Assembly: GCA_002269645.1 (NCBI GenBank)
Contig: NIVC01000067.1
Span: 248,001 to 312,000, forward strand
Direction: 5' to 3'
Length of the DNA stretch: 64,000 bases
Source of the DNA: Macrostomum lignano
Lineage: Eukaryota
Position 1 is the stretch's first letter, and every line of letters starts with the position of its first letter. The notes beneath the pieces were generated by a model. That model worked only from the letters and a program-made list of their open reading frames with translations. It searched no databases and had not been told where the DNA came from. Both the position numbers and the translations under genes were made by a program. Positions 1 through 64,000 of the stretch are shown piece after piece.

Positions 1-449
1 ACTTTCCAGTTTTAGCTTGCACGTGCTTCCTTAAATTGGGACGAAAGCATAGCAAGAATCCGGAAGCTTTTTTTAACCAAACGATACAGTTGTTATAACC
101 ATTGAATATCGATAATGCTTGACACGGAAGAAACTATAATCTTCCTATTTCTCTTCTCATCTTTCTCCATTATCCCTTGACTGTATCAAGTTGTTGAATC
201 CAAGAATCCCCTTCGTTACAAAAACACGAGTTAACGGACAGGCTGCACATGTAGGGGAAAGGCCAGGGGGGCAAGAGCTCCATCAAGTTATAAGCTGACC
301 CAATTCCGTGACGATAATGAAGCAACTCGTCAGCTGATTTTGCTTCAACTTTCACACTTCATCACTTGCGGCCGCGGGTATCCACGCATGATATATGGGA
401 CAATTCCAACAATTCCTCAAATTATTCAAAATCCATTCTTACACTCCCC

Positions 450-795
450 ACACCTCTCAAATCCATTCGATTACATTCCTCACACTTCTCAAAATCCATT
501 CGATTACATTCCTCACACTTCTCAAATCCATTCGATTACATTCCTCACACTTCTCAAAATCCATTCGATTACATTCCTCACACTTCTCAAAATCCATTCG
601 ATTACATTCCTCACATTTCTCAAAATCAATTCGATTACATTCCTCACACTTCTCAAAATCCATTCGATTACATTCCTCACACTTCTCAAAATCTATTCGA
701 TTACATTCCTCACACTTCTCAAAATCCATTCGATTACATTCCTCACACTTCTCAAAATCTATTCGATTACATTCCTCACACCTCTAAAAATCCCC
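450..795. repeat. 33-bp minisatellite (CGATTACATTCCTCACACTTCTCAAAATCCATT) ~10 copies
   Basis: Direct tandem repetition. Confidence 0.9.
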
Positions 796-2537
796 AATTC
801 GTACCTTCCTGAAATTACTCAAAATTCATTCTTATACGTTTTATGCTTCAATGCGTTACATGATGCGTACATTATTATGGAGGTTCTTGACCAACCAAAA
901 TTTTAAAAGCGAAGCACCGCTCCGTTTCTCTAAACCAACTTTGTAGTGCACGCCAGCCATGTCAAGTCAAAGTCAAAAGTGGATCGGAGTCAGCCAGTCT
1001 GCGTGGGACAAAACCCAGCATGTATATCGATACACAGTTGTGGAATGCCAATTGCAATGACCATCTGTTATATTAGCTAGCGGAGTTTGTTGGAATGCAG
1101 CTTTTAGCGACCATTGTAACCGACCTCGCCTTCTAGACCCCCAACCCCCAACCAATTTTCCTCTGGCTGCTTGCTGTTGTCCCCTCTTTCGAATTCTCCG
1201 CAGCCTCTTTTCCCATGGGATGGTTCTGCGATAGCCGCAGTCGAGATCCCCCTCCCCCCGAAGAACGCTCACTTGCATATTCCATGGGAGGAGGGCGGGG
1301 GTTCACTTTCCAGTCCAAGAGGGTGGGGCGGTTGGGAGAGGAAAACACACTTTTGCGCTTTGGGAAGCTGTAGCATCAAATTAGCGGATAAATCTATCAA
1401 TTCTTTGCTGTTTTTTTCCACTCTCCTGCAACCATCCCGGTGAGCGTCAACGGCCTCCCTTTCAGCTCCCTGTAGCTAAGAGAGAAGTGAGGTTAAAACC
1501 ACGATGGCTACGACGGAATCCCAAAACAGCAAAAGCTCCAATTAGAAATTTCCACTTCAAGCTGGCTAATAGTTAGCTACTAAAATGAGTTCCAGAACTT
1601 TAAAATCATTTTTTGGCTTGTCGTTGGAACAACAACGAAACAATTATGCCCTTAGGCAAGCAGCTGATTTTCACAAATCAAATTGAGCAACCAAAAATGG
1701 CTAAAATAAACTTATTCGAAAAAACATCATCATTGTTCCTAATCCTGAGCATAATAATTTACATTATGTCCCAATATGAATCATGTCTGCCAGACCCACA
1801 TCATAGTCTGACAGTCTATTCTAGTAGTCATGTTTTAAACCTCCAAATGCGGGTGGGGTCACCCTCCGAAGTCTATATGTATAAGCTCTCTCTATTTGAA
1901 AGCCAAAACAATAAATTACACGTTATGTATTATAGAAATTCTGCCGTGTTCTGCCAGACAGGGCTCCCGGCCCGTTAGACTCAACTTCACCTGCAATAGG
2001 CGGTGTTCAATCCTACATAATAAAACATCAACCATTCGTTCAACCCACTCACACTTGACCCACAAAGGTCGGGCCGTTTTGGGAGTTGGAACGTTGAAAA
2101 AAAAACGAACAAGACATCTAACAGTGTATATAGTTCCTCCTATACGACAGTCAATATTATTGTCCTGCATCAAGCCAGAACTGAGATCGGAATCGCGACA
2201 CGACCACGCGACCACTTGCGCAATATTTATCCCTCTCTGTCTTGTGTATGTATAAACCTAAGCATCTGTAGGAATCCGTCACTCGGTTGCTTTTTGCGTC
2301 ATTATAGATCGATCAACTTTTTTATGACAGGCCTCTTTGGTTAGTAGTGCCGCGCTGCTTATAGAGGACCCTGCATTTGCAGCCTCTCGGATTCTGTCTC
2401 CCCTATGCCACCCATGTGCAGCATAGTGCTGCCGTGTTGCGCAACCGTTTTGTTAACTAAATTGGAAGTTAAATGAAGAAGAGCCTTACAAAGACCTACA
2501 AAGCAATTTGATTTGCTTTGACCAAGGTTGATTCACG

Positions 2538-2612
2538 GGGGCAGTTGTAGCTCAGCGGTAAATGCGTCTGACTCTTGCGCTCCGATCCGTGGTTCGATTC
2601 CATGCGTCGCCT
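2538..2612 (+). mobile_element. tRNA-derived SINE head / tRNA pseudogene
   Basis: A-box-like TAGCTCAGCGGTAAA and a T-arm CGTGG-TTCGATT-CCATG (B box). Acceptor and anticodon stems pair poorly, so it is not a functional tRNA. Confidence 0.5.
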
Positions 2613-3189
2613 CGTTCATTTGGTGCTTCTATGCACGAAAATTGGCAACGAAAGTAGGTTGTCGTGCAATTCACACACCCATGGGGCCGATCCACAAGAT
2701 ACAGAGACATGCCTGACGAATAGAAAGTCAAGGGCCACTTACACCCTGCGTGAGCGTGTGCATGACTGCGTGCCTGGGTATGCAAGCAAATGTCCTCTTT
2801 CGTAGAGGATTTCTCAGCATCACATAGACGAACTCATACGAAACTCTCTATGGAAACTTTGCTTGCTTGCAGGTCTATGCTTGAATTTCTGTTAAACAAG
2901 CTGTTAAAACCCGCGGATTTTGAACCCGGGGAATTCCAATACCCGGAACTACTTTTGCATGTATTCTGAAATCTAAGGCCATACACAAACAAAAACTTGT
3001 TAATAGTTAGTAGGATAGAGGTAGACATAAAATGGAGCACATTCGTGTAAAATTAGGGTTTGAGACATTGTTGGCTGGGGTACTGCGCAGAATGTCAGGC
3101 AATGTCTGTCTGACTCTAAAACATATATTGCTAAACTCTGGTCTCTCCCTGACTCTCCCTACGTCCCTTGGATCCTTTAAAATTTCTAT

Positions 3190-4310
<1,121 letters not shown>

Positions 4311-4959
4311 CTGCCCCTTAGCTATGAGCTGGATTCTTTATCTGGCCTTTGAGGTAAAAGTCTGCCCATCCCTGCTTGGAAAGCCAGTTTGTGGGACGTA
4401 GTACTCTCATGGTTGTTCTCATGCTTTGATCACGTCATCTTTCTTGCCAATTTGCAAGCCCTGAAAATAATTTGTGTATCTTTAGCTCCACTGCAGTCTG
4501 CATCAGTCTAACAACAAAGGAAATGCGCATTTCTTAGGAGGCCATTTAAATTTTAAAGTACCTTTAAAAGAAACCTAAAATTTCCATGGTGTGACTAATT
4601 TAGTAGGGTTGTATTGCATTGCATCGCATCACCTTTTCATAAATCTTTCGCTTTTACAAACCATGCTGGATTCCCTCGATTTGCCATCCACTGTTAAACT
4701 GCTGCAGAGTTTTCCAATACAGACGACAGTGGTTAGAATTTCTCACTAAACTGTCATGGCTAAACGTAGCCTCTCCACGCGCGGGGGTACAGAGAAGGCT
4801 ATTAAAAAGTTATTCCAAAACACTGTACATTTGCTATGTACATTCAGTCCTATCGCCTGACCCTTCGTCTGGCTCTGGGGGAATGAGTGAGTGAGTGGCA
4901 CAAACAACAGAAAAAGCAGACAAACTTCACATGCTTACAGTTTCTTTTTTGGTTGAGTT

Positions 4960-5540
4960 ACAGAGTTGAAACTTTACATTTAGATAGAGAATGGGTCAAT
5001 GAAGAATTGTGTCAAGTTTGAAGTCAATCGCTTTACGTGGAGCAAACTTATGGCAGCTGAAATTTAGTCAATTTTGAAACCCTTTTACACATCTGGGCCC
5101 AGATCGGGAAAGAGAGGCAGGCGGGCGGAGGTTGGGGTGGTTGCTACGCTGAAAAAAACAGCCTAACTTTAAAAGTGCACAGCACCGCTCAGGATTAACT
5201 TTGAGACTCGAAATTTTACACGATTGTGTCAAAATAGTTGAAAATTGCCTGTGTCAAATTTGAAGAGAATCGGTAGAAGTGGAGCGGCGCTATGGAGGAT
5301 TAAGTGAAAAAATCGCGCATTTTGAGCAGTTTTTTGTACTTTTAGGTAGGAAGACTTGAGTCTAGGAAATTAAAAGGTAGCCTAAGACATTCTCCGTAGT
5401 GAGTTTAGGGTGGGTGTAAAGTTTGGTGTAATTTGGTTGAGTGGTTTGGGAGTCCATAGCGATCAAAATTGTCCACAGACACACAGACAGACAGACAGAC
5501 AGACACACAGACAGAGTTTTGATTTTTATAGTTAGAGATA
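4960..5540 (-). mobile_element. Non-autonomous Helitron/HINE-like element with a (GTCT)n core (boundaries approximate)
   Basis: The minus strand begins ATCTCTAACTATAAAAATCAAAACTCTGTCTGTGTGTCTGTCTG...AAACCACTCAACCAAATTACACCAAACTTT, resembling microsatellite-bearing Helitron-derived repeats of invertebrates. Recognised by eye only. Confidence 0.4.
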
Positions 5541-6846
5541 TTCTTTGAGAAGTGCAGTGCGAATCTGTGAGATGAAACCAGACTCCAGTGAGTGCTACAC
5601 ATCGTTTTGCGAGTACTTTTAGTTGTCGGGCATACATACCATCTACCGTGAAATAGTTTTGTCATCAAGAACAGGCTCATGTCACGTGTGATGAATGCTA
5701 GCAGATTGGCAAGCTGAATCGATCAGGCAAGCAACGGTGCCTTTTCTTTTTGGCAGCATTTCTGCAACCATCCATGCAATCCATTCACTTTAATTTTCAT
5801 TTGAACCCTGAGATATTATTGTCAGCTGCTGTTTACAGAGCGTGGATTCAATGGCTGATTGAATTCGCTGAATGCACGATTCAACAATCGCTTTTTTGTT
5901 TTGATCAGCAGCCCTCGCGGCTCCATTGAGATGACAGGCAAATGGGATTAACTATGAAAATTTCTCATTTTAAAAAATGAAAAGCGTCATTGAGCATCGA
6001 AGCTATTCGAGATTGCGTCTTTGTTGTTGTTGTTGAGACTGGAATCATTTCCATGCGGGAGCCCGTGCATTCTGGGTTGGATGACACTGAGCAGGGGCAA
6101 CGATCCTGCAGAGCTGCGCGACGCGACCTGAAAGCTCTCATCACCTCTCCCATATCCCTCTCTCTTTGCTGGCGTCTCCTCTTCAAAAATGGGATACTTT
6201 TTGTATAGCTTAGGATTGTCTTTGTCCTTTTCAGGCAGAAGCGACTCATGAAATCAGAGCAGTACAACAAACACATCGTTTGTTTCTTCTGTGGAAAAAC
6301 TGGGTGTTTAAAATACGGTAATTTTAAACCACATTCCTGCTTGATTCAAAATATTCGTGTCATCTGTCTTAGGGGGGGGGGTTGTCATTTAGATTTTGGC
6401 GAGTCAACATGCATTCTTTGATTCTGTTGTCATTGAACCAATTGAAGATTGAATTGTTTTCATAACATATTCAAATATTTGATCTTAGATTTGCAGCTGC
6501 AAGCGGCATAAAAAGCATGACGAGTCTTAGAGACCTCTTCGATATTCCTCAAGGTGGCGCGCTTTCTCGCAAAAACTTCAAACTAACACCGCAGATAATA
6601 CTTGCACCAGACAGGTATTCAAGCCATACAGCCGTTATGATCATTATGTGGCCAAGTTGTGCATGACAATTGTGTAGCTAAGCTATCTATGAGCATTGTT
6701 TAGTTAAGCTATCGATGACCATTGTGTGGCTAAGCTGTATTAAAAGGGAAGCTGAGGTGTTTAGTGACTGGTTATGGAAGTTAGGATCGTAGATACAAAA
6801 GTAAAGAATCGAGTCTAACGGTGGTTGTCGATTTTTTAGGGCCCAG

Positions 6847-7260
6847 CATGTCCCCTCCCGGAGGAAGGTCATTGTCGCAGTATTAAAATTATTAGAAACC
6901 TTTCTTAACGCATTGAAACCAGATGTGAAATTTGCAGATCAGAAAATAATTTAGGGCGCAAAGTGATCAGGAGCGGTCCGGTTCCTGCTACTTCTTCGTG
7001 GGAACATAGTCTCTTCTAGGTCTGAAGGCTGATCCTCATCAGCGGCAGGCTCCTCCCTGGTGACCGGGATGTGTTGTCCGCCTCATCTTCCGACTCAACT
7101 CTGAACGATTGGGAGGCTGACGCTGTAGATAACGATTTATGGCGATTTATGAAGATTTATGGAAGTCGTCTTCCAAAAATGATTTCAGCGGGCAGCCTCC
7201 TCTGGACTAAATGACTGAATTCCATATGCATTGGATTTTTCTCTCGCAATAAGAATCAAA
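6847..7260 (-). mobile_element. Degenerate Ty3/Gypsy-like LTR retrotransposon remnant (integrase C-terminus, PPT, start of 3' LTR)
   Basis: Frameshifted minus-strand peptides RLPAEIIFGRRLP* and FPRRSSRNRTAPDHFAP* (stop 6953-6951). A purine tract GGGAGGGGA (6859-6851) is followed by TG at 6848. Confidence 0.45.
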
Positions 7261-7849
7261 TCGTCCGTTCAACGTGAGGTACGTCCGTTTCAAGATTTTG
7301 TTAAATATTTTGTGGTGAATCAGATTTCCCTGTGCCCTTTGGCCCCTTCTGCTAAAAATACTTCGACCTGCTAATAAAGCAAATGTTATTTGTCCTAATT
7401 TAGGCAAACTTTGAATTTACCAGTAATTATGCGAGTCGACTATAGGAACCAATTCAGTTTAATTGAAACAGAAAGTTACATTGCGTCTCCCTGTGTGGGC
7501 TGCTGCGGTGGCCATGGTCTGTCTAAAATTCTGTAATTTTAATTCTAAATTCGACACAATTTTTCTTGCTGCGAGGCTTAAAGAAGCGGTTAAAAGTCGA
7601 TACAAATCCCATTGAAAGGGCGGAACGCTGCTTGATAATAAAATGTAAGTGAGCGATGCCAGGCCTACAAGACGCGAACAAGAGGTAAATAAAAAGTTTA
7701 CTATTAATTTTGGTTTTTGGGCAAATGCTCTGTATAATAAAATCATTTTTAGCAGAAACTGCTTCTTTACAAGTTATTCATTCTAGCTTTGAACATGAAC
7801 AGCTACAGTATTTATCTTCTATTCGCGCTGATCCCTTACTCATCCATTC

Positions 7850-8590
7850 ACCCGTCTATCCACTTAGCTCCACATCTATCCATCCAGCTCCACATCTATC
7901 CATCCAGCTCCACATCTATCCATCCAGCTCCACATCTATCCATCCAGCTCCACATCTATCCATCCAGCTCCACATCTATCCATCCAGCTCCAAATCTATC
8001 CATCCAGCTCCACATCTATCCATCCAGCTCCAAATATATCCATCCAGATCTACATCTATCCATCCAGCTCCACATCTATCCATCCAGCTCCTCATCTATC
8101 TATCCAGCTCCACATCTATCCATCTAGCTTCACATCTATCCATCCAGCTCCACATCTATCTATCCAGCTCCACATCTATCCATCCAGCTCCTCATCTATC
8201 CATCCAGATCCACATCTATCCATCCAGCTCCACATCTATCCATACAGCTCCAAATATATCCATCCAGATCCACATCTATCCATCCAGCTCCAAATCTATC
8301 CGTCCAGCTCCAAATATATCCATCCAGATCCACATCTATCCATCCAGATCCAAATCTATCCGTCCAGCTCCAAATCTATCCATCCAGCTCCTCATCTATC
8401 TATCCAGCTCCACATCTATCCATCCAGCTCCACATCTATCCATCCAGCTCCACATCTATCTATCCAGCTCCACATCTATCCATCCAGCTCCTCATCTATC
8501 CATCCAGATCCACATCTATCCATCCAGCTCCACATCTATCCATACAGCTCCAAATATATCCATCCAGATCCACATCTATCCATCCATTTC
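7850..8590. repeat. 20-bp minisatellite (CATCCAGCTCCACATCTATC) ~35 copies
   Basis: Direct tandem repetition. Confidence 0.92.
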
Positions 8591-10053
8591 CTTATCGATC
8601 CATTTACCTCTTCATCCATTCAGTTTTAAATCTATCCATCCATCTCATATTGATTCATTTTTTATCTATCCACCCCTCCTCATCTATCCATCATCATTTT
8701 TCTGCCTACTCTCCTCTAATCTATCTCTCCTATTCTCTACATTATACTGACGATTCCGCAGTTAATTTTCAATCCGATAGCAGTCAGAGCGCATTCATAG
8801 ACAGATGACGGCACAGAACAAACCGGTCTGACCAACTCAAGTCTATAGGGGACTTATAAGCCTTCATTTTATAGCAATGCTTCAGTCAATATGAATAAAG
8901 ATAAAGAATAGAAAAATGGAGCGATACACACAAGAAGACCCATTAAGACTTCTATATGCATGCGAGACTTGATCGTAATCTCAACTCTTGACATTAACAA
9001 TTTCGAAGATCTCTATTCTCTCTGCTTGTCACACGGGCACATTCTCAACAACCCCCCCCGCGCGAGCTTCTTTTACTCAAAGTAGCAACAAATCCCTATG
9101 CTTCTGCTCAAATACGAAGCCAGAGTAGGCAGGCAAGCCACTGCTAGATCTGTATCAGCCCTCATTGAAGCCTATTACTAGCTTTAGGCTAGAAGACTTG
9201 GTAGACAGACGACCGTCTGTGGACTTATATAGAGGCTGGAAGAGGCCACAGGCCCACCCAAGGCGAAGCACCTGTGTGCATCTATACATTTTATACAAAG
9301 CTTTTGTTGCTTCGCCTTCTGCCTTTCTTATTGTCTGTTGATGCAGGTTGAGTAAAGATGACTATCAGTCTGTTGAGGTTTTTATTTTTACCTACCAGCT
9401 GATATAGAATTTTTCTATAACATAGAGCTGTAGGTTTTAGTAAATTGCAACCCCTGCGGGTTTGGCTTGGCAATAATCTCAGATCCTTACTAAATACCAT
9501 TGTGAATCGAAAGCTTGACCTTTCAATGCTAATTAGCACATTTGCGCGGATCGAGCTTGAGTCGGAAAATTTTAAAGGCTACAGTGGACTTAGTCTGATA
9601 TGGAAGCTGTGTTGATTAATCGAAAATCCGTGTGTTTGTTATTCACACCTTGTCAATTCTATTAAATATTGTTGTATTGGCCTTGCAATTTTGCATGTTA
9701 TAAAGGTCATGCAACCAATACGCGCTAATGGTTAGACGAACAAGCCATCAGTTTGTAAATAGGTTTTGTTAATCACGCCGCCTCGTTACGTAAGCAAGCA
9801 CGGTGTAGTTCACCTGAGCCATGCAACAGGTGATGGCAAATGTGCGAATTTCCTAATTCCTTATACCTCGGCAAGCTTCTGTCAACAAACACTGAGTTAC
9901 AATAGATAAGTCTAGTGTAGAATACGTTTAGTACTACTGAAAAGTAATACATATCTCACATCGATCGTAGGGAGAGGTCGCAATGCAGGCTGATGATGGA
10001 ATGCGCGCATTCTGGTAGGGCGACACCCAACTTGTATAATTCTTTTTAGAGTT

Positions 10054-11022
10054 AGGGGCGTCGCTACCGGGGGGGGGGACTGGCGGGACATGTCCCCCCA
10101 GTAAAAGATATGGAAGACATGCCAATGCTCTGTGTCCCCCACCCCACCTTGTGACCCGATATGGAAATCAATAATTTTGCTGAAGGGCGACCAAACATAG
10201 CGCCTGCAGCGCCAAAATGAGTGCCTGCGACGTCAAAAAATGAGTGCTTGCGGCACCAAAATGAGTGCCTGCAGCGCCAAAAAATGAGTGCTTGCGGCGC
10301 TAAAGTGAGAGCATGCGGTGGTAAAATGATTGCCTGTGGCGCTAGAATGAGTGCCTGCAGCGCTAAAATGAGTGCATGCGGCGCTAAAATGAGTGCATGC
10401 GGCGCTAAAATGAGTACATGCGGCGCTAAAATGAGTGCATGCGGCGCTAAAATGAGTGCATGCGGCCCTAAAATGAGTGCATGCGGCGCTAAAATGAGTG
10501 CATGCGGCGCTAAAATGAGTGCCTGCAGTGCCAAAATGAGTGCCTGCGGCGCTAAAATGAGTGCCTGCAGTGCCAAAATGAGTGCCTGCAGCGCCAAAAT
10601 GAGTGTCTGCGGCGCCAAAATGAGTGTCTGCGGCGCCAAAATGAGTGCATGCGGCGCTAAAATGAGTGCATGCGGCGCTAAAATGAGTGCATGCGGCGCT
10701 AAAATGAGTGCATGCGGCGCTAAAATGAGTGCATGCGGCGCTAAAATGAGTGCATGCGGCCCTAAAATGAGTGCATGCGGCGCTAAAATGAGTGCATGCG
10801 GCCCTAAAATGAGTGCCTGCAGTGCCAAAATGAGTGCCTGCAGCGCCAAAATGAATGTCTGTGGTGCAAAAATGATCGTGCTGACAACACTGATTTCTGA
10901 AAATAATGAGTGCAATGAGTGAATGAGTGAAAATAATGTACATGTAGGAATTTAGTTATGTGCATTCTGTGTAGAATTCTTGGTTTTGTCCCCCCCCCAC
11001 CATAAAATCCATGGCGACGCTG
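10054..11022. mobile_element. MITE-like element with imperfect GC-rich terminal inverted repeats and an internal 21-bp tandem array
   Basis: Left end AGGGGCGTCGCTA, right end TGGCGACGCTG, G9/C9 subterminal runs; AAAATGAGTGCATGCGGCGCT repeated ~30 times at ~10205-10870. Confidence 0.45.
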
Positions 11023-11732
11023 TTTCGAGTCATCGATGAGGCCTCATTAGGATCAATGGACATGCCCCAGCGTTCCTGACTGTTAGCTTCTTAGATTTCA
11101 AGAAGACCCTACAGGTGTTTTAATTTGTGTTCAACGCACCGATTTCCGATATATATGTATATAAAAGTTGCTACACAGCTGTGACAACGAGTAAGTCACC
11201 AGTGCGGCACTTTTTCACCGCTTCGACATGACCAGCTGTTCAACCGACCTGTTGCGCCGTCGGCGACTCCAGCTCTGCATGGCATGGCAGGCCGCAACTA
11301 TAGGCTGCCCTACTAATAGAATCCGGCCGCATCGGGTCACTATCCGCGGCCAGTCGAAAAACGCCGAGTACGCACCTTCCACCACATCGCGCCTCGCCGG
11401 TCAGCCTCAGCGGTTACGTCCTAGGGCTACAACGTCTATTGGCAATACGATTCGGCTACAAAAAGGTCGAAATGCTTCTGCTGTTGTAACCGGTAAAATG
11501 TTCTCGGTAGTCGTTGGGTCGGAACTGATCAGGGTGGGGGTATGCGAGTACAGGGGAATCCCTTACATGTAATTATTGGGTTGGCAAATGACAAAAAAGA
11601 TTTATAAATGAAAAGTTTTGTTGGCGCCATATGCGAGATTCTACGTCCTGAAAATTCCAAATTTAGCTCTCTTTTACTTTATACCTGTCTAAATAACTTC
11701 TTTCAAGTACGCCCGCTGGATTTTGAGTTTTT

Positions 11733-12720
11733 AAAGTAGGCATGAAAGGTGAAGAGTTTTGCACCTTCTGCCTCACTTTCGCCTCTTTTATGCTTATTTT
11801 GTGCCACTTGTGCACCGCGTGTTCACCTGAGTGCCTCTGCAGGGTCAGGAGGTAAATTTAAGGCACGAAATAGGCGGTAGGGGCACAGGTGTCATAGGAG
11901 AGTTGGGTGCATTAAAGGTGCATAGTGTGCATTGGAGGCACGATAGGTGAATAAAAGGTGCACAGTGGGCACTTTAGGCGTAGAAGCAATGCAAGGGGCG
12001 TTCCAACTTGTGAAAGTTCTTTGCTACTTTTCCTTACTATTCTTTGAACAGAATCAAAACTTTTCCTCACTAATGCAAAACTTTTCATCACTTTTCGGAG
12101 CGTTTCCTGAGTATTTGAAAGTCATTAAAACTTATCAGTATAGGAAATGTTTGCTTTCGTGGTTTGTCAGGATCAGGAAGGGGATAGCAGCGATTAGTAT
12201 AGGTGTAAATAAAGCTTTTCTATGTTTAATGTGTGCGTGCAATGTACGAGTATGTAACTCTCAGTTAATTTTTGTTACGAATTCTTAATGCGGAAGGTGA
12301 GCGAGGTGCACAAAAGAGGCACTTTAGGGGTCTATTTCGAGCGTGTTTTGGAAATGCACCTGTATACATATTTACGCTGCACATGTACACCTTTTGCACC
12401 TCTAATTCACCTTTTGTGCACTTTCTGCGCCCCTTCAGCACCTTTCCTGCACCTGCTGTGCCTCACTTGTGAGCCTGCTGTTCACCTTTTGCGCACCTCC
12501 AGTGCCCCTTTACTGCCCCTACCGCCGCAACCAATCAAAATTGAGAATTCACCTACTGCCTGACCACTTCACCGATTGTACACCTTTCATGCCTCTTTTC
12601 AAAAATATTGGTGACATTTAGGCATAAAAGGTGCACTCAGGTGCATTTCCAAAGCACACACAAAATAGGCCACTAAAGTGCCTCTTTTGTGCACCTCGCT
12701 CACTTTTTATGCCTACACAG
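11733..12720. mobile_element. Foldback-like element with nested inverted repeats
   Basis: Perfect 31-bp inverted repeat 12297-12327 / 12673-12703, extending imperfectly to ~66 bp. A second pair is AGGCATGAAAGGTG (~11737) / CACCTTTCATGCCT (~12581). Confidence 0.5.
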
Positions 12721-13652
12721 GTGCATAACTTTTCCAACGGGACGAGTACTCCTCCGTCAACAATTTTTAGGTGTGCATTTGGTTACGATGAAAACAGGAA
12801 ACGTACATGTATGTAGAAGATGAGGCTGGGGTGCTAGAAAACACAGCCTCTCGAAAAATTAGCTTTCTCAATAATTTCTGCTGGGGGGATGTTGTCCCTT
12901 CCCCCTTTGCGCCGATGTTCCTGCATGTACAGCAGATATACATGCATGCACTATACATGTACAATTTGTACGAACATGTTACATGCAAGGACCACTAGTA
13001 ACTTCTAGTGGTCCTTGGTTACATGTACCTTTGTATGCTTCGAGCGAGGAGGAGCTCGACGGGGCCAGTACTTACTGTCGAATGAGATATTTGTTATTTG
13101 TTCGGCATTCTGTTTTTATGCATTTATTGATTTTGACGAAGATGCATATTCAAATTAAGTACTTACGTTATGTACAGCGGTGTCGGAACATATTTCAAAG
13201 TGGGGGGGGGGCTATTGGTGGGAGGGCACATTGCACATGATTTTTTTTTTCTAAGGGCACCCTAACTCCTGCTGTTATGTCAGTTTGTGACGATTAATCG
13301 TGACAACCAGGCCATTATTCAATTCTGTGTTGGAAGTGGCCAAAAGTCTGAAAAATGTTCGACTTTTGAACTAATTCAAACATTGCGCAACTGCACTGCA
13401 CTATCAATTAATTTAGTAAATATCTCAAATGAACGAAAATTGCCAGGGCAAGACCAGTAATTTTCTGGATCTCTTGGCTGCCTCCTTCAGTTTCTCTTGG
13501 CGCTGTCTCTTTATTCTGTTATCTGACGGCATTTTAGTGCTTTTAGTTGCAGCGCCAGCAGCGGTTTTAGTCTTGGGATTGCGGCGGACTCGCAATTTCG
13601 ACCAGAGACGCCAAAGTACGAGCGCTAAAAGGGCTGAATACTACGAGTAAAA

Positions 13653-13720
13653 CAGGGGTTGGCAAACTCCGGCCTGAGGGCCAAATGTGGCCCGCAAAGC
13701 CTCTCTATCCGGCCCTTAGG
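13653..13720 (+). mobile_element. 5' terminus of a hAT-like non-autonomous DNA transposon
   Basis: CAGGGGTTGGCAAACT...GGCCTGAGGGCCAAATGTGGCCCGC...TCCGGCCC is a typical hAT end. No matching 3' end was identified. Confidence 0.5.
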
Positions 13721-13769
13721 TCCTTTGAATCTTCACAATAGCCCGCTCGATGTTTGTGTCTCTTCTCAG

Positions 13770-14070
13770 CTCTCTTCCCTCACCTCTCTCTTCTCATATT
13801 CTACTGTCGTCTCCTCTCCTCTCCTCTCCTCTCCTCTCCTCTCCTCTCCTCTCTCTCCTCTCCTTTCCTATCTTCTCCTCCCCTATCCTCTCCTCACCTC
13901 TCTCCTCTCCTCTCATCTCCCGTTTCCTCTCCATACTCTTCTCCCTTCCCTTCTCTACTCTCCTATTTTATCTCTCTTCTCGTCTACTCTCTTCTCCTTT
14001 ATTCCTTCAACTCTCCTTTCTCCTACGCTCGTATTTCTCTTCTCTATTCCCTATCCTCTCTCCCTATAGC
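13770..14070. repeat. (CTCCT)n / CT-rich low-complexity tract
   Basis: Direct inspection. Confidence 0.85.
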
Positions 14071-14691
14071 CCGCAGTCATCAGGGACTCCTGGGCGCGCG
14101 TTTCGCTTGGGAGGGGGGGCAGCGAAGCGGACCCAGAAGGGCAGTCATGCGTAGGCTTAGGCACATTAGACAAAAAATTTAGTGGAATGGAATTGAGAAC
14201 AACATGAACTATTATATCAGCTGGTAGCCTTAGCTTCCAAGACTCAGAAAAGCCAAGCATCAGTATAATGCATGCGAAACTTGTGCATTCTTAGAGTTCA
14301 ACTTTAAAAGATAAAAGTTTAAAGCGTTATAGGTTTCTCAAAGGTAACTTAAATCGAAATAAATATTGTAAAGTAAAATCTAAGTTATAGATTTTTTAAT
14401 TTGGCTTTAAGTCTGCTTATAATTTTGTTTAAGTAATCTAATGGTTCATCACAAAAATTTAACATAGAAAATCACTGAACAATCTAAAGTTTTTATTCAG
14501 GTCTTCTGCAAACAAACAAGTTGGGTTAGCTGGCTGGCGTTTTACCTTTCAGTTAGATTTTTATAGTGTTTTTACTGCTGTAGTTGAATTTTTGAGCATA
14601 GATTTTTAATATTTATTTGACAAATAACAAATAAATATCATTTCAGTCTTGATAGTCTTGCATCATATTTTGAACCGACGCGACAGTCAGC

Positions 14692-17345
14692 ATGACAGTT
14701 GAAGATGATTTGAGGTGTGAACTGGCATCGACAAAGGAAGAAAATACAAGGTTACAGAATGAACTCGATAGTGCAGTGAATGAAAAAATACAGGCTGCTC
14801 AACATGGCCTCGCACTTTTAGAAGAAATTGGACGCCTCAAACAGTCCTTAGCAGAGACAGAAAATCATGCTGATATTTTAAAACAAGAGCTAGAGCTGGC
14901 AAGGGAGGTATGTTAATTTTTTACCTGTATTCGATATGCCTATACTTTTTTATATTCCACCATTTCTTGTTTTTTTAAATCAGCTATGTGGCTTATGCTA
15001 ATAGTCGTAGTCCTAATCATTGTAAACAATGTCATTAAGCCAAAGACAAGGACAAGGTCAAAACTCAATCAATGATAATAATTAATGTTATTATTAGGAT
15101 TATTAGGATTTATATTAAATCCTTAGTTCTAGTATATCTAGAGTCTATCTAGTTTCAAGGCTTCTGGCTTCATTATATGAGTTTTAGGTACAATATATAT
15201 ATATATTTATAAGATATAATAACTAATAGATTTTTTTATATTGTCTTATATACATTAATACTAGTATACAATAATACTTATTAATATTAGGTTTAGTTTA
15301 GCCATTAGAATAAAATTTTATTTAGATTTTAAATAATAAATTAAATATGAAGTCATATGAAATTAGTTGAGCATCTTTAAATTAAATATTTTAATATATG
15401 ATCTATTATGATTATATATGATTTTATTTATAAAATAAAAACATAAAAAAACTGGCTATCTAGTTTAAAGATCTAGAAGAATAAATTTGAAATGACATTA
15501 CTTTAGTTTATTAATATCAGTTGTTAGTAATCTTAGTAGCTTTTTAATTTTTTTCAAGCTAAATAGAAATAGAATAAATCTAATTTAAAATATAAAGATT
15601 CATCAACTTTTTTATCAATTCTATACTATTTATATTTAGTCTTTAGATTAAGAAGTAATTAACTGGTATTTTTTACCAGTATTAGTGTGACTAGTCTAAT
15701 ATAATATTTATAGACTAGCTATTTTAAGCAATAGAATCATAGTACTATTTGGATAGACTTTGATATCCTAGATCTAAATTTAAGATGTCAAACTGAAAAC
15801 TAGGATACTAGTTGGAATTAATCAAACAATTAAACAATACTTTGCCAATTTTATTACTAAGCCTGACTTATAGAAGTTGCAGAAGTCTATAGATTTCATT
15901 TTTATAGATGATACAATTTGATAACATAAAAAATTATTAAAATCCCACAAATCTCAATAGTTATAAAATTATTGATAAATCCAAAATCCAAAATAGAAAC
16001 TATAAAAAATGAAAATTTAAGATGCCATAATGAAAGTTGATGTGTCATGACACACACTATGATACAAAAAGCCCAAATCTATAGGATTTTTTGGACTTTG
16101 AGATCAGGATCCAATTCTATCTTCAATAACTGACTACAAACTCTTCAATCTACCCGATTCCAAGGCTCTGCAACAGCGCAAGCTGCACCAGAAGCGGCAG
16201 GCCCAAGAAGGCCAAGCAGACGAGGACACGCTGATCAGCGAGTCAGCCAGCCGCGAGCAGGGCCTTCAGGCGGCCATCAGCGAGCTGGAGTCGGAGCTGA
16301 AGTCGCGCACAATCCAGCTGGAGCGAAAGCAGGCAGACGCGGACCGGCTCACCGAGGAGGCGGCCAGCCTAACCGAGTCAATCCGACGCCTCGAAGCCGA
16401 TAAGAAACTGCTGCGCGACGAGTTGAAAGAGACCAAAGCTAGAGAGACTCGCTGTCAGGCTGACTACTCGGAGCTCGAAGAAGACAACATTGGACTGCAG
16501 AAGCAGCTGCAGGAGGCCAAGCGAATGCTGGTGGATTATCACCTGATGCAGCACGACTGCAAGCGCCTAGCTGAGGAGACTGAGATTCTAGCCAGCCAGC
16601 TAGAGGAGGCTGGAAAACTGCGCTCCATCTCCGAGCGAAATCTAGCTGAGGCGCTGGAGTCTCTGCAGATGGAACGGGAGGCCAAGCACTCTCTGCGGAG
16701 GGAGCTGGACACCCGGCTGAACACCGACAGCCTGATGCAGCTGAGCAACTTGTCGCGGAATCTGGAATCGTCTTTCAATTCGGCCACTGCAGTTGTTGCC
16801 GCCGCGACCGGGGCTAAACAGGTGGGTTGGATTCACCTGCGTCTGTTTGTTATTCAAAACTGTGGCGAATTCGTTTATTAATTTTGATTACTGATGGATA
16901 AGTTTAGCGGCTTGTGTAATTATTAAACTGGCTGATTCGTGTGTTTCATTCTTTGAGGCTTGACTGTTCACAAGTCTGGCTGATGCATTTCTACTGCATC
17001 CATCCATCCACCCATCCATCCATCCATCTATTCACTCATCCATCCATCCATCCATTCACCCATCCATCCATCCATCCATCCATCCATTCACCCATCCATC
17101 CATCCATCCATTCATCCATCCATCCATCCATCCATCCATCCATTCACCCATCCATCCATCCATCCATCCATCCATCCATTCACCCATCCATCCATCCATC
17201 CATCCATCCATCCATCCATCTATCCATCCATCCATCCATCCATTCACCCATCCATCCATCCATCCATCCATCCATCCATCCATCCATCCATCCATCCATC
17301 CATCCATCCATCCATCCATCCATCTATCTATCCATCCATCCATCC

Positions 17346-17380
<35 letters not shown>

Positions 17381-20300
17381 GGTGTCTCAGTATCGGGTAT
17401 ACACAATCCCAGTTTTTGTGTAGTTTTGACTCATTATTAGAAGTTTCTCAGTTACAGATTAGCAACTTAGCAAGTGCCGCAAATTAAGAGATATTTAGTT
17501 CTATCTCGGCCTTTCCTCCCATCAGATATCGCGAATGCAGACCGAATCAATATGCCAGCAAATGGCGCTTATTTGGAGTAAAATAGCCTGTATTATCAAG
17601 CATCTGTGTAGCGCACTCCATTAATGCCACTTGCCACCATCTGTCAGGATATTTATTATTGGAGTTATGAATATTTTTATGGAATATGGAACTGACTTAT
17701 AGTGTGTGTCTACTGTCCAGTTCATAAGCCCCTAGTTCCACGCTTAAATCCAGTGAAACTCCTGATAAGCAAAAAGTAGTACTTATCAGTGCAGTAGTAT
17801 GATAAAATGTCTCCATTAATCTGTAGAAGCCGGCCCCGTCAAAGCAGCAGCAGCAGCAGCAGCAGCAACCGCAGCAAAAGCAGCAGGCTCAGGCAACAGT
17901 GGCGGCAACTAGCGAGGACCAACATGCGCGCGCCGCTCCAAGCTACGAGGAGGCCGACGATGTTGAAGAAGTCGACGAGGTCGGGCACGCGGACGCGACG
18001 GCGGTAGTGGAGCCGGCAGCGCCAGGCTCGGTGGCGTCACCGGATGAAGAGGCGGACGAGTCGGCCCAGCAGTCGGTCAGCGGCGGCGACTTGCTGAGCG
18101 AGCTGCGCCAATCCGCCGATCGGCAGTGGTCGGAGCGGCTTCGCCACGTCGAGTCGGAGCTGGAAACTGCCAGACGGAGCGAGGCCGAATCTGCCGGCTT
18201 AGCCGAACGGCTTCAGCGCGAGCTGGCCGAGCTGCGGCCCCGTCTGGAGACTCTCGAAGCCGAGGCGGCCGCGGCGGAAGCCGCAGCAGCGGCAGCGGCG
18301 GCCAGCGCCGAGACGGACGGCACCGCGGACCCGAAGCAGCAGCAGCGCAGCGTCCTGGAGCACAAGTACCAGGTGGCCCTGCGCCAGATTGCCTCGCTAC
18401 AGTTGGAGTTGAAGCGACGCCAGGAACGCGAAGACCTGCTGTCCGGCCCGGAGCCGCGCAAAGAAGCCGAACTGGTGTCCGAGCTGATGCAGCTAAGAGA
18501 CAAATGCGCGGCCGAGGAGAGCGCAGCCGCCAATCTGCGCGATCGCCTTGGCGCCGCTGATAAACGCGCCGCCGCTGCGGCCAGTCGCTTGCGCGCCGGT
18601 TTTGTCGAAGGCGCCAGGCTGCTGACTGAATTGGCGCAAGACTACGTGGCCGCTTGCGCCAGGGATAGCGCAGAGCCTGCTAAACGATTGGGTGAACTGG
18701 CCTCGGCTGGCTTGGTGAGTGGCTTGCTGAGTTCCCTGGCTGGAATGATGATTATCTAGGTTCTATTAGTGATTTCTCCGACTGGAATGATGATTATCAA
18801 GATTCTATTAGTGATTTCTCCGACTGGAACGATGATTATTTGATCCTATTAGTGATTTCCCCGACTGGAATGATGATTATTTGATCTTATTAGTGATTTT
18901 CCCGACTGGAATGATGATTATCAAGATTATATTAGTGATTTTCCTGACTTTAATGATGATTATCAAGATTCTATTAGTGATTTCTCCGACTGGAACGATA
19001 ATTATTTGATCCTATTAGTGATTTCCCCGACTGGAATGATGATTATCAAGATTCTATTAGTGATTTCTCCGACTGGAACGATGATTATCAAGATTCTATT
19101 AGTGATTTCCCCGACTGGAATGATGATTATCAAGATTCTATTAGTGATTTCCCCGACTGGAATGATGATTATTTGATCCTAATAGTGATTTCCCCGACTG
19201 GAATGATGATTATCAAGATTCTATTAGTGATTTCCCCGACTGGAATGATGATTATCAAGATTCTATTAGTGATTTCTCCGACTGGAATGATGATTATCAA
19301 GATTCTATTAGTGATTTCTCCGACTGGAATGATGATTATCAAGATTCAAATAGTGATTTTCCTGACTTGAATGATGATTATCAAGATTATAATAGTGATT
19401 TTCCCGACTGGAATGATGATTATCAAGATTCTGTTTGTGTTTTCCCCGACTGAACTGATGATTATCAAGATTCTATTAGTGATTTTCCTGACTTGAATGA
19501 TGATTATCAAGATTCTATTAGTGATTTCCCCGACTTGGAATGATGGTTATCAAGATTCTATTAGTGATTTCCTCGACTTCCCCGACTCAAGATATTAGTG
19601 ATCCTGTTAGTGATTTCTTTGAGTATCTGATATCTCAAGTGTGATTTCGCCACCTGAGAAATGATTATTGCATTGCCTTCTTCCCTTCCGCAGCCGAGTC
19701 TCGAAGCTTCGGTCCCAGCCGACGAGGCGCCAACGACGCCAACAAACGAAGACGTCGACAATGCCGCCACCGTGGCGGCGGCCACAACGGCAGCGGACGC
19801 GGCCGAACAGCTGGCCCAGGAGCAGCAGCGGCAGTGCGACCTGCTCCGTCTGTTGCGTCGACATCTTGCCGAAGCGCTGGAACGGAGAAGCAACTCCAAC
19901 AGCGACGTCGGCAACGGCGGCGTCGGCGAACACGGCGGCGGCGACGTTGGCAGCGAAGCGGAGGCCGAGCACATGGCGGAGCTGCGGGATCAGAATGCCA
20001 AGCTGCGGGCGGTGCTGCTAGCTAAGCGAGAGCAGATTGCCGCCCTGCGAGGCGTGCTCAAGACCAATAAGAACACAGCGGAGGTGGCGCTGGCCAATCT
20101 CAAACAGAAATACGAGAACGAGAAGTGCCTAGTAACTGATACTATGCTCAAACTGCGCGGCGAACTTCGCGCTTTAAAAGAAGACGCCGCCACGTTTGCC
20201 AGCCTGCGGGCGATGTTTGCCCAGCGCTGCGAGGAGTACGTCACCCAGATGGACGAACTGCAGCGTCAGGTGCAGGCCGCTGAAGAGGAGAAGAAGACTC

Positions 20301-22019
20301 TGAATTCCCTGCTGCGAATGGCTATCCAACAGAAACTGGCGCTCACCCAGCAGCTGGAGGATCTAGAGATGGAGAAGACTCGCAGGTATGTTGTCAGTCC
20401 GCCGGCGCCTTTGGTGGCCAGCCCGCCTCCGCAGCCGCAGCAGTCGCATTCGGCCGCTGCCGCCGCTGCAGCCGCCGCTTACTTGAATCAGCAGCGGCAT
20501 CACCAGCAGCAGCAGCAGCAGCAGTTTGCCGCAGCCAACCAGGCCGGCATGATGGCGCCAATGCACTTGCAGCATCATCCGTACAGTCTGCATGGCATTC
20601 CACAGTTGCAGCAGCAGCAGCAGTCGATGCAGCGAGCCGGAGCCTCCTCTGCTGCCGGTTCTGTGCATGTAGGTTTCTTTTCAACTGTAATGGGTAGCCT
20701 AATGTGAAGCATCTGGTTAGGAAGTAGCCAATGCTGAAGCATCATTTTAGCCAATCCTGAAGCATCTGGTTAGGGACTAGCCAATCCTGAAACATCTGGT
20801 TAGGGAGTAGCCAATCCTGAAACATCTGGCTAGGGAGTAGCCAATCCTGAAGCATCTGGTTAGGGAGTAGCCAATCCTGAAACATCTGGTTAGGGAGTAG
20901 CCAATCCTGAAGCATCTGGCTAGGGAGTAGCCAATCCTGAAACATCTGGTTAGGGAGTAGCCAATCCTGAAACATCTGGTTAGGGAGTAGCCAATCCTGA
21001 AACATCTGGTTAGGGAGTAGCCAATACTGAAACATCTGGTTAGGGAGTAGCCAATCCTGAAACATCTGGTTAGGGAGTAGCCAATCCTGAAACATCTGGT
21101 TAGGGAGTAGCCAATACTGAAACATCTGGTTAGGGAGTAGCCAATCCTGAAACATCTGGTTAGGGAGTAGCCAATCCTGAAGCATCTGGCTAGGGAGTAG
21201 CCAATCCTGAAACATCTGGTTAGGGAGTAGCCAATCCTGAAACATCTGGTTAGGGAGTAGCCAATACTGAAACATCTGGTTAGGGAGTAGCCAATCCTGA
21301 AACATCTGGTTAGGGAGTAGCCAATCCTGAAGCATCTGGCTAGGGAGTAGCCAATCCTGAAACATCTGGTTAGGGAGTAGCCAATCCTGAAGCATCTGGC
21401 TAGGGAGTAGCCAATCCTGAAACATCTGGTTAGGGAGTAGCCAATCCTGAAACATCTGGTTAGGGAGTAGCCAATCCTGAAGCATCTGGCTAGGGAGTAG
21501 CCAATCCTGAAGCATCTGGTTAGGGAGTAGCCAATCCTGAAGCATCTGGTTAGGGAGTAGCCAATCCTGAAGCATCTGGCTAGGGAGTAGCCAATCCTGA
21601 AGCATCTGGTTAGGGAGTAGCCAATCCTGAAGCATCTGGCTAGGGAGTAGCCAATCCTGAAGCATCTGGTTAGGGAGTAGCCAATCCTGAAACATCTGGT
21701 TAGGGAGTAGCCAATCCTGAAGCATCGGTCAGGAAGTGCTCAGATGCTTCAGATGCTCGAATCCTCAGTGTCCAGCTTCACCCCATAGACACTGTTGCTC
21801 GCACAGTAGCGCACTGCTTTACAGCGCCATCAGCATCAGCACACGTGGAAACGGAGCCGACGAGGCGGAGCAAGAGGCGGGCGTGGAGCCGCCGCCGCCG
21901 CTCGCTCGTCTGCCTTCTGGAAGCAGCAACAACAGCAGCAAAAGCAACAACAACAACAGTCAGATGATGTTGTTAATCCGGATTCTCAATCAGAAAATGG
22001 AGACAACAGTTATTGTTAA
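14692..22019 (+). CDS. BicD: Protein Bicaudal D (dynein cargo adaptor), ~976 aa; coding exons 14692-14907, 16165-16821, 17827-18714, 19694-20668, 21825-22019 (last exon tentative)
   Basis: Exon 1 has [15 protein letters not shown] (BicD N-terminal motif). Exon 2 has ESASREQ...[15 protein letters not shown]. Exon 4 has the conserved C-terminal coiled coil [17 protein letters not shown]...[22 protein letters not shown]...[26 protein letters not shown]. All introns are GT-AG, phase 0 and keep frame. Confidence 0.93.
17000..17380. repeat. (CCAT)n grading to (CTAT)n microsatellite in BicD intron 2
   Basis: Direct inspection. Confidence 0.92.
18760..19590. repeat. 42-bp (variant 39-bp) minisatellite in BicD intron 3
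   Basis: ATTCTATTAGTGATTTCCCCGACTGGAATGATGATTATCAAG repeated ~20 times. Confidence 0.9.
20705..21725. repeat. 30-bp minisatellite in BicD intron 4
   Basis: AACATCTGGTTAGGGAGTAGCCAATCCTGA repeated ~33 times. Confidence 0.93.
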
Positions 22020-22859
22020 TATAGTTAGTGACGCAGTCAACAATCATTAGTTCTAACTATGAGTGTGTTTTAGAGCTCGTGCTAAATAACTTCTCATTAT
22101 GTTTCTAATTAATGAGTCTAATACTGGGCCGTTCGCTAACAATAGAGTGCTTAATAACACGGGTGCGTGATCATTATCCACTTATCAAGTTTTATTCTTT
22201 CTTCAACTTTTTTGTCGTCGCCAGAAACGAAAATCCGGATTAGCAAAGTCGCGCAAATCGGTTATGTCACTTTGCTATGGTCGTCGGAGTTGAAGCTATT
22301 AGTAATAATATATAATACTATGTATATAGCATTGGATTCGAATGACCTTGATTTGTGTACTGGTAGCGTCTGATTCAATCAATTCTTAATAAGATTTTGA
22401 TTGCCGCTATAATAACAGTGGCAAGTTAAATTTTAACTGTTAAATAGGGCTATGACTACTGTTAATAAGTGGTAAAGCGATTTAATACTTGATTTGTTTT
22501 TTTGTGCAGTTGATAAATTAATTCATTGCGGTGGCAATCGAAGCTACAATGAGTAGTGATGAATTTAACAGCTTATAAAAGTAGCCATAAATTTGGCAAT
22601 TATTTTTCTCTCTAACGACCTCCTCTGTCTAAAATTAATATTTTCAGAGACCGCTGTTCTACCAGCAGATGCTGAGGAAGGAGCCGAAGTGAGCGACTGA
22701 TTTTTGTCGATGTCCTACGCTGCCTTAGCCTGCGGCACTTCCAATATTGTAGAAGAGAGGCGACTACTGATAATAAGTATTTTTGCTCCTGCTCTGTGTC
22801 TGCTGTGTACTGCTTGAGAACTGCGTCTTTCCCTCCTACTTGACTCACTGTTTTTATTG

Positions 22860-23500
<641 letters not shown>

Positions 23501-24339
23501 ACGGTTCCCGCATTCACGGTTGCACAGTTCGCTCATTCTTATTTACGTCGAGCTTGGTGATTCCTTAGTTTTTGATCTTTAAACATTCTGCTAACTTATT
23601 TCACAGTCTAACTTTGCGACTGCTTTGCAGACTTGTTTTGTTTGTTAACCTCTAAAATTATTGATAATAACATTAATTATCATGTTATATATTGTTATTT
23701 GTAGTAATAATTTAAAAGTTTACAATTGACTTGAACAGTTTTGCATGTATTAGGCTTGTCAAATTGGTTCAGTCAACCCCTATTTGATATAAATTATGTT
23801 TTCTAATATTTTGTATAAGTATTTAGATAGCAGGATGGATTGTCTCCCTGTACATCCGCTTGTTGGTGTTGCATGATCAATGCCCTTGTCATTAGTACGC
23901 TCTTATATTCTGTTTCTGTATCTAAATTTATTATGTTTTGAGATGTAGATAGCATCAATCAAAATTTGACATTCCCCACAGCTGATGCACTTTGACTGAT
24001 GCTTTATTGAGATTGAGATCAATTAAATAATTTACAATTGAGTGCTTGAAATATTAATTGTAGTTCACGATGTAAGAATTATCTTGTAAGGTGGGGAAGC
24101 TGGATATTATAAAGAGAAACTTTGAGTTAGTTTAGTTAGTAACAAATGTTAGACCGAATGGTGCATTTTTGTTATAATAATCTACATTATTCCTTCGCGT
24201 TTGCCCACTGCTTCATGTAGTTACACATTGCTGAGCTAATATTTTTTATTGATAAATGTTAATCCCCAATTTTCAGATATGTTTTTTAGCTTCCTTATTT
24301 AGCGAATGAAAACAATTCAATGGTCTGTTTGTTCTTTTC

Positions 24340-26250
24340 AAAATAGCAATCTTGAGGTTAAGCAATCCTGATCTCTAGAGGTTAAGCAATCCTGATCTCT
24401 AGAGGTTAAGCAATCCTGATCTCTAGAGCTTAAACAATCCTGATCTCTAGAGGTTAAGCAATCCTGATCTCTAGAGCTTAAACAATCCTGATCTCTAGAG
24501 GTTAAGCAATCCTGATCTCTAGAGCTTAAACAATCCATCTCTAGAGGTTAAGCAATCCTGATATCCAGAGGTTAAGCAATCCTGATATCTAGAAGTTAAG
24601 CAATCCTGATCTCTAGAGGTTAAGCAATCCTGATATCTAGAAGTTAAGCAATCCTGATCTCTAGAAGTTAAGCAATCCTGATCTCTAGAGGTTAAGCAAT
24701 CCTGATCTCTAGAGGTTAAGCAATCCTGATATCTAGAAGTTAAGCAATCCTGATCTCTAGAGGTTAAGCAATCCTGATCTCTAGAAGTTAAGCAATCCTG
24801 ATCTCTAGAGGTTAAGCAATCCTGATCTCTAGAGGTTAAGCAATCCTGATATCTAGAAGTTAAGCAATCCTGATCTCTAGAGGTTAAGCAATCCTGATCT
24901 CTAGAGGTTAAGCAATCCTGATATCCAGAGGTTAAGCAATCCTGATATCTAGAAGTTAAGCAATCCTGATCTCTAGAGGTTAAGCAATCCTGATATCCAG
25001 AGGTTAAGCAATCCTGATCTCTAGAGGTTAAACAATCCTGATCTCTAGAGGTTAAGCAATCCTGATCTCTAGAAGTTAAGCAATCCTGATCTCTAGAGGT
25101 TAAGCAATCCTGATCTCTAGAGGTTAAGCAATCCTGATCTCTAGAGGTTAAGCAATCCTGATCTCTAGAGGTTAAGCAATCCTGATCTCTAGAGGTTAAG
25201 CAATCCTGGTATCTAGAAGTTAAGCAATCCTGATCTCTAGAGGTTAAGCAATCCTGGTATCTAGAGGTTAAGCAATCCTGATCTCTAGAGGTTAAGCAAT
25301 CCTGATCTCTAGAAGTTAAGCAATCCTGATCTCTAGAGGTTAAGCAATCCTGATCTCTAGAGGTTAAGCAATCCTGATCTCTAGAGGTTAAGCAATCCTG
25401 ATCTCTAGAGGTTAAGCAATCCTGATCTCTAGAGGTTAAACAATCCTGATATCTAGAGGTTAAACAATCCTGATCTCTAGAGGTTAAGCAATCCTGATCT
25501 CTAGAGGTTAAGCAATCCTGATCTCTAGAAGTTAAGCAATCCTGATCTCTAGAGGTTAAGCAATCCTGATCTCTAGAGGTTAAGCAATCCTGATCTCTAG
25601 AGGTTAAGCAATCCTGATCTCTAGAGGTTAAGCAATCCTGATCTCTAGAGGTTAAACAATCCTGATCTCTAGAGGTTAAACAATCCTGATATCTAGAGGT
25701 TAAACAATCCTGATCTCTAGAGGTTAAACAATCCTGATCTCTAGAGGTTAAACAATCCTGATCTCTAGAGGTTAAACAATCCTGATATCTAGAGGTTAAA
25801 CAATCCTGATCTCTAGAGGTTAAACAATCCTGATCTCTAGAGGTTAAGCAATCCTGATATCTAGAAGTTAAGCAATCCTGATATCTAGAGGTTAAACAAT
25901 CCTGATCTCTAGAGGTTAAGCAATCCTGATCTCTAGAGGTTAAGCAATCCTGATATCTAGAAGTTAAGCAATCCTGATATCTAGAAGTTAAGCAATCCTG
26001 ATATCTAGAGGTTAAACAATCCTGATCTCTAGAGGTTAAGCAATCCTGATATCTAGAGGTTAAACAATCCTGATCTCTAGAGGTTAAGCAATCCTGATAT
26101 CTAGAGGTTAAGCAATCCTGATATCTACAGGTTAAGCAATCCTGATATCTACAGGTTAAGCAATCCTGATATCCAGAGGTTAAGCAATCCTGATATCTAC
26201 AGGTTAAGCAATCCTGATATCTACAGGTTAAGCAATCACGATCTACAGGT
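24340..26250. repeat. 24-bp minisatellite (CAATCCTGATCTCTAGAGGTTAAG) ~78 copies
   Basis: Direct tandem repetition. Confidence 0.93.
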
Positions 26251-27019
26251 GTTAAAAATATCGATCTAGAGGTTTCAGAGATGTTTCCCAGAATCTTCAA
26301 ACTTTTGACCCATACAGATCCGAAATGCTGCCTCCTGGCTGAGCGACGCTTCATCATTCGATATTGATAACTGAATGTTAGAATCTCGTGTTCCGATAGA
26401 TTTTGCAATATTGCAGTACGTACCTCATAGTAGTAAGCTTTATCTATTACATTGTTTATAACAAAGCTTTTGGCAAATCCAAAGTGCCCCTATTTCATAT
26501 TAGCAGCCAAAGATGTTTCAGATTCCTCCTATTCCTCCTCCGTTATCTCCTATTTTAAATTCTAAAAGCAATCCCTAATGATGGCTGTTCTATCAATACA
26601 CGCCTAATTCATTGTTATTTGCGCAATTATAGATAAGCGCACATTTGCTAAATAGACTACTAAAACTTGAGTATAGAAACCAGTACAGTTCTTGTTCAAC
26701 AAATTTGCAATAATGTATATTATTTATGATTAAAAAACTTGAAAATCTTTTGTGCTTTTTCTATTGAGTCATTTCTTTCAACTGTCATTTCTTTAAGAAT
26801 TCTTTGCAGTTTGACATAATTGGTCAGTCTTTTGTCTTGTTATTTACTCATTCATTTATTATTAGGTTGTCAGCAGGTACTTAACAGTTTTGAGGGGCCA
26901 TCTTGCCTAGTTCGTAAAGATTTTAAGGGAATTCCCTGCAAAAAAATCGCTTGCAAAAGTGTAAAAAATTGCATAATTAAAGAAAAAATATCACTGAAAA
27001 GTGAGAATTTCTTGTTCTA

Positions 27020-27395
27020 AAAATAACCCGGGAAACCATAGCGAAGTGCTTCCTTCGGGCTGTGTAAAGGGAAATCTATCGATTTTGGTTCTAAAAATAG
27101 CACGGAAAACCTTAGTGAGGAACTGCCTTCTAGGTTGTGTAAAGGGAAATCTATCGATTTGGTTCTAAAAATAGCACGGAAAACCTTAGTGAGGAACTGC
27201 CTTCTAGGTTGTGTAAAGGGAAATCTATCGATTTGGTTCTAAAAATAGCACGGAAAACCTTAGTGAGGAACTGCCTTCTGGGCTGTGTAAAGGGAAATCT
27301 ATCGATTTGGTTCTAAAAATAGCACGGAAAACCTTAGCGAATAACTACCTTCTAGGTTGTTAAAAGGGAAATCTATCGATTTTTGTTCTAAAGAT
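27020..27395. repeat. 74-bp tandem repeat, ~5 copies, just upstream of the OGG1 acceptor
   Basis: AAAGGGAAATCTATCG recurs at 27066, 27141, 27215, 27289, 27363. Confidence 0.88.
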
Positions 27396-27481
27396 ACTCT
27401 GAAATGCGTCTAAAAATGGATGAATTATTACTACGATTGTTGTATCTGTGTTATCACTGACTCATATCAATCCGATTCCAG

Positions 27482-29542
27482 TTGAGAAAGCTGAAAAAGG
27501 CGGCGGCAGATGCTGCGCCGAAGGTTTTTGCCAGCTCGAGCAACGCCTGGCACTCGCTCTCCTGTCCGGCTTCCGAGCTGAACCTTGGCGTCACTCTGGC
27601 CTGCGGGCAGAGCTTCCGCTGGCGCCAGCTGGAACAGGAGGGCTACTGGGCCGGGGTTCACGCCGATAAGGTGTGGCTTCTGCGGCGGCCCAGTGAGGCG
27701 TGCATCGAGTTTCAGGTGTGTCGTGATGTGATAGGGACTATTTTATCTTTAGTTGCAACCTGAGATACCAGATCCTGAGATTCCAGATCCTGAGCTTTCA
27801 GATCTTGGGTTTCCAGATCCCGAGATCCCAGATCCTGAGGTCCCAGATCCTGAGATCAAAGATCCTGAGATTCGAGATCCTAAGATCAAAAATCGTGAGA
27901 TCCCAGATCGTGAGATCCCATCTCATCGTGAGATTCCAGATCCTGAGATCCCAGATCCCGCGATTCCAGTTCCTGAGATCAAACAGATATCCTGAGATCA
28001 AAGATCCGGAGTTTCCGGATACTGAGATTTCAGATCCTAAGATAAAAAATCCTGAGATCCCAGATTGTGAGATCCCAGATCCCCAGTCATCGGCTAGTGG
28101 AATCCCAGATCTCCAGCCTGATCACACCCTGACTCCCATATTCTCAGCATTCGCCTGTCCCCTACAATCCGCAGGTCTATCCGCCATCCAGCAGCGCCGC
28201 CTCAGACCAGCAGGTGCTGGAGGACTATCTCCGATTGAACGGTCCCACCCTGGAGAGCCTGTACGCTGGTTGGAGCGCCTCGGACCCGGTGTTCCGCTCA
28301 GTATGCAGCCAGTTCCCTGACGTCCGCGTGCGCCTGTTACGTCAGCAACCGCTGGAGAATTTATTCAGCTTCATCTGCTCGTCTAACAACAATATTGCCC
28401 GGATTAGTCAGCTGGTTGAGAAATTGTGCAAATATTTTGGCCAGCAAATTTGCATTGTTGACGGCCGCGAGTACTATGGCTTTCCCCAGGTGAGCACCGG
28501 GAATCTAGGAGGTTATAGCCTACCCTATCAGCCCTAGGAATCCAGGGCAGCAGCACCCACCACCACATCATCGGTCCCAGGAATCCAGGGCAGCAGCACC
28601 TACCGCCACATCATCAGTCGCGGGAATCCAGGGCAGCAGCACCCACCACCCCATCATCAGTCGCGGGAATCCAGAGCAGCAGCACCTACCACCCCATCAT
28701 CAGTCGCGGGAATCCAGGGCAGCAGCACCCACCACCCCATCATCAGTCGCAGGAATCCAGGGCAGCAGCACCAACACCCCATCATCAGTCGCGGGAATCC
28801 AGGGCAGCAGCACCCACCACCCCATCATCAGTCCCAGGAATCCAGGGCAGCAGCACCCACCACCCCATCATCAGCCCCGGGAATCCAGGGCAGCACCCAC
28901 CACCCCAACAGCTCCACTGTTGCATGCCTCGCGCCTCGCCCCGCCGCTCTGCAGCTGTCGGCCCTGTGCTCACCAGAGGCGGAACCGCGCCTCCGCGAGT
29001 TGGGCTTCGGCTATCGCGCCAAATTTGTAGTCGAGAGCGCCAGGCGGCTGCTCGACCTGGGCGGCGCCGATTGGCTGCACAGCCTGCGCGGCTCGGCGCA
29101 GCCAGACGAGATCCGACGCTGCCTCACCAAAGAATTCACCGGGGTTGGCCGTAAAGTGGCCGATTGCGTCTGCCTGATGTCGCTAGACCAGCTGCACCTG
29201 GTGCCGGTGGATGTGCACGTGATGCGAATCGCTCGCAGCCTGTACGGCCTACCAGCCTGCACAAAGAGCCTGACCGAGTCGGCCTATCAATCAATTAGCG
29301 ACTTCTTCCCCAGCCTGTGGCAGCCGCACGCCGGCTGGGCGCACACCGTCCTGTTCGCTGCAGACTTGGCCAGATTCCAGCATTTGAAGTCGCCCGCCAT
29401 TGTTGATGAGGTCAAGCCGGCGTCATTATCGACTGAGACACCTGCCGACGCCGCCGCTGATGGCGAGGTTGAATCGAAGAAGCTCGAAGCTGAGAGGCCT
29501 CCTGCTAAATCCGGACAGGGAACTAGAAAGCGCAAGAGATAA
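27482..29542 (+). CDS. OGG1: 8-oxoguanine DNA glycosylase/AP lyase; exons 27482-27715, 28175-28489, 28955-29542; no in-frame ATG in the first visible exon
   Basis: ELNLGVTLACGQSFRW, RLLRQQPLENLFSFICSSNNNIARI, LGFGYRAK and the HhH-GPD motif GVGRKVADCVCLMSLD...VPVDVHV (catalytic Lys and Asp present), WAHTVLF, C-terminal RKRKR. Phase-0 GT-AG introns. Confidence 0.95.
27760..28095. repeat. Degenerate 15-bp GATC-rich repeat (GAGATCCCAGATCCT) in OGG1 intron 1
   Basis: Direct inspection. Confidence 0.85.
28535..28910. repeat. 43-bp minisatellite in OGG1 intron 2
   Basis: GGAATCCAGGGCAGCAGCACCCACCACCCCATCATCAGTCGCG ~8 copies. Confidence 0.88.
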
Positions 29543-30284
29543 AGAAGCTCATACTACTTACAGTGGTGCTTGATGCGTTTTTCATCTATGGAACTGAATC
29601 TGCTTGCAATACTCTGCATTTCAACTTGGATATGTTAAAAAAAATTGCTTTTATAGGCAAGCCGGTAGCAAATACATTGGATTTGGCTATTTAGCTGTAA
29701 AGTAGCATCGCAACGTGTTTAGTATGATAAAAAATTTTACCATTAAAAACCCGCATTGCATGTTTTTTTTTTCAATAGCGCAAGAAATACACTACTGGTG
29801 CTTCTAGGTTTGCAGTAGTACACTTGCAGTAGTATTAAGATTAATAAATTACAGCTAAGGATATTAGCAGAGCATCAAAGAAACTAAAGCAATAATTCTT
29901 TCACAAGCTCGAAAAGGCGCATAAGTCTGTCTCAGCCCCGTGAATCCAGTGCAGCACTAGAGCCATCTGTAATCACTAATTGGGTACAGCCAAACTGGTT
30001 GTAATAAAATCGTACAGTGAGTTACTGAACTTGTAGCAGTGTCTCCTACTAATATCAAGCATTGCAAAAATTATCCAGACAGGGTACTATCCAGTATGAT
30101 TATTGAAGTGTATAGAGAATGATTTGAAGCAACTTTCTTTAAGTTGTTTAGACTTAGATGGCAAACCATAACCACAGTTTAAAGACGACTAGGTACTAAA
30201 TCATTAAAGTTGCACACTTGAGTTCTAAATTTAGCTCATACGTAATATGCTAAAGTTGAGACATTAATGTCTCTCTAATATGCT

Positions 30285-31320
30285 TAGAGAGACATTAACC
30301 AACTGAGAATTCAGACCTTACGAGAGACATTAACCAACTGAGAATTGAGACCTCACGAGAGACATTAACCAACTGAGAATTGAGACCTCACGAGAGACAT
30401 TAACCAACTGAGAATTGAGACCTCACGAGAGACATTAACCAACTGAGAATTGAGACCTCACGAGAGACATTAACCAACTGAGAATTGAGACCTCACGAGA
30501 GACATTAACCAACTGAGAATTGAGACCTCACGAGAGACATTAACCAACTGAGAATTCAGACCTTACGAGAGACATTAACCAACTGAGAATTGAGACCTCA
30601 CGAGAGACATTAACCAACTGAGAATTGAGACCTCACGAGAGACATTAACCAACTGAGAATTGAGACCTCACGAGAGACATTAACCAACTGAGAATTGAGA
30701 CCTCACGAGAGACATTAACCAACTGAGAATTGAGACCTCACGAGAGACATGAACCAACTGAGAATTGAGACCTCACGAGAGACATTAACCAACTGAGAAT
30801 TCAGACCTCACGAGAGACATTAACCAACTGAGAATTGAGACCTCACGAGAGACATTAACCAACTGAGAATTGAGACCTCACGAGAGACATTAACCAACTG
30901 AGAATTGAGACCTCACGAGAGACATTAACCAACTGAGAATTGAGACCTCACGAGAGACATTAACCAACTGAGAATTGAGACCTCACGAGAGACATTAACC
31001 AACTGAGAATTGAGACCTCACGAGAGACATTAACCAACTGAGAATTCAGACCTCACGAGAGACATTAACCAACTGAGAATTCAGACCTCACGAGAGACAT
31101 TAACCAACTGTGAATTGAGACCTCACGAGAGACATTAACCAACTGAGAATTGAGACCTCACGAGAGACATTAACCAACTGAGAATTGAGACCTCACGAGA
31201 GACATTAACCAACTGAGAATTGAGACCTCACGAGAGACATTAACCAACTGAGAATTGAGACCTCACGAGAGACATTAGCCAAACGATCCTACGAGAGATC
31301 TTGACCAACTGAGATGCATA
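30285..31320. repeat. 35-bp minisatellite between convergent OGG1 and RBR copy A
   Basis: GAGACATTAACCAACTGAGAATTGAGACCTCACGA ~29 near-identical copies. Confidence 0.93.
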
Positions 31321-31593
31321 TAAATATTTTCCTGTTCAATTTTAACAAAAGTGCGACTTAACTGATGAGACTCGAGAGACATTAAGCCAGAAATTAATAT
31401 TTTAAGACTTTCTAATATTTTGTTTAGATCCTACCAGGTAAAATAATCGGATTAGGACTAAACTACATGTAAGTCTAACAGGTTCTAGCCACTGCACTGT
31501 GATCTAACTAGCTTTTTATTGTTTTGAAAAAAAACATATTGATTGTTTTACACCATCCAAAGCATCGACGCTAATAGTATTTTAAGAAGTGCC

Positions 31594-34121
31594 TCATTCT
31601 CCGGGCACCTGAGTTTGCCTTGGAGCAATTGTACACGGGGCGTTGAAGCTGCCGCACTGCCAGTTGCCCTCGCTGTTCTTCGGCTTCAAGCAGATGAAGC
31701 AGAACTCTTGGCCGCAGATGCACTTCATATGCTTGCAAGAGCGAACATGCTCGATGATCATGCCGCAGTGGATGCAGGCGCGGCGACCGGGCACGTCTGG
31801 ATGCGTGATTTTGGGGATAAAACATTGTCTGGCTCTGGGGGGAGTTGTGTAGTGGACACATGTACTTTTGACAGAGCCAGCCACTGCTGCTCAAACTGTC
31901 TATGGTCCAAATAAACTAGAGCCGTAAAAGGCCCAGCCGCAGCACATTATTAAAGGACAAGCGGTCTTCATCTCGCCGCACACGAGCCGCTTCATACATG
32001 TATTTAATGCCACCTCCCTTAGCTTTAATGCTTGTCTCCCTACAGCAGAGGGTTTGTCTCAAGTCGAGAAGAGGGACCAGTGGTGCGAAGTCGTTCGATT
32101 TCGAAACTTGGCTTTATGCTTCATGTTGGGATTTTGGACTCAGGGTTAATTGATCTAACACAGTCTAACACGGTCTGATGACGAATATTACGTAGTGTCT
32201 GCGCGCGTATTCTTTGGCAGAGCAGCTCAGCGGTTAACGCCCTCGATTCTCCCACCAAACACCCTGGGTTCGATTTTGAGCGCGGCCTCATTAACAAGCC
32301 AACAAGCCATTTCTTCCGCCCGTCGAACTACCAAGGGGGGAATCCCCTGACAATTTTTTGCTGCGCCGTAAGGGAACCACGCAGGCACACGAAATTTATG
32401 AGCACGGGCTAACTTTCTGTTGTAAACCTTCTCAAACAAGAATCAAGTCGCCAGCCCTCCAGACCGTCGAGATATTCAACGATTTTGCCAGAAGGTCAGA
32501 TTTTTTCTAGCGTCGTAAAAGCGCTTGTGAATTCAATACATCCCGTGTGTGCCAATCAGCACTGCGCCTCAGAGCGGCCTTGCTAGACCTCCAGATTTCA
32601 TCAGGAAGTCAACCACATGCGTCTGCATCAGCTCTGACTTCGTTGGTCACTGGCCTTCACGCAGGCGGAGCTTCTGGATCCTCGACAGTGGGCAAGCCTA
32701 AACTGCAGGACATCATCAGCTGGTCTCTCAAGCATTCCGTCTTCACCCCGACGCCCCGAGGGTGAAAAGTCCTCCCTCCTGGTGCTCCCCCCTCCATACG
32801 CCCGTACTACGTCATACTTAAAGTGCACCCCCCTGCAGGCCAACTGACCCTTCACGCCGACAATCTCTTTGACCGGCGCCGCGGCCAGAATGGCAATCCG
32901 AGGGTCCTTGCCGGAGCAGATGTCATTGCCGCACTTGTCCGTGCCAGCACTGCGCCACTTGTTCAAGCAGTACCAGCAGAACTCGAAACGCTGCCTGCCT
33001 CCGCTGGAACAGGCGGGGCAGACCACGCGACGATCGCGCGAGCTGACGCGCTTGCAGTAGGAGTGACAGCTCGGGCACTCCTGTGTGAGGAACCGTTCGG
33101 AAATGAATCACTTTTAAAGCTGCCAGTTGCAACAGAAAACACGCTGTTAACGTTTGCGGCGTCACGGGATATCTGTCAGCTGACAATCTTGCATTTCTAT
33201 AAAGTATTAAGTTTCTTATAATCGAACGTTTCTTACCTGAATATTCACCGCCCGTCGCAAGTAGTTCTCGGAAATCTTTCGTTCAAACTCTTGCCTCTCC
33301 TCGTCGCTAAGCACGGCCAGCCGTCGTATAACGACGAAGTCCCATTCGACGGGGCAGCCAACTCTGGAATCGTTCGGGTCCAGCCAGGGGCAGAGGAAGC
33401 GGTAGAGGCCGGAGTCCAGCAGGCTGCGACAGTACATGGTGAGGCTGTCCGGTCCGATGGCGTGGCCGCAGGGCATTTTGACTCGCAAGTTGTCTTTGTC
33501 GTCGTCCCAGGTGATCATGTCCGGCTCCTCGGTGAGCTCAACGCAGTCGCCCAGCTCCTTGACACAGAATTATAGTTGCGTGCAAATATCAGAATCTAAG
33601 AATTTCAGAAGCCATACCAAATTCTGTGATGAACCGGTACAGGTATTACTCACTCTTAGTCTTGAGCCACCTGGTAGACGCAGCACCATGTGGAGATTGG
33701 CGTGATTCTCCAAGTGAAAGTCGGACAGATGCTTGTCTTTGTGCTGTTCAAAGTCGATAGTCTTGCTCGCGTAGACCATCTGGTAGGTGCCAGGTTCGAG
33801 TCCCGTCTTGTCCTCCAGCTTGCGAAACAGATCCTTGATCTGAGCATCCTATAGGTCGTGGAGAGTGCATTGCTTCATTTTTCTTTCACATCGTTACGGG
33901 GTTGGCACTGGATATGTTAGACTAAGAGAGCACGGATAATCCTTTGTTAGAACGGGGTTTGCCTGTGAACTGAAACTGCTCACTAGCTCTGGTCCTAATT
34001 GTTTTCCTCGTACAGGTAAGTACAAACAAAAGTAGGTGCTTATCATTCTTACCTTGAGAATGCTAACTGTCTCTGTGCGGCTGTTGTAATCCTTCCCGAA
34101 AATCTGTAATAAATTATCCAT
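31594..34121 (-). CDS. Ubiquitin-like domain + degenerate RING1 + IBR + Rcat (RBR-type E3 ligase), copy A, ~339 aa; exons 34121-34053, 33848-33654, 33557-33237, 33080-32849, 31796-31594
   Basis: Spliced ORF of 1020 nt with GT-AG junctions (phases 0,0,0,1). The Ubl ends NLHMVLRLPGG, followed by MPCGHAIGPDSL...FLCP...GC, IBR ECPSC...CPAC...FCWYC and Rcat CIHC...SCKHMKCICGQEFCFIC. Confidence 0.88.
32216..32290 (+). mobile_element. tRNA-derived SINE head inside RBR copy A intron 4
   Basis: GGCAGAGCAGCTCAGCGGTTAA...GGGTTCGATT...GCGGCCTCATT; related to 2538-2612. Confidence 0.4.
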
Positions 34122-34909
34122 TTTTACCAAGCTTATCAAGTACAAGTCAAAGGAAAACTTACATGTATTAACTCAGATTGCCAGTTTGACTCAACTAAAA
34201 GCCTGTGTCCTAGCTTTCTCGGTATAAATGCCTTTCTTTGCACAGTTTTCTGGCCTGTTACTAGGTACCATCTGTCTGCTACTGCTAATGTACATTCCAT
34301 TATCAAATAAGACTGTTCGTAGCTCCATAGCTCAAACACAACAAGCTAGGATGTACACTTTAAGAGCCACTACAATCACGGATGTAGGTACAACGATTGT
34401 ACAGCACTGGCGATGTGGGGCAACGCAGCTCTCTTTCCCTGAATTTCTATCGCAGTTCAGATCTGCTGCCCTCCGCTGCAGTGGGGTCACAACGAATCGA
34501 ACCCGGGACCACTGAGCAACCCACCTTAAATACAAGCATATCAACTGCGTACTAACCGCGACCAGTTCTGCTTAACAGATGATTTGAAAAAATGACTAAC
34601 TCAAAGTTTTTTTTTTGAGTGCAAATTTCGACTCGAACTAAAACGCGAATTTTAATGGAATTAAAGACGGTTACAGTTTAATTTATTTATCGCTTTGTCT
34701 CTTGATACACCGGAATATCAATAGTAAAATTCAAGTATGCAAGTACGAGCAGATGCAATTACTTAAAGTCAAACCAAACAGTCAACTAAAAAACTAAAAA
34801 CACACGGGTCACACATGTACAACCGTAACACTTCAAAACTAATAAAAAAATAAAATATTGATTTTTACTTGGGTGATTTTTACTGAAAAACAATTTACTC
34901 GATAATTTG

Positions 34910-37900
34910 CCATCACCAGCCCCCATCTCCCACAGATCCCCAATCTCAGCTCCCATCTCCCACAGATCCCCAATCTCAACTCCCATTTCCCACAGATCCC
35001 CAATCTCAGCTTCCATCTCCCACAGATCCTCAATCTCAGCTCCCGTCTCCCACAGATCCTCAATCTCAGCTTCCATCTCCCACAGATCCTCAATCTCAGC
35101 TCCCGTCTCCCACAGATCCTCAATCTCAGCTCCTATCTCCCACAGATCCCCAATCTCAGCTCCCATCTCCCACAGATCCTCAATCTCAGCTCCCATCTCC
35201 CACAGATCCTCAATCTCAGCTCCTATCTCCCACAGATCCTCAATCTCAGCTCCCATCTCCCACAGATCCCCAATCTCAGCTCCCATCTCCCACAGATCCC
35301 CAATCACAGCTCCCATTTCCCACAGATCCCCAATCTCAGCTTCCATTTCCCACAGATCCCCAATCTCAGCTCCCATCTCCCACAGATCCCCAATCTCAGC
35401 TCCTATCTCCCATAGATCCTCAATCTCAGCTCCCGTCTCCCACAGATCCTCAATCTCAGCTCCTATCTCCCACAGATCCTCAATCTCAGCTCCCATCTCC
35501 CACAGATCCTCAATCTCAGCTCCCATCTCCCACAGATCCTCAATCTCAGCTCCCATCTCCCACAGATCCTCAATCTCAGCTCCCATTTCCCACAGACCCT
35601 CAATCTCAGCTCCCGTCTCCCACAGATCCCCAATCTCAGCTCCCATCTCCCACAGATCCTCAATCTCAGCTCCCATCTCCCACAGATCCTCAATCTCAGC
35701 TCCCATCTCCCACAGATCCCCAATCTCAGCTCCCATACATCCCCAATCTCAGCTCCCATTTTCCACAGATCCCCAATCTCAGCTCCCATTTTCCACAGAT
35801 CCCCAATCTCAGCTCCCATTTCCCACAGATCCCCAATCTCAGCTCCCATTTTCCACAGATCTCCAATCTCAGCTCCCATCTCCCACAGATCCCCAATCTC
35901 AGCTCCCATCTCCCACAGATCCCCAATCTCAGCTCCCATTTTCCACAGATCCCCAATCTCAGCTCCCATTTTCCACAGATCCTCAATCTCAGCTCCCATC
36001 TCCCACAGATCCTCAATCTCAGCTCCCATCTCCCACAGATCCTCAATCTCAGCTCCCATCTCCCACAGATCCCCAATCTCAGCTCCCATACATCCCCAAT
36101 CTCAGCTCCCATACATCCCCAATCTCAGCTCCCATACATCCCCAATCTCAGCTCCCATTTTCCACAGATCCCCAATCTCAGCTCCCATTTCCCACAGATC
36201 CCCAATCTCAGCTCCCATTTCCCACAGATCCCCAATCTCAGCTCCCATTTCCCACAGATCCCCAATCTCAGCTCCCATTTCCCACAGATCCCCAATCTCA
36301 GCTCCCATTTCCCACAGACCCTCAATCTCAGCTCCCATCTCCCACAGATCCCCAATCTCAGCTCCCGTCTCCCACAGATCCCCAATCTCAGCTCCCATCT
36401 CCCACAGATCCTCAATCTCAGCTCCCATCTCCCACAGATCCTCAATCTCAGCTCCCATCTCCCACAGATCCTCAATCTCAGCTCCCATCTCCCACAGATC
36501 CCCAATCTCAGCTCCCATTTCCCACAGATCCCCAATCTCAGCTCCCATTTTCCACAGATCTCCAATCTCAGCTCCCATCTCCCACAGATCCCCAATCTCA
36601 GCTCCCATCTCCCACAGATCCCCAATCTCAGCTCCCATTTTCCACAGATCCCCAATCTCAGCTCCCATTTTCCACAGATCCTCAATCTCAGCTCCCATCT
36701 CCCACAGATCCTCAATCTCAGCTCCCATCTCCCACAGATCCTCAATCTCAGCTCCCATCTCCCACAGATCCCCAATCTCAGCTCCCATACATCCCCAATC
36801 TCAGCTCCCATACATCCCCAATCTCAGCTCCCATTTTCCACAGATCCCCAATCTCAGCTCCCATTTTCCACAGATCCCCAATCTCAGCTCCCATTTCCCA
36901 CAGATCCCCAATCTCAGCTCCCATTTCCCACAGATCCCCAATCTCAGCTCCCATTTCCCACAGATCCCCAATCTCAGCTCCCATTTCCCACAGATCCCCA
37001 ATCTCAGCTCCCATTTCCCACAGACCCTCAATCTCAGCTCCCATCTCCCACAGATCCTCAATCTCAGCTCCCGTCTCCCACAGATCCCCAATCTCAGCTC
37101 CCATCTCCCACAGATCCTCAATCTCAGCTCCCATCTCCCACAGATCCTCAATCTCAGCTCCCATCTCCCACAGATCCTCAATCTCAGCTCCCATCTCCCA
37201 CAGATCCCCAATCTCAGCTCCCATTTCCCACAGATCCCCAATCTCAGCTCCCATTTCCCACAGACCCTCAATCTCAGCTCCCGTCTCCCACAGATCCCCA
37301 ATCTCAGCTCCCATTTTCCACAGATCCCCAATCTCAGCTCCCATTTTCCACAGATCCCCAATCTCAGCTCCCATCTCCCACAGATCCCCAATCTCAGCTC
37401 CCATTTTCCACAGATCCCCAATCTCAGCTCCCATTTTCCACAGATCCCCAATCTCAGCTCCCATTTCCCACAGATCCCCAATCTCAGCTCCCATTTCCCA
37501 CAGATCCCCAATCTCAGCTCCCATTTCCCACAGATCCCCAATCTCAGCTCCCATTTCCCACAGATCCCCAATCTCAGCTCCCATTTCCCACAGACCCTCA
37601 ATCTCAGCTCCCGTCTCCCACAGATCCCCAATCTCAGCTCCCATCTCCCACAGATCCCCAATCTCAGCTCCCATTTCCCACAGATCCCCAATCTCAGCTC
37701 CCATTTCCCACAGATCCCCAATCTCAGCTCCCATTTCCCACAGATCCCCAATCTCAGCTCCCATCTCCCACAGATCCCCAATCTCAGCTCCCATACATCC
37801 CCAATCTCAGCTCCCATACATCCCCAATCTCAGCTCCCATTTTCCACAGATCCCCAATCTCAGCTCCCATTTTCCACAGATCCCCAATCTCAGCTCCCAT

Positions 37901-39075
37901 TTCCCACAGATCCCCAATCTCAGCTCCCATTTCCCACAGATCCCCAATCTCAGCTCCCATTTCCCACAGATCCCCAATCTCAGCTCCCATTTCCCACAGA
38001 TCCCCAATCTCAGCTCCCATTTCCCACAGACCCTCAATCTCAGCTCCCATCTCCCACAGATCCTCAATCTCAGCTCCCGTCTCCCACAGATCCCCAATCT
38101 CAGCTCCCATCTCCCACAGATCCTCAATCTCAGCTCCCATCTCCCACAGATCCTCAATCTCAGCTCCCATCTCCCACAGATCCTCAATCTCAGCTCCCAT
38201 CTCCCACAGATCCCCAATCTCAGCTCCCATTTCCCACAGATCCCCAATCTCAGCTCCCATTTCCCACAGACCCTCAATCTCAGCTCCCGTCTCCCACAGA
38301 TCCCCAATCTCAGCTCCCATTTTCCACAGATCCCCAATCTCAGCTCCCATTTTCCACAGATCCCCAATCTCAGCTCCCATCTCCCACAGATCCCCAATCT
38401 CAGCTCCCATTTTCCACAGATCCCCAATCTCAGCTCCCATTTTCCACAGATCCCCAATCTCAGCTCCCATTTCCCACAGATCCCCAATCTCAGCTCCCAT
38501 TTCCCACAGATCCCCAATCTCAGCTCCCATTTCCCACAGATCCCCAATCTCAGCTCCCATTTCCCACAGATCCCCAATCTCAGCTCCCATTTCCCACAGA
38601 CCCTCAATCTCAGCTCCCGTCTCCCACAGATCCCCAATCTCAGCTCCCATCTCCCACAGATCCCCAATCTCAGCTCCCATTTCCCACAGATCCCCAATCT
38701 CAGCTCCCATTTCCCACAGATCCCCAATCTCAGCTCCCATTTCCCACAGACCCTCAATCTCAGCTCCCGTCTCCCACAGATCCCCAATCTCAGCTCCCAT
38801 CTCCCACAGATCCCCAATCTCAGCTCCTATCTCCCACAGATCCTCAATCTCAGCTCCCGTCTCCCACAGATCCCCAAACTCAGCTCCCATCTCCCACAGA
38901 TCCCCAATCTCAGCTCCCATCTCCCACAGATCCCCAATCTCAGCTCCCATCTCCCACAGATCCTCAATCTCAGCTCCCATCTCCCACAGACCCTCAATCT
39001 CAGCTCCCATCTCCCACAGATCCCCAATCTCAGCTCCCATTTCCCACAGATCCTCAATCTCATACAGATCTCCCA
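34910..39075. repeat. 30-bp minisatellite (CAGCTCCCATCTCCCACAGATCCCCAATCT), ~4.1 kb, with higher-order structure, between the two RBR genes
   Basis: Direct tandem repetition; 23-bp deletion variants mark a 1006-bp higher-order period. Confidence 0.95.
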
Positions 39076-39150
39076 TTACCAGCTCCATCAAGTGTTCCAT
39101 CTCAAAGTCTTTATTCTCCGCCGCATCAGTCACGCCAGCAGAGATGCGCC

Positions 39151-42100
39151 TCACTCCCCGGGAACCTCGGTTTGCCTCGGTGCCACAGCGCATGGCTCCC
39201 TGTAGCTGCCGCACTGCCAGTTGCCCCTGTCGTTCTTCGGCTTCAAGCAGATGAAGCAGAACTCTTGGTCGCAGACGCACTTCATGTGCTTGCAGGCGGT
39301 CACGTGCTCGATGATCATGCCGCACTTGATGCAGGCGCGGCGGCCGGGCACGTCTGGAGACGAGATTATGGTTATAAAAATTGCACTTTAACGCTACTTT
39401 AACGAGTCTGTTGTTATTCCATGAGAATTTCGAATGGCACAGGTTTAGGTTTATAAAGAATTGCTAATTGCCCCGGTGACCTACCGGGCACGCCGACGAT
39501 CGTCTTGACCTTCGCCGCGGCCAGAATGGCGATCCGAGGGTCCTTGCCCGAGCAGATGTCGTTGCCGCACTTGGTCGTGCCCGGGGTGCGCCACTTGTTC
39601 AAGCAGTACCAGCAGAACTCGAACAGCCGCCCCTTGTCCGGCTCCGAGCACACCGGACAGATCATTCGGCGATCGCGACCGCTGCGGCGCTGGCAGAACG
39701 ACCTGCAGCCTGGGCACTCCTGCGGGGTTGAGAGCGAGTCTGAGTGTGTTAGTGTCTATCTGTCTGTCCGGGTGTCCATCTGTCTGTCTGTCTGTCCGGG
39801 TGTCCATCTGTCTGTCTGTCTGTCCGGGTGTCCATCTGTTTGTCTGGGTGTGTTAGTGTCTATCTGTCTGTCCGGGTGTCCATCTGTCTGTCTGTCTTTC
39901 CGGGTGTCCATCTGTCTGTCTGTCTGTCCGGGTGTCCATCTGTCTATCTGTCTGTCCGGGTGTCCATCTGTCTGTCTGTCTGTCCGGGTGTCCATCTGTC
40001 TGTCTGAGTGTGTTAGTGTCTATCTGTCTGTCCGGGTGTCCATCTGTCTGTCTGTCTGTCCGGGTGTCCATCTGTCTATCTGTCTGTCCGGGTGTCCATC
40101 TGTCTGTCTGTCTGTCCGGGTGTCCATCTGTCTGTCTGTCTGTCCGGGTGTCTATCTGTCTGTCTGGGTGTGTTAGTGTCTATCTGTCTGTCCGGGTGTC
40201 CATCTGTCTGTCTGTCTGTCCGGGTGTCCATCTGTCTGTCTGGGTGTGTTAGTGTCTATCTGTCTGTCCGGGTGTCCATCTGTCTGTCTGTCTGTCCGGG
40301 TGTCCATCTGTCTGTCTGAGTGTGTTAGTGTCTATCTGTCTGTCCGGGTGTCCATCTGTCTGTCTGTCTGTCCGGGTGTCCATCTGTCTGTCTGAGTGTG
40401 TTAGTGTCTATCTGTCTGTCCGGGTGTCCATCTGTCTTTCTGGGTGTCTCAGTGTCCATCTGTCTGTCTAAGTGTCTCAGTGTCCATCTGTCTGAATGCC
40501 TTAGTGCCCATCTATTTGGATGTCTTAGTGTCCATTTGGAAGTCTTAGTGTCCATTTGGATGTCTTAGTGTCCATCTGGGTGTCTTAGTGTCCATTTGGG
40601 TGTCTTAGTGTCCATTTGGATGTTTTAGTGTCCATTTGGGTGTCTTAGTGTCCATTTGGATGTCTTAGTATCCATTTGGGTGTCTTAGTGTCCATTTGGG
40701 TGTCTTAGTGTCCATTTGGGTGTCTTAGTGTCCATTTGAGTGTCTTAGTGTCCATTTGGGTGTCTTAGTGTCCATTTGGGTGTCTTAGTGTCCATTTGGG
40801 TGTCTTAGTGTCCATCTGGGTGTCTTAGTGTCCATTTGGGTGTCTTAGTGTCCATTTGGAAGTCTTAGTATCCATTTGGATGTCTTAGTGTCCATCTGGG
40901 TGTCTTAGTGTCCATTTGGGTGTCTTAGTGTCCATTTGGATGTTTTAGTGTCCATTTGGGTGTCTTAGTGTCCATTTGGATGTCTTAGTATCCATTTGGG
41001 TGTCTTAGTGTCCATTTGGGTGTCTTAGTGTCCATTTGGGTGTCTTAGTGTCCATTTGAGTGTCTTAGTGTCCATTTGGATGTCTTAGTATCCATTTGGA
41101 TGTCTTAGTGTCCATTTGGAAGTCTTAGTGTCCATCTGGGTGTCTTAGTGTCCATTTGGATGTCTGGGTGTCTGGTTGTCTGTCTGTGTGTTTTTGTACC
41201 TTTTGTAGCGTTTCTCTGCCATTACTTACCTGAATATTGACCGTCCGTCGCAGGTAGTTCTCAGAGATTTTGCGCTCAAACTCGCGCTTCTCAGCGTCGG
41301 TGAGCACGGCCAGCCGTCGCACGATCACGAAGTCCCACTCGGCGGGGCAGCCGACGCCCGCGTTGGCGGGGTCCACCCAGGGGCAGAGGAACCGGTAGCG
41401 CCCTGTGTCCAGCAGACTGTGGCAATAGCTGGTGAGGCTGTCCGGGCCGATGGCGTGGCCGCAGGGCATCTTCGCCCGCTTGCCGTCCTTGTCATCGTCC
41501 CAGGTGATCATGTCCGGCAGGTCGGTGAGCTCAACGCAGTCGTCTAGCTCCTGTGAGCACACAATTTTTCCTGGTCCGTGAGATTCTCTGGCTAGAACTT
41601 TTCTACCTTCTCTCAACAGGATTCCCCCACCGGGATTCTGCCACCGGGATTCTCCCACCGGGATTCTGCCACCGGGATTCTCCCACAGGGATTCTCCTAA
41701 CGGGATTCTGCCACCCGGATTCTGCCACCGGAGTTATCGCACCGGGATTCTCCCAACCGGAGTTATCCCACCGGGATTCTCCCACCGGAGTTATCCCACC
41801 GGGTTCTCCCACCGGGATTCTCCCACCGGAGTTATCCCACCGGGATTCTCCCACCTGAATTTTCCTACCGAGATTCTCCCTTTGGCACGTGGCGTCGGAG
41901 GGTGCTCTCGCTTCGCAGTGAACTCACCTTGGATCCGCCGTGCAGACGCAGCACCATGAAGAGATTGGAGTGATTCTCCAGGTGAAACTCGGTCAGGTGC
42001 TTGTCCTTGTGCTGCTCAAAGTCGATAGTCTTGCTCACGTAGACCATCTGGTAGGCACCCGGCTTGAGTCCTGTCTTATCCTCCAGCTTGCGAAACAGAT

Positions 42101-43135
42101 CCTTGATCTGGGCATCCTGCGCAAGAGCGGCGCGGTGGGTGTGGAATGTATCGTACCGGCGGTACCGGTATTGGATCGAAATGAATGTAGCAGGGCGGGG
42201 TTACTGCAGCTGAAGGAGAGGAGGGGGCCCAGCTGAAAGGGAGGGGGTCCAGCTGAAGGAGAGGAGGGGGCCCAGCTGAAAGGGAGGGGGTCCAGCTGAA
42301 GGAGAGGGGGTCCAGCTGAAGGAGAGGGGGTCCAGCTGAAGGAGAGGGGGTCCGGCTGAAGGAGAGGGGGTCCGGCTGAAGGAGAGGAGGGGGTCCAGCT
42401 GAAGGAGGGAAGGGGTCCAGCTGAAGGAGAGGAGGGGGTCCAGCTGAAGGAGGGAAGGGGTCCAGCTGAAGGAGAGGAGGGGGTCCAGCTGAAGGAGAGG
42501 AGGGGGTCCAGCTGAAGGAGAGGAGGGGGTCCAGCTGAAGGAGAGGAGGGGGTCCAGCTGAAGGAGAGGAGGGGGTCCAGCTGAAGGAGAGGAGGGGGTC
42601 CAGCTGAAGGAGAGGAGGGGGTCCAGCTGAAGGAGAGGAGGGGGTCCAGCTGAAGGAGAGGAGGGGGTCCAGCTGAAGGAGAGGAGGGGGTCCAGCTGAA
42701 GGAGAGGAGGGGGTCCAGCTGAAGGAGAGGAGGGGGTCCAGCTGAAGGAGAGGAGGGGGTCCAGCTGAAGGAGAGGAGGGAGTCCAGCTGAAGGAGAGGA
42801 GGGAGTCCAGCTGAAGGAGAGGAGGGGGTCCAGCTGAAGGAGAGGAGGGGGTCCAGCTGAAGGAGAGGAGGGGGTCCAGCTGAAGGAGAGGAGGGGGTCC
42901 AGCTGAAGGAGAGGAGGGGGTCCAGCTGAAGGAGAGGAGGGGGTCCAGCTGAAGGAGAGGAGGGAGTCCAGCTGAAGGAGAGGAGGGCGTCCAGCTGAAT
43001 GAGGGAAGGGGTCCAGCTGAAGGACAAAAACAGTATAAAAGTACATGTAGAGCCTAGCAAGCTCACCTTGTGAATATCTATAGTCGTGGTGTTGCCTTTG
43101 AAGCCGCGGACAAACAGTTGAATCAAATTTTCCAT
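39151..43135 (-). CDS. Ubiquitin-like domain + degenerate RING1 + IBR + Rcat (RBR-type E3 ligase), copy B, ~338 aa; exons 43135-43067, 42116-41928, 41550-41230, 39719-39485, 39353-39151
   Basis: Same exon/phase structure as copy A. Ubl MENLIQLFVRGFKGNTTTIDIHKDAQIKDLF...NLFMVLRLHGG; Rcat CIKC...ACKHMKCVCDQEFCFIC; AATAAA at 39115-39110 downstream of the stop. Confidence 0.88.
39740..41165. repeat. Compound array in RBR copy B intron 3: TCTG-derived ~24-mer grading into the 20-mer GTGTCTTAGTGTCCATTTGG
   Basis: Direct inspection. Confidence 0.9.
41620..41870. repeat. 14/15-bp repeat (GGATTCTCCCACCG) in RBR copy B intron 2
   Basis: Direct inspection. Confidence 0.85.
42200..43020. repeat. 23-bp minisatellite (CAGCTGAAGGAGAGGAGGGGGTC) in RBR copy B intron 1
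   Basis: Direct tandem repetition. Confidence 0.92.
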
Positions 43136-43160
43136 TTGAAGTGTTGGAGATCAAAGTAAA

Positions 43161-43170
43161 CTATTTATCC
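43161..43170 (-). promoter_or_regulatory. TATA-like element GGATAAATAG upstream of RBR copy B
   Basis: Ends ~26 nt upstream of the ATG; same core as the element at 57596-57606. Confidence 0.25.
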
Positions 43171-43574
43171 GGCTCAAACCAGGAACCAAACGAGGCCTAA
43201 TCCAATTTGGCCACAACCAAGGCATACGAATATAAACCAGTTTTAAGAGTGTTGTAACAAGGTAATAAGATTGTACAGTGCAAGACAGTATTTACATGTA
43301 TGTACACATAAGCTAAAAATAGAACTTGTACTTAGCAAAGTTATGCACAATTCTAGCCTATTATTAAACAAAATTGAATCATACGATATTTTTTCCGCGA
43401 ATTCGTGTCCTCGGTATTTCCAAGAAAACTGCAAAATAGCCCGATTCAGCCAAGTATTGCCCAAAATAAAGTACAAACCTGTTTTATGTTCCTAACCTGT
43501 TGCCATGGGAAACTGTTGAGGTCTAGATCTTGCTATTCTCTCACAGCCCCTCCATGTTAGCTCAAAGCCGAACC

Positions 43575-43825
43575 AATTCTCCCACAGCCTAGCCAATTCT
43601 CTCACAACCTACCCAATTCTCTCACAGCCTACCCAATTCTCTCACAACCTACCCAATTCTCTCACAACCTACCCAATTCTCTCACAGCCTACCCAATTCT
43701 CTCACAACCTACCCAATTCTCTCACAGCCTACCCAATTCTCTCACAACCTACCCAATTCTCTCACAGCCTACCCAATTCTCTCACAACCTACCCAATTCT
43801 CTCACAACCTACCCAATTCTCTCCC
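43575..43825. repeat. 20-bp minisatellite (ACCCAATTCTCTCACAACCT)
   Basis: Direct tandem repetition. Confidence 0.9.
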
Positions 43826-45289
43826 AGAATCAGAGTCAGATCTCAGGTCTATAATGAAAGCAGAAACATTAATAAGACCCAGCTAGAATTCACAGAATAA
43901 ATAATAATATTATAATACAGATTTATTATTAAACTATGCGTAAAGCAAGTGAACTTGCCGCTGGTTGCCAGTTGCATCAATGTATTATTATTTTGAAATA
44001 ATTTTTCACTGGCTACACATACGACTATAGTAATATAATGGGAGCATAGCCATATAATAACCTTACTAAAACAGCATTTTTATGGAGTTATTAAACAACA
44101 GGTTTGCAGCATCAAACGCAGTAATAGTACATTTAATAAAAGTAAAGACGGCTATTAAACCATAAAAAACAGCTATCTTTCTATAAGAATAGACCCCTAA
44201 AAAATAAAGTCTGAGTGTGCTTGCGCAGAGGATAGACAACAATATTAATAAATAATAAATAAACTACTGTCTAATTTCAACCGAAATATTTGACAATAGA
44301 AACATTTCCACTATCCTACTTCAAGTAGGCTAAGTGCGCGCTATTTTATAAAGTTTACTGATATTTTGGAATCTCTTTTATTACTAATAGTAGGTTGACG
44401 GGGATTTTGCAACTAAAAGAAAGAACAAAAACAATAAACCTCTTTTAGCTTCGTAGCGAGGGTTTCAGAATCCGGCCCTACAAGGCCTGGGAAAAAGTTG
44501 AAATTTAAAACAATAAGAAAACTGCATAGAAAATATTCATTACTTATTAGCACAGATAATACATATGCCTAGATTTGTCACTTCACCAAATTTAATTGAC
44601 GCACTACTCTTAGGTCCAGATGTAAGTAGTACAAACTCAACGAAATAGTTAATTTCAGCCAGATTTGCATCAGCGGACGGTGTCTAGACCCCAGTCATTA
44701 AAAAACCCATGTACAAATACATAGTTTTTTCTCTTTCCAATTTAATTTAACGCACCGATGAGAATTTATCTTTGCACACGCAAATTCTACTACTGACCTG
44801 AGAGTAGTAACTCTCAAGAGAGTGACTAACAATCTAAGTTATATATTATCTATGCTTATTACGAAGAATTGATAGGCATACGAGCTACAAAAGAAAGCAA
44901 CACATTACGCAAGTACGGAAACAATTATTACTTAAAAACGAATCTTCTCGCAACGAGAGCTTAAGAAAGCTTTAATTTGGTTCGAAGCGAACAAGCGTCA
45001 ATCAACAAGGGGATGGGGGTATTAATTGGTAATTCAATTGAAAAGTTGCGGGGCATTGAGAGTCCGTTGTTCAACTCAGCTCAACTCAGCTGACTGTCTG
45101 TCTATTGGTTGGCTGCTCGCAATCTGAAATGATCCGTTGTTATTAGTTGCTAATTATTTAAGGGCATTTTATTCAGTCTGATAACATTGTAATGCCATAT
45201 CAATTATATCAGAACTCTTAATCTTACAGAAAAACTCTGTAGATTACTTTATCTGTACTAGCTAATAAAATTATAAATAATAAATATTT

Positions 45290-46000
45290 CTTTAAATCCC
45301 ACACTAATCCTTAAAATCCCACACTAATCTTTAAAATCCCACACTAGTCTTTAAAATTCCCACACTAATCCTTAAAATTCCCACACTAATTTATAAAATC
45401 CCACACTAATTTATAAAATCCCACACTAATTTATAAAATCCCACACTAATTTATAAAATCCCACACTAATTTATAAAATCCCACACTAATTTATAAAATC
45501 CCACATTAATTTATAAAACTCCACACGAATCCTTAAAATTCCCACACTAATTTATAAAATCCCACACTAATTTATAAAATCCCACACGAATCCTTAAAAT
45601 CCCACACTAATCCTTATACACTAATTTATAAAATCCCACACGAATCCTTATACACTAATTTATAAAATCCTACACTAATCCTTATACACTAATTTATAAA
45701 ATCCTACACGAATCCTTAAAATCCCACACGAATTCTTAAAATCTCACACTAACCCTTAAAATCCCACACGAATCCTTAAAATCCCACACGAATCCTTAAA
45801 TTCCCAAACTATTCCTAAAAATTCCACACTAATCCTGAAAATCCCATACTAATCCTGAAAATCCCACACTAATCCTTAAATTCCCACACTAATCCTTAAA
45901 TTCCCACACTAATCCTGAAAATCCCACACTAATCCTTAAATTCCCACACTAATCCTTAAATTCCCACACTAATCCTTAAAATCCCACACTAACCCTTATA
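45290..46000. repeat. 20-22-bp AT-rich minisatellite (AAAATCCCACACTAAT core) immediately 3' of the CK1alpha stop
   Basis: Direct inspection. Confidence 0.88.
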
Positions 46001-46085
46001 ATCTTGACCTTATTCTACATCGCAAAAGAGCAACCCAAGCCGCTGAATCTAGCACTGGGTTAAAAACCTACACAGAGCCCGAACG

Positions 46086-48389
46086 TCACTGAGCGGCGCC
46101 CGAAGCGGAGGCGGCGGTGGCGGCTGCGCTGCTCCGCTGTTTGAGCAGAGTCCAGTCAAAGGTGTAGTCGAACTGGTGATTGAGAGTGCGGAACAGGATC
46201 CGGAAGAGCTGTCTGAGGTACATATAGTCGGGAGCCTCCTCGAATCGAAGGCCGCGGCAATAGTTCAAGTACATGGTGAACTCGGCCGGGAAGCCTTTGC
46301 ACAGGGACTCGACTGGCGTTGACATCTTCTTCTCGCTGATCTTCTGGTACTTCTGCTTCTTGGTGTTGGCCTGCGGTTGGGAGTTATGGGAATTGAGGCT
46401 TTGGGATTGGGAATTAAGATAGTATATAGTGATGAACTGTGAGACATAAGCTATGAGCCGGGATTTATGAGCTATGATTTATTACCAATGATCATGGATT
46501 AATGAACTATGACCATAGATCTATGAGCTATGACCATGGATTTATGACCAATGACCATGGATTTATGACCAATGATCATGGATTAATAAACTATGACCAT
46601 AGATCTATGAGCTTTGACCATACATTTATGAGCTATGATCATAGATCTATGAGCTATGACCATGGATTTATGACCAATGACCATGGATTTATGACCAATG
46701 ACCATGGATTTATGACCAATGATCATGGATTAATGAACTATGACCATAGATCTATGAGCTATGACCATGGATTTATGACCAATGACCATGGATTTATGAC
46801 CAATGATCATGGATTAATAAACTATGACCATAGATCTATGAGCTTTGACCATACATTTATGAGCTATGATCATAGATCTATGAGCTATGACCATGGATTT
46901 ATGACCAATGACCATGGATTTATGACCAATGACCATGGATTTATGACCAATGATCATGGATTAATAAACTATGACCATAGATCTATGAGCTTTGACCATA
47001 CATTTATGAGCTATGATCATAGATCTATGAGCTATGACCATGGATTTATGACCAATGACCATGGATTTATGACCAATGACCATGGATTTATGACCAATGA
47101 TCATGGATTAATAAACTATGACCATAGATCTATGAGCTTTGACCATACATTTATGAGCTATGATCATAGATCTATGAGCTATGACCATGGGTTTTCTAGC
47201 CATGACCATAGATAAAAGCTATGAGCAATGGAGATGAGCAATAATCGGTGAATATGAAGCAACGTAGATGAATGAAACAAAGCCGCAAAGGATTTCACCT
47301 GCAGTCCCTGCCACGGTAGCGAGCCCCTATTAAAGTACATCAGCACGTAGCCAAGCGCTTCCATGTCATCGCGTCTGGACTGTTCGATGCCCAGGTGAGC
47401 ATTGATTGAAGCGTAGCGGGCCGTGCCAGTGAGGTTTTTGTCCTCGCTGCGGGAATTGAGTTCGGGACATTTTATACCAGACTAATCCATTAATCATTTT
47501 TAAATAACAGATCTCTTGATGACTAATCATATGCTCACCGGTAAGGGATGTGCTTTCCGGAACGACTATCGCGAAACTTTTTAGCCAATCCGAAGTCAAT
47601 GATGAACACCTGGCGCGGGCGGGCGGAAATCGATTTATAGGATTTCTTAGTTAAGGGATTAAGATTCTTCAATGGGAATAAGGAATTCGGATTATTGGGT
47701 TGGGACTTGGATTATTGCATTGGGGATTTGGGTTATTGGGTTTGGGATTTGGATTATTGGGTTAAGGACTTGGATTATTGCATTGGGGATTTGGGTTATT
47801 GGGTTGAGGATTTGGATTATTGGGTTGGGGATTTGGGTTATTGGGTTGGGGATTTGGATTATTGTGTTGGGGATTTGGGTTATTGGGTTGGGGATTTGGA
47901 TTATTGTGTTGGGGATTTGGGTTATTGGGTTGGGGATTTGGATTATTGTGTTGGGGATTTGGATTATTGGGTTGGGGATTTGGATTATTGTGTTGGGGAT
48001 TTGGATAATTGGGTTGGGGATTGGGATTTTTGGTTAAGGATTGGGGATAATTAAGCTGGGGAATGGGATTATTTGCACCCTCAGACTCACCTTGTTGCAG
48101 TGACGCCCGATTCCCATGAGGAAGTTGTCCGGCTTGATGTCGCGGTGAATGAAGTTTTTGTTGTGCACGTACTCGATGCGGTTGATCATCTGGTCGGCCA
48201 GCATCAGCACGGTCTTCATAGTGAACCGGCGAGAGCAGAAGCTGAACAGGTCCTCCAGGCTGGGGCCCAGCAGGTCCATCACCAGCACGTTGTAGTCCTT
48301 CTCTACACCGAACCAGCTGCGTGGGCGGGGAGACAGAGTGGGCACGGGTTCAGGACAATGGACAGGAAGTGTCAGGCAGACAGACAGAC

Positions 48390-48424
<35 letters not shown>

Positions 48425-48443
48425 GTCAAACAGACAGACAGAC

Positions 48444-48499
<56 letters not shown>

Positions 48500-48608
48500 G
48501 ACAGACAGACAGACAGACAGACAGAAGGACAGACAGAAGGACAGACAGACAGACAGACAGGACAGACAGACAGACAGACAGACAGAAGGACAGACAGACA
48601 GACAGAAG

Positions 48609-48682
<74 letters not shown>

Positions 48683-51600
48683 AGGACAGACAGACAGACA
48701 GCACAACAGCGCCAAGATCCCTCAGACTCACCGCACATGTGGAATGCCAATGCCGCCCTGCAGCAGCTTGTACAGTTTGCTTTCATACAGAAGCTGCGGA
48801 TGGCGCGCCTTCTGACTCTCCAGTTTTACAGCAATTTCCTTAGAAATAAAAAGAAGACACGCGTGTACTTTGTTGAGTTATATAAAACAGTCAATATAAA
48901 AAGATATAAATGCATATATTGTTTTATTTTAGATAAATTTCTAACAAATAAACCAGTATATGTTTGCATATTCGAAATAAGAAATAAGTGTATTATGTGT
49001 AATCTGAAAAAAAAACATTTACTTGGAAATGCATTTTGTAACCTTCTTAAGCATACTAAGCATATATTAGCAACCTAAAATATGGCCTAAAACCTAAAAT
49101 CATAGCACTATAGAATATGAGCTAATACTTTTATCTTTAACAATGTTCTTATACTAAAGCATTAAGCACTAGCTTTGCATGTAACTGTTCTGAATTTCAT
49201 GCCATATTAAGACAATAGTTCTAGGTTCATTATTATAATGGATATTTATTTAGGATATTATATTAGAGATTTGCAATTTATCTACAAAGCTGTTTGTTAA
49301 TGACTTTGCAGCCTCTAATACCGAATTTCAATCTTTGTTCAACTGCACATATAGAGCATTAACAATCGAACTACTTTAATAATGATTATTAGAATTCCTA
49401 GGATTTTAGGACCTCTACTGAGTAATTCCAAAGTAGACAATTTCAAAGAAATGGAAATCTCTAGATTACACCTAAACTAATAGAGCTATGAAATGCTATG
49501 AAAATGCTATTTTATAAGAAATATCTATCCACAAGAAGCCTATATATGATTATAGACTGATTTCTAATTGCCAAATAAGAGTTTTATAGCTTTTTGTTTA
49601 AATTACCTAAATTAGCTTACACAAAAATTCATAACTTAGACTTATTATTACTAGCCATTACTTTTAGCCTTTGGGTAGAAACTCAACTTAGGCTTTAAAA
49701 ATGGACCCCAAGTAACCTATAAGAAAGGTTTCCTATAAAAAGAAAAGTAATAAAAAAGTTACAAAACTTTTTGCATTTAAAATTTTCAACATTTTTGTAA
49801 AATATTTTGCCTATTAAGCATTATAATCATTTTTGCTCACAAACTTATTCTTTATAAATATTTCCAACAAGTTTTTACTATTTTTTAACTAATAGGCCTA
49901 TCTATGTCCAATCCAAAGTTAGGAAACACTGCTCTATGCACCATATACTGGAACTACACCTTTTTGCATTATTTTTTGATAAAACTACATTCAATTTCGG
50001 CAAACTGGATTTCATTTTTGGCATCAGCTATGGCCGCACATCTACATTGCATTCAAATTTGACAAACCAAAAACCAATTTTGACAAACTGCATTAAATTT
50101 TAGCAACTCAAGTTTCTATTTAGACAAACTGATATTCAAATTCAGCAAACTGGATTCAATTTTGGCATTGTATATTCAATTTTGGCAGCCTTTGAAAAAG
50201 GGCCTTTATTGTTGCAATGCTTCTTTAATAATTTCTGACATATTATATCATAAAAACATTTGTTTTTTGGTGTAAATTTGAATTTACAATGTAAGAAATC
50301 ACTTTTTTGGTCTATTGTATAATAGATTTAAGAGTGTGATGAAATGGCACAAATTTACAATAGTGAACTATTGTGATGCACTAGATTTTATATGCCAAGC
50401 ATATTTTCAGGTCTATTATACACTAGAAAAATCTAGCATATATATAAAGATTTAGGAATACAGTATTAACAAAAATATTTAGAGGAAAATGAAAAATTAT
50501 AACATAATATAAACTAATAATATATAAATTTTTCTTTCTATGACTACTATAGTTTAGATTGTATATTAGTGTATGCCAGGTTAAATGCCAAAAAATGATG
50601 AGACCTTATTTGTATGCTGGGTTTGTGTGCTAATATAAAAAAATTGTCATTTGACACAATGTATCTACTATTATGTATATTGCAATATACCTTGATATAT
50701 ACTGAAAAATGGTAAGACCCTTGTTGTATGCCGGGAAATCCTAGCGTACATGTATAAAGATAGTAATCAACTGTCATTTAGGGACTATTGTAGGAACTAT
50801 TAGGAATAGGACTTAGGGTTTAGGCTAAGAAATTAGGGAATTGTATTGTTATCAAAGTGTGGTGGAGTATAGCAGTTGTGGATAGCTGCACTCTTACAAA
50901 AAGCTACAAGCGCTTAAAGATAACAGTGCTGTGCAAAGGGCAAGTGTAGGCCACCCTAAAAGTCTGCTTCCACTTTAAAGGGGTTGTATGCTTTTATGTG
51001 GGGTGGGGTTGTATGCCTTTATCAATTACATTTTTAAATAAAGACATTTAAGAAGTTGCATAAGAGTGGGAAACTATGAGAATTGGCCAGAATAGAATTG
51101 AAATGATATCTAGAAGATATGGGAAGTGACAATGCAGATAGTTTCACAGGGACTTCATTGGGAAAATTTACTATAAATAAGCAAGGGATTAAACGTCTAA
51201 TCTTTATTTATTTTACTCTCTTTATACTAACTTTTGAATTGCTTAAACAACTAGTTTGCCAAATTATGCCAATTGCTTCTGCAAAAACTAGCTATGAATA
51301 GAGGCTAAGACTAAGCACTGCCATGACTATAGATTTATGAAGCTTAGCTTAGTTATACCATAGTGTCTCAGACTTATTCTCCCAGCTTGTAGCTTGCTTA
51401 TTTATATAAACATTAAAAATACAGTTATTAAATATAAAATTCTATGCTTAATTAGAAAATACCATCTAGGAGTATTCTACCTTGTTTGAGTTATTATTAC
51501 TCATATGTTAGACTCTAGTTAGTGGCTGGCTAGACCCTTATAACATGTCACTTCCTAACCTATGGTATAACTATAATATAAATATTTTTTCTTTTAGCTT

Positions 51601-52031
51601 TAAATTTCTTTTTTTACAAAATTGCATTGCACAATTACTTATTTGCAAAAAAACTATAGATTTTTGCAAAAAAAACTATTTTTGTTCAAATTTGCTATTT
51701 GCATACATAACATTGGCAAGTCATGGGACTCTCACTAATTACAAAGTCTCTAACATCATTTCCTAGGTTTACCTAGTTTTTAATTTTAGGGAGCATTGTG
51801 TTGTGGTTTTATTAATAAACTAGGCCTATTAAAGAATTCATTTGTTGGTTAAAGCTAGACTTGTGTGATTTGGATTTTTTGTTTGTAAAAAACAAAACAA
51901 ATATTGCTTACTTCTCCATTGGTTTGGTTTACACCAAGATATATTTCTCCAAAAGATCCACTTCCAATTTTCTTTATTAGACGATACTTCTGATTTACAA
52001 TAAATTCCTTGTTGCTGGCACTGCTGGCCAT
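46086..52031 (-). CDS. CSNK1A1: Casein kinase I alpha, ~318 aa; exons 52031-51912, 48838-48732, 48316-48091, 47609-47539, 47446-47299, 46370-46086
   Basis: [73 protein letters not shown] (alpha-type), [75 protein letters not shown]. All six exons join in frame at GT-AG sites. Confidence 0.96.
46440..47230. repeat. 21-bp-monomer array with a 147-bp higher-order unit in the last CK1alpha intron
   Basis: The marker GCTTTG recurs at 46611, 46842, 46989, 47136 (11x21, 7x21, 7x21). Confidence 0.88.
47690..48075. repeat. 21-bp GT-rich minisatellite (TTGGGGATTTGGATTATTGGG) in CK1alpha intron 3
   Basis: Direct inspection. Confidence 0.88.
48370..48700. repeat. (GACA)n microsatellite in CK1alpha intron 2
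   Basis: Direct inspection. Confidence 0.92.
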
Positions 52032-53012
52032 GTTTTAATAACAAAAGAGAATGAATATTATCTTTAATAATTAGATCAGGCTGCCATAATAAAAGACCAT
52101 TACTAAAAATATTGAAAGGCTGAAAAATCTATTATAGCAAATCTTCTAGGCAAGCAAATCACCAGTAGGCTCAAAAGTCAATTGTTTATGTAGAATTAAA
52201 AACCAAGACTGTTGGTGATTTTTTCGCCGTTGAAGTGATGACTTTTCTTATGTAGACTTATTTGTATAAGAAAATATGCAACTAGGCTCATCAGTCATCT
52301 CACGCAATAGACAATAGTAAGTAAAATTTCAATCATCTGTGTGTATATGTTTAAAATATACGCTGTTACCATTTTTTTTAACTATAATTACTCCTCAGAG
52401 CAAAAGATAACTTTATTTCACAGATAAATACTAAATTATGATCTTTTTGTCCAGAAACTACACTTACGAGTTTATATCATTGTTTTAACTGACATTTGCT
52501 TTCATTTAACGGGTTTCTTTATGAGTCAATCATATTTGAAGGAGCTAGAATGCACCTCGGTTTTTATGCAATAAAAATAATATAAGATAAATAAATGAAT
52601 GTAACGTTAGGATAGCTAATACAAAGTGATGAATGGTGGCTGCAGTTTCATTGTATTTAAAATAAATTTTGCACTAAATTAATAATTTAATATTAATAAA
52701 TTAAACTAATGTACCAGTTGGTCAAATGTGAAAGAGAAAATTTCAAAACAGTTTTGACCATCAGTTGACTGTTTTTGTAGAATTGAAAGAGTAAAATTGC
52801 GTATCGAAAAGTTATGGGGCTTAATAAAAATGGGCGGTGTATTTGTTCCAATTTTCAATGAGTAAATAATTTAATATATTTAAAGTGCGAATTTTTATCT
52901 TAGTTATTACTGAATTTTCTGCACTGCGTTAAAAACTTAATTGCAGTTATTGTAGTTCAAAGAAAGAAGGTAGCTATAGCAGACTTCGAAGAACTGGAGT
53001 TCTCAGCGGCAG

Positions 53013-53562
53013 CTAACAGCACGGTTTGTAGGTGCACGTGGTCTGTGGCGGCTCGTCACACACATTTGTCGTGGTGGTGTAGGTTCGCTGAAAATTTTGA
53101 GGGTGCGTGTCTTTGTTTTCTTTTTCAATTTCTCAATGCGAACGCTTCAGCCAGTAACGATCTTGCATGTTACTCGTAGTTTGCAGTATTACTGCTGCTT
53201 ACCTTCTGCTCAGTAGCACAGCAGGTCTTTCCGCAAGGGTTGCACGCCGGAGCACACGGAGCGCAGGCCGGAGCACATGGGCTGCATGAAGGAGCGCAGG
53301 CCGGAGCACACGGAGCGCAGGCCGGAGCACACGGAGCGCAGGCCGGAGCACATGGGCTGCATGAAGGAGCGCAGGCCGGAGCACACGGAGCGCAGGCCGG
53401 AGCACATGGGCTGCATGAAGGAGCGCAGGCCGGAGCACACGGAGCGCAGGCCGGAGCACATGGGCTGCATGAAGGAGCGCAGGCCGGAGCACACGGAGCG
53501 CAGGCCGGAGCACATGGGCTGCATGAAGGAGCGCAGGAGACCTGGGTGCTGCAGAACGACAT
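53013..53562 (-). CDS. Cys/Pro/Ala-rich repeat protein, copy 1 (144 aa); exons 53562-53203, 53087-53013
   Basis: ATG preceded by an acceptor (ATTTCAG) and a short UTR. (CAPSCSPCAPACAPCAPA)n repeats, then CNPCGKTCCATEQK|GTAAGC...TTTTCAG|RTYTTTTNVCDEPPQTTCTYKPCC*. Confidence 0.8.
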
Positions 53563-54293
53563 GCTGACTGCTGGTTAGTTGAAGATGATGCTCTGAAATC
53601 AGGAGACGGATGTCGTTAGTGTTACTGTGAGTAGTAAAATATCGCAGTAAAGATGTTTTAAACAGTCGCTAATCCAATATACTAAAACTAAGCTGTTAAA
53701 TGATTTATAAGTTTGGTTAGTCCTAGGTAAGTTGGGACCTGCTGAATCATGCAGAATATTTTACTAAGGGCAAATTTGAAAACTTTGAAAGGACTTAAAT
53801 TAAAGGAACGCCTATTCTAGTAGTATGACAGTCCATATACTAAGTATGCTAGCTGTTAAATTATTTAGACACATTCTGTCTGCTGAGCAAAGGGGTCAGA
53901 TGAAAGTAAAAAAATATTATAACGTTAGGAAAACTGCTGTGCACTGTGATGAATAGCATCGCATTTTCAGTGTATTTTGATGGAATTGGTTGCAAGCGTT
54001 CTGATTCAGATTCTACTTCTAAATAGTATTTAAAGTGAAAGGGAGTAATTTAAAACACGTTTGAAAGTGAATTGACTATTTTTATAGGCTTTTAATCCAT
54101 TTTTAAGAGTGAAAGAGTAGATCTAAAAGTCATGGGTCTTAAAAATGTGCCGTGAATTTGTTTCTTATTCAAGAAGTTCTTATTGTTTAAAGTGCGTTTC
54201 GTGACTGTGTTAAAAACTGAATTGCAGTGTTATTGTAGTCCAAAGAAAGAAGCTAGCAGATTTCGAAGAACTGGAGTTCTCAGCGGCATGCAG

Positions 54294-54722
54294 CTAGCAG
54301 CAGGGCTTGTAGGTGCACGTGGTCTTGGGCGGGTCGTCACACACCTTTGTCGTGGTGGTGTAGGTTCGCTGAAAATGTTGATTGTGCGCCTTTGGTTTGT
54401 TTCAAATTTTCGATGCAAACGCTTCAGATGTACTTTAGAGGCCATTCAGTAATGACCGTGCATGTTAGTTTATTGACACTGCATGCTTAATTACCTTCTG
54501 CTCAGTAACGCAGCAGGTCTTTCCGCAAGGATTGCACGCCGGAGCACAGGGAGCGCAGGCCGGGGCACAGGGAGCGCAGGCCGGAGCACAGGGAGCGCAG
54601 GCCGGAGCACAGGGAGCGCAGGCCGGAGCACAGGGAGCGCAGGCCGGGGCACACGGAGCGCAGGCCGGAGCACATGGGCTGCATGAAGGAGCGCAGGAGA
54701 CCTGGGTGCTGCAGAACGACAT
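54294..54722 (-). CDS. Cys/Pro/Ala-rich repeat protein, copy 2 (100 aa); exons 54722-54495, 54368-54294
   Basis: Near-identical N-terminus to copy 1 (MSFCSTQVSCAPSCSP), (CAPACAP)n, CNPCGKTCCVTEQK|...|RTYTTTTKVCDDPPKTTCTYKPCC*. Flanks are duplicated with copy 1. Confidence 0.8.
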
Positions 54723-55357
54723 GCTGACTGCTGGTTAGTTGAAGATGATGCTCTGAAATCAGGAGCCAGATGCCTTTAGTGTTACTGTGAGTAGTAAAAT
54801 ATTGCAATAACGATGTTTTAAACAATTAAGCCTAAATTTAATAGCCTAACTCTATTCCATAAGCTGTTACATGATTTATGAGTTTGGTTAGTCCTAGGGT
54901 AAGTTGGGACCTACTGCATCATGCAGAATATTTTACTGAGGGCAAATTTGAAAACTTTAAAAGGATTTAAATAAGGAAACTTTATTCTAGTTTGACAGGT
55001 GACATCAATATTCTGCCTAAGTGAGAGCTGTTTAATAGACGTAAAATAATACGAAATCAAGCAGCCACACGAGGAGACAACCAAAGGCCAATTAGTATCT
55101 AAAAGTCTAATAGAACAGTAATCTTGTGTATCAAAAAGTTGGACTTATTTTTTCAAAATGTTCTTAGATTTGACCGGAATAAATGACAATATTTTTGTGA
55201 GCGCTCAGTCGGAGTGCTGGCTCGCTGGAGTGAAGCTATAATTTGTTGTGGTCCAGGAGTAAAGCAAGCTGTTAATGTTCAGTTCATAGTGGCTGGTTGT
55301 CAGACTGAGATCCTTTCTGCATTGCTGCTGGTTGTCATGACCAGATCTCGCTTTTTT

Positions 55358-57136
55358 CTAGTAGCACGGACGGCCGCCCTTGTAAGATTTCGTGTCGTAA
55401 TAGCAGGTGGTCTTGGCTGGCTGGTCGCACACTTTAGTGGTAGTCAGGTAGGTCCTCTGTAAGAGTGGCGACTTGATGATTAATTGATTGTACGCAACAC
55501 GGATTGGAAATTTCAAAAAGAGAGGAGGGGAGAGGAGAGCAGGGGAGAGGAGAGGAGAGCAGGGGAGAGGAGAGGAGAGCAGGGGAGAGGAGAGGAGAGG
55601 AGAGCAGGGGAGAGGAGAGGAGAGCAGGGGAGAGGAGAGGAGAGGAGAGCAGGGGAGAAGAGAGGAGAGCAGGGGAGGGGAGAGGAGAGGAGAGCAGGGG
55701 AGAGGAGAGGAGAGCAGGGGAGGGGAGAGGAGAGGAGAGCAGGGGAGAGGAGAGGAGAGGAGAGTAGGGGAGGGGAGAGGAGAGGAGAGCAGGGGAGGGG
55801 AGAGGAGAGGAGAGCAGGGGAGAGGAGAGGAGAGGAGAGCAGGGGAGGGGAGAGGAGATGAGAGTAGGGGAGGGGAGAGGAGAGGAGAGCAGGGGAGGGG
55901 AGAGGAGAGGAGAGCAGGGGAGAGGAGAGGAGAGGAGAGCAGGGGAGAGGAGAGGAGAGGAGAGCAGGGGAGGGGAGAGGAGAGGAGAGTAGGGGAGGGG
56001 AGAGGAGAGGAGAGCAGGGGAGGGGAGAGGAGAGGAGAGCAGGGGAGAGGAGAGGAGAGGAGAGCAGGGGAGAGGAGAGGAGAGGAGAGCAGGGGAGGGG
56101 AGAGGAGAGGAGAGCAGGGGAGGGGAGAGGAGAGGAGAGCAGGGGAGAAGAGAGGAGAGCAGGGGAGGGGAGAGGAGAGGAGAGCAGGGGAGAGGAGAGG
56201 AGAGCAGGGGAGGGGAGAGGAGAGGAGAGCAGGGGAGAGGAGAGGAGAGGAGAGCAGAGGAGAGGAGAGGAGAGCAGGGGAGATGAGAGGAGAGGAGAGG
56301 AGAGGAGAGGAGAGGAGAGGAGAGCAGGGGAGAGGAGAGGAGAGCAGGGGAGAGGAGAGGAGAGCAGGGGAGAGGAGAGGAGAGCAGGGGAGAGGAGAGG
56401 AGAGTAGGGGAGGGGAGAGGAGAGGAGAGCAGGGGAGAGGAGAGGAGAGCAGGGGAGAGGAGAGGAGAGCAGGGGAGAGGAGAGCAGGGGAGAGGAGAGG
56501 AGAGCAGGGGAGAGGAGAGGAGAGTAGGGGAGGGGAGAGGAGAGGAGAGCAGGGGAGAGGAAAGGAGAGGAGAGGAGAGGAGAGCAGGGGAGAGGAGAGG
56601 AGAGCAGGGGAGGGGAGAGGAGACCAGAGAAGGCGAGAATAGACGAGAGGAGAAGAGGAGAGGTAATAGAATGGAGAAGAGAGGGGGATAGGAAGGGTAT
56701 AATTATTTCGTCTATTCACCAAAGAAAAAATGCAACTTCAAAGATTAAAAAACGTTAATTTTTTTTCAACCCGAACCAGTACGTTTTTGCATCATCCTTT
56801 TAAAGTTCGACCTTCGGAAATTGGACAGGGGTGCCAGCGATATGTGCTCACCTTCTGCTCGGTGGAGCTGCACGACTTGCCACACGGCTGGCTGCAGGTC
56901 ACGGTTGGCGCGCAGGCTGGCGCGCAGGTTGGCGCGCAGGCTGGCGCGCAGGCGGGTGCAGCGATGGCGCAGGGCGCGGCTGCCGCAGCCGGGGCGCAGG
57001 CTGGAGCAGCCAGAGTGTACGCTGGCGCCTGCACGCAGGGCACAGAGGCGTAGGACGCGGCGCACTGAACGTAGGGCCCCGGAGCGGAGTAGTACAGACC
57101 GCACGGGTTGGTGCCGTATGTGTAGCTGTAGGCCAT
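55358..57136 (-). CDS. Cys/Pro/Ala-rich protein, divergent copy 3 (127 aa); coding exons 57136-56852, 55456-55358; probable non-coding first exon ending at 57488
   Basis: MAYSYTYGTNPCGLYY...CAPACAPTCAPACAP...QPCGKSCSSTEQK|GTGAGC...TTACAG|RTYLTTTKVCDQPAKTTCYYDTKSYKGGRPCY*. Same intron position and phase as copies 1 and 2. Confidence 0.75.
55520..56690. repeat. (GGAGA)n/GCAGG purine-rich array filling the intron of Cys-rich copy 3
   Basis: Direct inspection. Confidence 0.92.
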
Positions 57137-57595
57137 CTTCTGCGGTGAGAAATTTTTTGCGGGAAAATATGAGCGCGAGGCTTCGGGGGGCAAAAATTCA
57201 TTGGGGAATTGCTGGAGAAGTCAAGGTAAGAAGTCAAGGATTCCGGGGGGATCGCAAAAATGCTTTGACTCTTGGGGACACAACGCCAAAAACCAAAATG
57301 CATCCTACTTCACATTGCCTAAGGTTCACAATCTACTTTCTACATGTAGTAAGTAGTTCAAAAATTTTATACATTTCTCTGTTGCCTCCCCAACGGGGGA
57401 CGCAGATTGCTAGTCTAATATACTAAAATAATTCTCAAGTAACTAATAAATTATTCCAAGACAGAGACAACAGACAAAGCAGCTTACCTCGATGCTGATT
57501 TCGACTCTTTAATAAAAGTTATTGTTGTCCTTTCAGAAGCTTAAAGCTGATTGAGCTCGATGTAAACTGCAGTCTGTTTCAGCTCTGAGACCGGT

Positions 57596-57606
57596 CTTAT
57601 TTATCC
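57596..57606 (-). promoter_or_regulatory. TATA-like element GGATAAATAAG upstream of Cys-rich copy 3
   Basis: Lies ~110 nt upstream of a strong donor (GAG|GTAAGC at 57487), whose intron would end at the acceptor 3 nt before the ATG. Confidence 0.35.
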
Positions 57607-57989
57607 TATTTTTCGACAAGGGAAGTCTCTAGATTTTTGTCGGTTCCTGTCTGATGCGAACCTTCTCAAGCCATTGCTTCCGCCATTTTTAACTTCATGT
57701 GCGCAGATCATTGAGAATGCAGTTTGAAAACGATTTTAAGCTACCCTGAGCCTTACAGTTCGATGTTGGAATACTTTCATATCCGGACTTTGCTTTATTG
57801 GCGACCCGGTCTCTGCACCCTAGCGGTGCCGTTCGAAATGCTTTCTGCTTTGATTGCTTTGTTCAATATGTAATTATATTAGAGTTAGTCTCAGCTTATG
57901 GTTGTTTATTAATAATTTGCATAAAAATATCTACATGCTAGATAGCCTGTCTTGCTGACCTTATCTTTAGCGCTTCTGACACCATCTTC

Positions 57990-59100
57990 GTGTCAGGAGA
58001 CAGACAGGAATGGATAATGGGGATAGACAGGAGTGGATAATGGGGAGAGAAAAGAGTGGATAATGGGGACAGACAGGAGTTTATAAAGACAGACAGGAAT
58101 GGATAATGGGACAGAAAGGAGTGGATAATGGAGACAGAGAAGAGTGGATAATGGGGAAGGACAGGATCGGATAATGGGGACAGAGAAGAGTGGATAATGG
58201 GGACAGAAAGGAGTGGATAATGGGGACAGACAGGAGTGGATAATGGGGACAGACAGGATCAGATAATGGGGACAGTGAAGAGTGGATAACGGGGACAGAC
58301 AGGATCGGATAATGGGGACAGAGAAGAGTGGATAATAGGGACAGACAGGATCGGATAATGGGGACAGAGAAGAGTGGATAATGGGGACAGAGAAGAGTGG
58401 ATAATGGGGACAGACAGGAGTGGATAATGGGGACAGAGAAGAGTGGATAATGGGGACAGAGAAGAGTGGATAATGGGGACAGAGAAGAGTGGATAATGGG
58501 GACAGACAGGAGTGGATAATGGGGACAGAGAAGAGTGGATAATGGGGACAGACAGGAGTGGATAATGGGGACAGAGAAGAGTGGATAATGGGGACAGAGA
58601 AGAGTGGATAATGGGGACAGAGAAGAGTGGATAATGGGGACAGAGAAGAGTGGATAATGGGGACAGAGAAGAGTGGATAATGGGGACAGAGAAGAGTGGA
58701 TAATGGGGACAGACAGGATCGGATAATGGGGACAGAGAAGAGTGGATAATGGGGACAGAGAAGAGTGGATAATGGGGACAGACAGGATCGGATAATGGAG
58801 ACAGAGAAGAGTGGATAATGGGGACAGAGAAGAGTGGATAATGGGGACAGACAGAAGTGGATAATGGAGACAGACTGAAGTGGATAATGGGGACAGACAG
58901 AAGTGGATATTGGGGACAGACATAAATGGATAATGGAGACAGACAGGAGTGGAGAATGGGGACAGACAGGAGTGGATAATAGGGACAGACAGGAGTGGAT
59001 AATAGGGACAGACAGGAGTGGATAATGGAGACAGAAAGGAGTGGATAATGGAGACAGACAGGAGTGGATATTGGGGACAGACATACAGACAGACTGGAAT
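57990..59100. repeat. 23-bp minisatellite (GTGGATAATGGGGACAGAGAAGA)
   Basis: Direct tandem repetition. Confidence 0.92.
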
Positions 59101-59529
59101 GAATGACTGGAGACAGGCTGAAGTTAACACAGAATAATTCTTATAGAAATGTGAGTGGCCTGCAAGAATGTTGCATACTGATGATGGCGCCTGCTAGTTA
59201 CCAAGGGCTTAGTGGTGCTTGCTAGCTATACACTTATACAATTAAGAGATGGAAATGAATTGATAAAGAAATGAAATACGCAAATTTGTTTGTATATTTC
59301 CGGCCATTTTGCGTAAATATTCGCCATTTCCGGCAATGCAATTCAGTTTTAAAAGAACTGGGCTTCGGTTGGATGCTATTTAACTAATACGCCTCAGATT
59401 GCCTAATATGGAAGCTGCGGGCTGCTTGCAGTAGAAGAGAATGAATAAAATGCAGATTGCAATAGAGGGTGTGAGTGTACTGTGTTTGCATTTATCACAT
59501 AGATCACCGGGCGTCAGACACGGCTGTTG

Positions 59530-60115
59530 GAGAGAGGCATAGAGAGGGAGAGCATAGAGGGAGGGCATAGAGAGGGAGGGCATAGAGAGGGAGGGCATAG
59601 AGAGGGAGGGCATAGAGAAGGAGAGCATAGAGAGAGAGGGCATAGAGAGGGAGGGCATAGAGAAGGAGGGCAGAGGGAGGGCATAGAGAGGGAGGGCATA
59701 GAGAGGGAGAGCATAGAGAGTGAGGGCATAGAGAGGGAGAGCATAGAGAGTGAGGGCCTAGAGAGGGAGAGCATAGAGAGGGAGGGAATAGAGAGAGAGG
59801 GCATAGAGAGGGAGGGCATAGAGAGGGAGAGCATAGAGAGGGAGAGCATAGAGATGGAGGGCATAGAGAGGGAGAGCATAGAGAGGGAGGGCATAGAGAG
59901 GGAGAGCATAGAGATGGAGGGCATAGAGAGGGAGAGCATAGAGATGGAGGGCATAGAGAGGGAGAGCATAGAGAGGGAGGGCATAGAGAGGGAGAGCATA
60001 GAGATGGAGGGCATAGAGAGGGAGAGCATAGAGAGTGAGGGCATAGAGAGGGAGAGCATAGAGAGGGAGGGCATAGAGAGGGAGAGCATAGAGAGTGAGG
60101 GCATAGAGAGGGGGC
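59530..60115. repeat. 15-bp minisatellite (GCATAGAGAGGGAGG)
   Basis: Direct tandem repetition. Confidence 0.9.
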
Positions 60116-61659
60116 GATGAGAATGGGGGCGAAGGCAGTGGCTGAAATAGCTGTAGTGTGAAATCATATTTTAGGAAGAAAAGAGTCTGCACCAAAAACA
60201 CTTGAAATCTTGTGTAAGTAAACTTATGCCAAACTGAATGTGCTGCCTGGGCAAATTATCAGTATATTTATTAGTAAAATTTTAATTTTGTCACTCTACC
60301 GTATATGGATATGGTATAGCATAGTGTAATAACAAGTTGCGGTTTCAAAAAGAAAAAATGACATGTACTTTTGGAAGGAAGTGGTTGAATACAGATCGCG
60401 TCTTGCATACCAGATCATGCATTTATATAGTTAGACTGCTTTAGCAAGGCTGATTTTGCCAAAAAAAAGTGCTAATGATCAGCTTTTCAAACAGTACAAA
60501 CGCAGTACCTGGTACGAAGCAATTGCAATCTTTGTAGACCGATGGGTATTTACTAACTTAGTTCAAAGCTATATAATTATTCGAAGTCTCACCTTCAAGC
60601 CATCAAGTATCGTTATGAGTCGCCAGAAAGGCAGAAATCTTTATGTTGATAGAAACAGCTAGAGAGACAGACGCCGTCGTTAGAGCGGTTTGGGGCTGTT
60701 TTATAGTGTGTAAAGCGCGGACTGCATATTGTTAACAACGCCCACGGACCACTGCAAGGGGAGGGGGGTGCAGACTGCAGGCTAGAGTATCTAGAATGTG
60801 CGCACAGGCATACCACTACAGGCGCAGCTGCTGCTGCCGCATTGAAAAAACACCCCCCCACCGCCTATATACGCGCAGAAATGTTGTATTAAGACTAGCA
60901 AGCCCTGCCCCCCTCCGGGGGGGGAGATAGCGGCAGGCTTAGCTCAGCCACATATAGCCCCTTCTCTCCTCTGTGCCGTGTGCACGCCAGGGCGCGCGAT
61001 CGCTGAGACGGCCGTCCGTCCCAGACCGAAATTCTCTCCGCCTCTCTAATAGTCTGAGCTAGAAATCCTTGAACACAGACCTGCAGCTGCCCGCAGTAGA
61101 ATTAGCCAACCCCTCACCCCAGCAGACTGTAACTACTATTGTACTGTACATAGCTCCGCGTGATGATTAGCTTTCCAAAATTAGAAGATCCAGTTTTTCA
61201 AAGCAGAAAAATGCGCCCTGTGCCCCCCCCCCTCTTTCTCACGCTGCTATCAACTAACTCTCTCACTCAATTGGAGTTTTAGGCTAATCGATAGTTGCTA
61301 AGCTACGAACCGCCCCTCCAACACCCCATGCAGTGGCCCTATGCAGCACGCTTAGTCGCATACCGAAGCCCACCCCTAACCCCCACTAACCTCTTTTATT
61401 ATGCGAATTCAGAATTTGTTTTGAGTTTAAAACATATAGCTTGGAAATTCCAGTACAGCTGCTATTCAAGTGCAGGGGCTCAGGGGGGGGGGGCACAGAG
61501 ACCACTGCAGGTGCTGCGTGCAGTTTTTTACGGCATGGCAGCGACAGGAGGCGGGCGTATTCACAACGTATTGAACAAAATCTTCATTTGAATGAGTCTA
61601 CATGTAAAATATGATACCATTTTTCTGCCCTGCCCTTCAAAGCACAATTGTCAATCATA

Positions 61660-61810
61660 TGAAAAAATACTTACAGATACTTACAGATACTTACAGATAC
61701 TTACAGATACTTACAGATACTTACAGATACTTACAGATACTTACAGATACTTACAGATACTTACAGATACTTACAGATACTTACAGATACTTACAGATAC
61801 TTACAGATAC
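61660..61810. repeat. 10-bp tandem repeat (TTACAGATAC)
   Basis: Direct tandem repetition. Confidence 0.92.
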
Positions 61811-61914
61811 TGCTGGTAAAATTGTTGAGAGCATACCGTAATTTCATATAGTTACCCGCAACTAGTTGATTGATAGAGACTTTATATCCGCTTCTAAATA
61901 AATAAATAAATAAA

Positions 61915-62360
61915 CACTAACTGCTCAGCTGTGAGAGTCTAACTGCTCAGCTGTGTGAGAGTCTAACTGCTCAGCTGTGAGAGTCTAACTGCTCAGCTGT
62001 GTGAGAGTCTAACTGCTCAGCTGTGTGAGAGTCTAACTGCTCAACTGCGTGAGAGTCTAACTGCTCAACTGCGTGAGAGTCTAACTGCTCAGCTGTGTGA
62101 GAGTCTAACTGCTCAGCTGTGTGAGAGTCTAACTGCTCAGCTGTGTGAGAGTCTAACTGCTCAGCTGTGAGAGTCTAACTGCTCAGCTGTGTGAGAGTCT
62201 AACTGCTCAGCTGTGTGAGAGTCTAACTGCTCAGCTGTGTGAGAGTCTAACTGCTCAGCTGTGAGAGAGTCTAACTGCTCAGGTGTGAGAGTCTAACTGC
62301 TCAGCTGTGTGAGAGTCTAACTGCTCAGCTGTGTGAGAGTCTAACTGCTCAATAGCGTGA
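61915..62360. repeat. 23/25-bp minisatellite (GAGAGTCTAACTGCTCAGCTGTGT)
   Basis: Direct tandem repetition. Confidence 0.9.
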
Positions 62361-63173
62361 TCGGGTTTTCGAAATTGCGAGAGACCCTGGCTTAAAGTGA
62401 TCGTGAGAGTCTAATTGCTTTTAGTTTGAGACTCTTGAACAATATTTGTCAAATTGTACACGTAAATCATTTGACAGATATCTACCTCTCTGCACGGTTG
62501 ATCAAAGTTGCTAAAGCATGTTATTATAGCTGAGAGAAGAAACCAGAACAGCACATACTGTACTTTGTAGTTTATGAATTTATTTGTTGCTGCTTATTGC
62601 AGACTTAGTAAGATTTGATAATTGAACAATAAGGACATATTCACGTATACTGTAAACTATGTACATTAGTTTATAAATTTTATGTCCACGATAATTGTTC
62701 ACTTTCGAATGAAATTATGGCCTCCGCACAGTACACTCGATAGTACCTATTGCGGTCTGTGAAACGATTTGATCTAAATATAAAACACATATACACGTAC
62801 GTCTACACGCCAATGATCTCATCTTTACTCTATTATGAAAATACATTCATAATAGAGTAAAGATTTTAATTTTTACTAAACATTACTACATTAATTTTTT
62901 GGCAGCAGAGGCCTAAAAACATGTGCAGGTGTCATTTTTAGCATTATAATTTTCTCGAAGAACACAATATTTTATTTTTGCACTGAGTGGTTGGTTGAAA
63001 TTTAAATAGTGTAGCGAGTCCGGGAAGTTTTAGATTCACTTAGCGAAGGCGAAGGAGACTAGGTGCGCTACTATTAGTAGCATATGTTGAGCAGCTACGC
63101 CTGTCAGGCCTGGACGATTTACATAAGAAATCGTTCTGTCTTACGAGTACTATAAAATGCGTAAACTGATCTG

Positions 63174-63435
63174 GGGCCTTTTCATATAATTACCAATTCC
63201 AGAACCAGAATCGGTTCTGAATTCCAAGAAAAACAGCAGTATAACTATTAAACTCTGTTAATATTTGACTGCCTTAACAACCTAACTTGGCACAATTTTT
63301 CACTTTCTTCTTGGCGATTTTCGTTCAATAATAAAAACTTATAGCACGTATCTCCCTCTAGTTATGGAGACAAAAAGTTATACTTCACAAATTGGTTCTG
63401 GTTCTGGAACCAGAACAAGCAATATGAAAAGGCCC
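63174..63435. mobile_element. PIF/Harbinger-type MITE (262 bp)
   Basis: Perfect 14-bp TIRs GGGCCTTTTCATAT (63174-63187) / ATATGAAAAGGCCC (63422-63435); 3-bp CTG target-site duplication on both sides; subterminal TTCCAGAACCAGAA inverted pair. Confidence 0.8.
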
Positions 63436-64000
63436 CTGCTCTGCTCTGATTATTTATCACAACGTGCTGCGGTTTTCAAATGTTAATTTGATTGACATTT
63501 GAAAGGCTCGTCCAAGGCTCGGCTGCCATACTCTTGTCTTACAGAAATTAAGACTAATGTCTATAGGCCCCTAACTTATTTACATGTTAACTTACATGTT
63601 AAGTAGGAGTCGAATTTCTTGTTCAACCGTTACAATATAGTTATCTGCGAATTTTGCATGCATGTATTGTATTGTATGCAAATTATAATATAGCATAAAA
63701 CTGTAACTTATAAAATGGAAATGTGAAGCAGTTTGAGAGTTGTTTCTAGTAGGTCTAGGATTTTATTTTATTAAAAACTTAATTTCATAGGCTCTGGAAA
63801 ATATAAATTTGTATTTTTATACTTTTTCTTTGGAAGTCACCAGGCCTAGCTATTGCTATTATCTTGACATTAAAGGCTAAATTATTTATTTAGTAAACCT
63901 GTTTGCCATGTCTTGTTTTCATAAAAACTAAACAAAATTGTCTAAAAATGAAATCTTTCTATTAGATAAAATAATACTGTTTGGCTAAAAGGCCTAGGCC

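What the first reader, a model, noticed from the sequence alone, without database searches (positions are those of the whole stretch)
27456..27520. OGG1 has no start codon: likely supplied by the terminal AUG of a trans-spliced leader
Seen: the OGG1 frame opens right after an acceptor (branch-like CTGAC ~27457, ...GATTCCAG|TTGAGAAAG at 27482). There is an in-frame TGA at 27458-27460, and the first ATG in the exon is out of frame. The upstream exon-like candidates I tested (22648-22688, 26279 onward) do not join in frame. Known: flatworm spliced leaders end in AUG, which can act as the initiator Met. Inference: SL-AUG+TTG gives M-L-R-K-L-K-K-A..., making translation of a DNA-repair enzyme dependent on trans-splicing at this exact AG.
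Basis: partly seen in the sequence, partly recalled or inferred. Interest (0 to 1): 0.7.

Follow-up and report, generated by a model that had tools for sequence, protein, structure and literature searches.

The report
OGG1 start codon supplied by spliced leader
This flatworm (Macrostomum lignano) DNA-repair gene OGG1 has no start codon of its own and almost certainly borrows the AUG at the end of the trans-spliced leader, a mechanism known in flatworms since 2006, so this is a correct but fairly ordinary example.

Summary
The window is Macrostomum lignano (assembly Mlig_3_7) and the gene is OGG1 copy Mlig027060.g2. Its first coding exon starts at 27482, just after a TTCCAG acceptor. An in-frame TGA lies 24 nt upstream. 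No in-frame ATG occurs before residue 258, which is past the catalytic lysine.

- The M. lignano spliced leader (SL) ends in ATG.
- The acceptor fits the published trans-splice motif YTNCAG.
- SL-ATG plus exon 1 gives MLRKLKK..., collinear with full-length human OGG1 to within one residue.
- GenBank and UniProt models of all three gene copies are 5'-partial and begin at this AG, in an annotation that cut transcripts at peaks of SL-bearing reads.
- No upstream ATG exon with a consensus donor exists.

One result was unexpected. In the other two copies the assembly reads TCATG and GCATG where this copy has TCCAG, and each changed base is the SL base. That assembly was polished with RNA-seq, and a protein model from the older ML2 assembly still reads TTCCAG. 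I read these changes as polishing scars left by SL-OGG1 junction reads.

No junction read was seen directly. The mechanism is already known (Cheng et al. 2006), so this is a new member of a known kind and of low to moderate interest.

The parts
22648..22692 (+). Last coding exon of the upstream same-strand gene BicD (…RPLFYQQMLRKEPK*). The stop TGA is at 22690-22692, and a GTGAG donor-like site starts at 22689.
   Evidence: The GenBank BicD CDS ends at L003:5208, which is window 22692.
22693..27481 (+). Intergenic region, or outron, upstream of OGG1. About 2.9 kb of it is tandem arrays: TGTC x160, a 24-mer x79 and a 74-mer x5. It holds no phase-0 ATG exon with a GTRAG donor.
27457..27461 (+). 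Branch-point-like CTGAC. Its A at 27460 lies 21 nt upstream of the acceptor G at 27481.
   Evidence: It is identical in all three gene copies. The function is inferred.
27458..27460 (+). In-frame TGA that closes the OGG1 frame 24 nt upstream of the exon.
27476..27481 (+). Trans-splice acceptor TTCCAG (AG at 27480-27481).
   Evidence: It matches the M. lignano trans-splice motif [T/C]TNCAG (PMC8629364). The annotated mRNA/CDS 5' ends of the three copies fall at or 3 nt after the next base.
27482..27715 (+). OGG1 exon 1 (LRKLKKAAADAAPKVF…IEFQ). It has no in-frame ATG and becomes MLRKLKK… once the SL AUG is added.
27485..27486 (+). Alternative AG 5 nt downstream. An SL joined here would be out of frame (61-codon ORF). 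An older gene model (P0126) used it to fuse BicD to OGG1 in frame.
27510..27581 (+). First genomic ATG of the mRNA. It is in the +1 frame and opens a 23-codon ORF plus stop (MLRRRFLPARATPGTRSPVRLPS*).
27716..28174 (+). Intron 1 (GTGTGT…CGCAG), mostly a 15-mer tandem array.
28175..28489 (+). OGG1 exon 2.
   Evidence: The spliced protein is identical to PAA91979.1.
28490..28954 (+). Intron 2 (GTGAGC…CTGCAG), mostly a 43-mer tandem array.
28955..29542 (+). OGG1 exon 3, coding part. It holds the catalytic Lys motif GVGRKVADC, Asp in PVDVH and a C-terminal RKRKR. The stop TAA is at 29540-29542.
29843..29848 (+). AATAAA, the likely OGG1 polyadenylation signal, about 300 nt after the stop.
   Evidence: Inferred only.

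Best explanation
The OGG1 pre-mRNA of this M. lignano copy (Mlig027060.g2) starts somewhere upstream. It has either its own promoter in the repeat-rich 4.8 kb upstream, or it is a read-through from BicD.

The spliceosome joins the 35-nt spliced leader (SL), donated by the 109-nt SL RNA, to the TTCCAG acceptor. The upstream part of the pre-mRNA (the outron) is discarded.

The mature mRNA therefore begins cap-CGGUCUCUUACUGCGAAGACUCAAUUUAUUGCAUG|UUGAGAAAG…. The SL's last three bases are the first AUG of the message, 33 nt from the cap, and they are in frame with OGG1. Translation starts there and gives a 379-aa 8-oxoguanine DNA glycosylase, MLRKLKKAAAD….

Without trans-splicing at this exact AG, no AUG can open the frame before the catalytic domain.

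Shown here: the sequence anatomy, the frame, the identity of organism and gene, the fit to the acceptor motif, and the annotated 5' ends. Inferred: the splicing event itself and initiation at the SL AUG.
For: 1. The window is M. lignano, and the spliced CDS equals PAA91979.1.

2. The SL ends in ATG (PMC8629364). Authors working on Macrostomum genomes note that this ATG is a likely start codon (PMC10468722). The flatworm SL AUG is an established initiator (Cheng et al. 2006, as described in PMC9851317, PMC12582326 and PMC3510090).

3. The acceptor TTCCAG fits [T/C]TNCAG.

4. There is an in-frame stop 24 nt upstream. No in-frame ATG occurs until residue 258, and the first ATG of the exon is out of frame.

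5. With the SL Met the N-terminus is collinear with human OGG1 (query residue 15 = human residue 14). The distance to the GQSFRW motif is 42 residues, against 20-80 in 110 full-length homologues.

6. GenBank models of the three copies start at L or R of LRKLKK and are flagged partial. Two independent UniProt models (P0123, P0124) also start at LRKLKK. The GenBank annotation used the TBONE pipeline, which cuts transcripts at peaks of SL-trimmed reads.

7. In copies g3 and g1 the assembly reads CCAATTCATG|TTG and CCAATGCATG|TTG, against CCGATTCCAG|TTG here. Positions -2, -3 and (in g1) -5 carry exactly the SL base, nested outward from the junction. Mlig_3_7 was Pilon-polished with RNA-seq. The ML2-derived protein P0125 is identical to g1 over 332 aa and reads SIQFQ|LRK, which corresponds to TTCCAG. 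The simplest reading is that SL-bearing reads ending …GCATG|TTGAGAAAG overwrote the genome. That is indirect evidence for the junction.

8. None of the 23 upstream phase-0 ATG exon candidates has a GTRAG donor.

9. The CDS is intact in all copies. Exons are about 99% identical against about 96% for the loci overall, and dN/dS is 0.13-0.31. The gene is therefore under coding constraint and must be translated from somewhere.
Against: - No SL-junction read, cDNA or peptide was seen here. The 90% protein cluster has no transcriptome-derived member, and the other searches gave nothing.
- The GenBank CDS of this copy starts at 27485 (R), not 27482.
- SL-trimmed reads multi-map among the three copies, so the annotation cannot say which copy is trans-spliced.
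- If the ATG in the two paralogues is real rather than a polishing scar, the organism would have two OGG1 copies with their own start codon. The dependence on trans-splicing would then be copy-specific.
- The context of the SL AUG (U at -3, U at +4) is weak by vertebrate rules.
- dN/dS rests on only 11-14 substitutions.
Confidence: 0.8

Rival explanations
1. Start-codon loss. The ancestral gene had a genomic ATG just before TTG, as the assembly shows for copies g1 and g3. In this copy ATG mutated to CAG. The copy would then be an untranslated or poorly translated duplicate, and the perfect acceptor would be a coincidence.
For: The Mlig_3_7 assembly reads CATG|TTG in two of the three copies. 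M. lignano carries duplicated chromosomes, so a redundant copy could decay. Adjacent double substitutions between copies are not rare.
Against: The ML2-derived model P0125 is g1-type at every diagnostic residue and at -8, yet it reads TTCCAG. The ML2 g3-type model P0002 places a splice acceptor at the same AG. In g1 a third change (-5 T>G) also matches the SL, which start-codon selection does not explain. The assembly was polished with RNA-seq. The CDS of this copy is intact, with dN/dS about 0.3. The resulting hexamer matches the trans-splice motif exactly.
Confidence: 0.07
2. A cis-spliced upstream exon supplies the start. One example is a BicD-OGG1 fusion that uses the GTGAG donor at 22689 and the AG at 27485-27486, as in the older model P0126. 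Another would be an unannotated 5' exon.
For: The join 22688 to 27487 is in frame and the donor is consensus. The older annotation predicted BicD-OGG1 fusions (P0002, P0126). Flatworm acceptors are often shared between cis- and trans-splicing (PMC12582326).
Against: The RNA-seq-based annotation separates the two genes and leaves OGG1 5'-partial in all three copies. The fusion models come from the indel-rich ML2 assembly and contain frameshifted stretches. No other phase-0 ATG exon with a GTRAG donor exists in the 4.8 kb upstream. The OGG1 N-terminus is already full length relative to its orthologues. Splicing the same donor to 27482 gives an immediate stop.
Confidence: 0.05
3. Non-AUG initiation on an mRNA that is not trans-spliced. 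Translation would start at a near-cognate codon such as CTG 27491 (A at -3) or TTG 27482.
For: In-frame CTG and TTG codons exist at the 5' end of exon 1. Near-cognate initiation is documented in eukaryotes (PMC9851317).
Against: An unspliced 5' region carries an in-frame upstream ORF (ATG 27416 to TGA 27460) and the out-of-frame ATG at 27510. The annotated transcript 5' ends sit exactly at an AG, which is what processing produces and not what a transcription start looks like. The organism has an efficient AUG-ending SL.
Confidence: 0.04
4. Assembly error in this window. The true sequence of this copy would have ATG at 27479-27481, and the CAG would be a consensus mistake.
For: The two paralogues read ATG in the same assembly.
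Against: PacBio consensus errors are mostly indels, not two adjacent substitutions that create a canonical motif. ML2-derived models of the other copies also imply CAG. This copy has private SNPs at -64, -8 and +58, which make DNA reads uniquely mappable and its polishing reliable.
Confidence: 0.03

Closest known systems
Flatworm mRNAs that use the SL 3'-terminal AUG as initiator methionine (Cheng, Cohen, Ndegwa & Davis 2006, J Biol Chem 281:733; called 'slORFs' in PMC9851317)
   Same: The SL ends in AUG and the acceptor sits directly in front of an ORF that lacks its own AUG. The SL AUG is in frame and is needed for an N-terminus that matches the orthologues. This is the same logic as the >40 S. 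mansoni cDNAs, the 35 S. japonicum genes and the E. granulosus clusters that need the SL AUG.
   Different: The species is different: a free-living basal flatworm, where use of the SL AUG has only been mentioned in passing (PMC10468722). The gene is also different (OGG1). No experimental junction or translation data were available to me.
SL trans-spliced genes of M. lignano (Wudarski et al. 2017; Ustyantsev & Berezikov 2021)
   Same: It shares the YTNCAG acceptor, the 35-nt SL and gene boundaries defined by SL reads. It is a conserved housekeeping or repair gene, the class reported as enriched among trans-spliced genes.
   Different: Those papers do not discuss SL-AUG-dependent ORFs. SL trimming that removes the ATG leaves such genes annotated as 5'-partial.
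Animal OGG1 (human OGG1, e.g. PDB 1KO9)
   Same: OGG_N plus HhH-GPD domains. The catalytic Lys (GVG-x-KVADC) and Asp (PVDVH) are conserved. The alignment is collinear from residue 15 to 332.
   Different: The start codon is not encoded in the gene. There is a basic N-terminal stretch MLRKLKK and a C-terminal RKRKR. Possible roles in targeting are inference only.
Downstream genes of SL-resolved operons (C. elegans; M. lignano operons)
   Same: An upstream gene (BicD) lies on the same strand and the downstream gene begins at a trans-splice acceptor. Older models fused the two, as happens with polycistronic precursors.
   Different: The distance from the BicD stop to the OGG1 acceptor is 4.8 kb, or about 1.9 kb after subtracting tandem arrays. 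The published criterion is <1 kb. The end of the BicD 3' UTR is unknown.

Membership tests
SL-AUG-initiated flatworm mRNA (Cheng et al. 2006 class) | The organism has an SL RNA whose leader ends in AUG. | tested here: met
   The organism was identified as M. lignano by 100% identical proteins. Its SL is …TTATTGCATG (PMC8629364). No SL RNA gene lies in this window.
SL-AUG-initiated flatworm mRNA (Cheng et al. 2006 class) | [quoted passage not shown] | tested here: met
   TTCCAG|TTG fits [T/C]TNCAG. None of the 23 upstream phase-0 ATG exon candidates has a GTRAG donor. The only consensus donor nearby overlaps the BicD stop codon and gives a stop when joined to 27482.
SL-AUG-initiated flatworm mRNA (Cheng et al. 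2006 class) | SL-bearing transcripts are joined at that acceptor. | tested here: inconclusive
   The evidence is indirect only. Annotated 5' ends fall at the AG in two independent annotations. SL bases sit at -2, -3 and -5 of the two paralogues in an RNA-seq-polished assembly. No read or cDNA was accessible.
SL-AUG-initiated flatworm mRNA (Cheng et al. 2006 class) | The SL AUG is in frame with the main ORF, and no other in-frame AUG can give a functional protein. | tested here: met
   SL plus exon 1 translates to MLRKLKK…. The next in-frame Met codons are at 258 and 273, after the catalytic Lys. The first genomic ATG is in the +1 frame.
SL-AUG-initiated flatworm mRNA (Cheng et al. 2006 class) | The N-terminus matches the orthologues only if the SL Met is used. 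| tested here: met
   Query residue 15 aligns with human OGG1 residue 14. The OGG_N profile is covered from position 2. The length of the N-terminus lies within the range of 110 homologues.
SL-AUG-initiated flatworm mRNA (Cheng et al. 2006 class) | Translation is demonstrated to initiate at the SL AUG. | not testable with these tools
   This needs ribosome profiling, N-terminal proteomics or a reporter.
OGG1 / 8-oxoguanine DNA glycosylase | OGG_N and HhH-GPD domains, with the catalytic Lys and Asp. | tested here: met
   PF07934 scores 74 bits (cut-off 23) and PF00730 scores 45 bits (cut-off 26). GVGRKVADC and PVDVH align with human K249 and D268.
Downstream gene of an M. lignano operon | A same-strand upstream gene lies at a repeat-adjusted distance below 1 kb (Ustyantsev & Berezikov 2021). 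| tested here: inconclusive
   BicD is upstream on the same strand. The distance from stop to acceptor is 4,789 nt. Subtracting 2,915 nt of tandem arrays leaves about 1.9 kb. The BicD 3' UTR and transposon content are unknown.

The most novel reading that the evidence does not exclude
The SL-like bases in front of the two paralogous OGG1 copies (TCATG, GCATG) could be real and not polishing artefacts. A short tract of SL-bearing OGG1 cDNA would then have been copied back into the genome, or selection would have fixed CAG>ATG. Either way the borrowed SL AUG would have been hard-wired as a genomic start codon in two copies, while this copy keeps the trans-splicing-dependent state. That would be a snapshot of start codons moving between the SL and the gene within one genome.
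Probability: 0.1. Interest if true: 0.7.

Novelty: new member of a known kind. Interest (0 to 1): 0.3.

Why it matters
The biology is a clean example of a known flatworm peculiarity: a conserved DNA-repair enzyme whose translation is hostage to trans-splicing at one AG.

Its practical value lies in annotation.
- In M. lignano, SL trimming that removes the terminal ATG leaves such genes as '5' partial, hypothetical protein' in GenBank and UniProt, here in all three OGG1 copies.
- Older predictors compensated by inventing BicD-OGG1 fusions.
- The likely polishing scars suggest that the Mlig_3_7 reference may carry false genomic ATGs, and destroyed AG acceptors, at trans-splice sites of duplicated genes.

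This could bias motif statistics and gene models, and it would affect promoter or 5'-end design for transgenesis in this model organism.

Tried and rejected
- The 90% protein cluster holds only 7 GenBank/UniProt members and none from transcriptome assemblies.
- A second homologue search with the N-terminal 134 aa returned nothing, not even the known protein. I take this as a limit of the index, not as a result.
- An exact scan of metagenome contigs for the SL-OGG1 junction found nothing, as expected.
- The gene id does not occur in the papers or supplements that are held.

2. ML2 assembly DNA could not be fetched for P0002 or P0125. The ML2 state of the acceptor is therefore inferred from protein models only.

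3. I looked for more SL scars or genomic SL copies.
- TTGCATG is not enriched in the window (13 matches against 11.9 expected).
- The 8-nt SL-suffix match at 29755-29762 is a chance match, because the paralogues read ATTACATG there.
- The neighbouring IBR genes start with ordinary genomic ATGs.
- The scar idea could not be tested at a second trans-splice site.

4. An attempt to obtain the GenBank BicD proteins and their paralogous loci failed. Only a UniProt fragment was returned.

5. A single-ORF look-up of 46502-47215 found no annotated gene. That ORF lies inside a 21-mer tandem array.

6. The idea that the 35 nt upstream of the exon are a decayed genomic SL copy (retrogene) was dropped. Similarity to the SL is confined to the last 5 bases in g1 and g3, and the gene has introns.

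7. Rfam found no RNA gene in the window.
Full report
**What the window is.** The spliced reading frame at 27482-29542 is 100% identical to GenBank PAA91979.1, 'hypothetical protein BOX15_Mlig027060g2, partial [Macrostomum lignano]'. The window lies on scaffold NIVC01000067.1 of assembly Mlig_3_7, GCA_002269645.1.

The protein is a typical OGG1.
- Pfam OGG_N covers residues 27-142 and HhH-GPD covers 144-295.
- The match to human OGG1 structures has E = 7e-80, and the catalytic Lys and Asp motifs are conserved.
- The gene has three coding exons: 27482-27715, 28175-28489 and 28955-29542.
- Both introns are largely filled with minisatellites.
- Upstream on the same strand lies BicD, whose CDS ends at 22692. 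Downstream on the other strand lie IBR-domain genes.

**The observation.**
- The AG is at 27480-27481, inside TTCCAG.
- The exon starts at 27482 with TTG AGA AAG.
- An in-frame TGA lies at 27458-27460, so only seven non-Met codons could be added upstream.
- The first ATG, at 27510, is in the +1 frame and opens a 23-codon ORF.
- I add that the only in-frame Met codons of the whole CDS are residues 258 and 273, beyond the catalytic lysine. No internal AUG could give an active enzyme.
- The candidate upstream exon 22648-22688 is the last BicD exon. Its GTGAG donor overlaps the BicD stop codon, and joining it to 27482 gives AAT TGA.
- In the remaining 4.8 kb there are 23 ATG…|GT candidates that would join in phase 0. 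None has the species' donor consensus GT[G/A]AG.

**Does the organism have the required spliced leader (SL)?** Yes.
- M. lignano has one 35-nt SL, CGGTCTCTTACTGCGAAGACTCAATTTATTGCATG. It comes from a 109-nt SL RNA with a GTAAG donor.
- About 30% of the species' genes are trans-spliced, and the top motif at trans-splice acceptors is [T/C]TNCAG (PMC8629364).
- TTCCAG fits that motif.
- Joining the SL at 27482 puts its terminal AUG, the first AUG of the mRNA, in frame. The product is MLRKLKKAAADAAPKVF….
- With that Met, residue 15 aligns with residue 14 of full-length human OGG1.
- The distance to the conserved GQSFRW motif is 42 residues, within the 20-80 range of 110 Met-initiated homologues. 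Nothing is missing from the N-terminus.
- An SL joined at the next AG (27485-27486) would be out of frame.

**Annotation evidence.**
- The assembly holds three OGG1 copies (g1, g2, g3), and all are flagged 'partial'. Their proteins begin RKLKK (g1, g2) or LRKLKK (g3).
- Two UniProt models from the older ML2 assembly also begin LRKLKK.
- In locus L001 the CDS begins exactly at the T of TTG.
- The GenBank annotation derives from the TBONE pipeline, which trimmed the SL from reads, mapped them, and cut transcripts at the resulting peaks (PMC5730564).
- A 5' end that falls directly after an AG, in two annotation efforts, is what a trans-splice site looks like.
- Trimming the SL together with its ATG explains why the ORFs are left 5'-partial. 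The authors of the M. cliftonense and M. hystrix genomes note this problem and kept the ATG for that reason (PMC10468722).

**An unexpected result in the paralogues.** I fetched the other two copies (L001 = g3, L002 = g1) and aligned the junction. Positions -10 to -1 read as follows:

| Sequence | -10 to -1 |
|---|---|
| g2 (this window) | CCGATTCCAG |
| g3 | CCAATTCATG |
| g1 | CCAATGCATG |
| SL | TTATTGCATG |

Taken at face value, two of the three copies have a genomic ATG exactly where the SL AUG would be, and they have no AG acceptor.

- Within 60 nt on either side of the junction, the differences among copies are -8, +58 and these positions: -2 and -3 in both g1 and g3, plus -5 in g1. At -2, -3 and -5, the base in g1 or g3 is the SL base.
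- The pattern is nested outward from the junction.
- A rough count puts the chance of three random substitutions doing this at about 1e-6. The changes are therefore causally linked to the SL.

Two explanations remain.

(a) *A polishing artefact.*
- Mlig_3_7 was polished with Pilon using Illumina DNA reads and RNA-seq mapped by STAR (PMC5730564). Reads that begin a few bases inside the SL would overhang the acceptor and vote for SL bases.
- The UniProt model P0125, built on the earlier ML2 assembly, is identical to g1 over 332 residues including its private substitutions. It has the g1/g3 base at -8, yet it reads SIQFQ|LRK, which corresponds to TTC CAG.
- The ML2 g3-type model P0002 places a splice acceptor at the same AG.
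- g1 and g3 are identical from -73 to +158 apart from -5, so short DNA reads cannot be assigned between them and would carry little weight. g2 has private SNPs at -64, -8 and +58. This would explain why only g2 escaped. That last step is my inference.

(b) *Real biology.* This would be cDNA-mediated conversion or selection for a genomic ATG. I give it about 0.1.

Either way, the pattern implies that RNAs reading …GCAUG|UUGAGAAAG exist. I could not test the scar idea at a second trans-splice site.

**Is the copy functional?**
- All three CDSs are intact at 1137 nt.
- Exons are 98-99% identical, while the loci overall differ by about 4% (g2 against g1 or g3) and about 2% (g1 against g3).
- dN/dS is 0.26-0.31 for g2 against the others. 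This is based on few substitutions, so it is weak but consistent evidence of constraint.

**Relation to BicD.**
- The older ML2 models P0002 and P0126 fuse BicD exons to OGG1. P0126 uses the donor at 22689 and the AG at 27485-27486.
- I regard these as predictor work-arounds for the missing ATG. They may have been prompted by polycistronic precursor transcripts, which are common in this species.
- The published operon criterion is a repeat-adjusted distance below 1 kb.
- Here the distance from stop to acceptor is 4,789 nt, of which 2,915 nt are tandem arrays. Operon membership is therefore undecided.

**Comparison with what is known.**
- Use of the flatworm SL 3'-terminal AUG as initiator Met was demonstrated by Cheng et al. 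2006. The AUG was in frame in 28% of S. mansoni trans-spliced transcripts, and more than 40 cDNAs required it (as summarised in PMC9851317).
- It has been extended to S. japonicum and E. granulosus, where 143 of 187 SL clusters are full length with the SL ATG and several require it (PMC3510090).
- All reported flatworm SLs end in ATG (PMC12582326).
- This OGG1 gene meets every sequence-level criterion of that class. The junction itself is only indirectly supported, and initiation at the SL AUG is untested.
- I found no paper that describes SL-AUG-dependent genes in M. lignano specifically, or OGG1 in any flatworm.

**Verdict.**
My probability that the SL AUG is the start codon of this mRNA is about 0.8.
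- Novelty: a new member of a known kind.
- Interest is low to moderate (0.3). Its main value is as an annotation and assembly-quality lesson: 5'-partial models, spurious fusions and probable SL scars in the reference.

Noticed in passing
L001:9998-9999 and L002:9993-9996 (paralogous OGG1 copies g3 and g1), equivalent to window 27477-27480: The assembly of the two paralogues reads TCATG and GCATG where this window has TCCAG. Every changed base equals the SL base, and the acceptor AG is destroyed. Mlig_3_7 was Pilon-polished with RNA-seq, and an ML2-derived protein model of g1 still implies TTCCAG. This is probably a general artefact, false genomic ATGs at trans-splice sites, though I have shown it only at this one site.
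   Followed up: partly
window 22686-22693: The BicD stop codon (TGA at 22690-22692) overlaps a consensus GTGAG donor that starts at 22689. Spliced to OGG1's acceptor at 27482 it would give BicD …EPN*. Spliced to the AG at 27485-27486 it gives an in-frame BicD-OGG1 fusion, as predicted in UniProt A0A1I8I2L8 (P0126).
   Followed up: partly
whole window, e.g. 34917-39062, 24350-26244, 20748-21737, 30287-31282, 55520-56653: About twenty long minisatellite arrays with periods of 15-43 nt fill introns and intergenic DNA. Examples are 140 copies of a 30-mer and 79 copies of a 24-mer. They produce long spurious ORFs in several frames (e.g. 34907-39205, 1432 codons) and strong local GC skew.
   Followed up: partly
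window 29763-29772: A T10 run lies about 220 nt after the OGG1 stop. Both paralogues read TTTTATTATTATTTTA-type sequence there instead (6-nt length difference). It could be ordinary variation, or a poly(A)-read polishing effect for a minus-strand transcript. Unresolved.
   Followed up: no
window 27416-27460: In the outron, an upstream ORF (ATG GAT GAA … CAC TGA, 14 codons) is in frame with OGG1 and ends at the in-frame TGA. It would be removed by trans-splicing and would hinder translation of any unspliced transcript.
   Followed up: no
OGG1 protein termini (window 27482-27550 and 29519-29539): The N-terminus MLRKLKKAAADAAPKVFASSS is basic and rich in Ala and Ser. It sits where human OGG1 is, to my knowledge, reported to carry its mitochondrial targeting signal. 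The C-terminus ends in RKRKR, which looks like a nuclear localisation signal. Dual targeting is a guess from composition only.
   Followed up: no
window 46476-47213: The 237-codon ATG ORF at 46502-47215, with weak zf-C2H2_2 Pfam hits, lies entirely inside a 21-mer/147-mer tandem array. It is not an annotated gene, so it is probably not a gene.
   Followed up: partly

What the first reader, a model, noticed from the sequence alone, without database searches (positions are those of the whole stretch)
31594..43135. Tandem pair of ubiquitin-like(LRLxGG)-RBR E3 fusion genes: a possible self-contained modifier + ligase module
Seen: two five-exon paralogues encode an ~85-aa Ubl that aligns with ubiquitin along its length (IQLFVR..GNTTTIDI..KDLFRKLEDKTGLKP..MVLRLHGG or LRLPGG), followed by RING-like, IBR and Rcat domains with the catalytic Cys-x-His (SCKHM/ACKHM). 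A phase-0 intron falls 2-4 codons after the di-Gly. Known: Parkin's Ubl lacks a cleavable di-Gly, whereas LRLRGG-ending precursors (ubiquitin fusions, ISG15) are cut by DUBs. Inference: the precursor may release a dedicated Ubl plus an active E3 that could conjugate it, or the Ubl may autoinhibit as in Parkin but be removable. There is no RING0, so this is not a Parkin orthologue.
Basis: partly seen in the sequence, partly recalled or inferred. Interest (0 to 1): 0.82.

Follow-up and report, generated by a model that had tools for sequence, protein, structure and literature searches.

The report
Ubiquitin-like domain fused to RBR ligase
Two neighbouring flatworm genes each encode a ubiquitin-like domain ending in a ubiquitin-type Gly-Gly, joined to a small RBR ubiquitin ligase; they belong to an old, widespread and apparently unstudied family in which that Gly-Gly is almost never lost, so the domain is probably cut off after synthesis.

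Summary
Two intact five-exon genes lie on the minus strand (A 31594-34121, B 39151-43135; 76% identical proteins of 339 and 338 aa). All splice sites are GT-AG. Each encodes an 84-aa ubiquitin-like domain ending LRLPGG or LRLHGG, a short linker, and an RBR ligase with a catalytic Cys-Lys-His-Met.

The window is Macrostomum lignano. These genes are not a flatworm oddity. The same ~340-aa architecture occurs in hemichordates, amphioxus, cnidarians, molluscs, an annelid and glomeromycete fungi, always labelled "uncharacterized".

Across 75 full-length members the two glycines are invariant (74/74), and ubiquitin's R72, L73, R42 and K48 are about 90% conserved. The residue after Gly-Gly is never proline (0/115), and the linker that follows is highly variable in length. 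RING1 has lost one zinc site in the whole family. There is no RING0, NZF or Ariadne domain.

Best reading (about 0.5): a precursor cleaved after Gly-Gly by deubiquitinases, giving a free ubiquitin-like protein and a minimal RBR ligase. The stronger idea, that the ligase conjugates its own modifier, is untested. The intron just after Gly-Gly is specific to Macrostomum. I found no paper describing the family.

The parts
39151..43135 (-). Gene B (338 aa): Ubl-GG-linker-RBR, five exons (43135-43067, 42116-41928, 41550-41230, 39719-39485, 39353-39151)
   Evidence: GT-AG at all introns, open frame; 99% identical to M. lignano BOX15_Mlig024150g1; single continuous alignment (9 gap positions) with the intronless RNA contig L006.
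31594..34121 (-). Gene A (339 aa): paralogue of B (76% aa identity), five exons (34121-34053, 33848-33654, 33557-33237, 33080-32849, 31796-31594)
   Evidence: 98% identical to BOX15_Mlig023095g1; dN/dS against B is 0.22 (Ubl) and 0.26 (RBR).
41934..43135 (-). B ubiquitin-like domain, residues 1-84 (exon 1, plus exon 2 up to Gly-Gly), interrupted by intron 1 (42117-43066)
   Evidence: aligned to ubiquitin 1-76; beta-grasp model, rmsd 1.2-1.5 A to ubiquitin.
41934..41939 (-). B Gly83-Gly84 codons (LRLHGG), followed by Ser-Lys and then intron 2
   Evidence: for coordinates; the two columns are Gly in 74/74 family members.
33666..33671 (-). A Gly83-Gly84 codons (LRLPGG), followed by Ser-Arg-Leu-Arg and then intron 2
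41230..41550 (-). B exon 3: conserved acidic linker motif (ELDDCVELTDLPDMITWDDD), half-RING1 (PCGH...C...CP...C) and the RING1-IBR helix
   Evidence: only C116, H118, C129, C142 and C154 are conserved, and there is no first Cys-x2-Cys in any member; secondary structure; aligned over about 230-250 columns with solved RBRs.
39485..39719 (-). B exon 4: IBR (BRcat) with eight conserved Cys (C195, C198, C214, C217, C229, C232, C244, C249) and a following helix
39151..39353 (-). B exon 5: Rcat (RING2), C279-C326, and a conserved C-terminal tail (APxQTxVPGE)
   Evidence: aligned to the HHARI RING2 structure 1wd2; profile E 2.6e-7; all Zn ligands conserved.
39292..39294 (-). B catalytic Cys292 codon (A-C-K-H-M); His294 at 39286-39288
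   Evidence: aligns with the Cys of G-C-N-H-M in HHARI RING2. Cys 119/119, His 109/119 (Gln in the other 10).
31735..31737 (-). A catalytic Cys293 codon (S-C-K-H-M); His295 at 31729-31731

Best explanation
Each gene makes one polypeptide: an 84-residue ubiquitin-like beta-grasp ending Arg-Leu-x-Gly-Gly, a flexible linker, and a minimal (about 250 aa) RBR-type ubiquitin ligase. I propose that this is a precursor. Cellular deubiquitinases recognise the ubiquitin-like fold and its RLxGG tail and cut after Gly84, as they do for ubiquitin in UBA52 and RPS27A, FUBI in FAU, and the Ubl of SDE2. This releases (i) a free Ubl with an exposed Gly-Gly and (ii) an RBR ligase that starts at Ser85. The ligase then works like other RBRs: its RING1-like domain binds an E2 carrying ubiquitin (or a Ubl), the cargo is passed to Cys292/293 of Rcat with help from His294/295, and from there to a substrate. 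Shown here: the gene structures, the domain order, the integrity of the catalytic and zinc-binding residues of IBR and Rcat, purifying selection on both halves, and near-absolute conservation of Gly-Gly and of ubiquitin's R72, L73, R42 and K48 positions across animals and fungi. Inferred: the cleavage itself, which enzyme does it, E2 use by the atypical half-RING1, and what the freed Ubl does (conjugated modifier, or simply a removable pro-domain or folding aid).
For: Gly-Gly is Gly in 74/74 full-length members. R72 is kept in 71/75, L73 in 70/74, R42 in 68/74, K48 in 68/75 and Y59 in 71/75, while the neighbouring R74 position is free (P, L, H, R, K) and mean column identity is only 42%. In a wider set of 141 family-like proteins, 115 have R-[LVMA]-x-G-G upstream of RING1. 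Most of the others are N-terminally truncated models, and only about 2-3 are real losses (P0143, P0153). The residue after Gly-Gly is never Pro (S 61, A 15, G 10, E 9 of 115), although Pro is the commonest residue two positions earlier (35/115). Ubiquitin-Pro bonds are the ones deubiquitinases cut poorly (established knowledge). The distance from Gly-Gly to the RING1 Cys-Gly-His ranges from 9 to 127 residues, including low-complexity inserts of roughly 100 residues in amphioxus paralogues. That fits a dispensable spacer rather than a fixed hinge. In the AlphaFold model the lowest-confidence 10-residue block is residues 81-90, around the Gly-Gly (pLDDT 69 against a mean of 89.9), so the site is predicted to be exposed. 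Integral, uncleaved Ubl domains (Parkin, HOIL-1, UHRF1, ubiquilins) do not keep Gly-Gly (established knowledge). SDE2 shows that an N-terminal Ubl ending PRLCGG in front of an unrelated protein is cleaved by deubiquitinase activity (PMC5131917). Catalytic Cys (119/119), His (109/119) and all IBR and Rcat zinc ligands are conserved. All 46 best Foldseek matches of the RBR-only model are RBR ligases. dN/dS is 0.05-0.26 for both halves.
Against: There is no direct evidence of cleavage: no proteomic or tagged-protein data. Conservation of the tail and hydrophobic patch would also be expected if the uncleaved tail docked in cis on the ligase. The Macrostomum Ubls are the most diverged in the family (28-33% identity to ubiquitin, R42 to Gln, Y59 to Phe, a 4-residue insertion, Pro or His at position 74), so what holds for the family may be weaker here. 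RING1 has lost one zinc site, so E2 binding is not assured. No E2, E1 or deubiquitinase gene lies in the window, and neighbours differ between species. The model's interdomain confidence (PAE) was not available, so a docked Ubl cannot be excluded.
Confidence: 0.5

Rival explanations
1. The Ubl is not cleaved. It is a built-in regulatory domain, as in Parkin or HOIL-1. It binds in cis to the RBR, either to the RING1-IBR allosteric ubiquitin site or, through its RLxGG tail, to the donor-ubiquitin groove near Rcat. This keeps the ligase off or on until a signal displaces it.
For: The best full-length Foldseek matches are Parkin structures with the Ubl included. The hydrophobic patch positions (L8, I44, V70) stay hydrophobic, and the Ser65 position is Ser in 64/75. 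Solved RBRs bind an allosteric ubiquitin or Ubl (structures listed: Parkin-pUb, RNF216-Ub, HOIL-1/E2-Ub/Ub). Conservation of the tail would also follow if the tail is a ligand.
Against: Known integral Ubls of RBRs have lost Gly-Gly, whereas here it is 74/74. The linker after Gly-Gly varies greatly in length (Gly-Gly to RING1 Cys-Gly-His 9-127 residues) and is low-complexity in some species. Proline is avoided exactly at the position after Gly-Gly (0/115), which has no obvious reason in an uncleaved protein. pTM does not rise when the Ubl is included (0.58 against 0.59), so there is no sign of confident docking.
Confidence: 0.3
2. The strong form of the first reader's idea: the released Ubl is a dedicated modifier, distinct from ubiquitin, and the co-translated RBR is its cognate E3, so modifier and ligase are made one-to-one and the ligase attaches this Ubl to targets. 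This is a sub-case of the cleavage model, so its confidence is part of the 0.5 given there and is not additional.
For: The E1-recognition determinants of ubiquitin (R72, R42) and Lys48 are conserved across the family, beyond what a mere spacer needs. The Ubl is never closer than 59% to ubiquitin, so it is a separate lineage kept for a very long time. The ligase has no other substrate-binding domain. The fusion is old: intron 1 inside the Ubl is shared by flatworm, hemichordate and amphioxus.
Against: Nothing here shows activation or conjugation. Deubiquitinase recognition alone could explain most of the conserved surface. In Macrostomum R42 is Gln. No dedicated E1 or E2 is linked. SDE2 shows that a cleaved Ubl need not be conjugated.
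Confidence: 0.15
3. The uncleaved N-terminal Ubl acts as a built-in degradation or proteasome-delivery signal (like non-removable ubiquitin fusions in the UFD pathway), or as a primed acceptor on which the ligase builds Lys48 chains, so that the enzyme limits its own lifetime.
For: The Lys48 position is kept in 68/75 members. The fold is ubiquitin-like with a hydrophobic patch.
Against: A degron does not need an invariant Gly-Gly or a non-proline next residue. Natural UFD-type substrates are mostly engineered. There is no supporting data here.
Confidence: 0.05

Closest known systems
Parkin (PRKN), an RBR ligase with an N-terminal Ubl
   Same: N-terminal ubiquitin-like domain followed by RING1-IBR-Rcat. 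Best full-length structural matches. Catalytic Cys-x-His in Rcat.
   Different: No RING0 or REP. Parkin's Ubl has no Gly-Gly and is not cleaved. Sequence similarity of the RBR part is marginal (profile E 9e-3, Rcat only). RING1 here lacks one zinc site.
Ariadne ligases ARIH1/HHARI and ARIH2/TRIAD1
   Same: Closest solved RBRs by sequence: ARIH1 Rcat E 2.6e-7, ARIH2 IBR-Rcat E 1e-6, ARIH1 RING1-to-Rcat E 0.015-0.02. ARIH2 is the top Foldseek match of the RBR-only model. Some database entries are named 'ARIH1-like'.
   Different: No Ariadne C-terminal domain, and no UBA-like or acidic N-terminal region. The protein ends about 12 residues after the last Rcat cysteine. It has a Ubl-GG instead. Identity is only about 20%.
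HOIL-1 (RBCK1): Ubl-NZF-RBR
   Same: A Ubl followed by an RBR; a small ligase; structural match over about 250 columns.
   Different: No NZF. The HOIL-1 Ubl binds HOIP and has no Gly-Gly. No detectable sequence match outside the zinc-finger pattern (HOIL-1 does not appear).
Natural ubiquitin or Ubl fusion precursors: UBA52 (Ub-eL40), RPS27A (Ub-eS31), FAU (FUBI-eS30)
   Same: An N-terminal ubiquitin-type domain ending in Gly-Gly, joined directly to an unrelated functional protein in one ORF. The best PDB sequence matches of the Ubl include these fusions aligned through the junction. The residue after Gly-Gly is not proline.
   Different: The partner is an enzyme of the ubiquitin system rather than a ribosomal protein. 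The Ubl is not ubiquitin (25-59% identity). A variable linker follows Gly-Gly. Cleavage is not demonstrated.
SDE2 (a Ubl-GG pro-domain removed by deubiquitinases)
   Same: A diverged N-terminal Ubl with an RLxGG-like tail (PRLCGG) in front of a functional protein. Cleavage at Gly-Gly activates the C-terminal part and the Ubl is not known to be conjugated (PMC5131917).
   Different: No sequence relationship. SDE2's partner is a DNA replication and splicing factor. Its Ubl carries a PIP box and the new N-terminus is Lys, whereas here it is mostly Ser, Ala or Gly.

Membership tests
RBR (RING-between-RING) E3 ligases | RING1 with the full C3HC4 cross-brace (eight ligands, two zinc ions) that binds the E2 | tested here: not met
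   Only C116, H118, C129, C142 and C154 are conserved in this region. The first Cys-x2-Cys and the Cys-x2-Cys after His are absent in all 122 aligned members, so at most one zinc site remains. The fold still aligns with RING1 of solved RBRs.
RBR (RING-between-RING) E3 ligases | IBR (BRcat) domain with two zinc sites | tested here: met
   Eight Cys conserved in at least 113/117 sequences (C195, C198, C214, C217, C229, C232, C244, C249). Pfam IBR gives two matched stretches, whole-protein E 1e-9.
RBR (RING-between-RING) E3 ligases | Rcat (RING2) with an active-site Cys followed two residues later by His, flanked by two zinc sites | tested here: met
   C279-x2-C282...C292-K-H294-M-x-C297-x-C299...C304-x2-C307...C319...C326, all at least 96% conserved. 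C292 aligns with the Cys of GCNHM in the HHARI RING2 structure 1wd2.
RBR (RING-between-RING) E3 ligases | Overall RING1-IBR-Rcat fold like solved RBRs | tested here: met
   RBR-only AlphaFold model has pLDDT 86.8. The 46 best Foldseek PDB matches are all RBRs (ARIH2, Parkin, HHARI, RNF216, HOIL-1, HOIP), the best about 35 over roughly 210-250 aligned columns. TM-scores are low (0.2-0.3) because the domain arrangement differs.
RBR (RING-between-RING) E3 ligases | E2-to-E3 thioester transfer activity | not testable with these tools
   Needs biochemistry with a Cys292 mutant.
Parkin subfamily | RING0 (unique Parkin domain) between the Ubl and RING1, and a REP element | tested here: not met
   Only about 30 residues lie between Gly-Gly and the RING1 Cys-Gly-His, with no Cys/His cluster. 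Profile similarity to Parkin is confined to Rcat (E 9e-3).
Ariadne subfamily | C-terminal Ariadne domain that covers the Rcat | tested here: not met
   The protein ends 12 residues after the last Rcat Cys. No Pfam hit beyond IBR and ubiquitin.
HOIL-1/RBCK1 subfamily | NZF zinc finger between the Ubl and the RBR | tested here: not met
   No such domain in sequence or in Pfam.
Cleavable ubiquitin/Ubl fusion precursors (UBA52, RPS27A, FAU, SDE2 type) | N-terminal beta-grasp domain ending in Gly-Gly, joined in frame to another protein | tested here: met
   Gly-Gly is conserved in 74/74 members.
Cleavable ubiquitin/Ubl fusion precursors (UBA52, RPS27A, FAU, SDE2 type) | Junction compatible with deubiquitinase cleavage (residue after Gly-Gly is not Pro; Leu73 kept) | tested here: met
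   Pro is 0/115 at that position. The L73 equivalent is kept in 70/74.
Cleavable ubiquitin/Ubl fusion precursors (UBA52, RPS27A, FAU, SDE2 type) | Actual endoproteolytic release of the Ubl | not testable with these tools
   Needs tagged expression or proteomics.
Conjugatable ubiquitin-like modifiers (type I Ubls) | E1 recognition determinants (ubiquitin Arg72 and Arg42) and a mature C-terminal Gly-Gly | tested here: inconclusive
   Family: R72 in 71/75, R42 in 68/74. In both window genes R72 is kept but R42 is Gln, and position 74 is Pro or His. Exposure of Gly-Gly depends on an unproven cleavage.
Conjugatable ubiquitin-like modifiers (type I Ubls) | Activation by an E1 and isopeptide attachment to targets | not testable with these tools
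   Needs in vitro charging, or a search for Lys-LHGG and Lys-LPGG remnants by mass spectrometry.

The most novel reading that the evidence does not exclude
The Ubl of this family is a so far unrecognised ubiquitin-like modifier that is always made as a one-to-one fusion with its own E3. After deubiquitinase cleavage, the minimal RBR, which has no other substrate-binding domain, takes this Ubl from an E2 and attaches it to targets. That would make a self-contained modifier-plus-ligase gene, kept since before animals and fungi split and lost in vertebrates, insects and nematodes.
Probability: 0.15. Interest if true: 0.85.

Novelty: new variant of a known kind. Interest (0 to 1): 0.55.

Why it matters
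RBR ligases and ubiquitin-fusion genes are both well known, but I found no description of a conserved gene family that joins a Gly-Gly-ended ubiquitin-like protein directly to an RBR ligase. If the Gly-Gly is cleaved, this is a further class of natural ubiquitin-type precursor, one whose partner is itself a ubiquitin-system enzyme. It would raise the question of whether a modifier and its ligase can be delivered as one gene product. The family also shows that an RBR can keep its IBR and catalytic Rcat intact for a very long time while RING1 has only one zinc site, which bears on how RBRs engage E2s. The proteins are small (about 340 aa), are modelled with high confidence, occur in organisms where RNAi and transgenesis work (M. 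lignano), and the key question can be answered with one western blot.

Tried and rejected
1. Parkin orthology is rejected: no RING0, and only marginal Rcat similarity.
2. The idea that the intron after Gly-Gly marks an ancient module boundary is rejected. It is absent in Ptychodera and Branchiostoma, and in Rhizophagus the protein-to-genome matches break at other places. Only intron 1, inside the Ubl, is shared.
3. The full-length profile search of 1.84 billion representatives was swamped by polyubiquitins because the Ubl was part of the profile. It gave about two dozen extra full-length relatives but no usable family size. An RBR-only profile would have been the better query.
4. The cluster look-up for ten divergent relatives returned no organism names, so their taxa remain unknown.
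5. NCBIfam gave nothing. Rfam and tRNA scans of the window were empty.
6. Nine literature searches on the gene ids, the Dictyostelium name, RBR subfamilies and Ubl/ubiquitin-RBR fusions found no description of this family. The Genome Biology RBR family review could not be retrieved under the DOI and PMC id I tried, both recalled from memory. Marin's 2009 survey of animal RBRs (reference 11 of PMC2904391) did not surface in any search and I did not try to retrieve it. A prior mention there cannot be excluded.
7. A linked E1, E2 or deubiquitinase: none in the window. An E2 gene lies about 10 kb upstream of the Ptychodera orthologue, but nothing comparable was seen at the other loci, so I treat it as coincidence.
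8. The long ORFs of 200-1432 aa between and within the genes are in-frame readings of minisatellites, not genes.
9. Pseudogene or assembly artefact is rejected: intact ORFs, canonical splice sites, purifying selection, the same pair in an independent assembly, and RNA support.

Full report
WHAT IS THERE. The finding's span holds two genes on the minus strand, separated by a large minisatellite. I built both gene models by hand from the sequence. Gene A has exons 34121-34053, 33848-33654, 33557-33237, 33080-32849 and 31796-31594 (339 aa). Gene B has exons 43135-43067, 42116-41928, 41550-41230, 39719-39485 and 39353-39151 (338 aa). All eight introns start GT and end AG, and the frames are open from ATG to stop. 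An AATAAA follows each stop by 74 or 36 nt. The two proteins are 76% identical.

A public RNA-derived contig (L006, run SRR28338164) contains an uninterrupted 1017-nt ORF that aligns in a single alignment (9 gap positions) with the spliced B coding sequence at 82% nucleotide identity. This independently confirms the exon junctions and shows that the ubiquitin-like part and the ligase part are translated as one protein.

ORGANISM AND LOCUS. The best database matches are Macrostomum lignano proteins BOX15_Mlig024150g1 (99% to B) and BOX15_Mlig023095g1 (98% to A). In assembly GCA_002269645.1 the same two genes lie in the same tandem order between a protein kinase gene and an OGG1-type glycosylase gene. 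The window is collinear with that contig at 92-98% identity but has longer minisatellites. The same neighbours are present in the window, together with a Bicaudal-D gene further along. No E2 was detected in the window by tblastn.

THE DOMAINS. Residues 5-85 of B align with ubiquitin over its whole length with one 4-residue insertion, and LRLHGG falls on LRLRGG (E about 1e-8 against single ubiquitin chains). Pfam's ubiquitin model is matched only below its cut-off (E 2e-3). Pfam IBR is matched significantly.

An AlphaFold2 model built on a 75-sequence alignment has mean pLDDT 89.9. Its N-terminal domain superposes on ubiquitin at 1.2-1.5 A, and the best full-length Foldseek matches are Parkin structures.

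A model of the ligase part alone (pLDDT 86.8) matches only RBR ligases among its 46 best PDB hits: ARIH2, Parkin, HHARI, RNF216, HOIL-1 and HOIP. The best about 35 of these span roughly 210-250 aligned columns. By sequence the ligase part is far from every solved RBR. A single-sequence search finds only the HHARI RING2 (E 7e-4). A family profile finds HHARI RING2 (2.6e-7), ARIH2 (1e-6), Parkin Rcat (9e-3) and RNF216 (0.03).

The Rcat pattern is complete and the active-site Cys aligns with the Cys of G-C-N-H-M in HHARI. The IBR has its eight cysteines. RING1 does not have its full set. In all 122 aligned relatives only C116, H118, C129, C142 and C154 are conserved, and the first Cys-x2-Cys pair is replaced by a strongly conserved acidic stretch (PDMITWDDD). 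At most one zinc site is left. There is no RING0, NZF or Ariadne domain, and the protein ends 12 residues after the last Rcat cysteine with a conserved A-P-x-Q-T-x-I/V-P-G tail.

THE FAMILY. A search of 5.8 billion proteins returned 133 relatives. The same ~340-aa architecture at 45-57% identity occurs in these groups:
- hemichordates (Ptychodera, Saccoglossus, Glandiceps);
- amphioxus (many paralogues);
- cnidarians (Actinia, Dendronephthya, Montipora, Desmophyllum);
- molluscs (Mytilus, Argopecten, Dreissena, Gigantopelta and others);
- the annelid Owenia;
- glomeromycete and related fungi (Rhizophagus, Glomus, Cetraspora, Jimgerdemannia);
- many unnamed transcriptome or metagenome sequences.

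No vertebrate, insect or nematode protein is among the named hits of the 120 listed. Source names are uninformative ("uncharacterized protein DDB_G0292642-like", "ARIH1-like", "UBC", "UBB"). An exhaustive profile search added more divergent members but was dominated by polyubiquitins. Intron 1, inside the Ubl between IHK and DA, is at the same position and phase in Macrostomum, Ptychodera and Branchiostoma, so the fusion is old.

THE GLY-GLY QUESTION. In 75 full-length members the two glycines are Gly in 74 of 74 sequences that have the column. Other ubiquitin positions are also well kept: R72 in 71/75, L73 in 70/74, R42 in 68/74, K48 in 68/75, Y59 in 71/75 and V70 in 68/75. The R74 position varies freely (P, L, H, R, K), and the alignment as a whole averages 42% column identity.

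In a broader set of 141 family-like proteins, 115 carry R-[LVMA]-x-G-G upstream of RING1. Nearly all the rest are N-terminally truncated gene models, and only two or three have really lost the motif. The residue after Gly-Gly is Ser, Ala, Gly or Glu in 95 of 115 and never Pro, although Pro is the commonest residue two positions before. The distance from Gly-Gly to the RING1 Cys-Gly-His ranges from 9 to 127 residues, with low-complexity inserts of roughly 100 residues in amphioxus paralogues, before the conserved K-x-L-D-x-x-V-E-L-T motif. In the model, the lowest-confidence 10-residue block lies around the Gly-Gly (residues 81-90, pLDDT 69). Both halves of the Macrostomum genes are under purifying selection (dN/dS 0.05-0.26).

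HOW IT MOST LIKELY WORKS. Ubiquitin-like domains that stay inside their proteins (Parkin, HOIL-1, UHRF1, ubiquilins) have lost the Gly-Gly. Domains that keep it are cut there by deubiquitinases: ubiquitin in UBA52 and RPS27A, FUBI in FAU, the precursors of NEDD8 and ISG15, and the Ubl of SDE2. This is established knowledge, and for SDE2 it is documented in PMC5131917. In this family the Gly-Gly has been kept since before animals and fungi diverged. Proline is avoided at the next position, and an unconstrained spacer follows.

I therefore think the most likely mechanism is a precursor that is cleaved after Gly84, giving a free Ubl and a minimal RBR ligase that starts at Ser85. The ligase would then work by the usual RBR route through Cys292 (confidence about 0.5). 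The cleavage, the E2 used by the half-RING1, and the fate of the Ubl are all inferred, not shown.

The main rival (about 0.3) is that the Ubl stays attached and regulates the ligase in cis, as in Parkin. Conservation of the tail and hydrophobic patch is compatible with that. The proline avoidance, the free linker length and the lack of any gain in model confidence with the Ubl present argue against it.

I give it about 0.15, and that figure is included in the 0.5 rather than added to it. It fits the conservation of R72, R42 and K48 and the absence of any other substrate-binding domain, but nothing here tests it. In Macrostomum itself the Ubl is among the most diverged of the family (28-33% identity to ubiquitin, R42 to Gln, Y59 to Phe).

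COMPARISON WITH KNOWN SYSTEMS AND NOVELTY. It works like an RBR ligase and is homologous to them. It is not a member of the Parkin, Ariadne or HOIL-1 subfamilies, because each one's defining accessory domain is absent. It also fails the strict RING1 definition, so I describe it as a distinct RBR lineage with a half-RING1. In gene design it resembles the ubiquitin and Ubl fusion precursors and SDE2.

Nine full-text searches found no paper on it. The Genome Biology RBR family review could not be retrieved under the identifiers I recalled. Marin's 2009 survey of animal RBRs (reference 11 of PMC2904391) did not surface in any search and I did not try to retrieve it, so an earlier mention cannot be ruled out. 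I rate it a new variant of a known kind. It is not categorically new, and it is not a flatworm novelty, but it is a coherent, old and apparently unstudied family with a simple decisive experiment.

VERDICT. Interest is 0.55. A ubiquitin specialist would find the invariant Gly-Gly in front of an RBR notable and readily testable, but fusion precursors and Ubl-RBR ligases are each familiar, and the proteins already sit, unnamed, in the databases.

Noticed in passing
window 34917-39062: A 4.1-kb minisatellite (30-bp unit, about 140 copies, 94% matches) fills the space between genes A and B, starting 89 bp downstream of B's stop. The same locus in assembly GCA_002269645.1 has only about 0.9 kb of it, so its length differs between copies or assemblies. 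Because 30 is a multiple of 3, it produces spurious ORFs of up to 1432 aa on both strands.
   Followed up: partly
window 42207-43024, 41608-41880, 39738-41165: Introns 1, 2 and 3 of gene B consist largely of minisatellites (23-bp, 14-bp, and 8/28/76-bp plus 20-bp units). The paralogous introns of gene A are short (204, 96 and 156 bp) and repeat-free. The window as a whole has more than 30 such arrays.
   Followed up: no
window 16102-16878 and 19658-20704 (+); about 28538-29539 (+); about 46500-52100 (-): Neighbouring genes: Bicaudal-D exons (Pfam BicD E 8e-43 and 4e-68), an OGG1 / HhH-GPD glycosylase, and a protein kinase. A kinase exon at 47182-47481 contains a peptide ([27 protein letters not shown]) that looks casein-kinase-I-like to me, from memory rather than from a test. 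None of them points to a dedicated ubiquitin-system partner.
   Followed up: partly
window about 34480-34530 and about 32215-32290 (minus-strand reading): Two tRNA-like fragments with a GGTTCGAATC-type B box, one upstream of gene A and one inside its intron 4. They look like tRNA-derived SINE remnants. ARAGORN calls no tRNA and Rfam has no match.
   Followed up: partly
window 34053-34121 (gene A exon 1): The window's copy of gene A differs from the annotated protein P0003 at 7 residues, including Val9 to Gly and Phe12 to Tyr in the first beta-hairpin of the Ubl. Exon 1 is also the least conserved part between A and B (about 10 of 23 residues identical by eye, against about 53 of 61 for the exon-2 part of the Ubl).
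   Followed up: no
L002 1-463 (Ptychodera flava CM083788.1): An E2 (UQ_con) gene lies about 10 kb upstream of the Ptychodera orthologue P0004, and a large alpha-2-macroglobulin/complement-type gene lies downstream. No comparable linkage was seen at the Macrostomum, Branchiostoma or Rhizophagus loci.
   Followed up: partly
proteins P0047, P0049, P0092 (Branchiostoma); P0105; P0170, P0180: Variants within the family. Some amphioxus paralogues have roughly 100-residue Gly/Asn/Thr-rich inserts directly after Gly-Gly. One amphioxus protein combines leucine-rich repeats with the Ubl and IBR. Two unnamed relatives have two Ubl domains in tandem before the RBR; in P0170 only the first ends in Gly-Gly.
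   Followed up: no
proteins P0067, P0079 (M. lignano, UniRef): Further M. lignano entries 84-86% identical to gene A start at MPCGH (truncated models). This suggests additional paralogous or homeologous copies of the family elsewhere in this partly duplicated genome.
   Followed up: no

What the first reader, a model, noticed from the sequence alone, without database searches (positions are those of the whole stretch)
53013..57136. Three-gene cluster of intracellular Cys-x-Pro repeat proteins with a conserved C-terminal module
Seen: three two-coding-exon genes with variable-length CAP/CSP/CNP repeats (copy 1 has five 18-aa-type blocks, copy 2 has 7-aa blocks, copy 3 is Ala/Tyr-rich). They share PCGKxCxxTEQK|RTYxTTTxVCDxPxxTTCxY across a conserved phase-0 intron, and none has an evident signal peptide. 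Known: CxP repeats occur in sperm structural proteins (mammalian ODF1 CSP/CNP tail, Drosophila Mst87F-type CGP proteins) and in keratin-associated proteins that form disulfide-hardened structures. Inference: a lineage-specific family building rigid intracellular structures such as sperm bristles, stylet or rhabdite components. Metal binding is the alternative.
Basis: partly seen in the sequence, partly recalled or inferred. Interest (0 to 1): 0.7.

Follow-up and report, generated by a model that had tools for sequence, protein, structure and literature searches.

The report
Orphan flatworm Cys-Pro repeat gene cluster
Three neighbouring genes of the flatworm Macrostomum lignano encode small cysteine/proline/alanine repeat proteins with no signal peptide and a shared tail found in no other organism searched. 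They are real genes that probably make a disulfide-hardened structural material, but where they are expressed is untested.

Summary
Window 53013-57136 (minus strand) carries three two-coding-exon genes of 144, 100 and 127 aa. Each has a canonical GT-AG, phase-0 intron at the same place, after ...TEQK.

Purifying selection on that module shows these are genes, not open frames through minisatellites. pN/pS is 0.24-0.29, and synonymous sites are near saturation between copy 3 and copies 1/2. Copy 3 equals UniProt A0A1I8IME0, an uncharacterised Macrostomum lignano protein.

The module is an orphan. An exhaustive HMM search of 1.84 billion representative proteins found only copy 3 itself.

Copy 1 passes Pfam MSSP (Drosophila Mst84D/87F sperm proteins). 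Controls show this comes only from C-x-P periodicity: a synthetic (CAPACAP)12 scores higher, and the same repeats also match the RNA polymerase II CTD at E=2.5e-22. It is analogy, not membership.

None of the three has a signal peptide, a C-x-C motif or a match to a metallothionein, keratin-associated-protein or HSP20 model. AlphaFold gives no fold.

The best reading is a lineage-restricted, cytosolic, disulfide cross-linking matrix protein family (confidence 0.4). Metal binding is not excluded. Expression site and function could not be tested here.

The parts
53203..53562 (-). g1 coding exon 1: MSFCSTQVS, then five 18/25-aa CAPSCSPCAPACAPCAPA blocks, then CNPCGKTCCATEQK
   Evidence: 54-nt repeat units 100% identical
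53088..53202 (-). g1 intron, 115 nt, GT-AG, phase 0
   Evidence: 63% identity (all columns) to the g2 intron, against 91-100% for the exons
53013..53087 (-). g1 coding exon 2: RTYTTTTNVCDEPPQTTCTYKPCC plus stop
54495..54722 (-). g2 coding exon 1: the same N-terminus, about seven CAPACAP heptads, then CNPCGKTCCVTEQK
   Evidence: 21-nt period, 6.7 copies, 95% identity
54369..54494 (-). g2 intron, 126 nt, GT-AG, phase 0
54294..54368 (-). g2 coding exon 2: RTYTTTTKVCDDPPKTTCTYKPCC plus stop
56852..57136 (-). g3 coding exon 1: Tyr/Ala-rich N-terminus, a short CAPACAPT repeat, then CSQPCGKSCSSTEQK
   Evidence: the spliced product is identical to UniRef A0A1I8IME0
55457..56851 (-). g3 intron, 1395 nt, GT-AG, phase 0, at the same position as in g1 and g2. 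It contains a 1.13-kb GA-rich minisatellite (55520-56653).
55358..55456 (-). g3 coding exon 2: RTYLTTTKVCDQPAKTTCYYDTKSYKGGRPCY plus stop
53593..53605 (-). Acceptor-like CTCCTGATTTCAG 30 nt before the g1 ATG, with an identical copy at 54753-54765 before g2. It may be a cis- or SL trans-splice acceptor (inference only).
   Evidence: an in-frame TAA lies between it and the ATG
53703..53709 (-). TATA-like TATAAAT 141 nt upstream of the g1 ATG (CATAAAT at 54874-54880 for g2); inference only
57488..57604 (-). Putative non-coding 5' exon of g3. It runs from an ATAAATAAG box (57596-57604) to the donor GAG|GTAAGC at 57488/57487. The putative 5'-UTR intron is 57140-57487 and ends CCGCAG just before AAG-ATG. 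Inference only.
   Evidence: the joined frame has a stop and no ATG upstream

Best explanation
This is a Macrostomum-restricted (orphan) family of small cytosolic proteins that act as disulfide cross-linking matrix material. They would work like keratin-associated proteins or the Drosophila Mst84D/87F and mammalian ODF1-tail sperm proteins.

Proposed mechanism:
- A non-globular, Pro-kinked repeat presents a cysteine every 3-4 residues (24-36 Cys in g1 and g2).
- A conserved 38-47 aa C-terminal module, rich in Cys and with Thr/Tyr beta-prone segments, serves as the constant docking or nucleating end.
- Hardening occurs when the thiols are oxidised late in differentiation of the producing cell.
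- The number of heptads, which changes quickly by unequal crossing-over, sets the number of cross-link sites.

Shown:
- gene structure;
- purifying selection on the module;
- recent within-gene repeat homogenisation;
- absence of a signal peptide;
- composition and Cys spacing;
- orphan status.

Inferred:
- disulfide cross-linking;
- the structural role;
- the tissue (male germline/sperm or the intracellularly formed stylet are candidates only).
For: Real, constrained genes:
- pN/pS is 0.24-0.29 with pS up to 0.78.
- 9 synonymous against 4 non-synonymous codon differences between g1 and g2.
- The intron position and phase are conserved.
- The g3 model equals UniRef A0A1I8IME0.

Composition:
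- g1 is 25% Cys, 24% Ala, 22% Pro.
- Cys spacing alternates 3/4, with 28 CxP motifs, an even Cys count (36 and 24 in g1 and g2), no His and almost no charge in the repeats.

Pattern match:
- The C-x-P periodic pattern is what the Pfam model of the Drosophila male-specific sperm proteins recognises: g1 23.9 bits against a cut-off of 21.2. Six composition-preserving shuffles give nothing.

Other points:
- No signal peptide and robust start codons.
- No fold is predicted (pLDDT 37.6). The heptad register equals that of the disordered Pol II CTD. Both fit an extended, non-globular chain.
- g3 combines a Tyr-rich region with the Cys repeat. That suits a matrix protein and does not suit a metal chelator.
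- The genes form a tandem cluster with fast repeat turnover.

Literature:
- Mst87F and Mst98C resemble mammalian ODF proteins (PMC12584897).
- Mst84Db is restricted to the male germ line (PMC3261232).
- Flatworm stylets form intracellularly (PMC4398949, citing Bruggemann 1986).
- M. lignano germline genes are enriched for Macrostomum-specific genes, 54% against 44.5% overall (PMC5816591).
Against: - There are no expression, localisation or biochemical data of any kind.
- The cytosol is reducing, so disulfide hardening needs a special cellular context that has not been demonstrated here.
- The similarity to known structural CxP proteins is pattern-level only.
- No KAP, LCE, SPRR or HSP20 model matches.
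- g2 is below the MSSP cut-off and g3 has no hit.
- Tandem clusters with variable internal repeats are also typical of invertebrate metallothioneins (own knowledge).
Confidence: 0.4

Rival explanations
1. Metal-binding, metallothionein-like cytosolic proteins. The CxxC/CxxxC array chelates Zn, Cd or Cu, and tandem duplication and heptad expansion raise binding capacity.
For: - g1 and g2 are 24-25% Cys, small, cytosolic, without His, and sit in a tandem cluster with variable repeat number.
- There are weak, non-significant matches to bacterial cytosolic copper storage proteins (Csp3, E 0.2-0.9).
Against: - There are zero C-x-C motifs and only two CC pairs.
- No metallothionein family of Pfam hits, even at E<=10.
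- Pro and Ala make up about 45% of the repeats.
- g3 has 13 Tyr and only 12% Cys, yet shares the module and the intron.
- The conserved Thr/Tyr-rich module has no counterpart in metallothioneins.
- No Macrostomum metallothionein literature exists to compare with.
Confidence: 0.15
2. Functional proteins of another kind, neither matrix nor metal chelator. Examples are a thiol redox buffer, a low-complexity condensate scaffold, or a component exported by a non-classical route into eggshell, cement or adhesive.
For: - Orphan status and predicted disorder give no positive functional anchor.
- The Tyr-rich g3 N-terminus is reminiscent of Tyr-cross-linked shell proteins. The only related match is a very weak one to DEC-1_N (E 8.3).
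Against: - No signal peptide and no upstream coding extension is possible.
- Flatworm shell and adhesive proteins are classically secreted (own knowledge).
- The strict Cys periodicity argues for a thiol-based role.
Confidence: 0.2
3. Not genes at all: open frames through GC-rich minisatellites in a genome full of tandem repeats, or decaying pseudogenes.
For: - 35% of the window is tandem repeat and many arrays give long ORFs in several frames.
- All frames are open through the g1 and g2 repeats.
- g1 and g2 are absent from the 15-billion-protein collection.
Against: - The non-repetitive module is conserved across saturated synonymous divergence, with pN/pS about 0.25.
- Start codon, stop codon and GT-AG phase-0 intron are kept in all three copies.
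- Exons are more conserved than the intron.
- The differences between the g1 and g2 repeat units are synonymous.
- g3 is an annotated protein.
Confidence: 0.05

Closest known systems
Drosophila Mst84Da-d / Mst87F male-specific sperm proteins (Pfam PF03940 MSSP)
   Same: - Both are small, Cys/Pro repeat proteins without a signal peptide.
- Both have a C-x-P periodicity; g1 passes the Pfam gathering score.
- Both lie in a tandem gene cluster (own knowledge for Mst84D).
   Different: - The repeat here is the heptad CAPCAPA or an 18-mer, not the tripeptide C-G-P. There is no Gly in the repeats.
- There is a conserved non-repeat C-terminal module split by an intron, with no Pfam match.
- g2 and g3 fail the model.
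- The hit is reproduced by a synthetic (CAPACAP)12, so it gives no evidence of common descent.
Mammalian ODF1 (outer dense fibre protein 1), C-terminal C-x-P repeats
   Same: Both carry a C-x-P (CSP/CNP/CGP) repeat tail in an intracellular, disulfide-stabilised sperm structure. The likeness to Mst87F is noted in the literature (PMC12584897).
   Different: - ODF1 has an alpha-crystallin/HSP20-type domain (own knowledge); none is detected here.
- The repeats here make up most of the protein.
Keratin-associated proteins (high-sulfur and high-Gly/Tyr KAPs)
   Same: - Both are small, cytosolic matrix proteins in tandem clusters with variable repeat number.
- Both include Cys-rich and Tyr-rich members within one locus.
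- KAPs harden by disulfides, which is the mechanism proposed here.
   Different: - No match to any Pfam keratin-associated-protein (KAP) family at E<=10.
- KAP repeats are CC-x-P pentamers, whereas CC is nearly absent here.
- KAPs are restricted to vertebrates.
Metallothioneins
   Same: Both have high Cys, small size and cytosolic location, and both occur in tandem clusters with modular repeats.
   Different: There is no C-x-C motif, the proteins are rich in Pro and Ala, aromatic residues are present (13 Tyr in g3), and no MT model hits.
Cnidarian minicollagen / NOWA cysteine-rich domains (CX3CX3CX3CX3CC)
   Same: g3 has runs of C-x3-C (CAPACAPTCAPACAPT...CSQPCGKSC). The best non-trivial PDB sequence match of g3 includes a NOWA CRD (2nx7).
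   Different: - The match has E=0.94, which is not significant.
- There is no terminal CC in g3.
- Minicollagens are secreted into the nematocyst vesicle, and there is no signal peptide here.

Membership tests
Pfam PF03940 MSSP (Mst84D/Mst87F) | Whole-protein score at or above the gathering cut-off of 21.2 bits | tested here: inconclusive
   g1 scores 23.9 bits (passes), g2 15.9 (fails), g3 has no hit. A synthetic (CAPACAP)12 scores 26.6, six shuffles of g1 give no hit, and the C-terminal module gives no hit. The score therefore reflects periodicity only.
Pfam PF03940 MSSP (Mst84D/Mst87F) | Cys-Gly-Pro tripeptide repeats | tested here: not met
   The repeats are CAP, CSP and CNP within 7- and 18-aa units. 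Gly occurs only once, in PCGK.
Pfam PF03940 MSSP (Mst84D/Mst87F) | Expression restricted to the male germ line | not testable with these tools
   No M. lignano transcript or expression data could be reached.
ODF1 | Alpha-crystallin/HSP20-type domain N-terminal to the CxP repeats | tested here: not met
   No HSP20 or other domain hit at E<=10. The N-termini are only 9 aa (g1, g2) or Tyr/Ala-rich low complexity (g3).
Keratin-associated proteins | Match to the Pfam keratin-associated-protein (KAP) families; CC-x-P pentamer repeats | tested here: not met
   No such hit at E<=10. CC count is 2, 2 and 0 in g1, g2 and g3.
Metallothionein | C-x-C / CC / C-x-x-C motif mix with very few aromatic residues | tested here: not met
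   C-x-C count is 0 in all three. g3 has 13 Tyr, and g1 and g2 have 1 Phe and 2 Tyr each. No Pfam metallothionein family hits at E<=10.
Metallothionein | Metal binding and metal-inducible expression | not testable with these tools
   This needs recombinant protein and exposure experiments.
Minicollagen/NOWA CRD | CX3CX3CX3CX3CC domain in a secreted protein | tested here: not met
   Only g3 has C-x3-C runs, without the terminal CC. The PDB match to 2nx7 has E=0.94. There is no signal peptide.
The family itself (C-terminal module PCGKxCxxTEQK|RTYxTTTxVCDxPxxTTCxY) | Module present, split by a phase-0 intron after TEQK | tested here: met
   Present in all three genes. No other carrier was found among 1.84e9 representative proteins.

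The most novel reading that the evidence does not exclude
These genes encode the so far unidentified building material of a sexually selected hard structure of Macrostomum, the stiff sperm bristles or the intracellularly formed stylet. Their rapidly changing heptad number would then be a direct genetic handle on the stiffness or shape of that structure.
Probability: 0.2. Interest if true: 0.6.

Novelty: new variant of a known kind. Interest (0 to 1): 0.35.

Why it matters
M. lignano is a transgenic, RNAi-amenable model for sexual selection and regeneration. As far as I know, and in the papers searched here, the molecular composition of its sperm bristles and stylet has not been described.

If this orphan family turns out to be the matrix of such a structure, it would be an independent invention of the C-x-P disulfide-hardening solution seen in fly and mammalian sperm and in hair. 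It would also link repeat-number variation to a morphological trait that can be measured.

If the proteins instead bind metals, they would be an unusual Pro-rich metallothionein type in a species used for marine toxicology.

As it stands, this is a well-supported gene family with an inferred function. It is of moderate interest.

Tried and rejected
- An exact look-up of the spliced and unspliced products of g1, g2 and g3 found only the UniRef entry for g3. No Logan or RNA-seq contig could therefore be used as evidence of transcription.
- The HMM of the C-terminal module against 1.84e9 proteins gave one extra hit, P0003. It is a multi-domain protein with repeats resembling chitin-binding peritrophin-A domains (my reading; no Pfam scan run). 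It matches only 12 positions (VCDWPSQAGC) and was rejected as chance.
- The g2 search hit P0002. It looks like a bacterial lipoprotein (my reading of its N-terminus) with CAPCEPAC repeats, and was rejected as a compositional analogue.
- AlphaFold2 of g3 with the three-sequence alignment gave pLDDT 37.6 and no secondary structure. No fold search was run because it would be meaningless.
- The search for promoter words shared by g1/g2 and g3 found one 9-mer, no more than shuffles give.
- There are no canonical AATAAA signals in the 3' flanks.
- Literature searches covered CAPACAP-type strings, Macrostomum with cysteine-rich/sperm, stylet in situ screens, Mst/ODF/KAP terms, metallothionein, single-cell atlases and tail-specific screens. 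The Blast2GO supplement of the prostate screen was also searched. Nothing concerns this family.
- The 454-aa ORF that runs from the g3 intron minisatellite into exon 2 (55358-56722) was considered as a longer exon and rejected. A pyrimidine-only strand cannot encode stops. The 22 non-repeat codons are open with chance probability of about 0.35. The conserved intron position and the UniProt model also argue for the short exon.
Full report
[quoted passage not shown] The window is typical of that genome. 35% of it is tandem repeat, against 15% genome-wide for simple and tandem repeats (PMC5730564). Many arrays give long ORFs in several frames. An open frame through a repeat is therefore not evidence for a gene here, and the finding had to be tested against that background.

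**Observation.** Three genes lie head to tail on the minus strand.
- g1: exon 1 53562-53203, intron 53202-53088, exon 2 53087-53013 (144 aa).
- g2: exon 1 54722-54495, intron 54494-54369, exon 2 54368-54294 (100 aa).
- g3: exon 1 57136-56852, intron 56851-55457, exon 2 55456-55358 (127 aa).

Each intron is GT-AG and phase 0, and it sits between ...TEQK and RTY....
- g1 has five CAPSCSPCAPACAPCAPA blocks, one of them with an extra heptad. Its 54-nt units are 100% identical.
- g2 has about seven CAPACAP heptads (21 nt, 95% identity).
- g3 has a Tyr/Ala-rich N-terminal half and a short CAPACAPT repeat.
- The module PCGKxCxxTEQK|RTYxTTTxVCDxPxxTTCxY has 26 invariant columns. It occurs only three times in the window.

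**Are they genes?** Yes, on four counts.
1. In the non-repetitive module, pN/pS is 0.29 between g1 and g2. It is 0.24-0.25 between either of them and g3, where pS is 0.74-0.78, which is near saturation. The peptide has been held constant over a long divergence.
2. Over the 74 alignable codons of g1 and g2 there are 9 synonymous and 4 non-synonymous codon differences. The fixed difference between the repeat units of the two genes is CCG against CCC, both Pro.
3. Identity between g1 and g2 varies by segment:

| Segment | Identity |
|---|---|
| First 66 coding nt | 100% |
| Exon 2 | 91% |
| 5' flank, ungapped columns | 88-91% |
| Intron, all columns | 63% |

4. Start codon, stop codon and intron position are kept in all three, and g3 is an annotated model.

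The start codons are robust. g1 and g2 have an in-frame TAA five codons upstream. g3 has no upstream in-frame ATG, either in the contiguous sequence or after joining a plausible 5' non-coding exon. A hidden signal peptide is therefore unlikely, and the N-termini themselves have no hydrophobic core. What is missing is direct evidence of transcription. The exact-sequence look-ups found no RNA-derived contig.

**Distribution.** A profile of the module was run with full HMMER against 1.84 billion representative proteins. It found g3 itself (78 bits) and one spurious 12-residue match in P0003, a multi-domain protein whose repeats resemble chitin-binding peritrophin-A domains (my reading, no Pfam scan run). 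Full-length g2 and g3 searches against 5.8 billion clusters found nothing else real. g1 and g2 are not in the 15-billion-protein collection at all. Within the data available, the family is an orphan. Other Macrostomum transcriptomes are apparently not in these databases, so the true breadth within the genus is unknown.

**Resemblances and controls.**
- Pfam reports MSSP (PF03940, the Drosophila Mst84D/Mst87F sperm proteins) for g1 at 23.9 bits, against a cut-off of 21.2. g2 scores 15.9 and g3 has no hit.
- Six shuffles of g1 give no hit, so composition alone is not enough. A synthetic (CAPACAP)12 scores 26.6, and the C-terminal module scores nothing.
- The g2 repeats also match the RNA polymerase II CTD heptads at E=2.5e-22, in the register CAPCAPA / YSPTSPS.
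- The MSSP hit therefore measures a Pro/Cys periodicity, not ancestry.
- No HSP20 domain (expected for ODF1), no keratin-associated-protein model and no metallothionein model hits at E<=10.
- The match of g3 to a NOWA cysteine-rich domain is not significant (E=0.94).
- AlphaFold2 gives no structure (pLDDT 37.6). Together with the CTD-like register, this fits an extended, turn-rich, non-globular chain.

**Mechanism.** g1 and g2 are 24-25% Cys, with the Cys spacing alternating 3 and 4. They have 16-28 C-x-P motifs, an even number of Cys, no His, no C-x-C and only two CC pairs. g3 shares the module and the intron but has only 12% Cys and 10% Tyr.

A constant C-terminal module is joined to a fast-changing array of evenly spaced thiols, in a protein with no signal peptide. 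That combination is best explained by a cross-linking matrix protein. The module would dock or nucleate, and the repeat would supply intermolecular disulfides once the cell's late differentiation allows oxidation. Keratin-associated proteins and the CxP sperm-tail proteins work this way. The likeness of Mst87F to ODF proteins is noted in PMC12584897, and Mst84Db is restricted to the male germ line (PMC3261232).

Candidate sites in this animal are the sperm and the stylet. Flatworm stylets form intracellularly (PMC4398949), and M. lignano germline genes are enriched for Macrostomum-specific genes (PMC5816591). None of this localisation is shown. I put the structural reading at 0.4.

**Rivals.**
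- Metal binding (0.15) is weakened by the missing C-x-C motifs, the Pro/Ala content, the Tyr-rich paralogue and the absence of any metallothionein model hit. However, cluster organisation and modular expansion also occur in invertebrate metallothioneins.
- A different, unknown role (0.2) cannot be excluded for a disordered orphan.
- Non-genes or pseudogenes (0.05) are contradicted by the selection tests.

**Evolution of the locus.** g1 and g2 are a tandem duplicate with a unit of 1160-1281 bp. Their repeats have been homogenised within each gene after the duplication: the units are gene-specific and there are synonymous fixed differences. g3 is much older (pS about 0.75).

Intergenic distances are short. 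It is 636 nt from the g3 stop to the g2 ATG, and 732 nt from the g2 stop to the g1 ATG. Each ATG is preceded by an acceptor-like site. In M. lignano, 38.8% of genes are trans-spliced and about 7% of assembled transcripts are multi-gene precursors (PMC5730564). A polycistronic unit is therefore possible but untested. No promoter words are shared by g1/g2 and g3 above chance.

**Verdict.** This is a new variant of a known kind of protein, not a member of any known family. Interest is moderate (0.35).

Noticed in passing
window 1-64000: About 35% of the window (22.6 kb) is minisatellite or microsatellite arrays with TRF score >=80. The largest is a 4.1-kb array of a 30-nt unit at 34917-39062. Many arrays give ORFs of 150-1400 aa in several frames, so ORF length means nothing here.
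   Followed up: partly
window 10205-10875: A 21-nt minisatellite reads as a Cys-containing heptad (KMSACGA) in open frames on both strands. It has no start codon, splice sites or C-terminal module. It is an in-window example of a non-coding look-alike of the g2 repeat.
   Followed up: partly
window 55358-56722 (minus): The GA-rich minisatellite inside the g3 intron is open in frame with exon 2, giving a 454-aa ORF. This is trivial for a pyrimidine-only strand, but it could mislead gene callers.
   Followed up: yes
window 53592, 54752, 57139 (minus): Acceptor-like sites lie directly 5' of all three start codons, and the intergenic distances on the same strand are short (636 and 732 nt). SL trans-splicing or a polycistronic precursor is possible, as is common in M. 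lignano.
   Followed up: no
window 16423-20707 (+): Exons of a Bicaudal-D homologue (Pfam BicD, 101 and 231 bits). A (CATC)n array (16997-17380) and a 42-nt array (18728-19578) lie between the BicD-matching ORFs, probably in introns.
   Followed up: partly
window 29000-29542 (+): An ORF with a sub-threshold match to the HhH-GPD base-excision repair domain (20.9 bits against a cut-off of 26.2). By eye it looks like an 8-oxoguanine glycosylase-type exon.
   Followed up: partly
window 48034-48786 (-): A protein-kinase exon (Pfam Pkinase, 37 bits). By eye it is casein-kinase-I-like and runs straight into a (CAGA)n array.
   Followed up: partly
window 32628-33026 (-) and 41125-41658 (-): Two ORFs with Cys-rich, RING/IBR-like strings (for example CPACSSGG..FCWYCLNKW and MPCGHAIGPDSLTSYC). 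Neither has a Pfam hit at E<=0.001. They may be exons of an RBR-type ligase.
   Followed up: no
g2 repeats, window 54534-54674: The heptad CAPCAPA has the same Pro register as the RNA polymerase II CTD heptad YSPTSPS. It matches PDB Rpb1 chains at E=2.5e-22. This is a useful warning that periodic low-complexity hits are not homology.
   Followed up: yes
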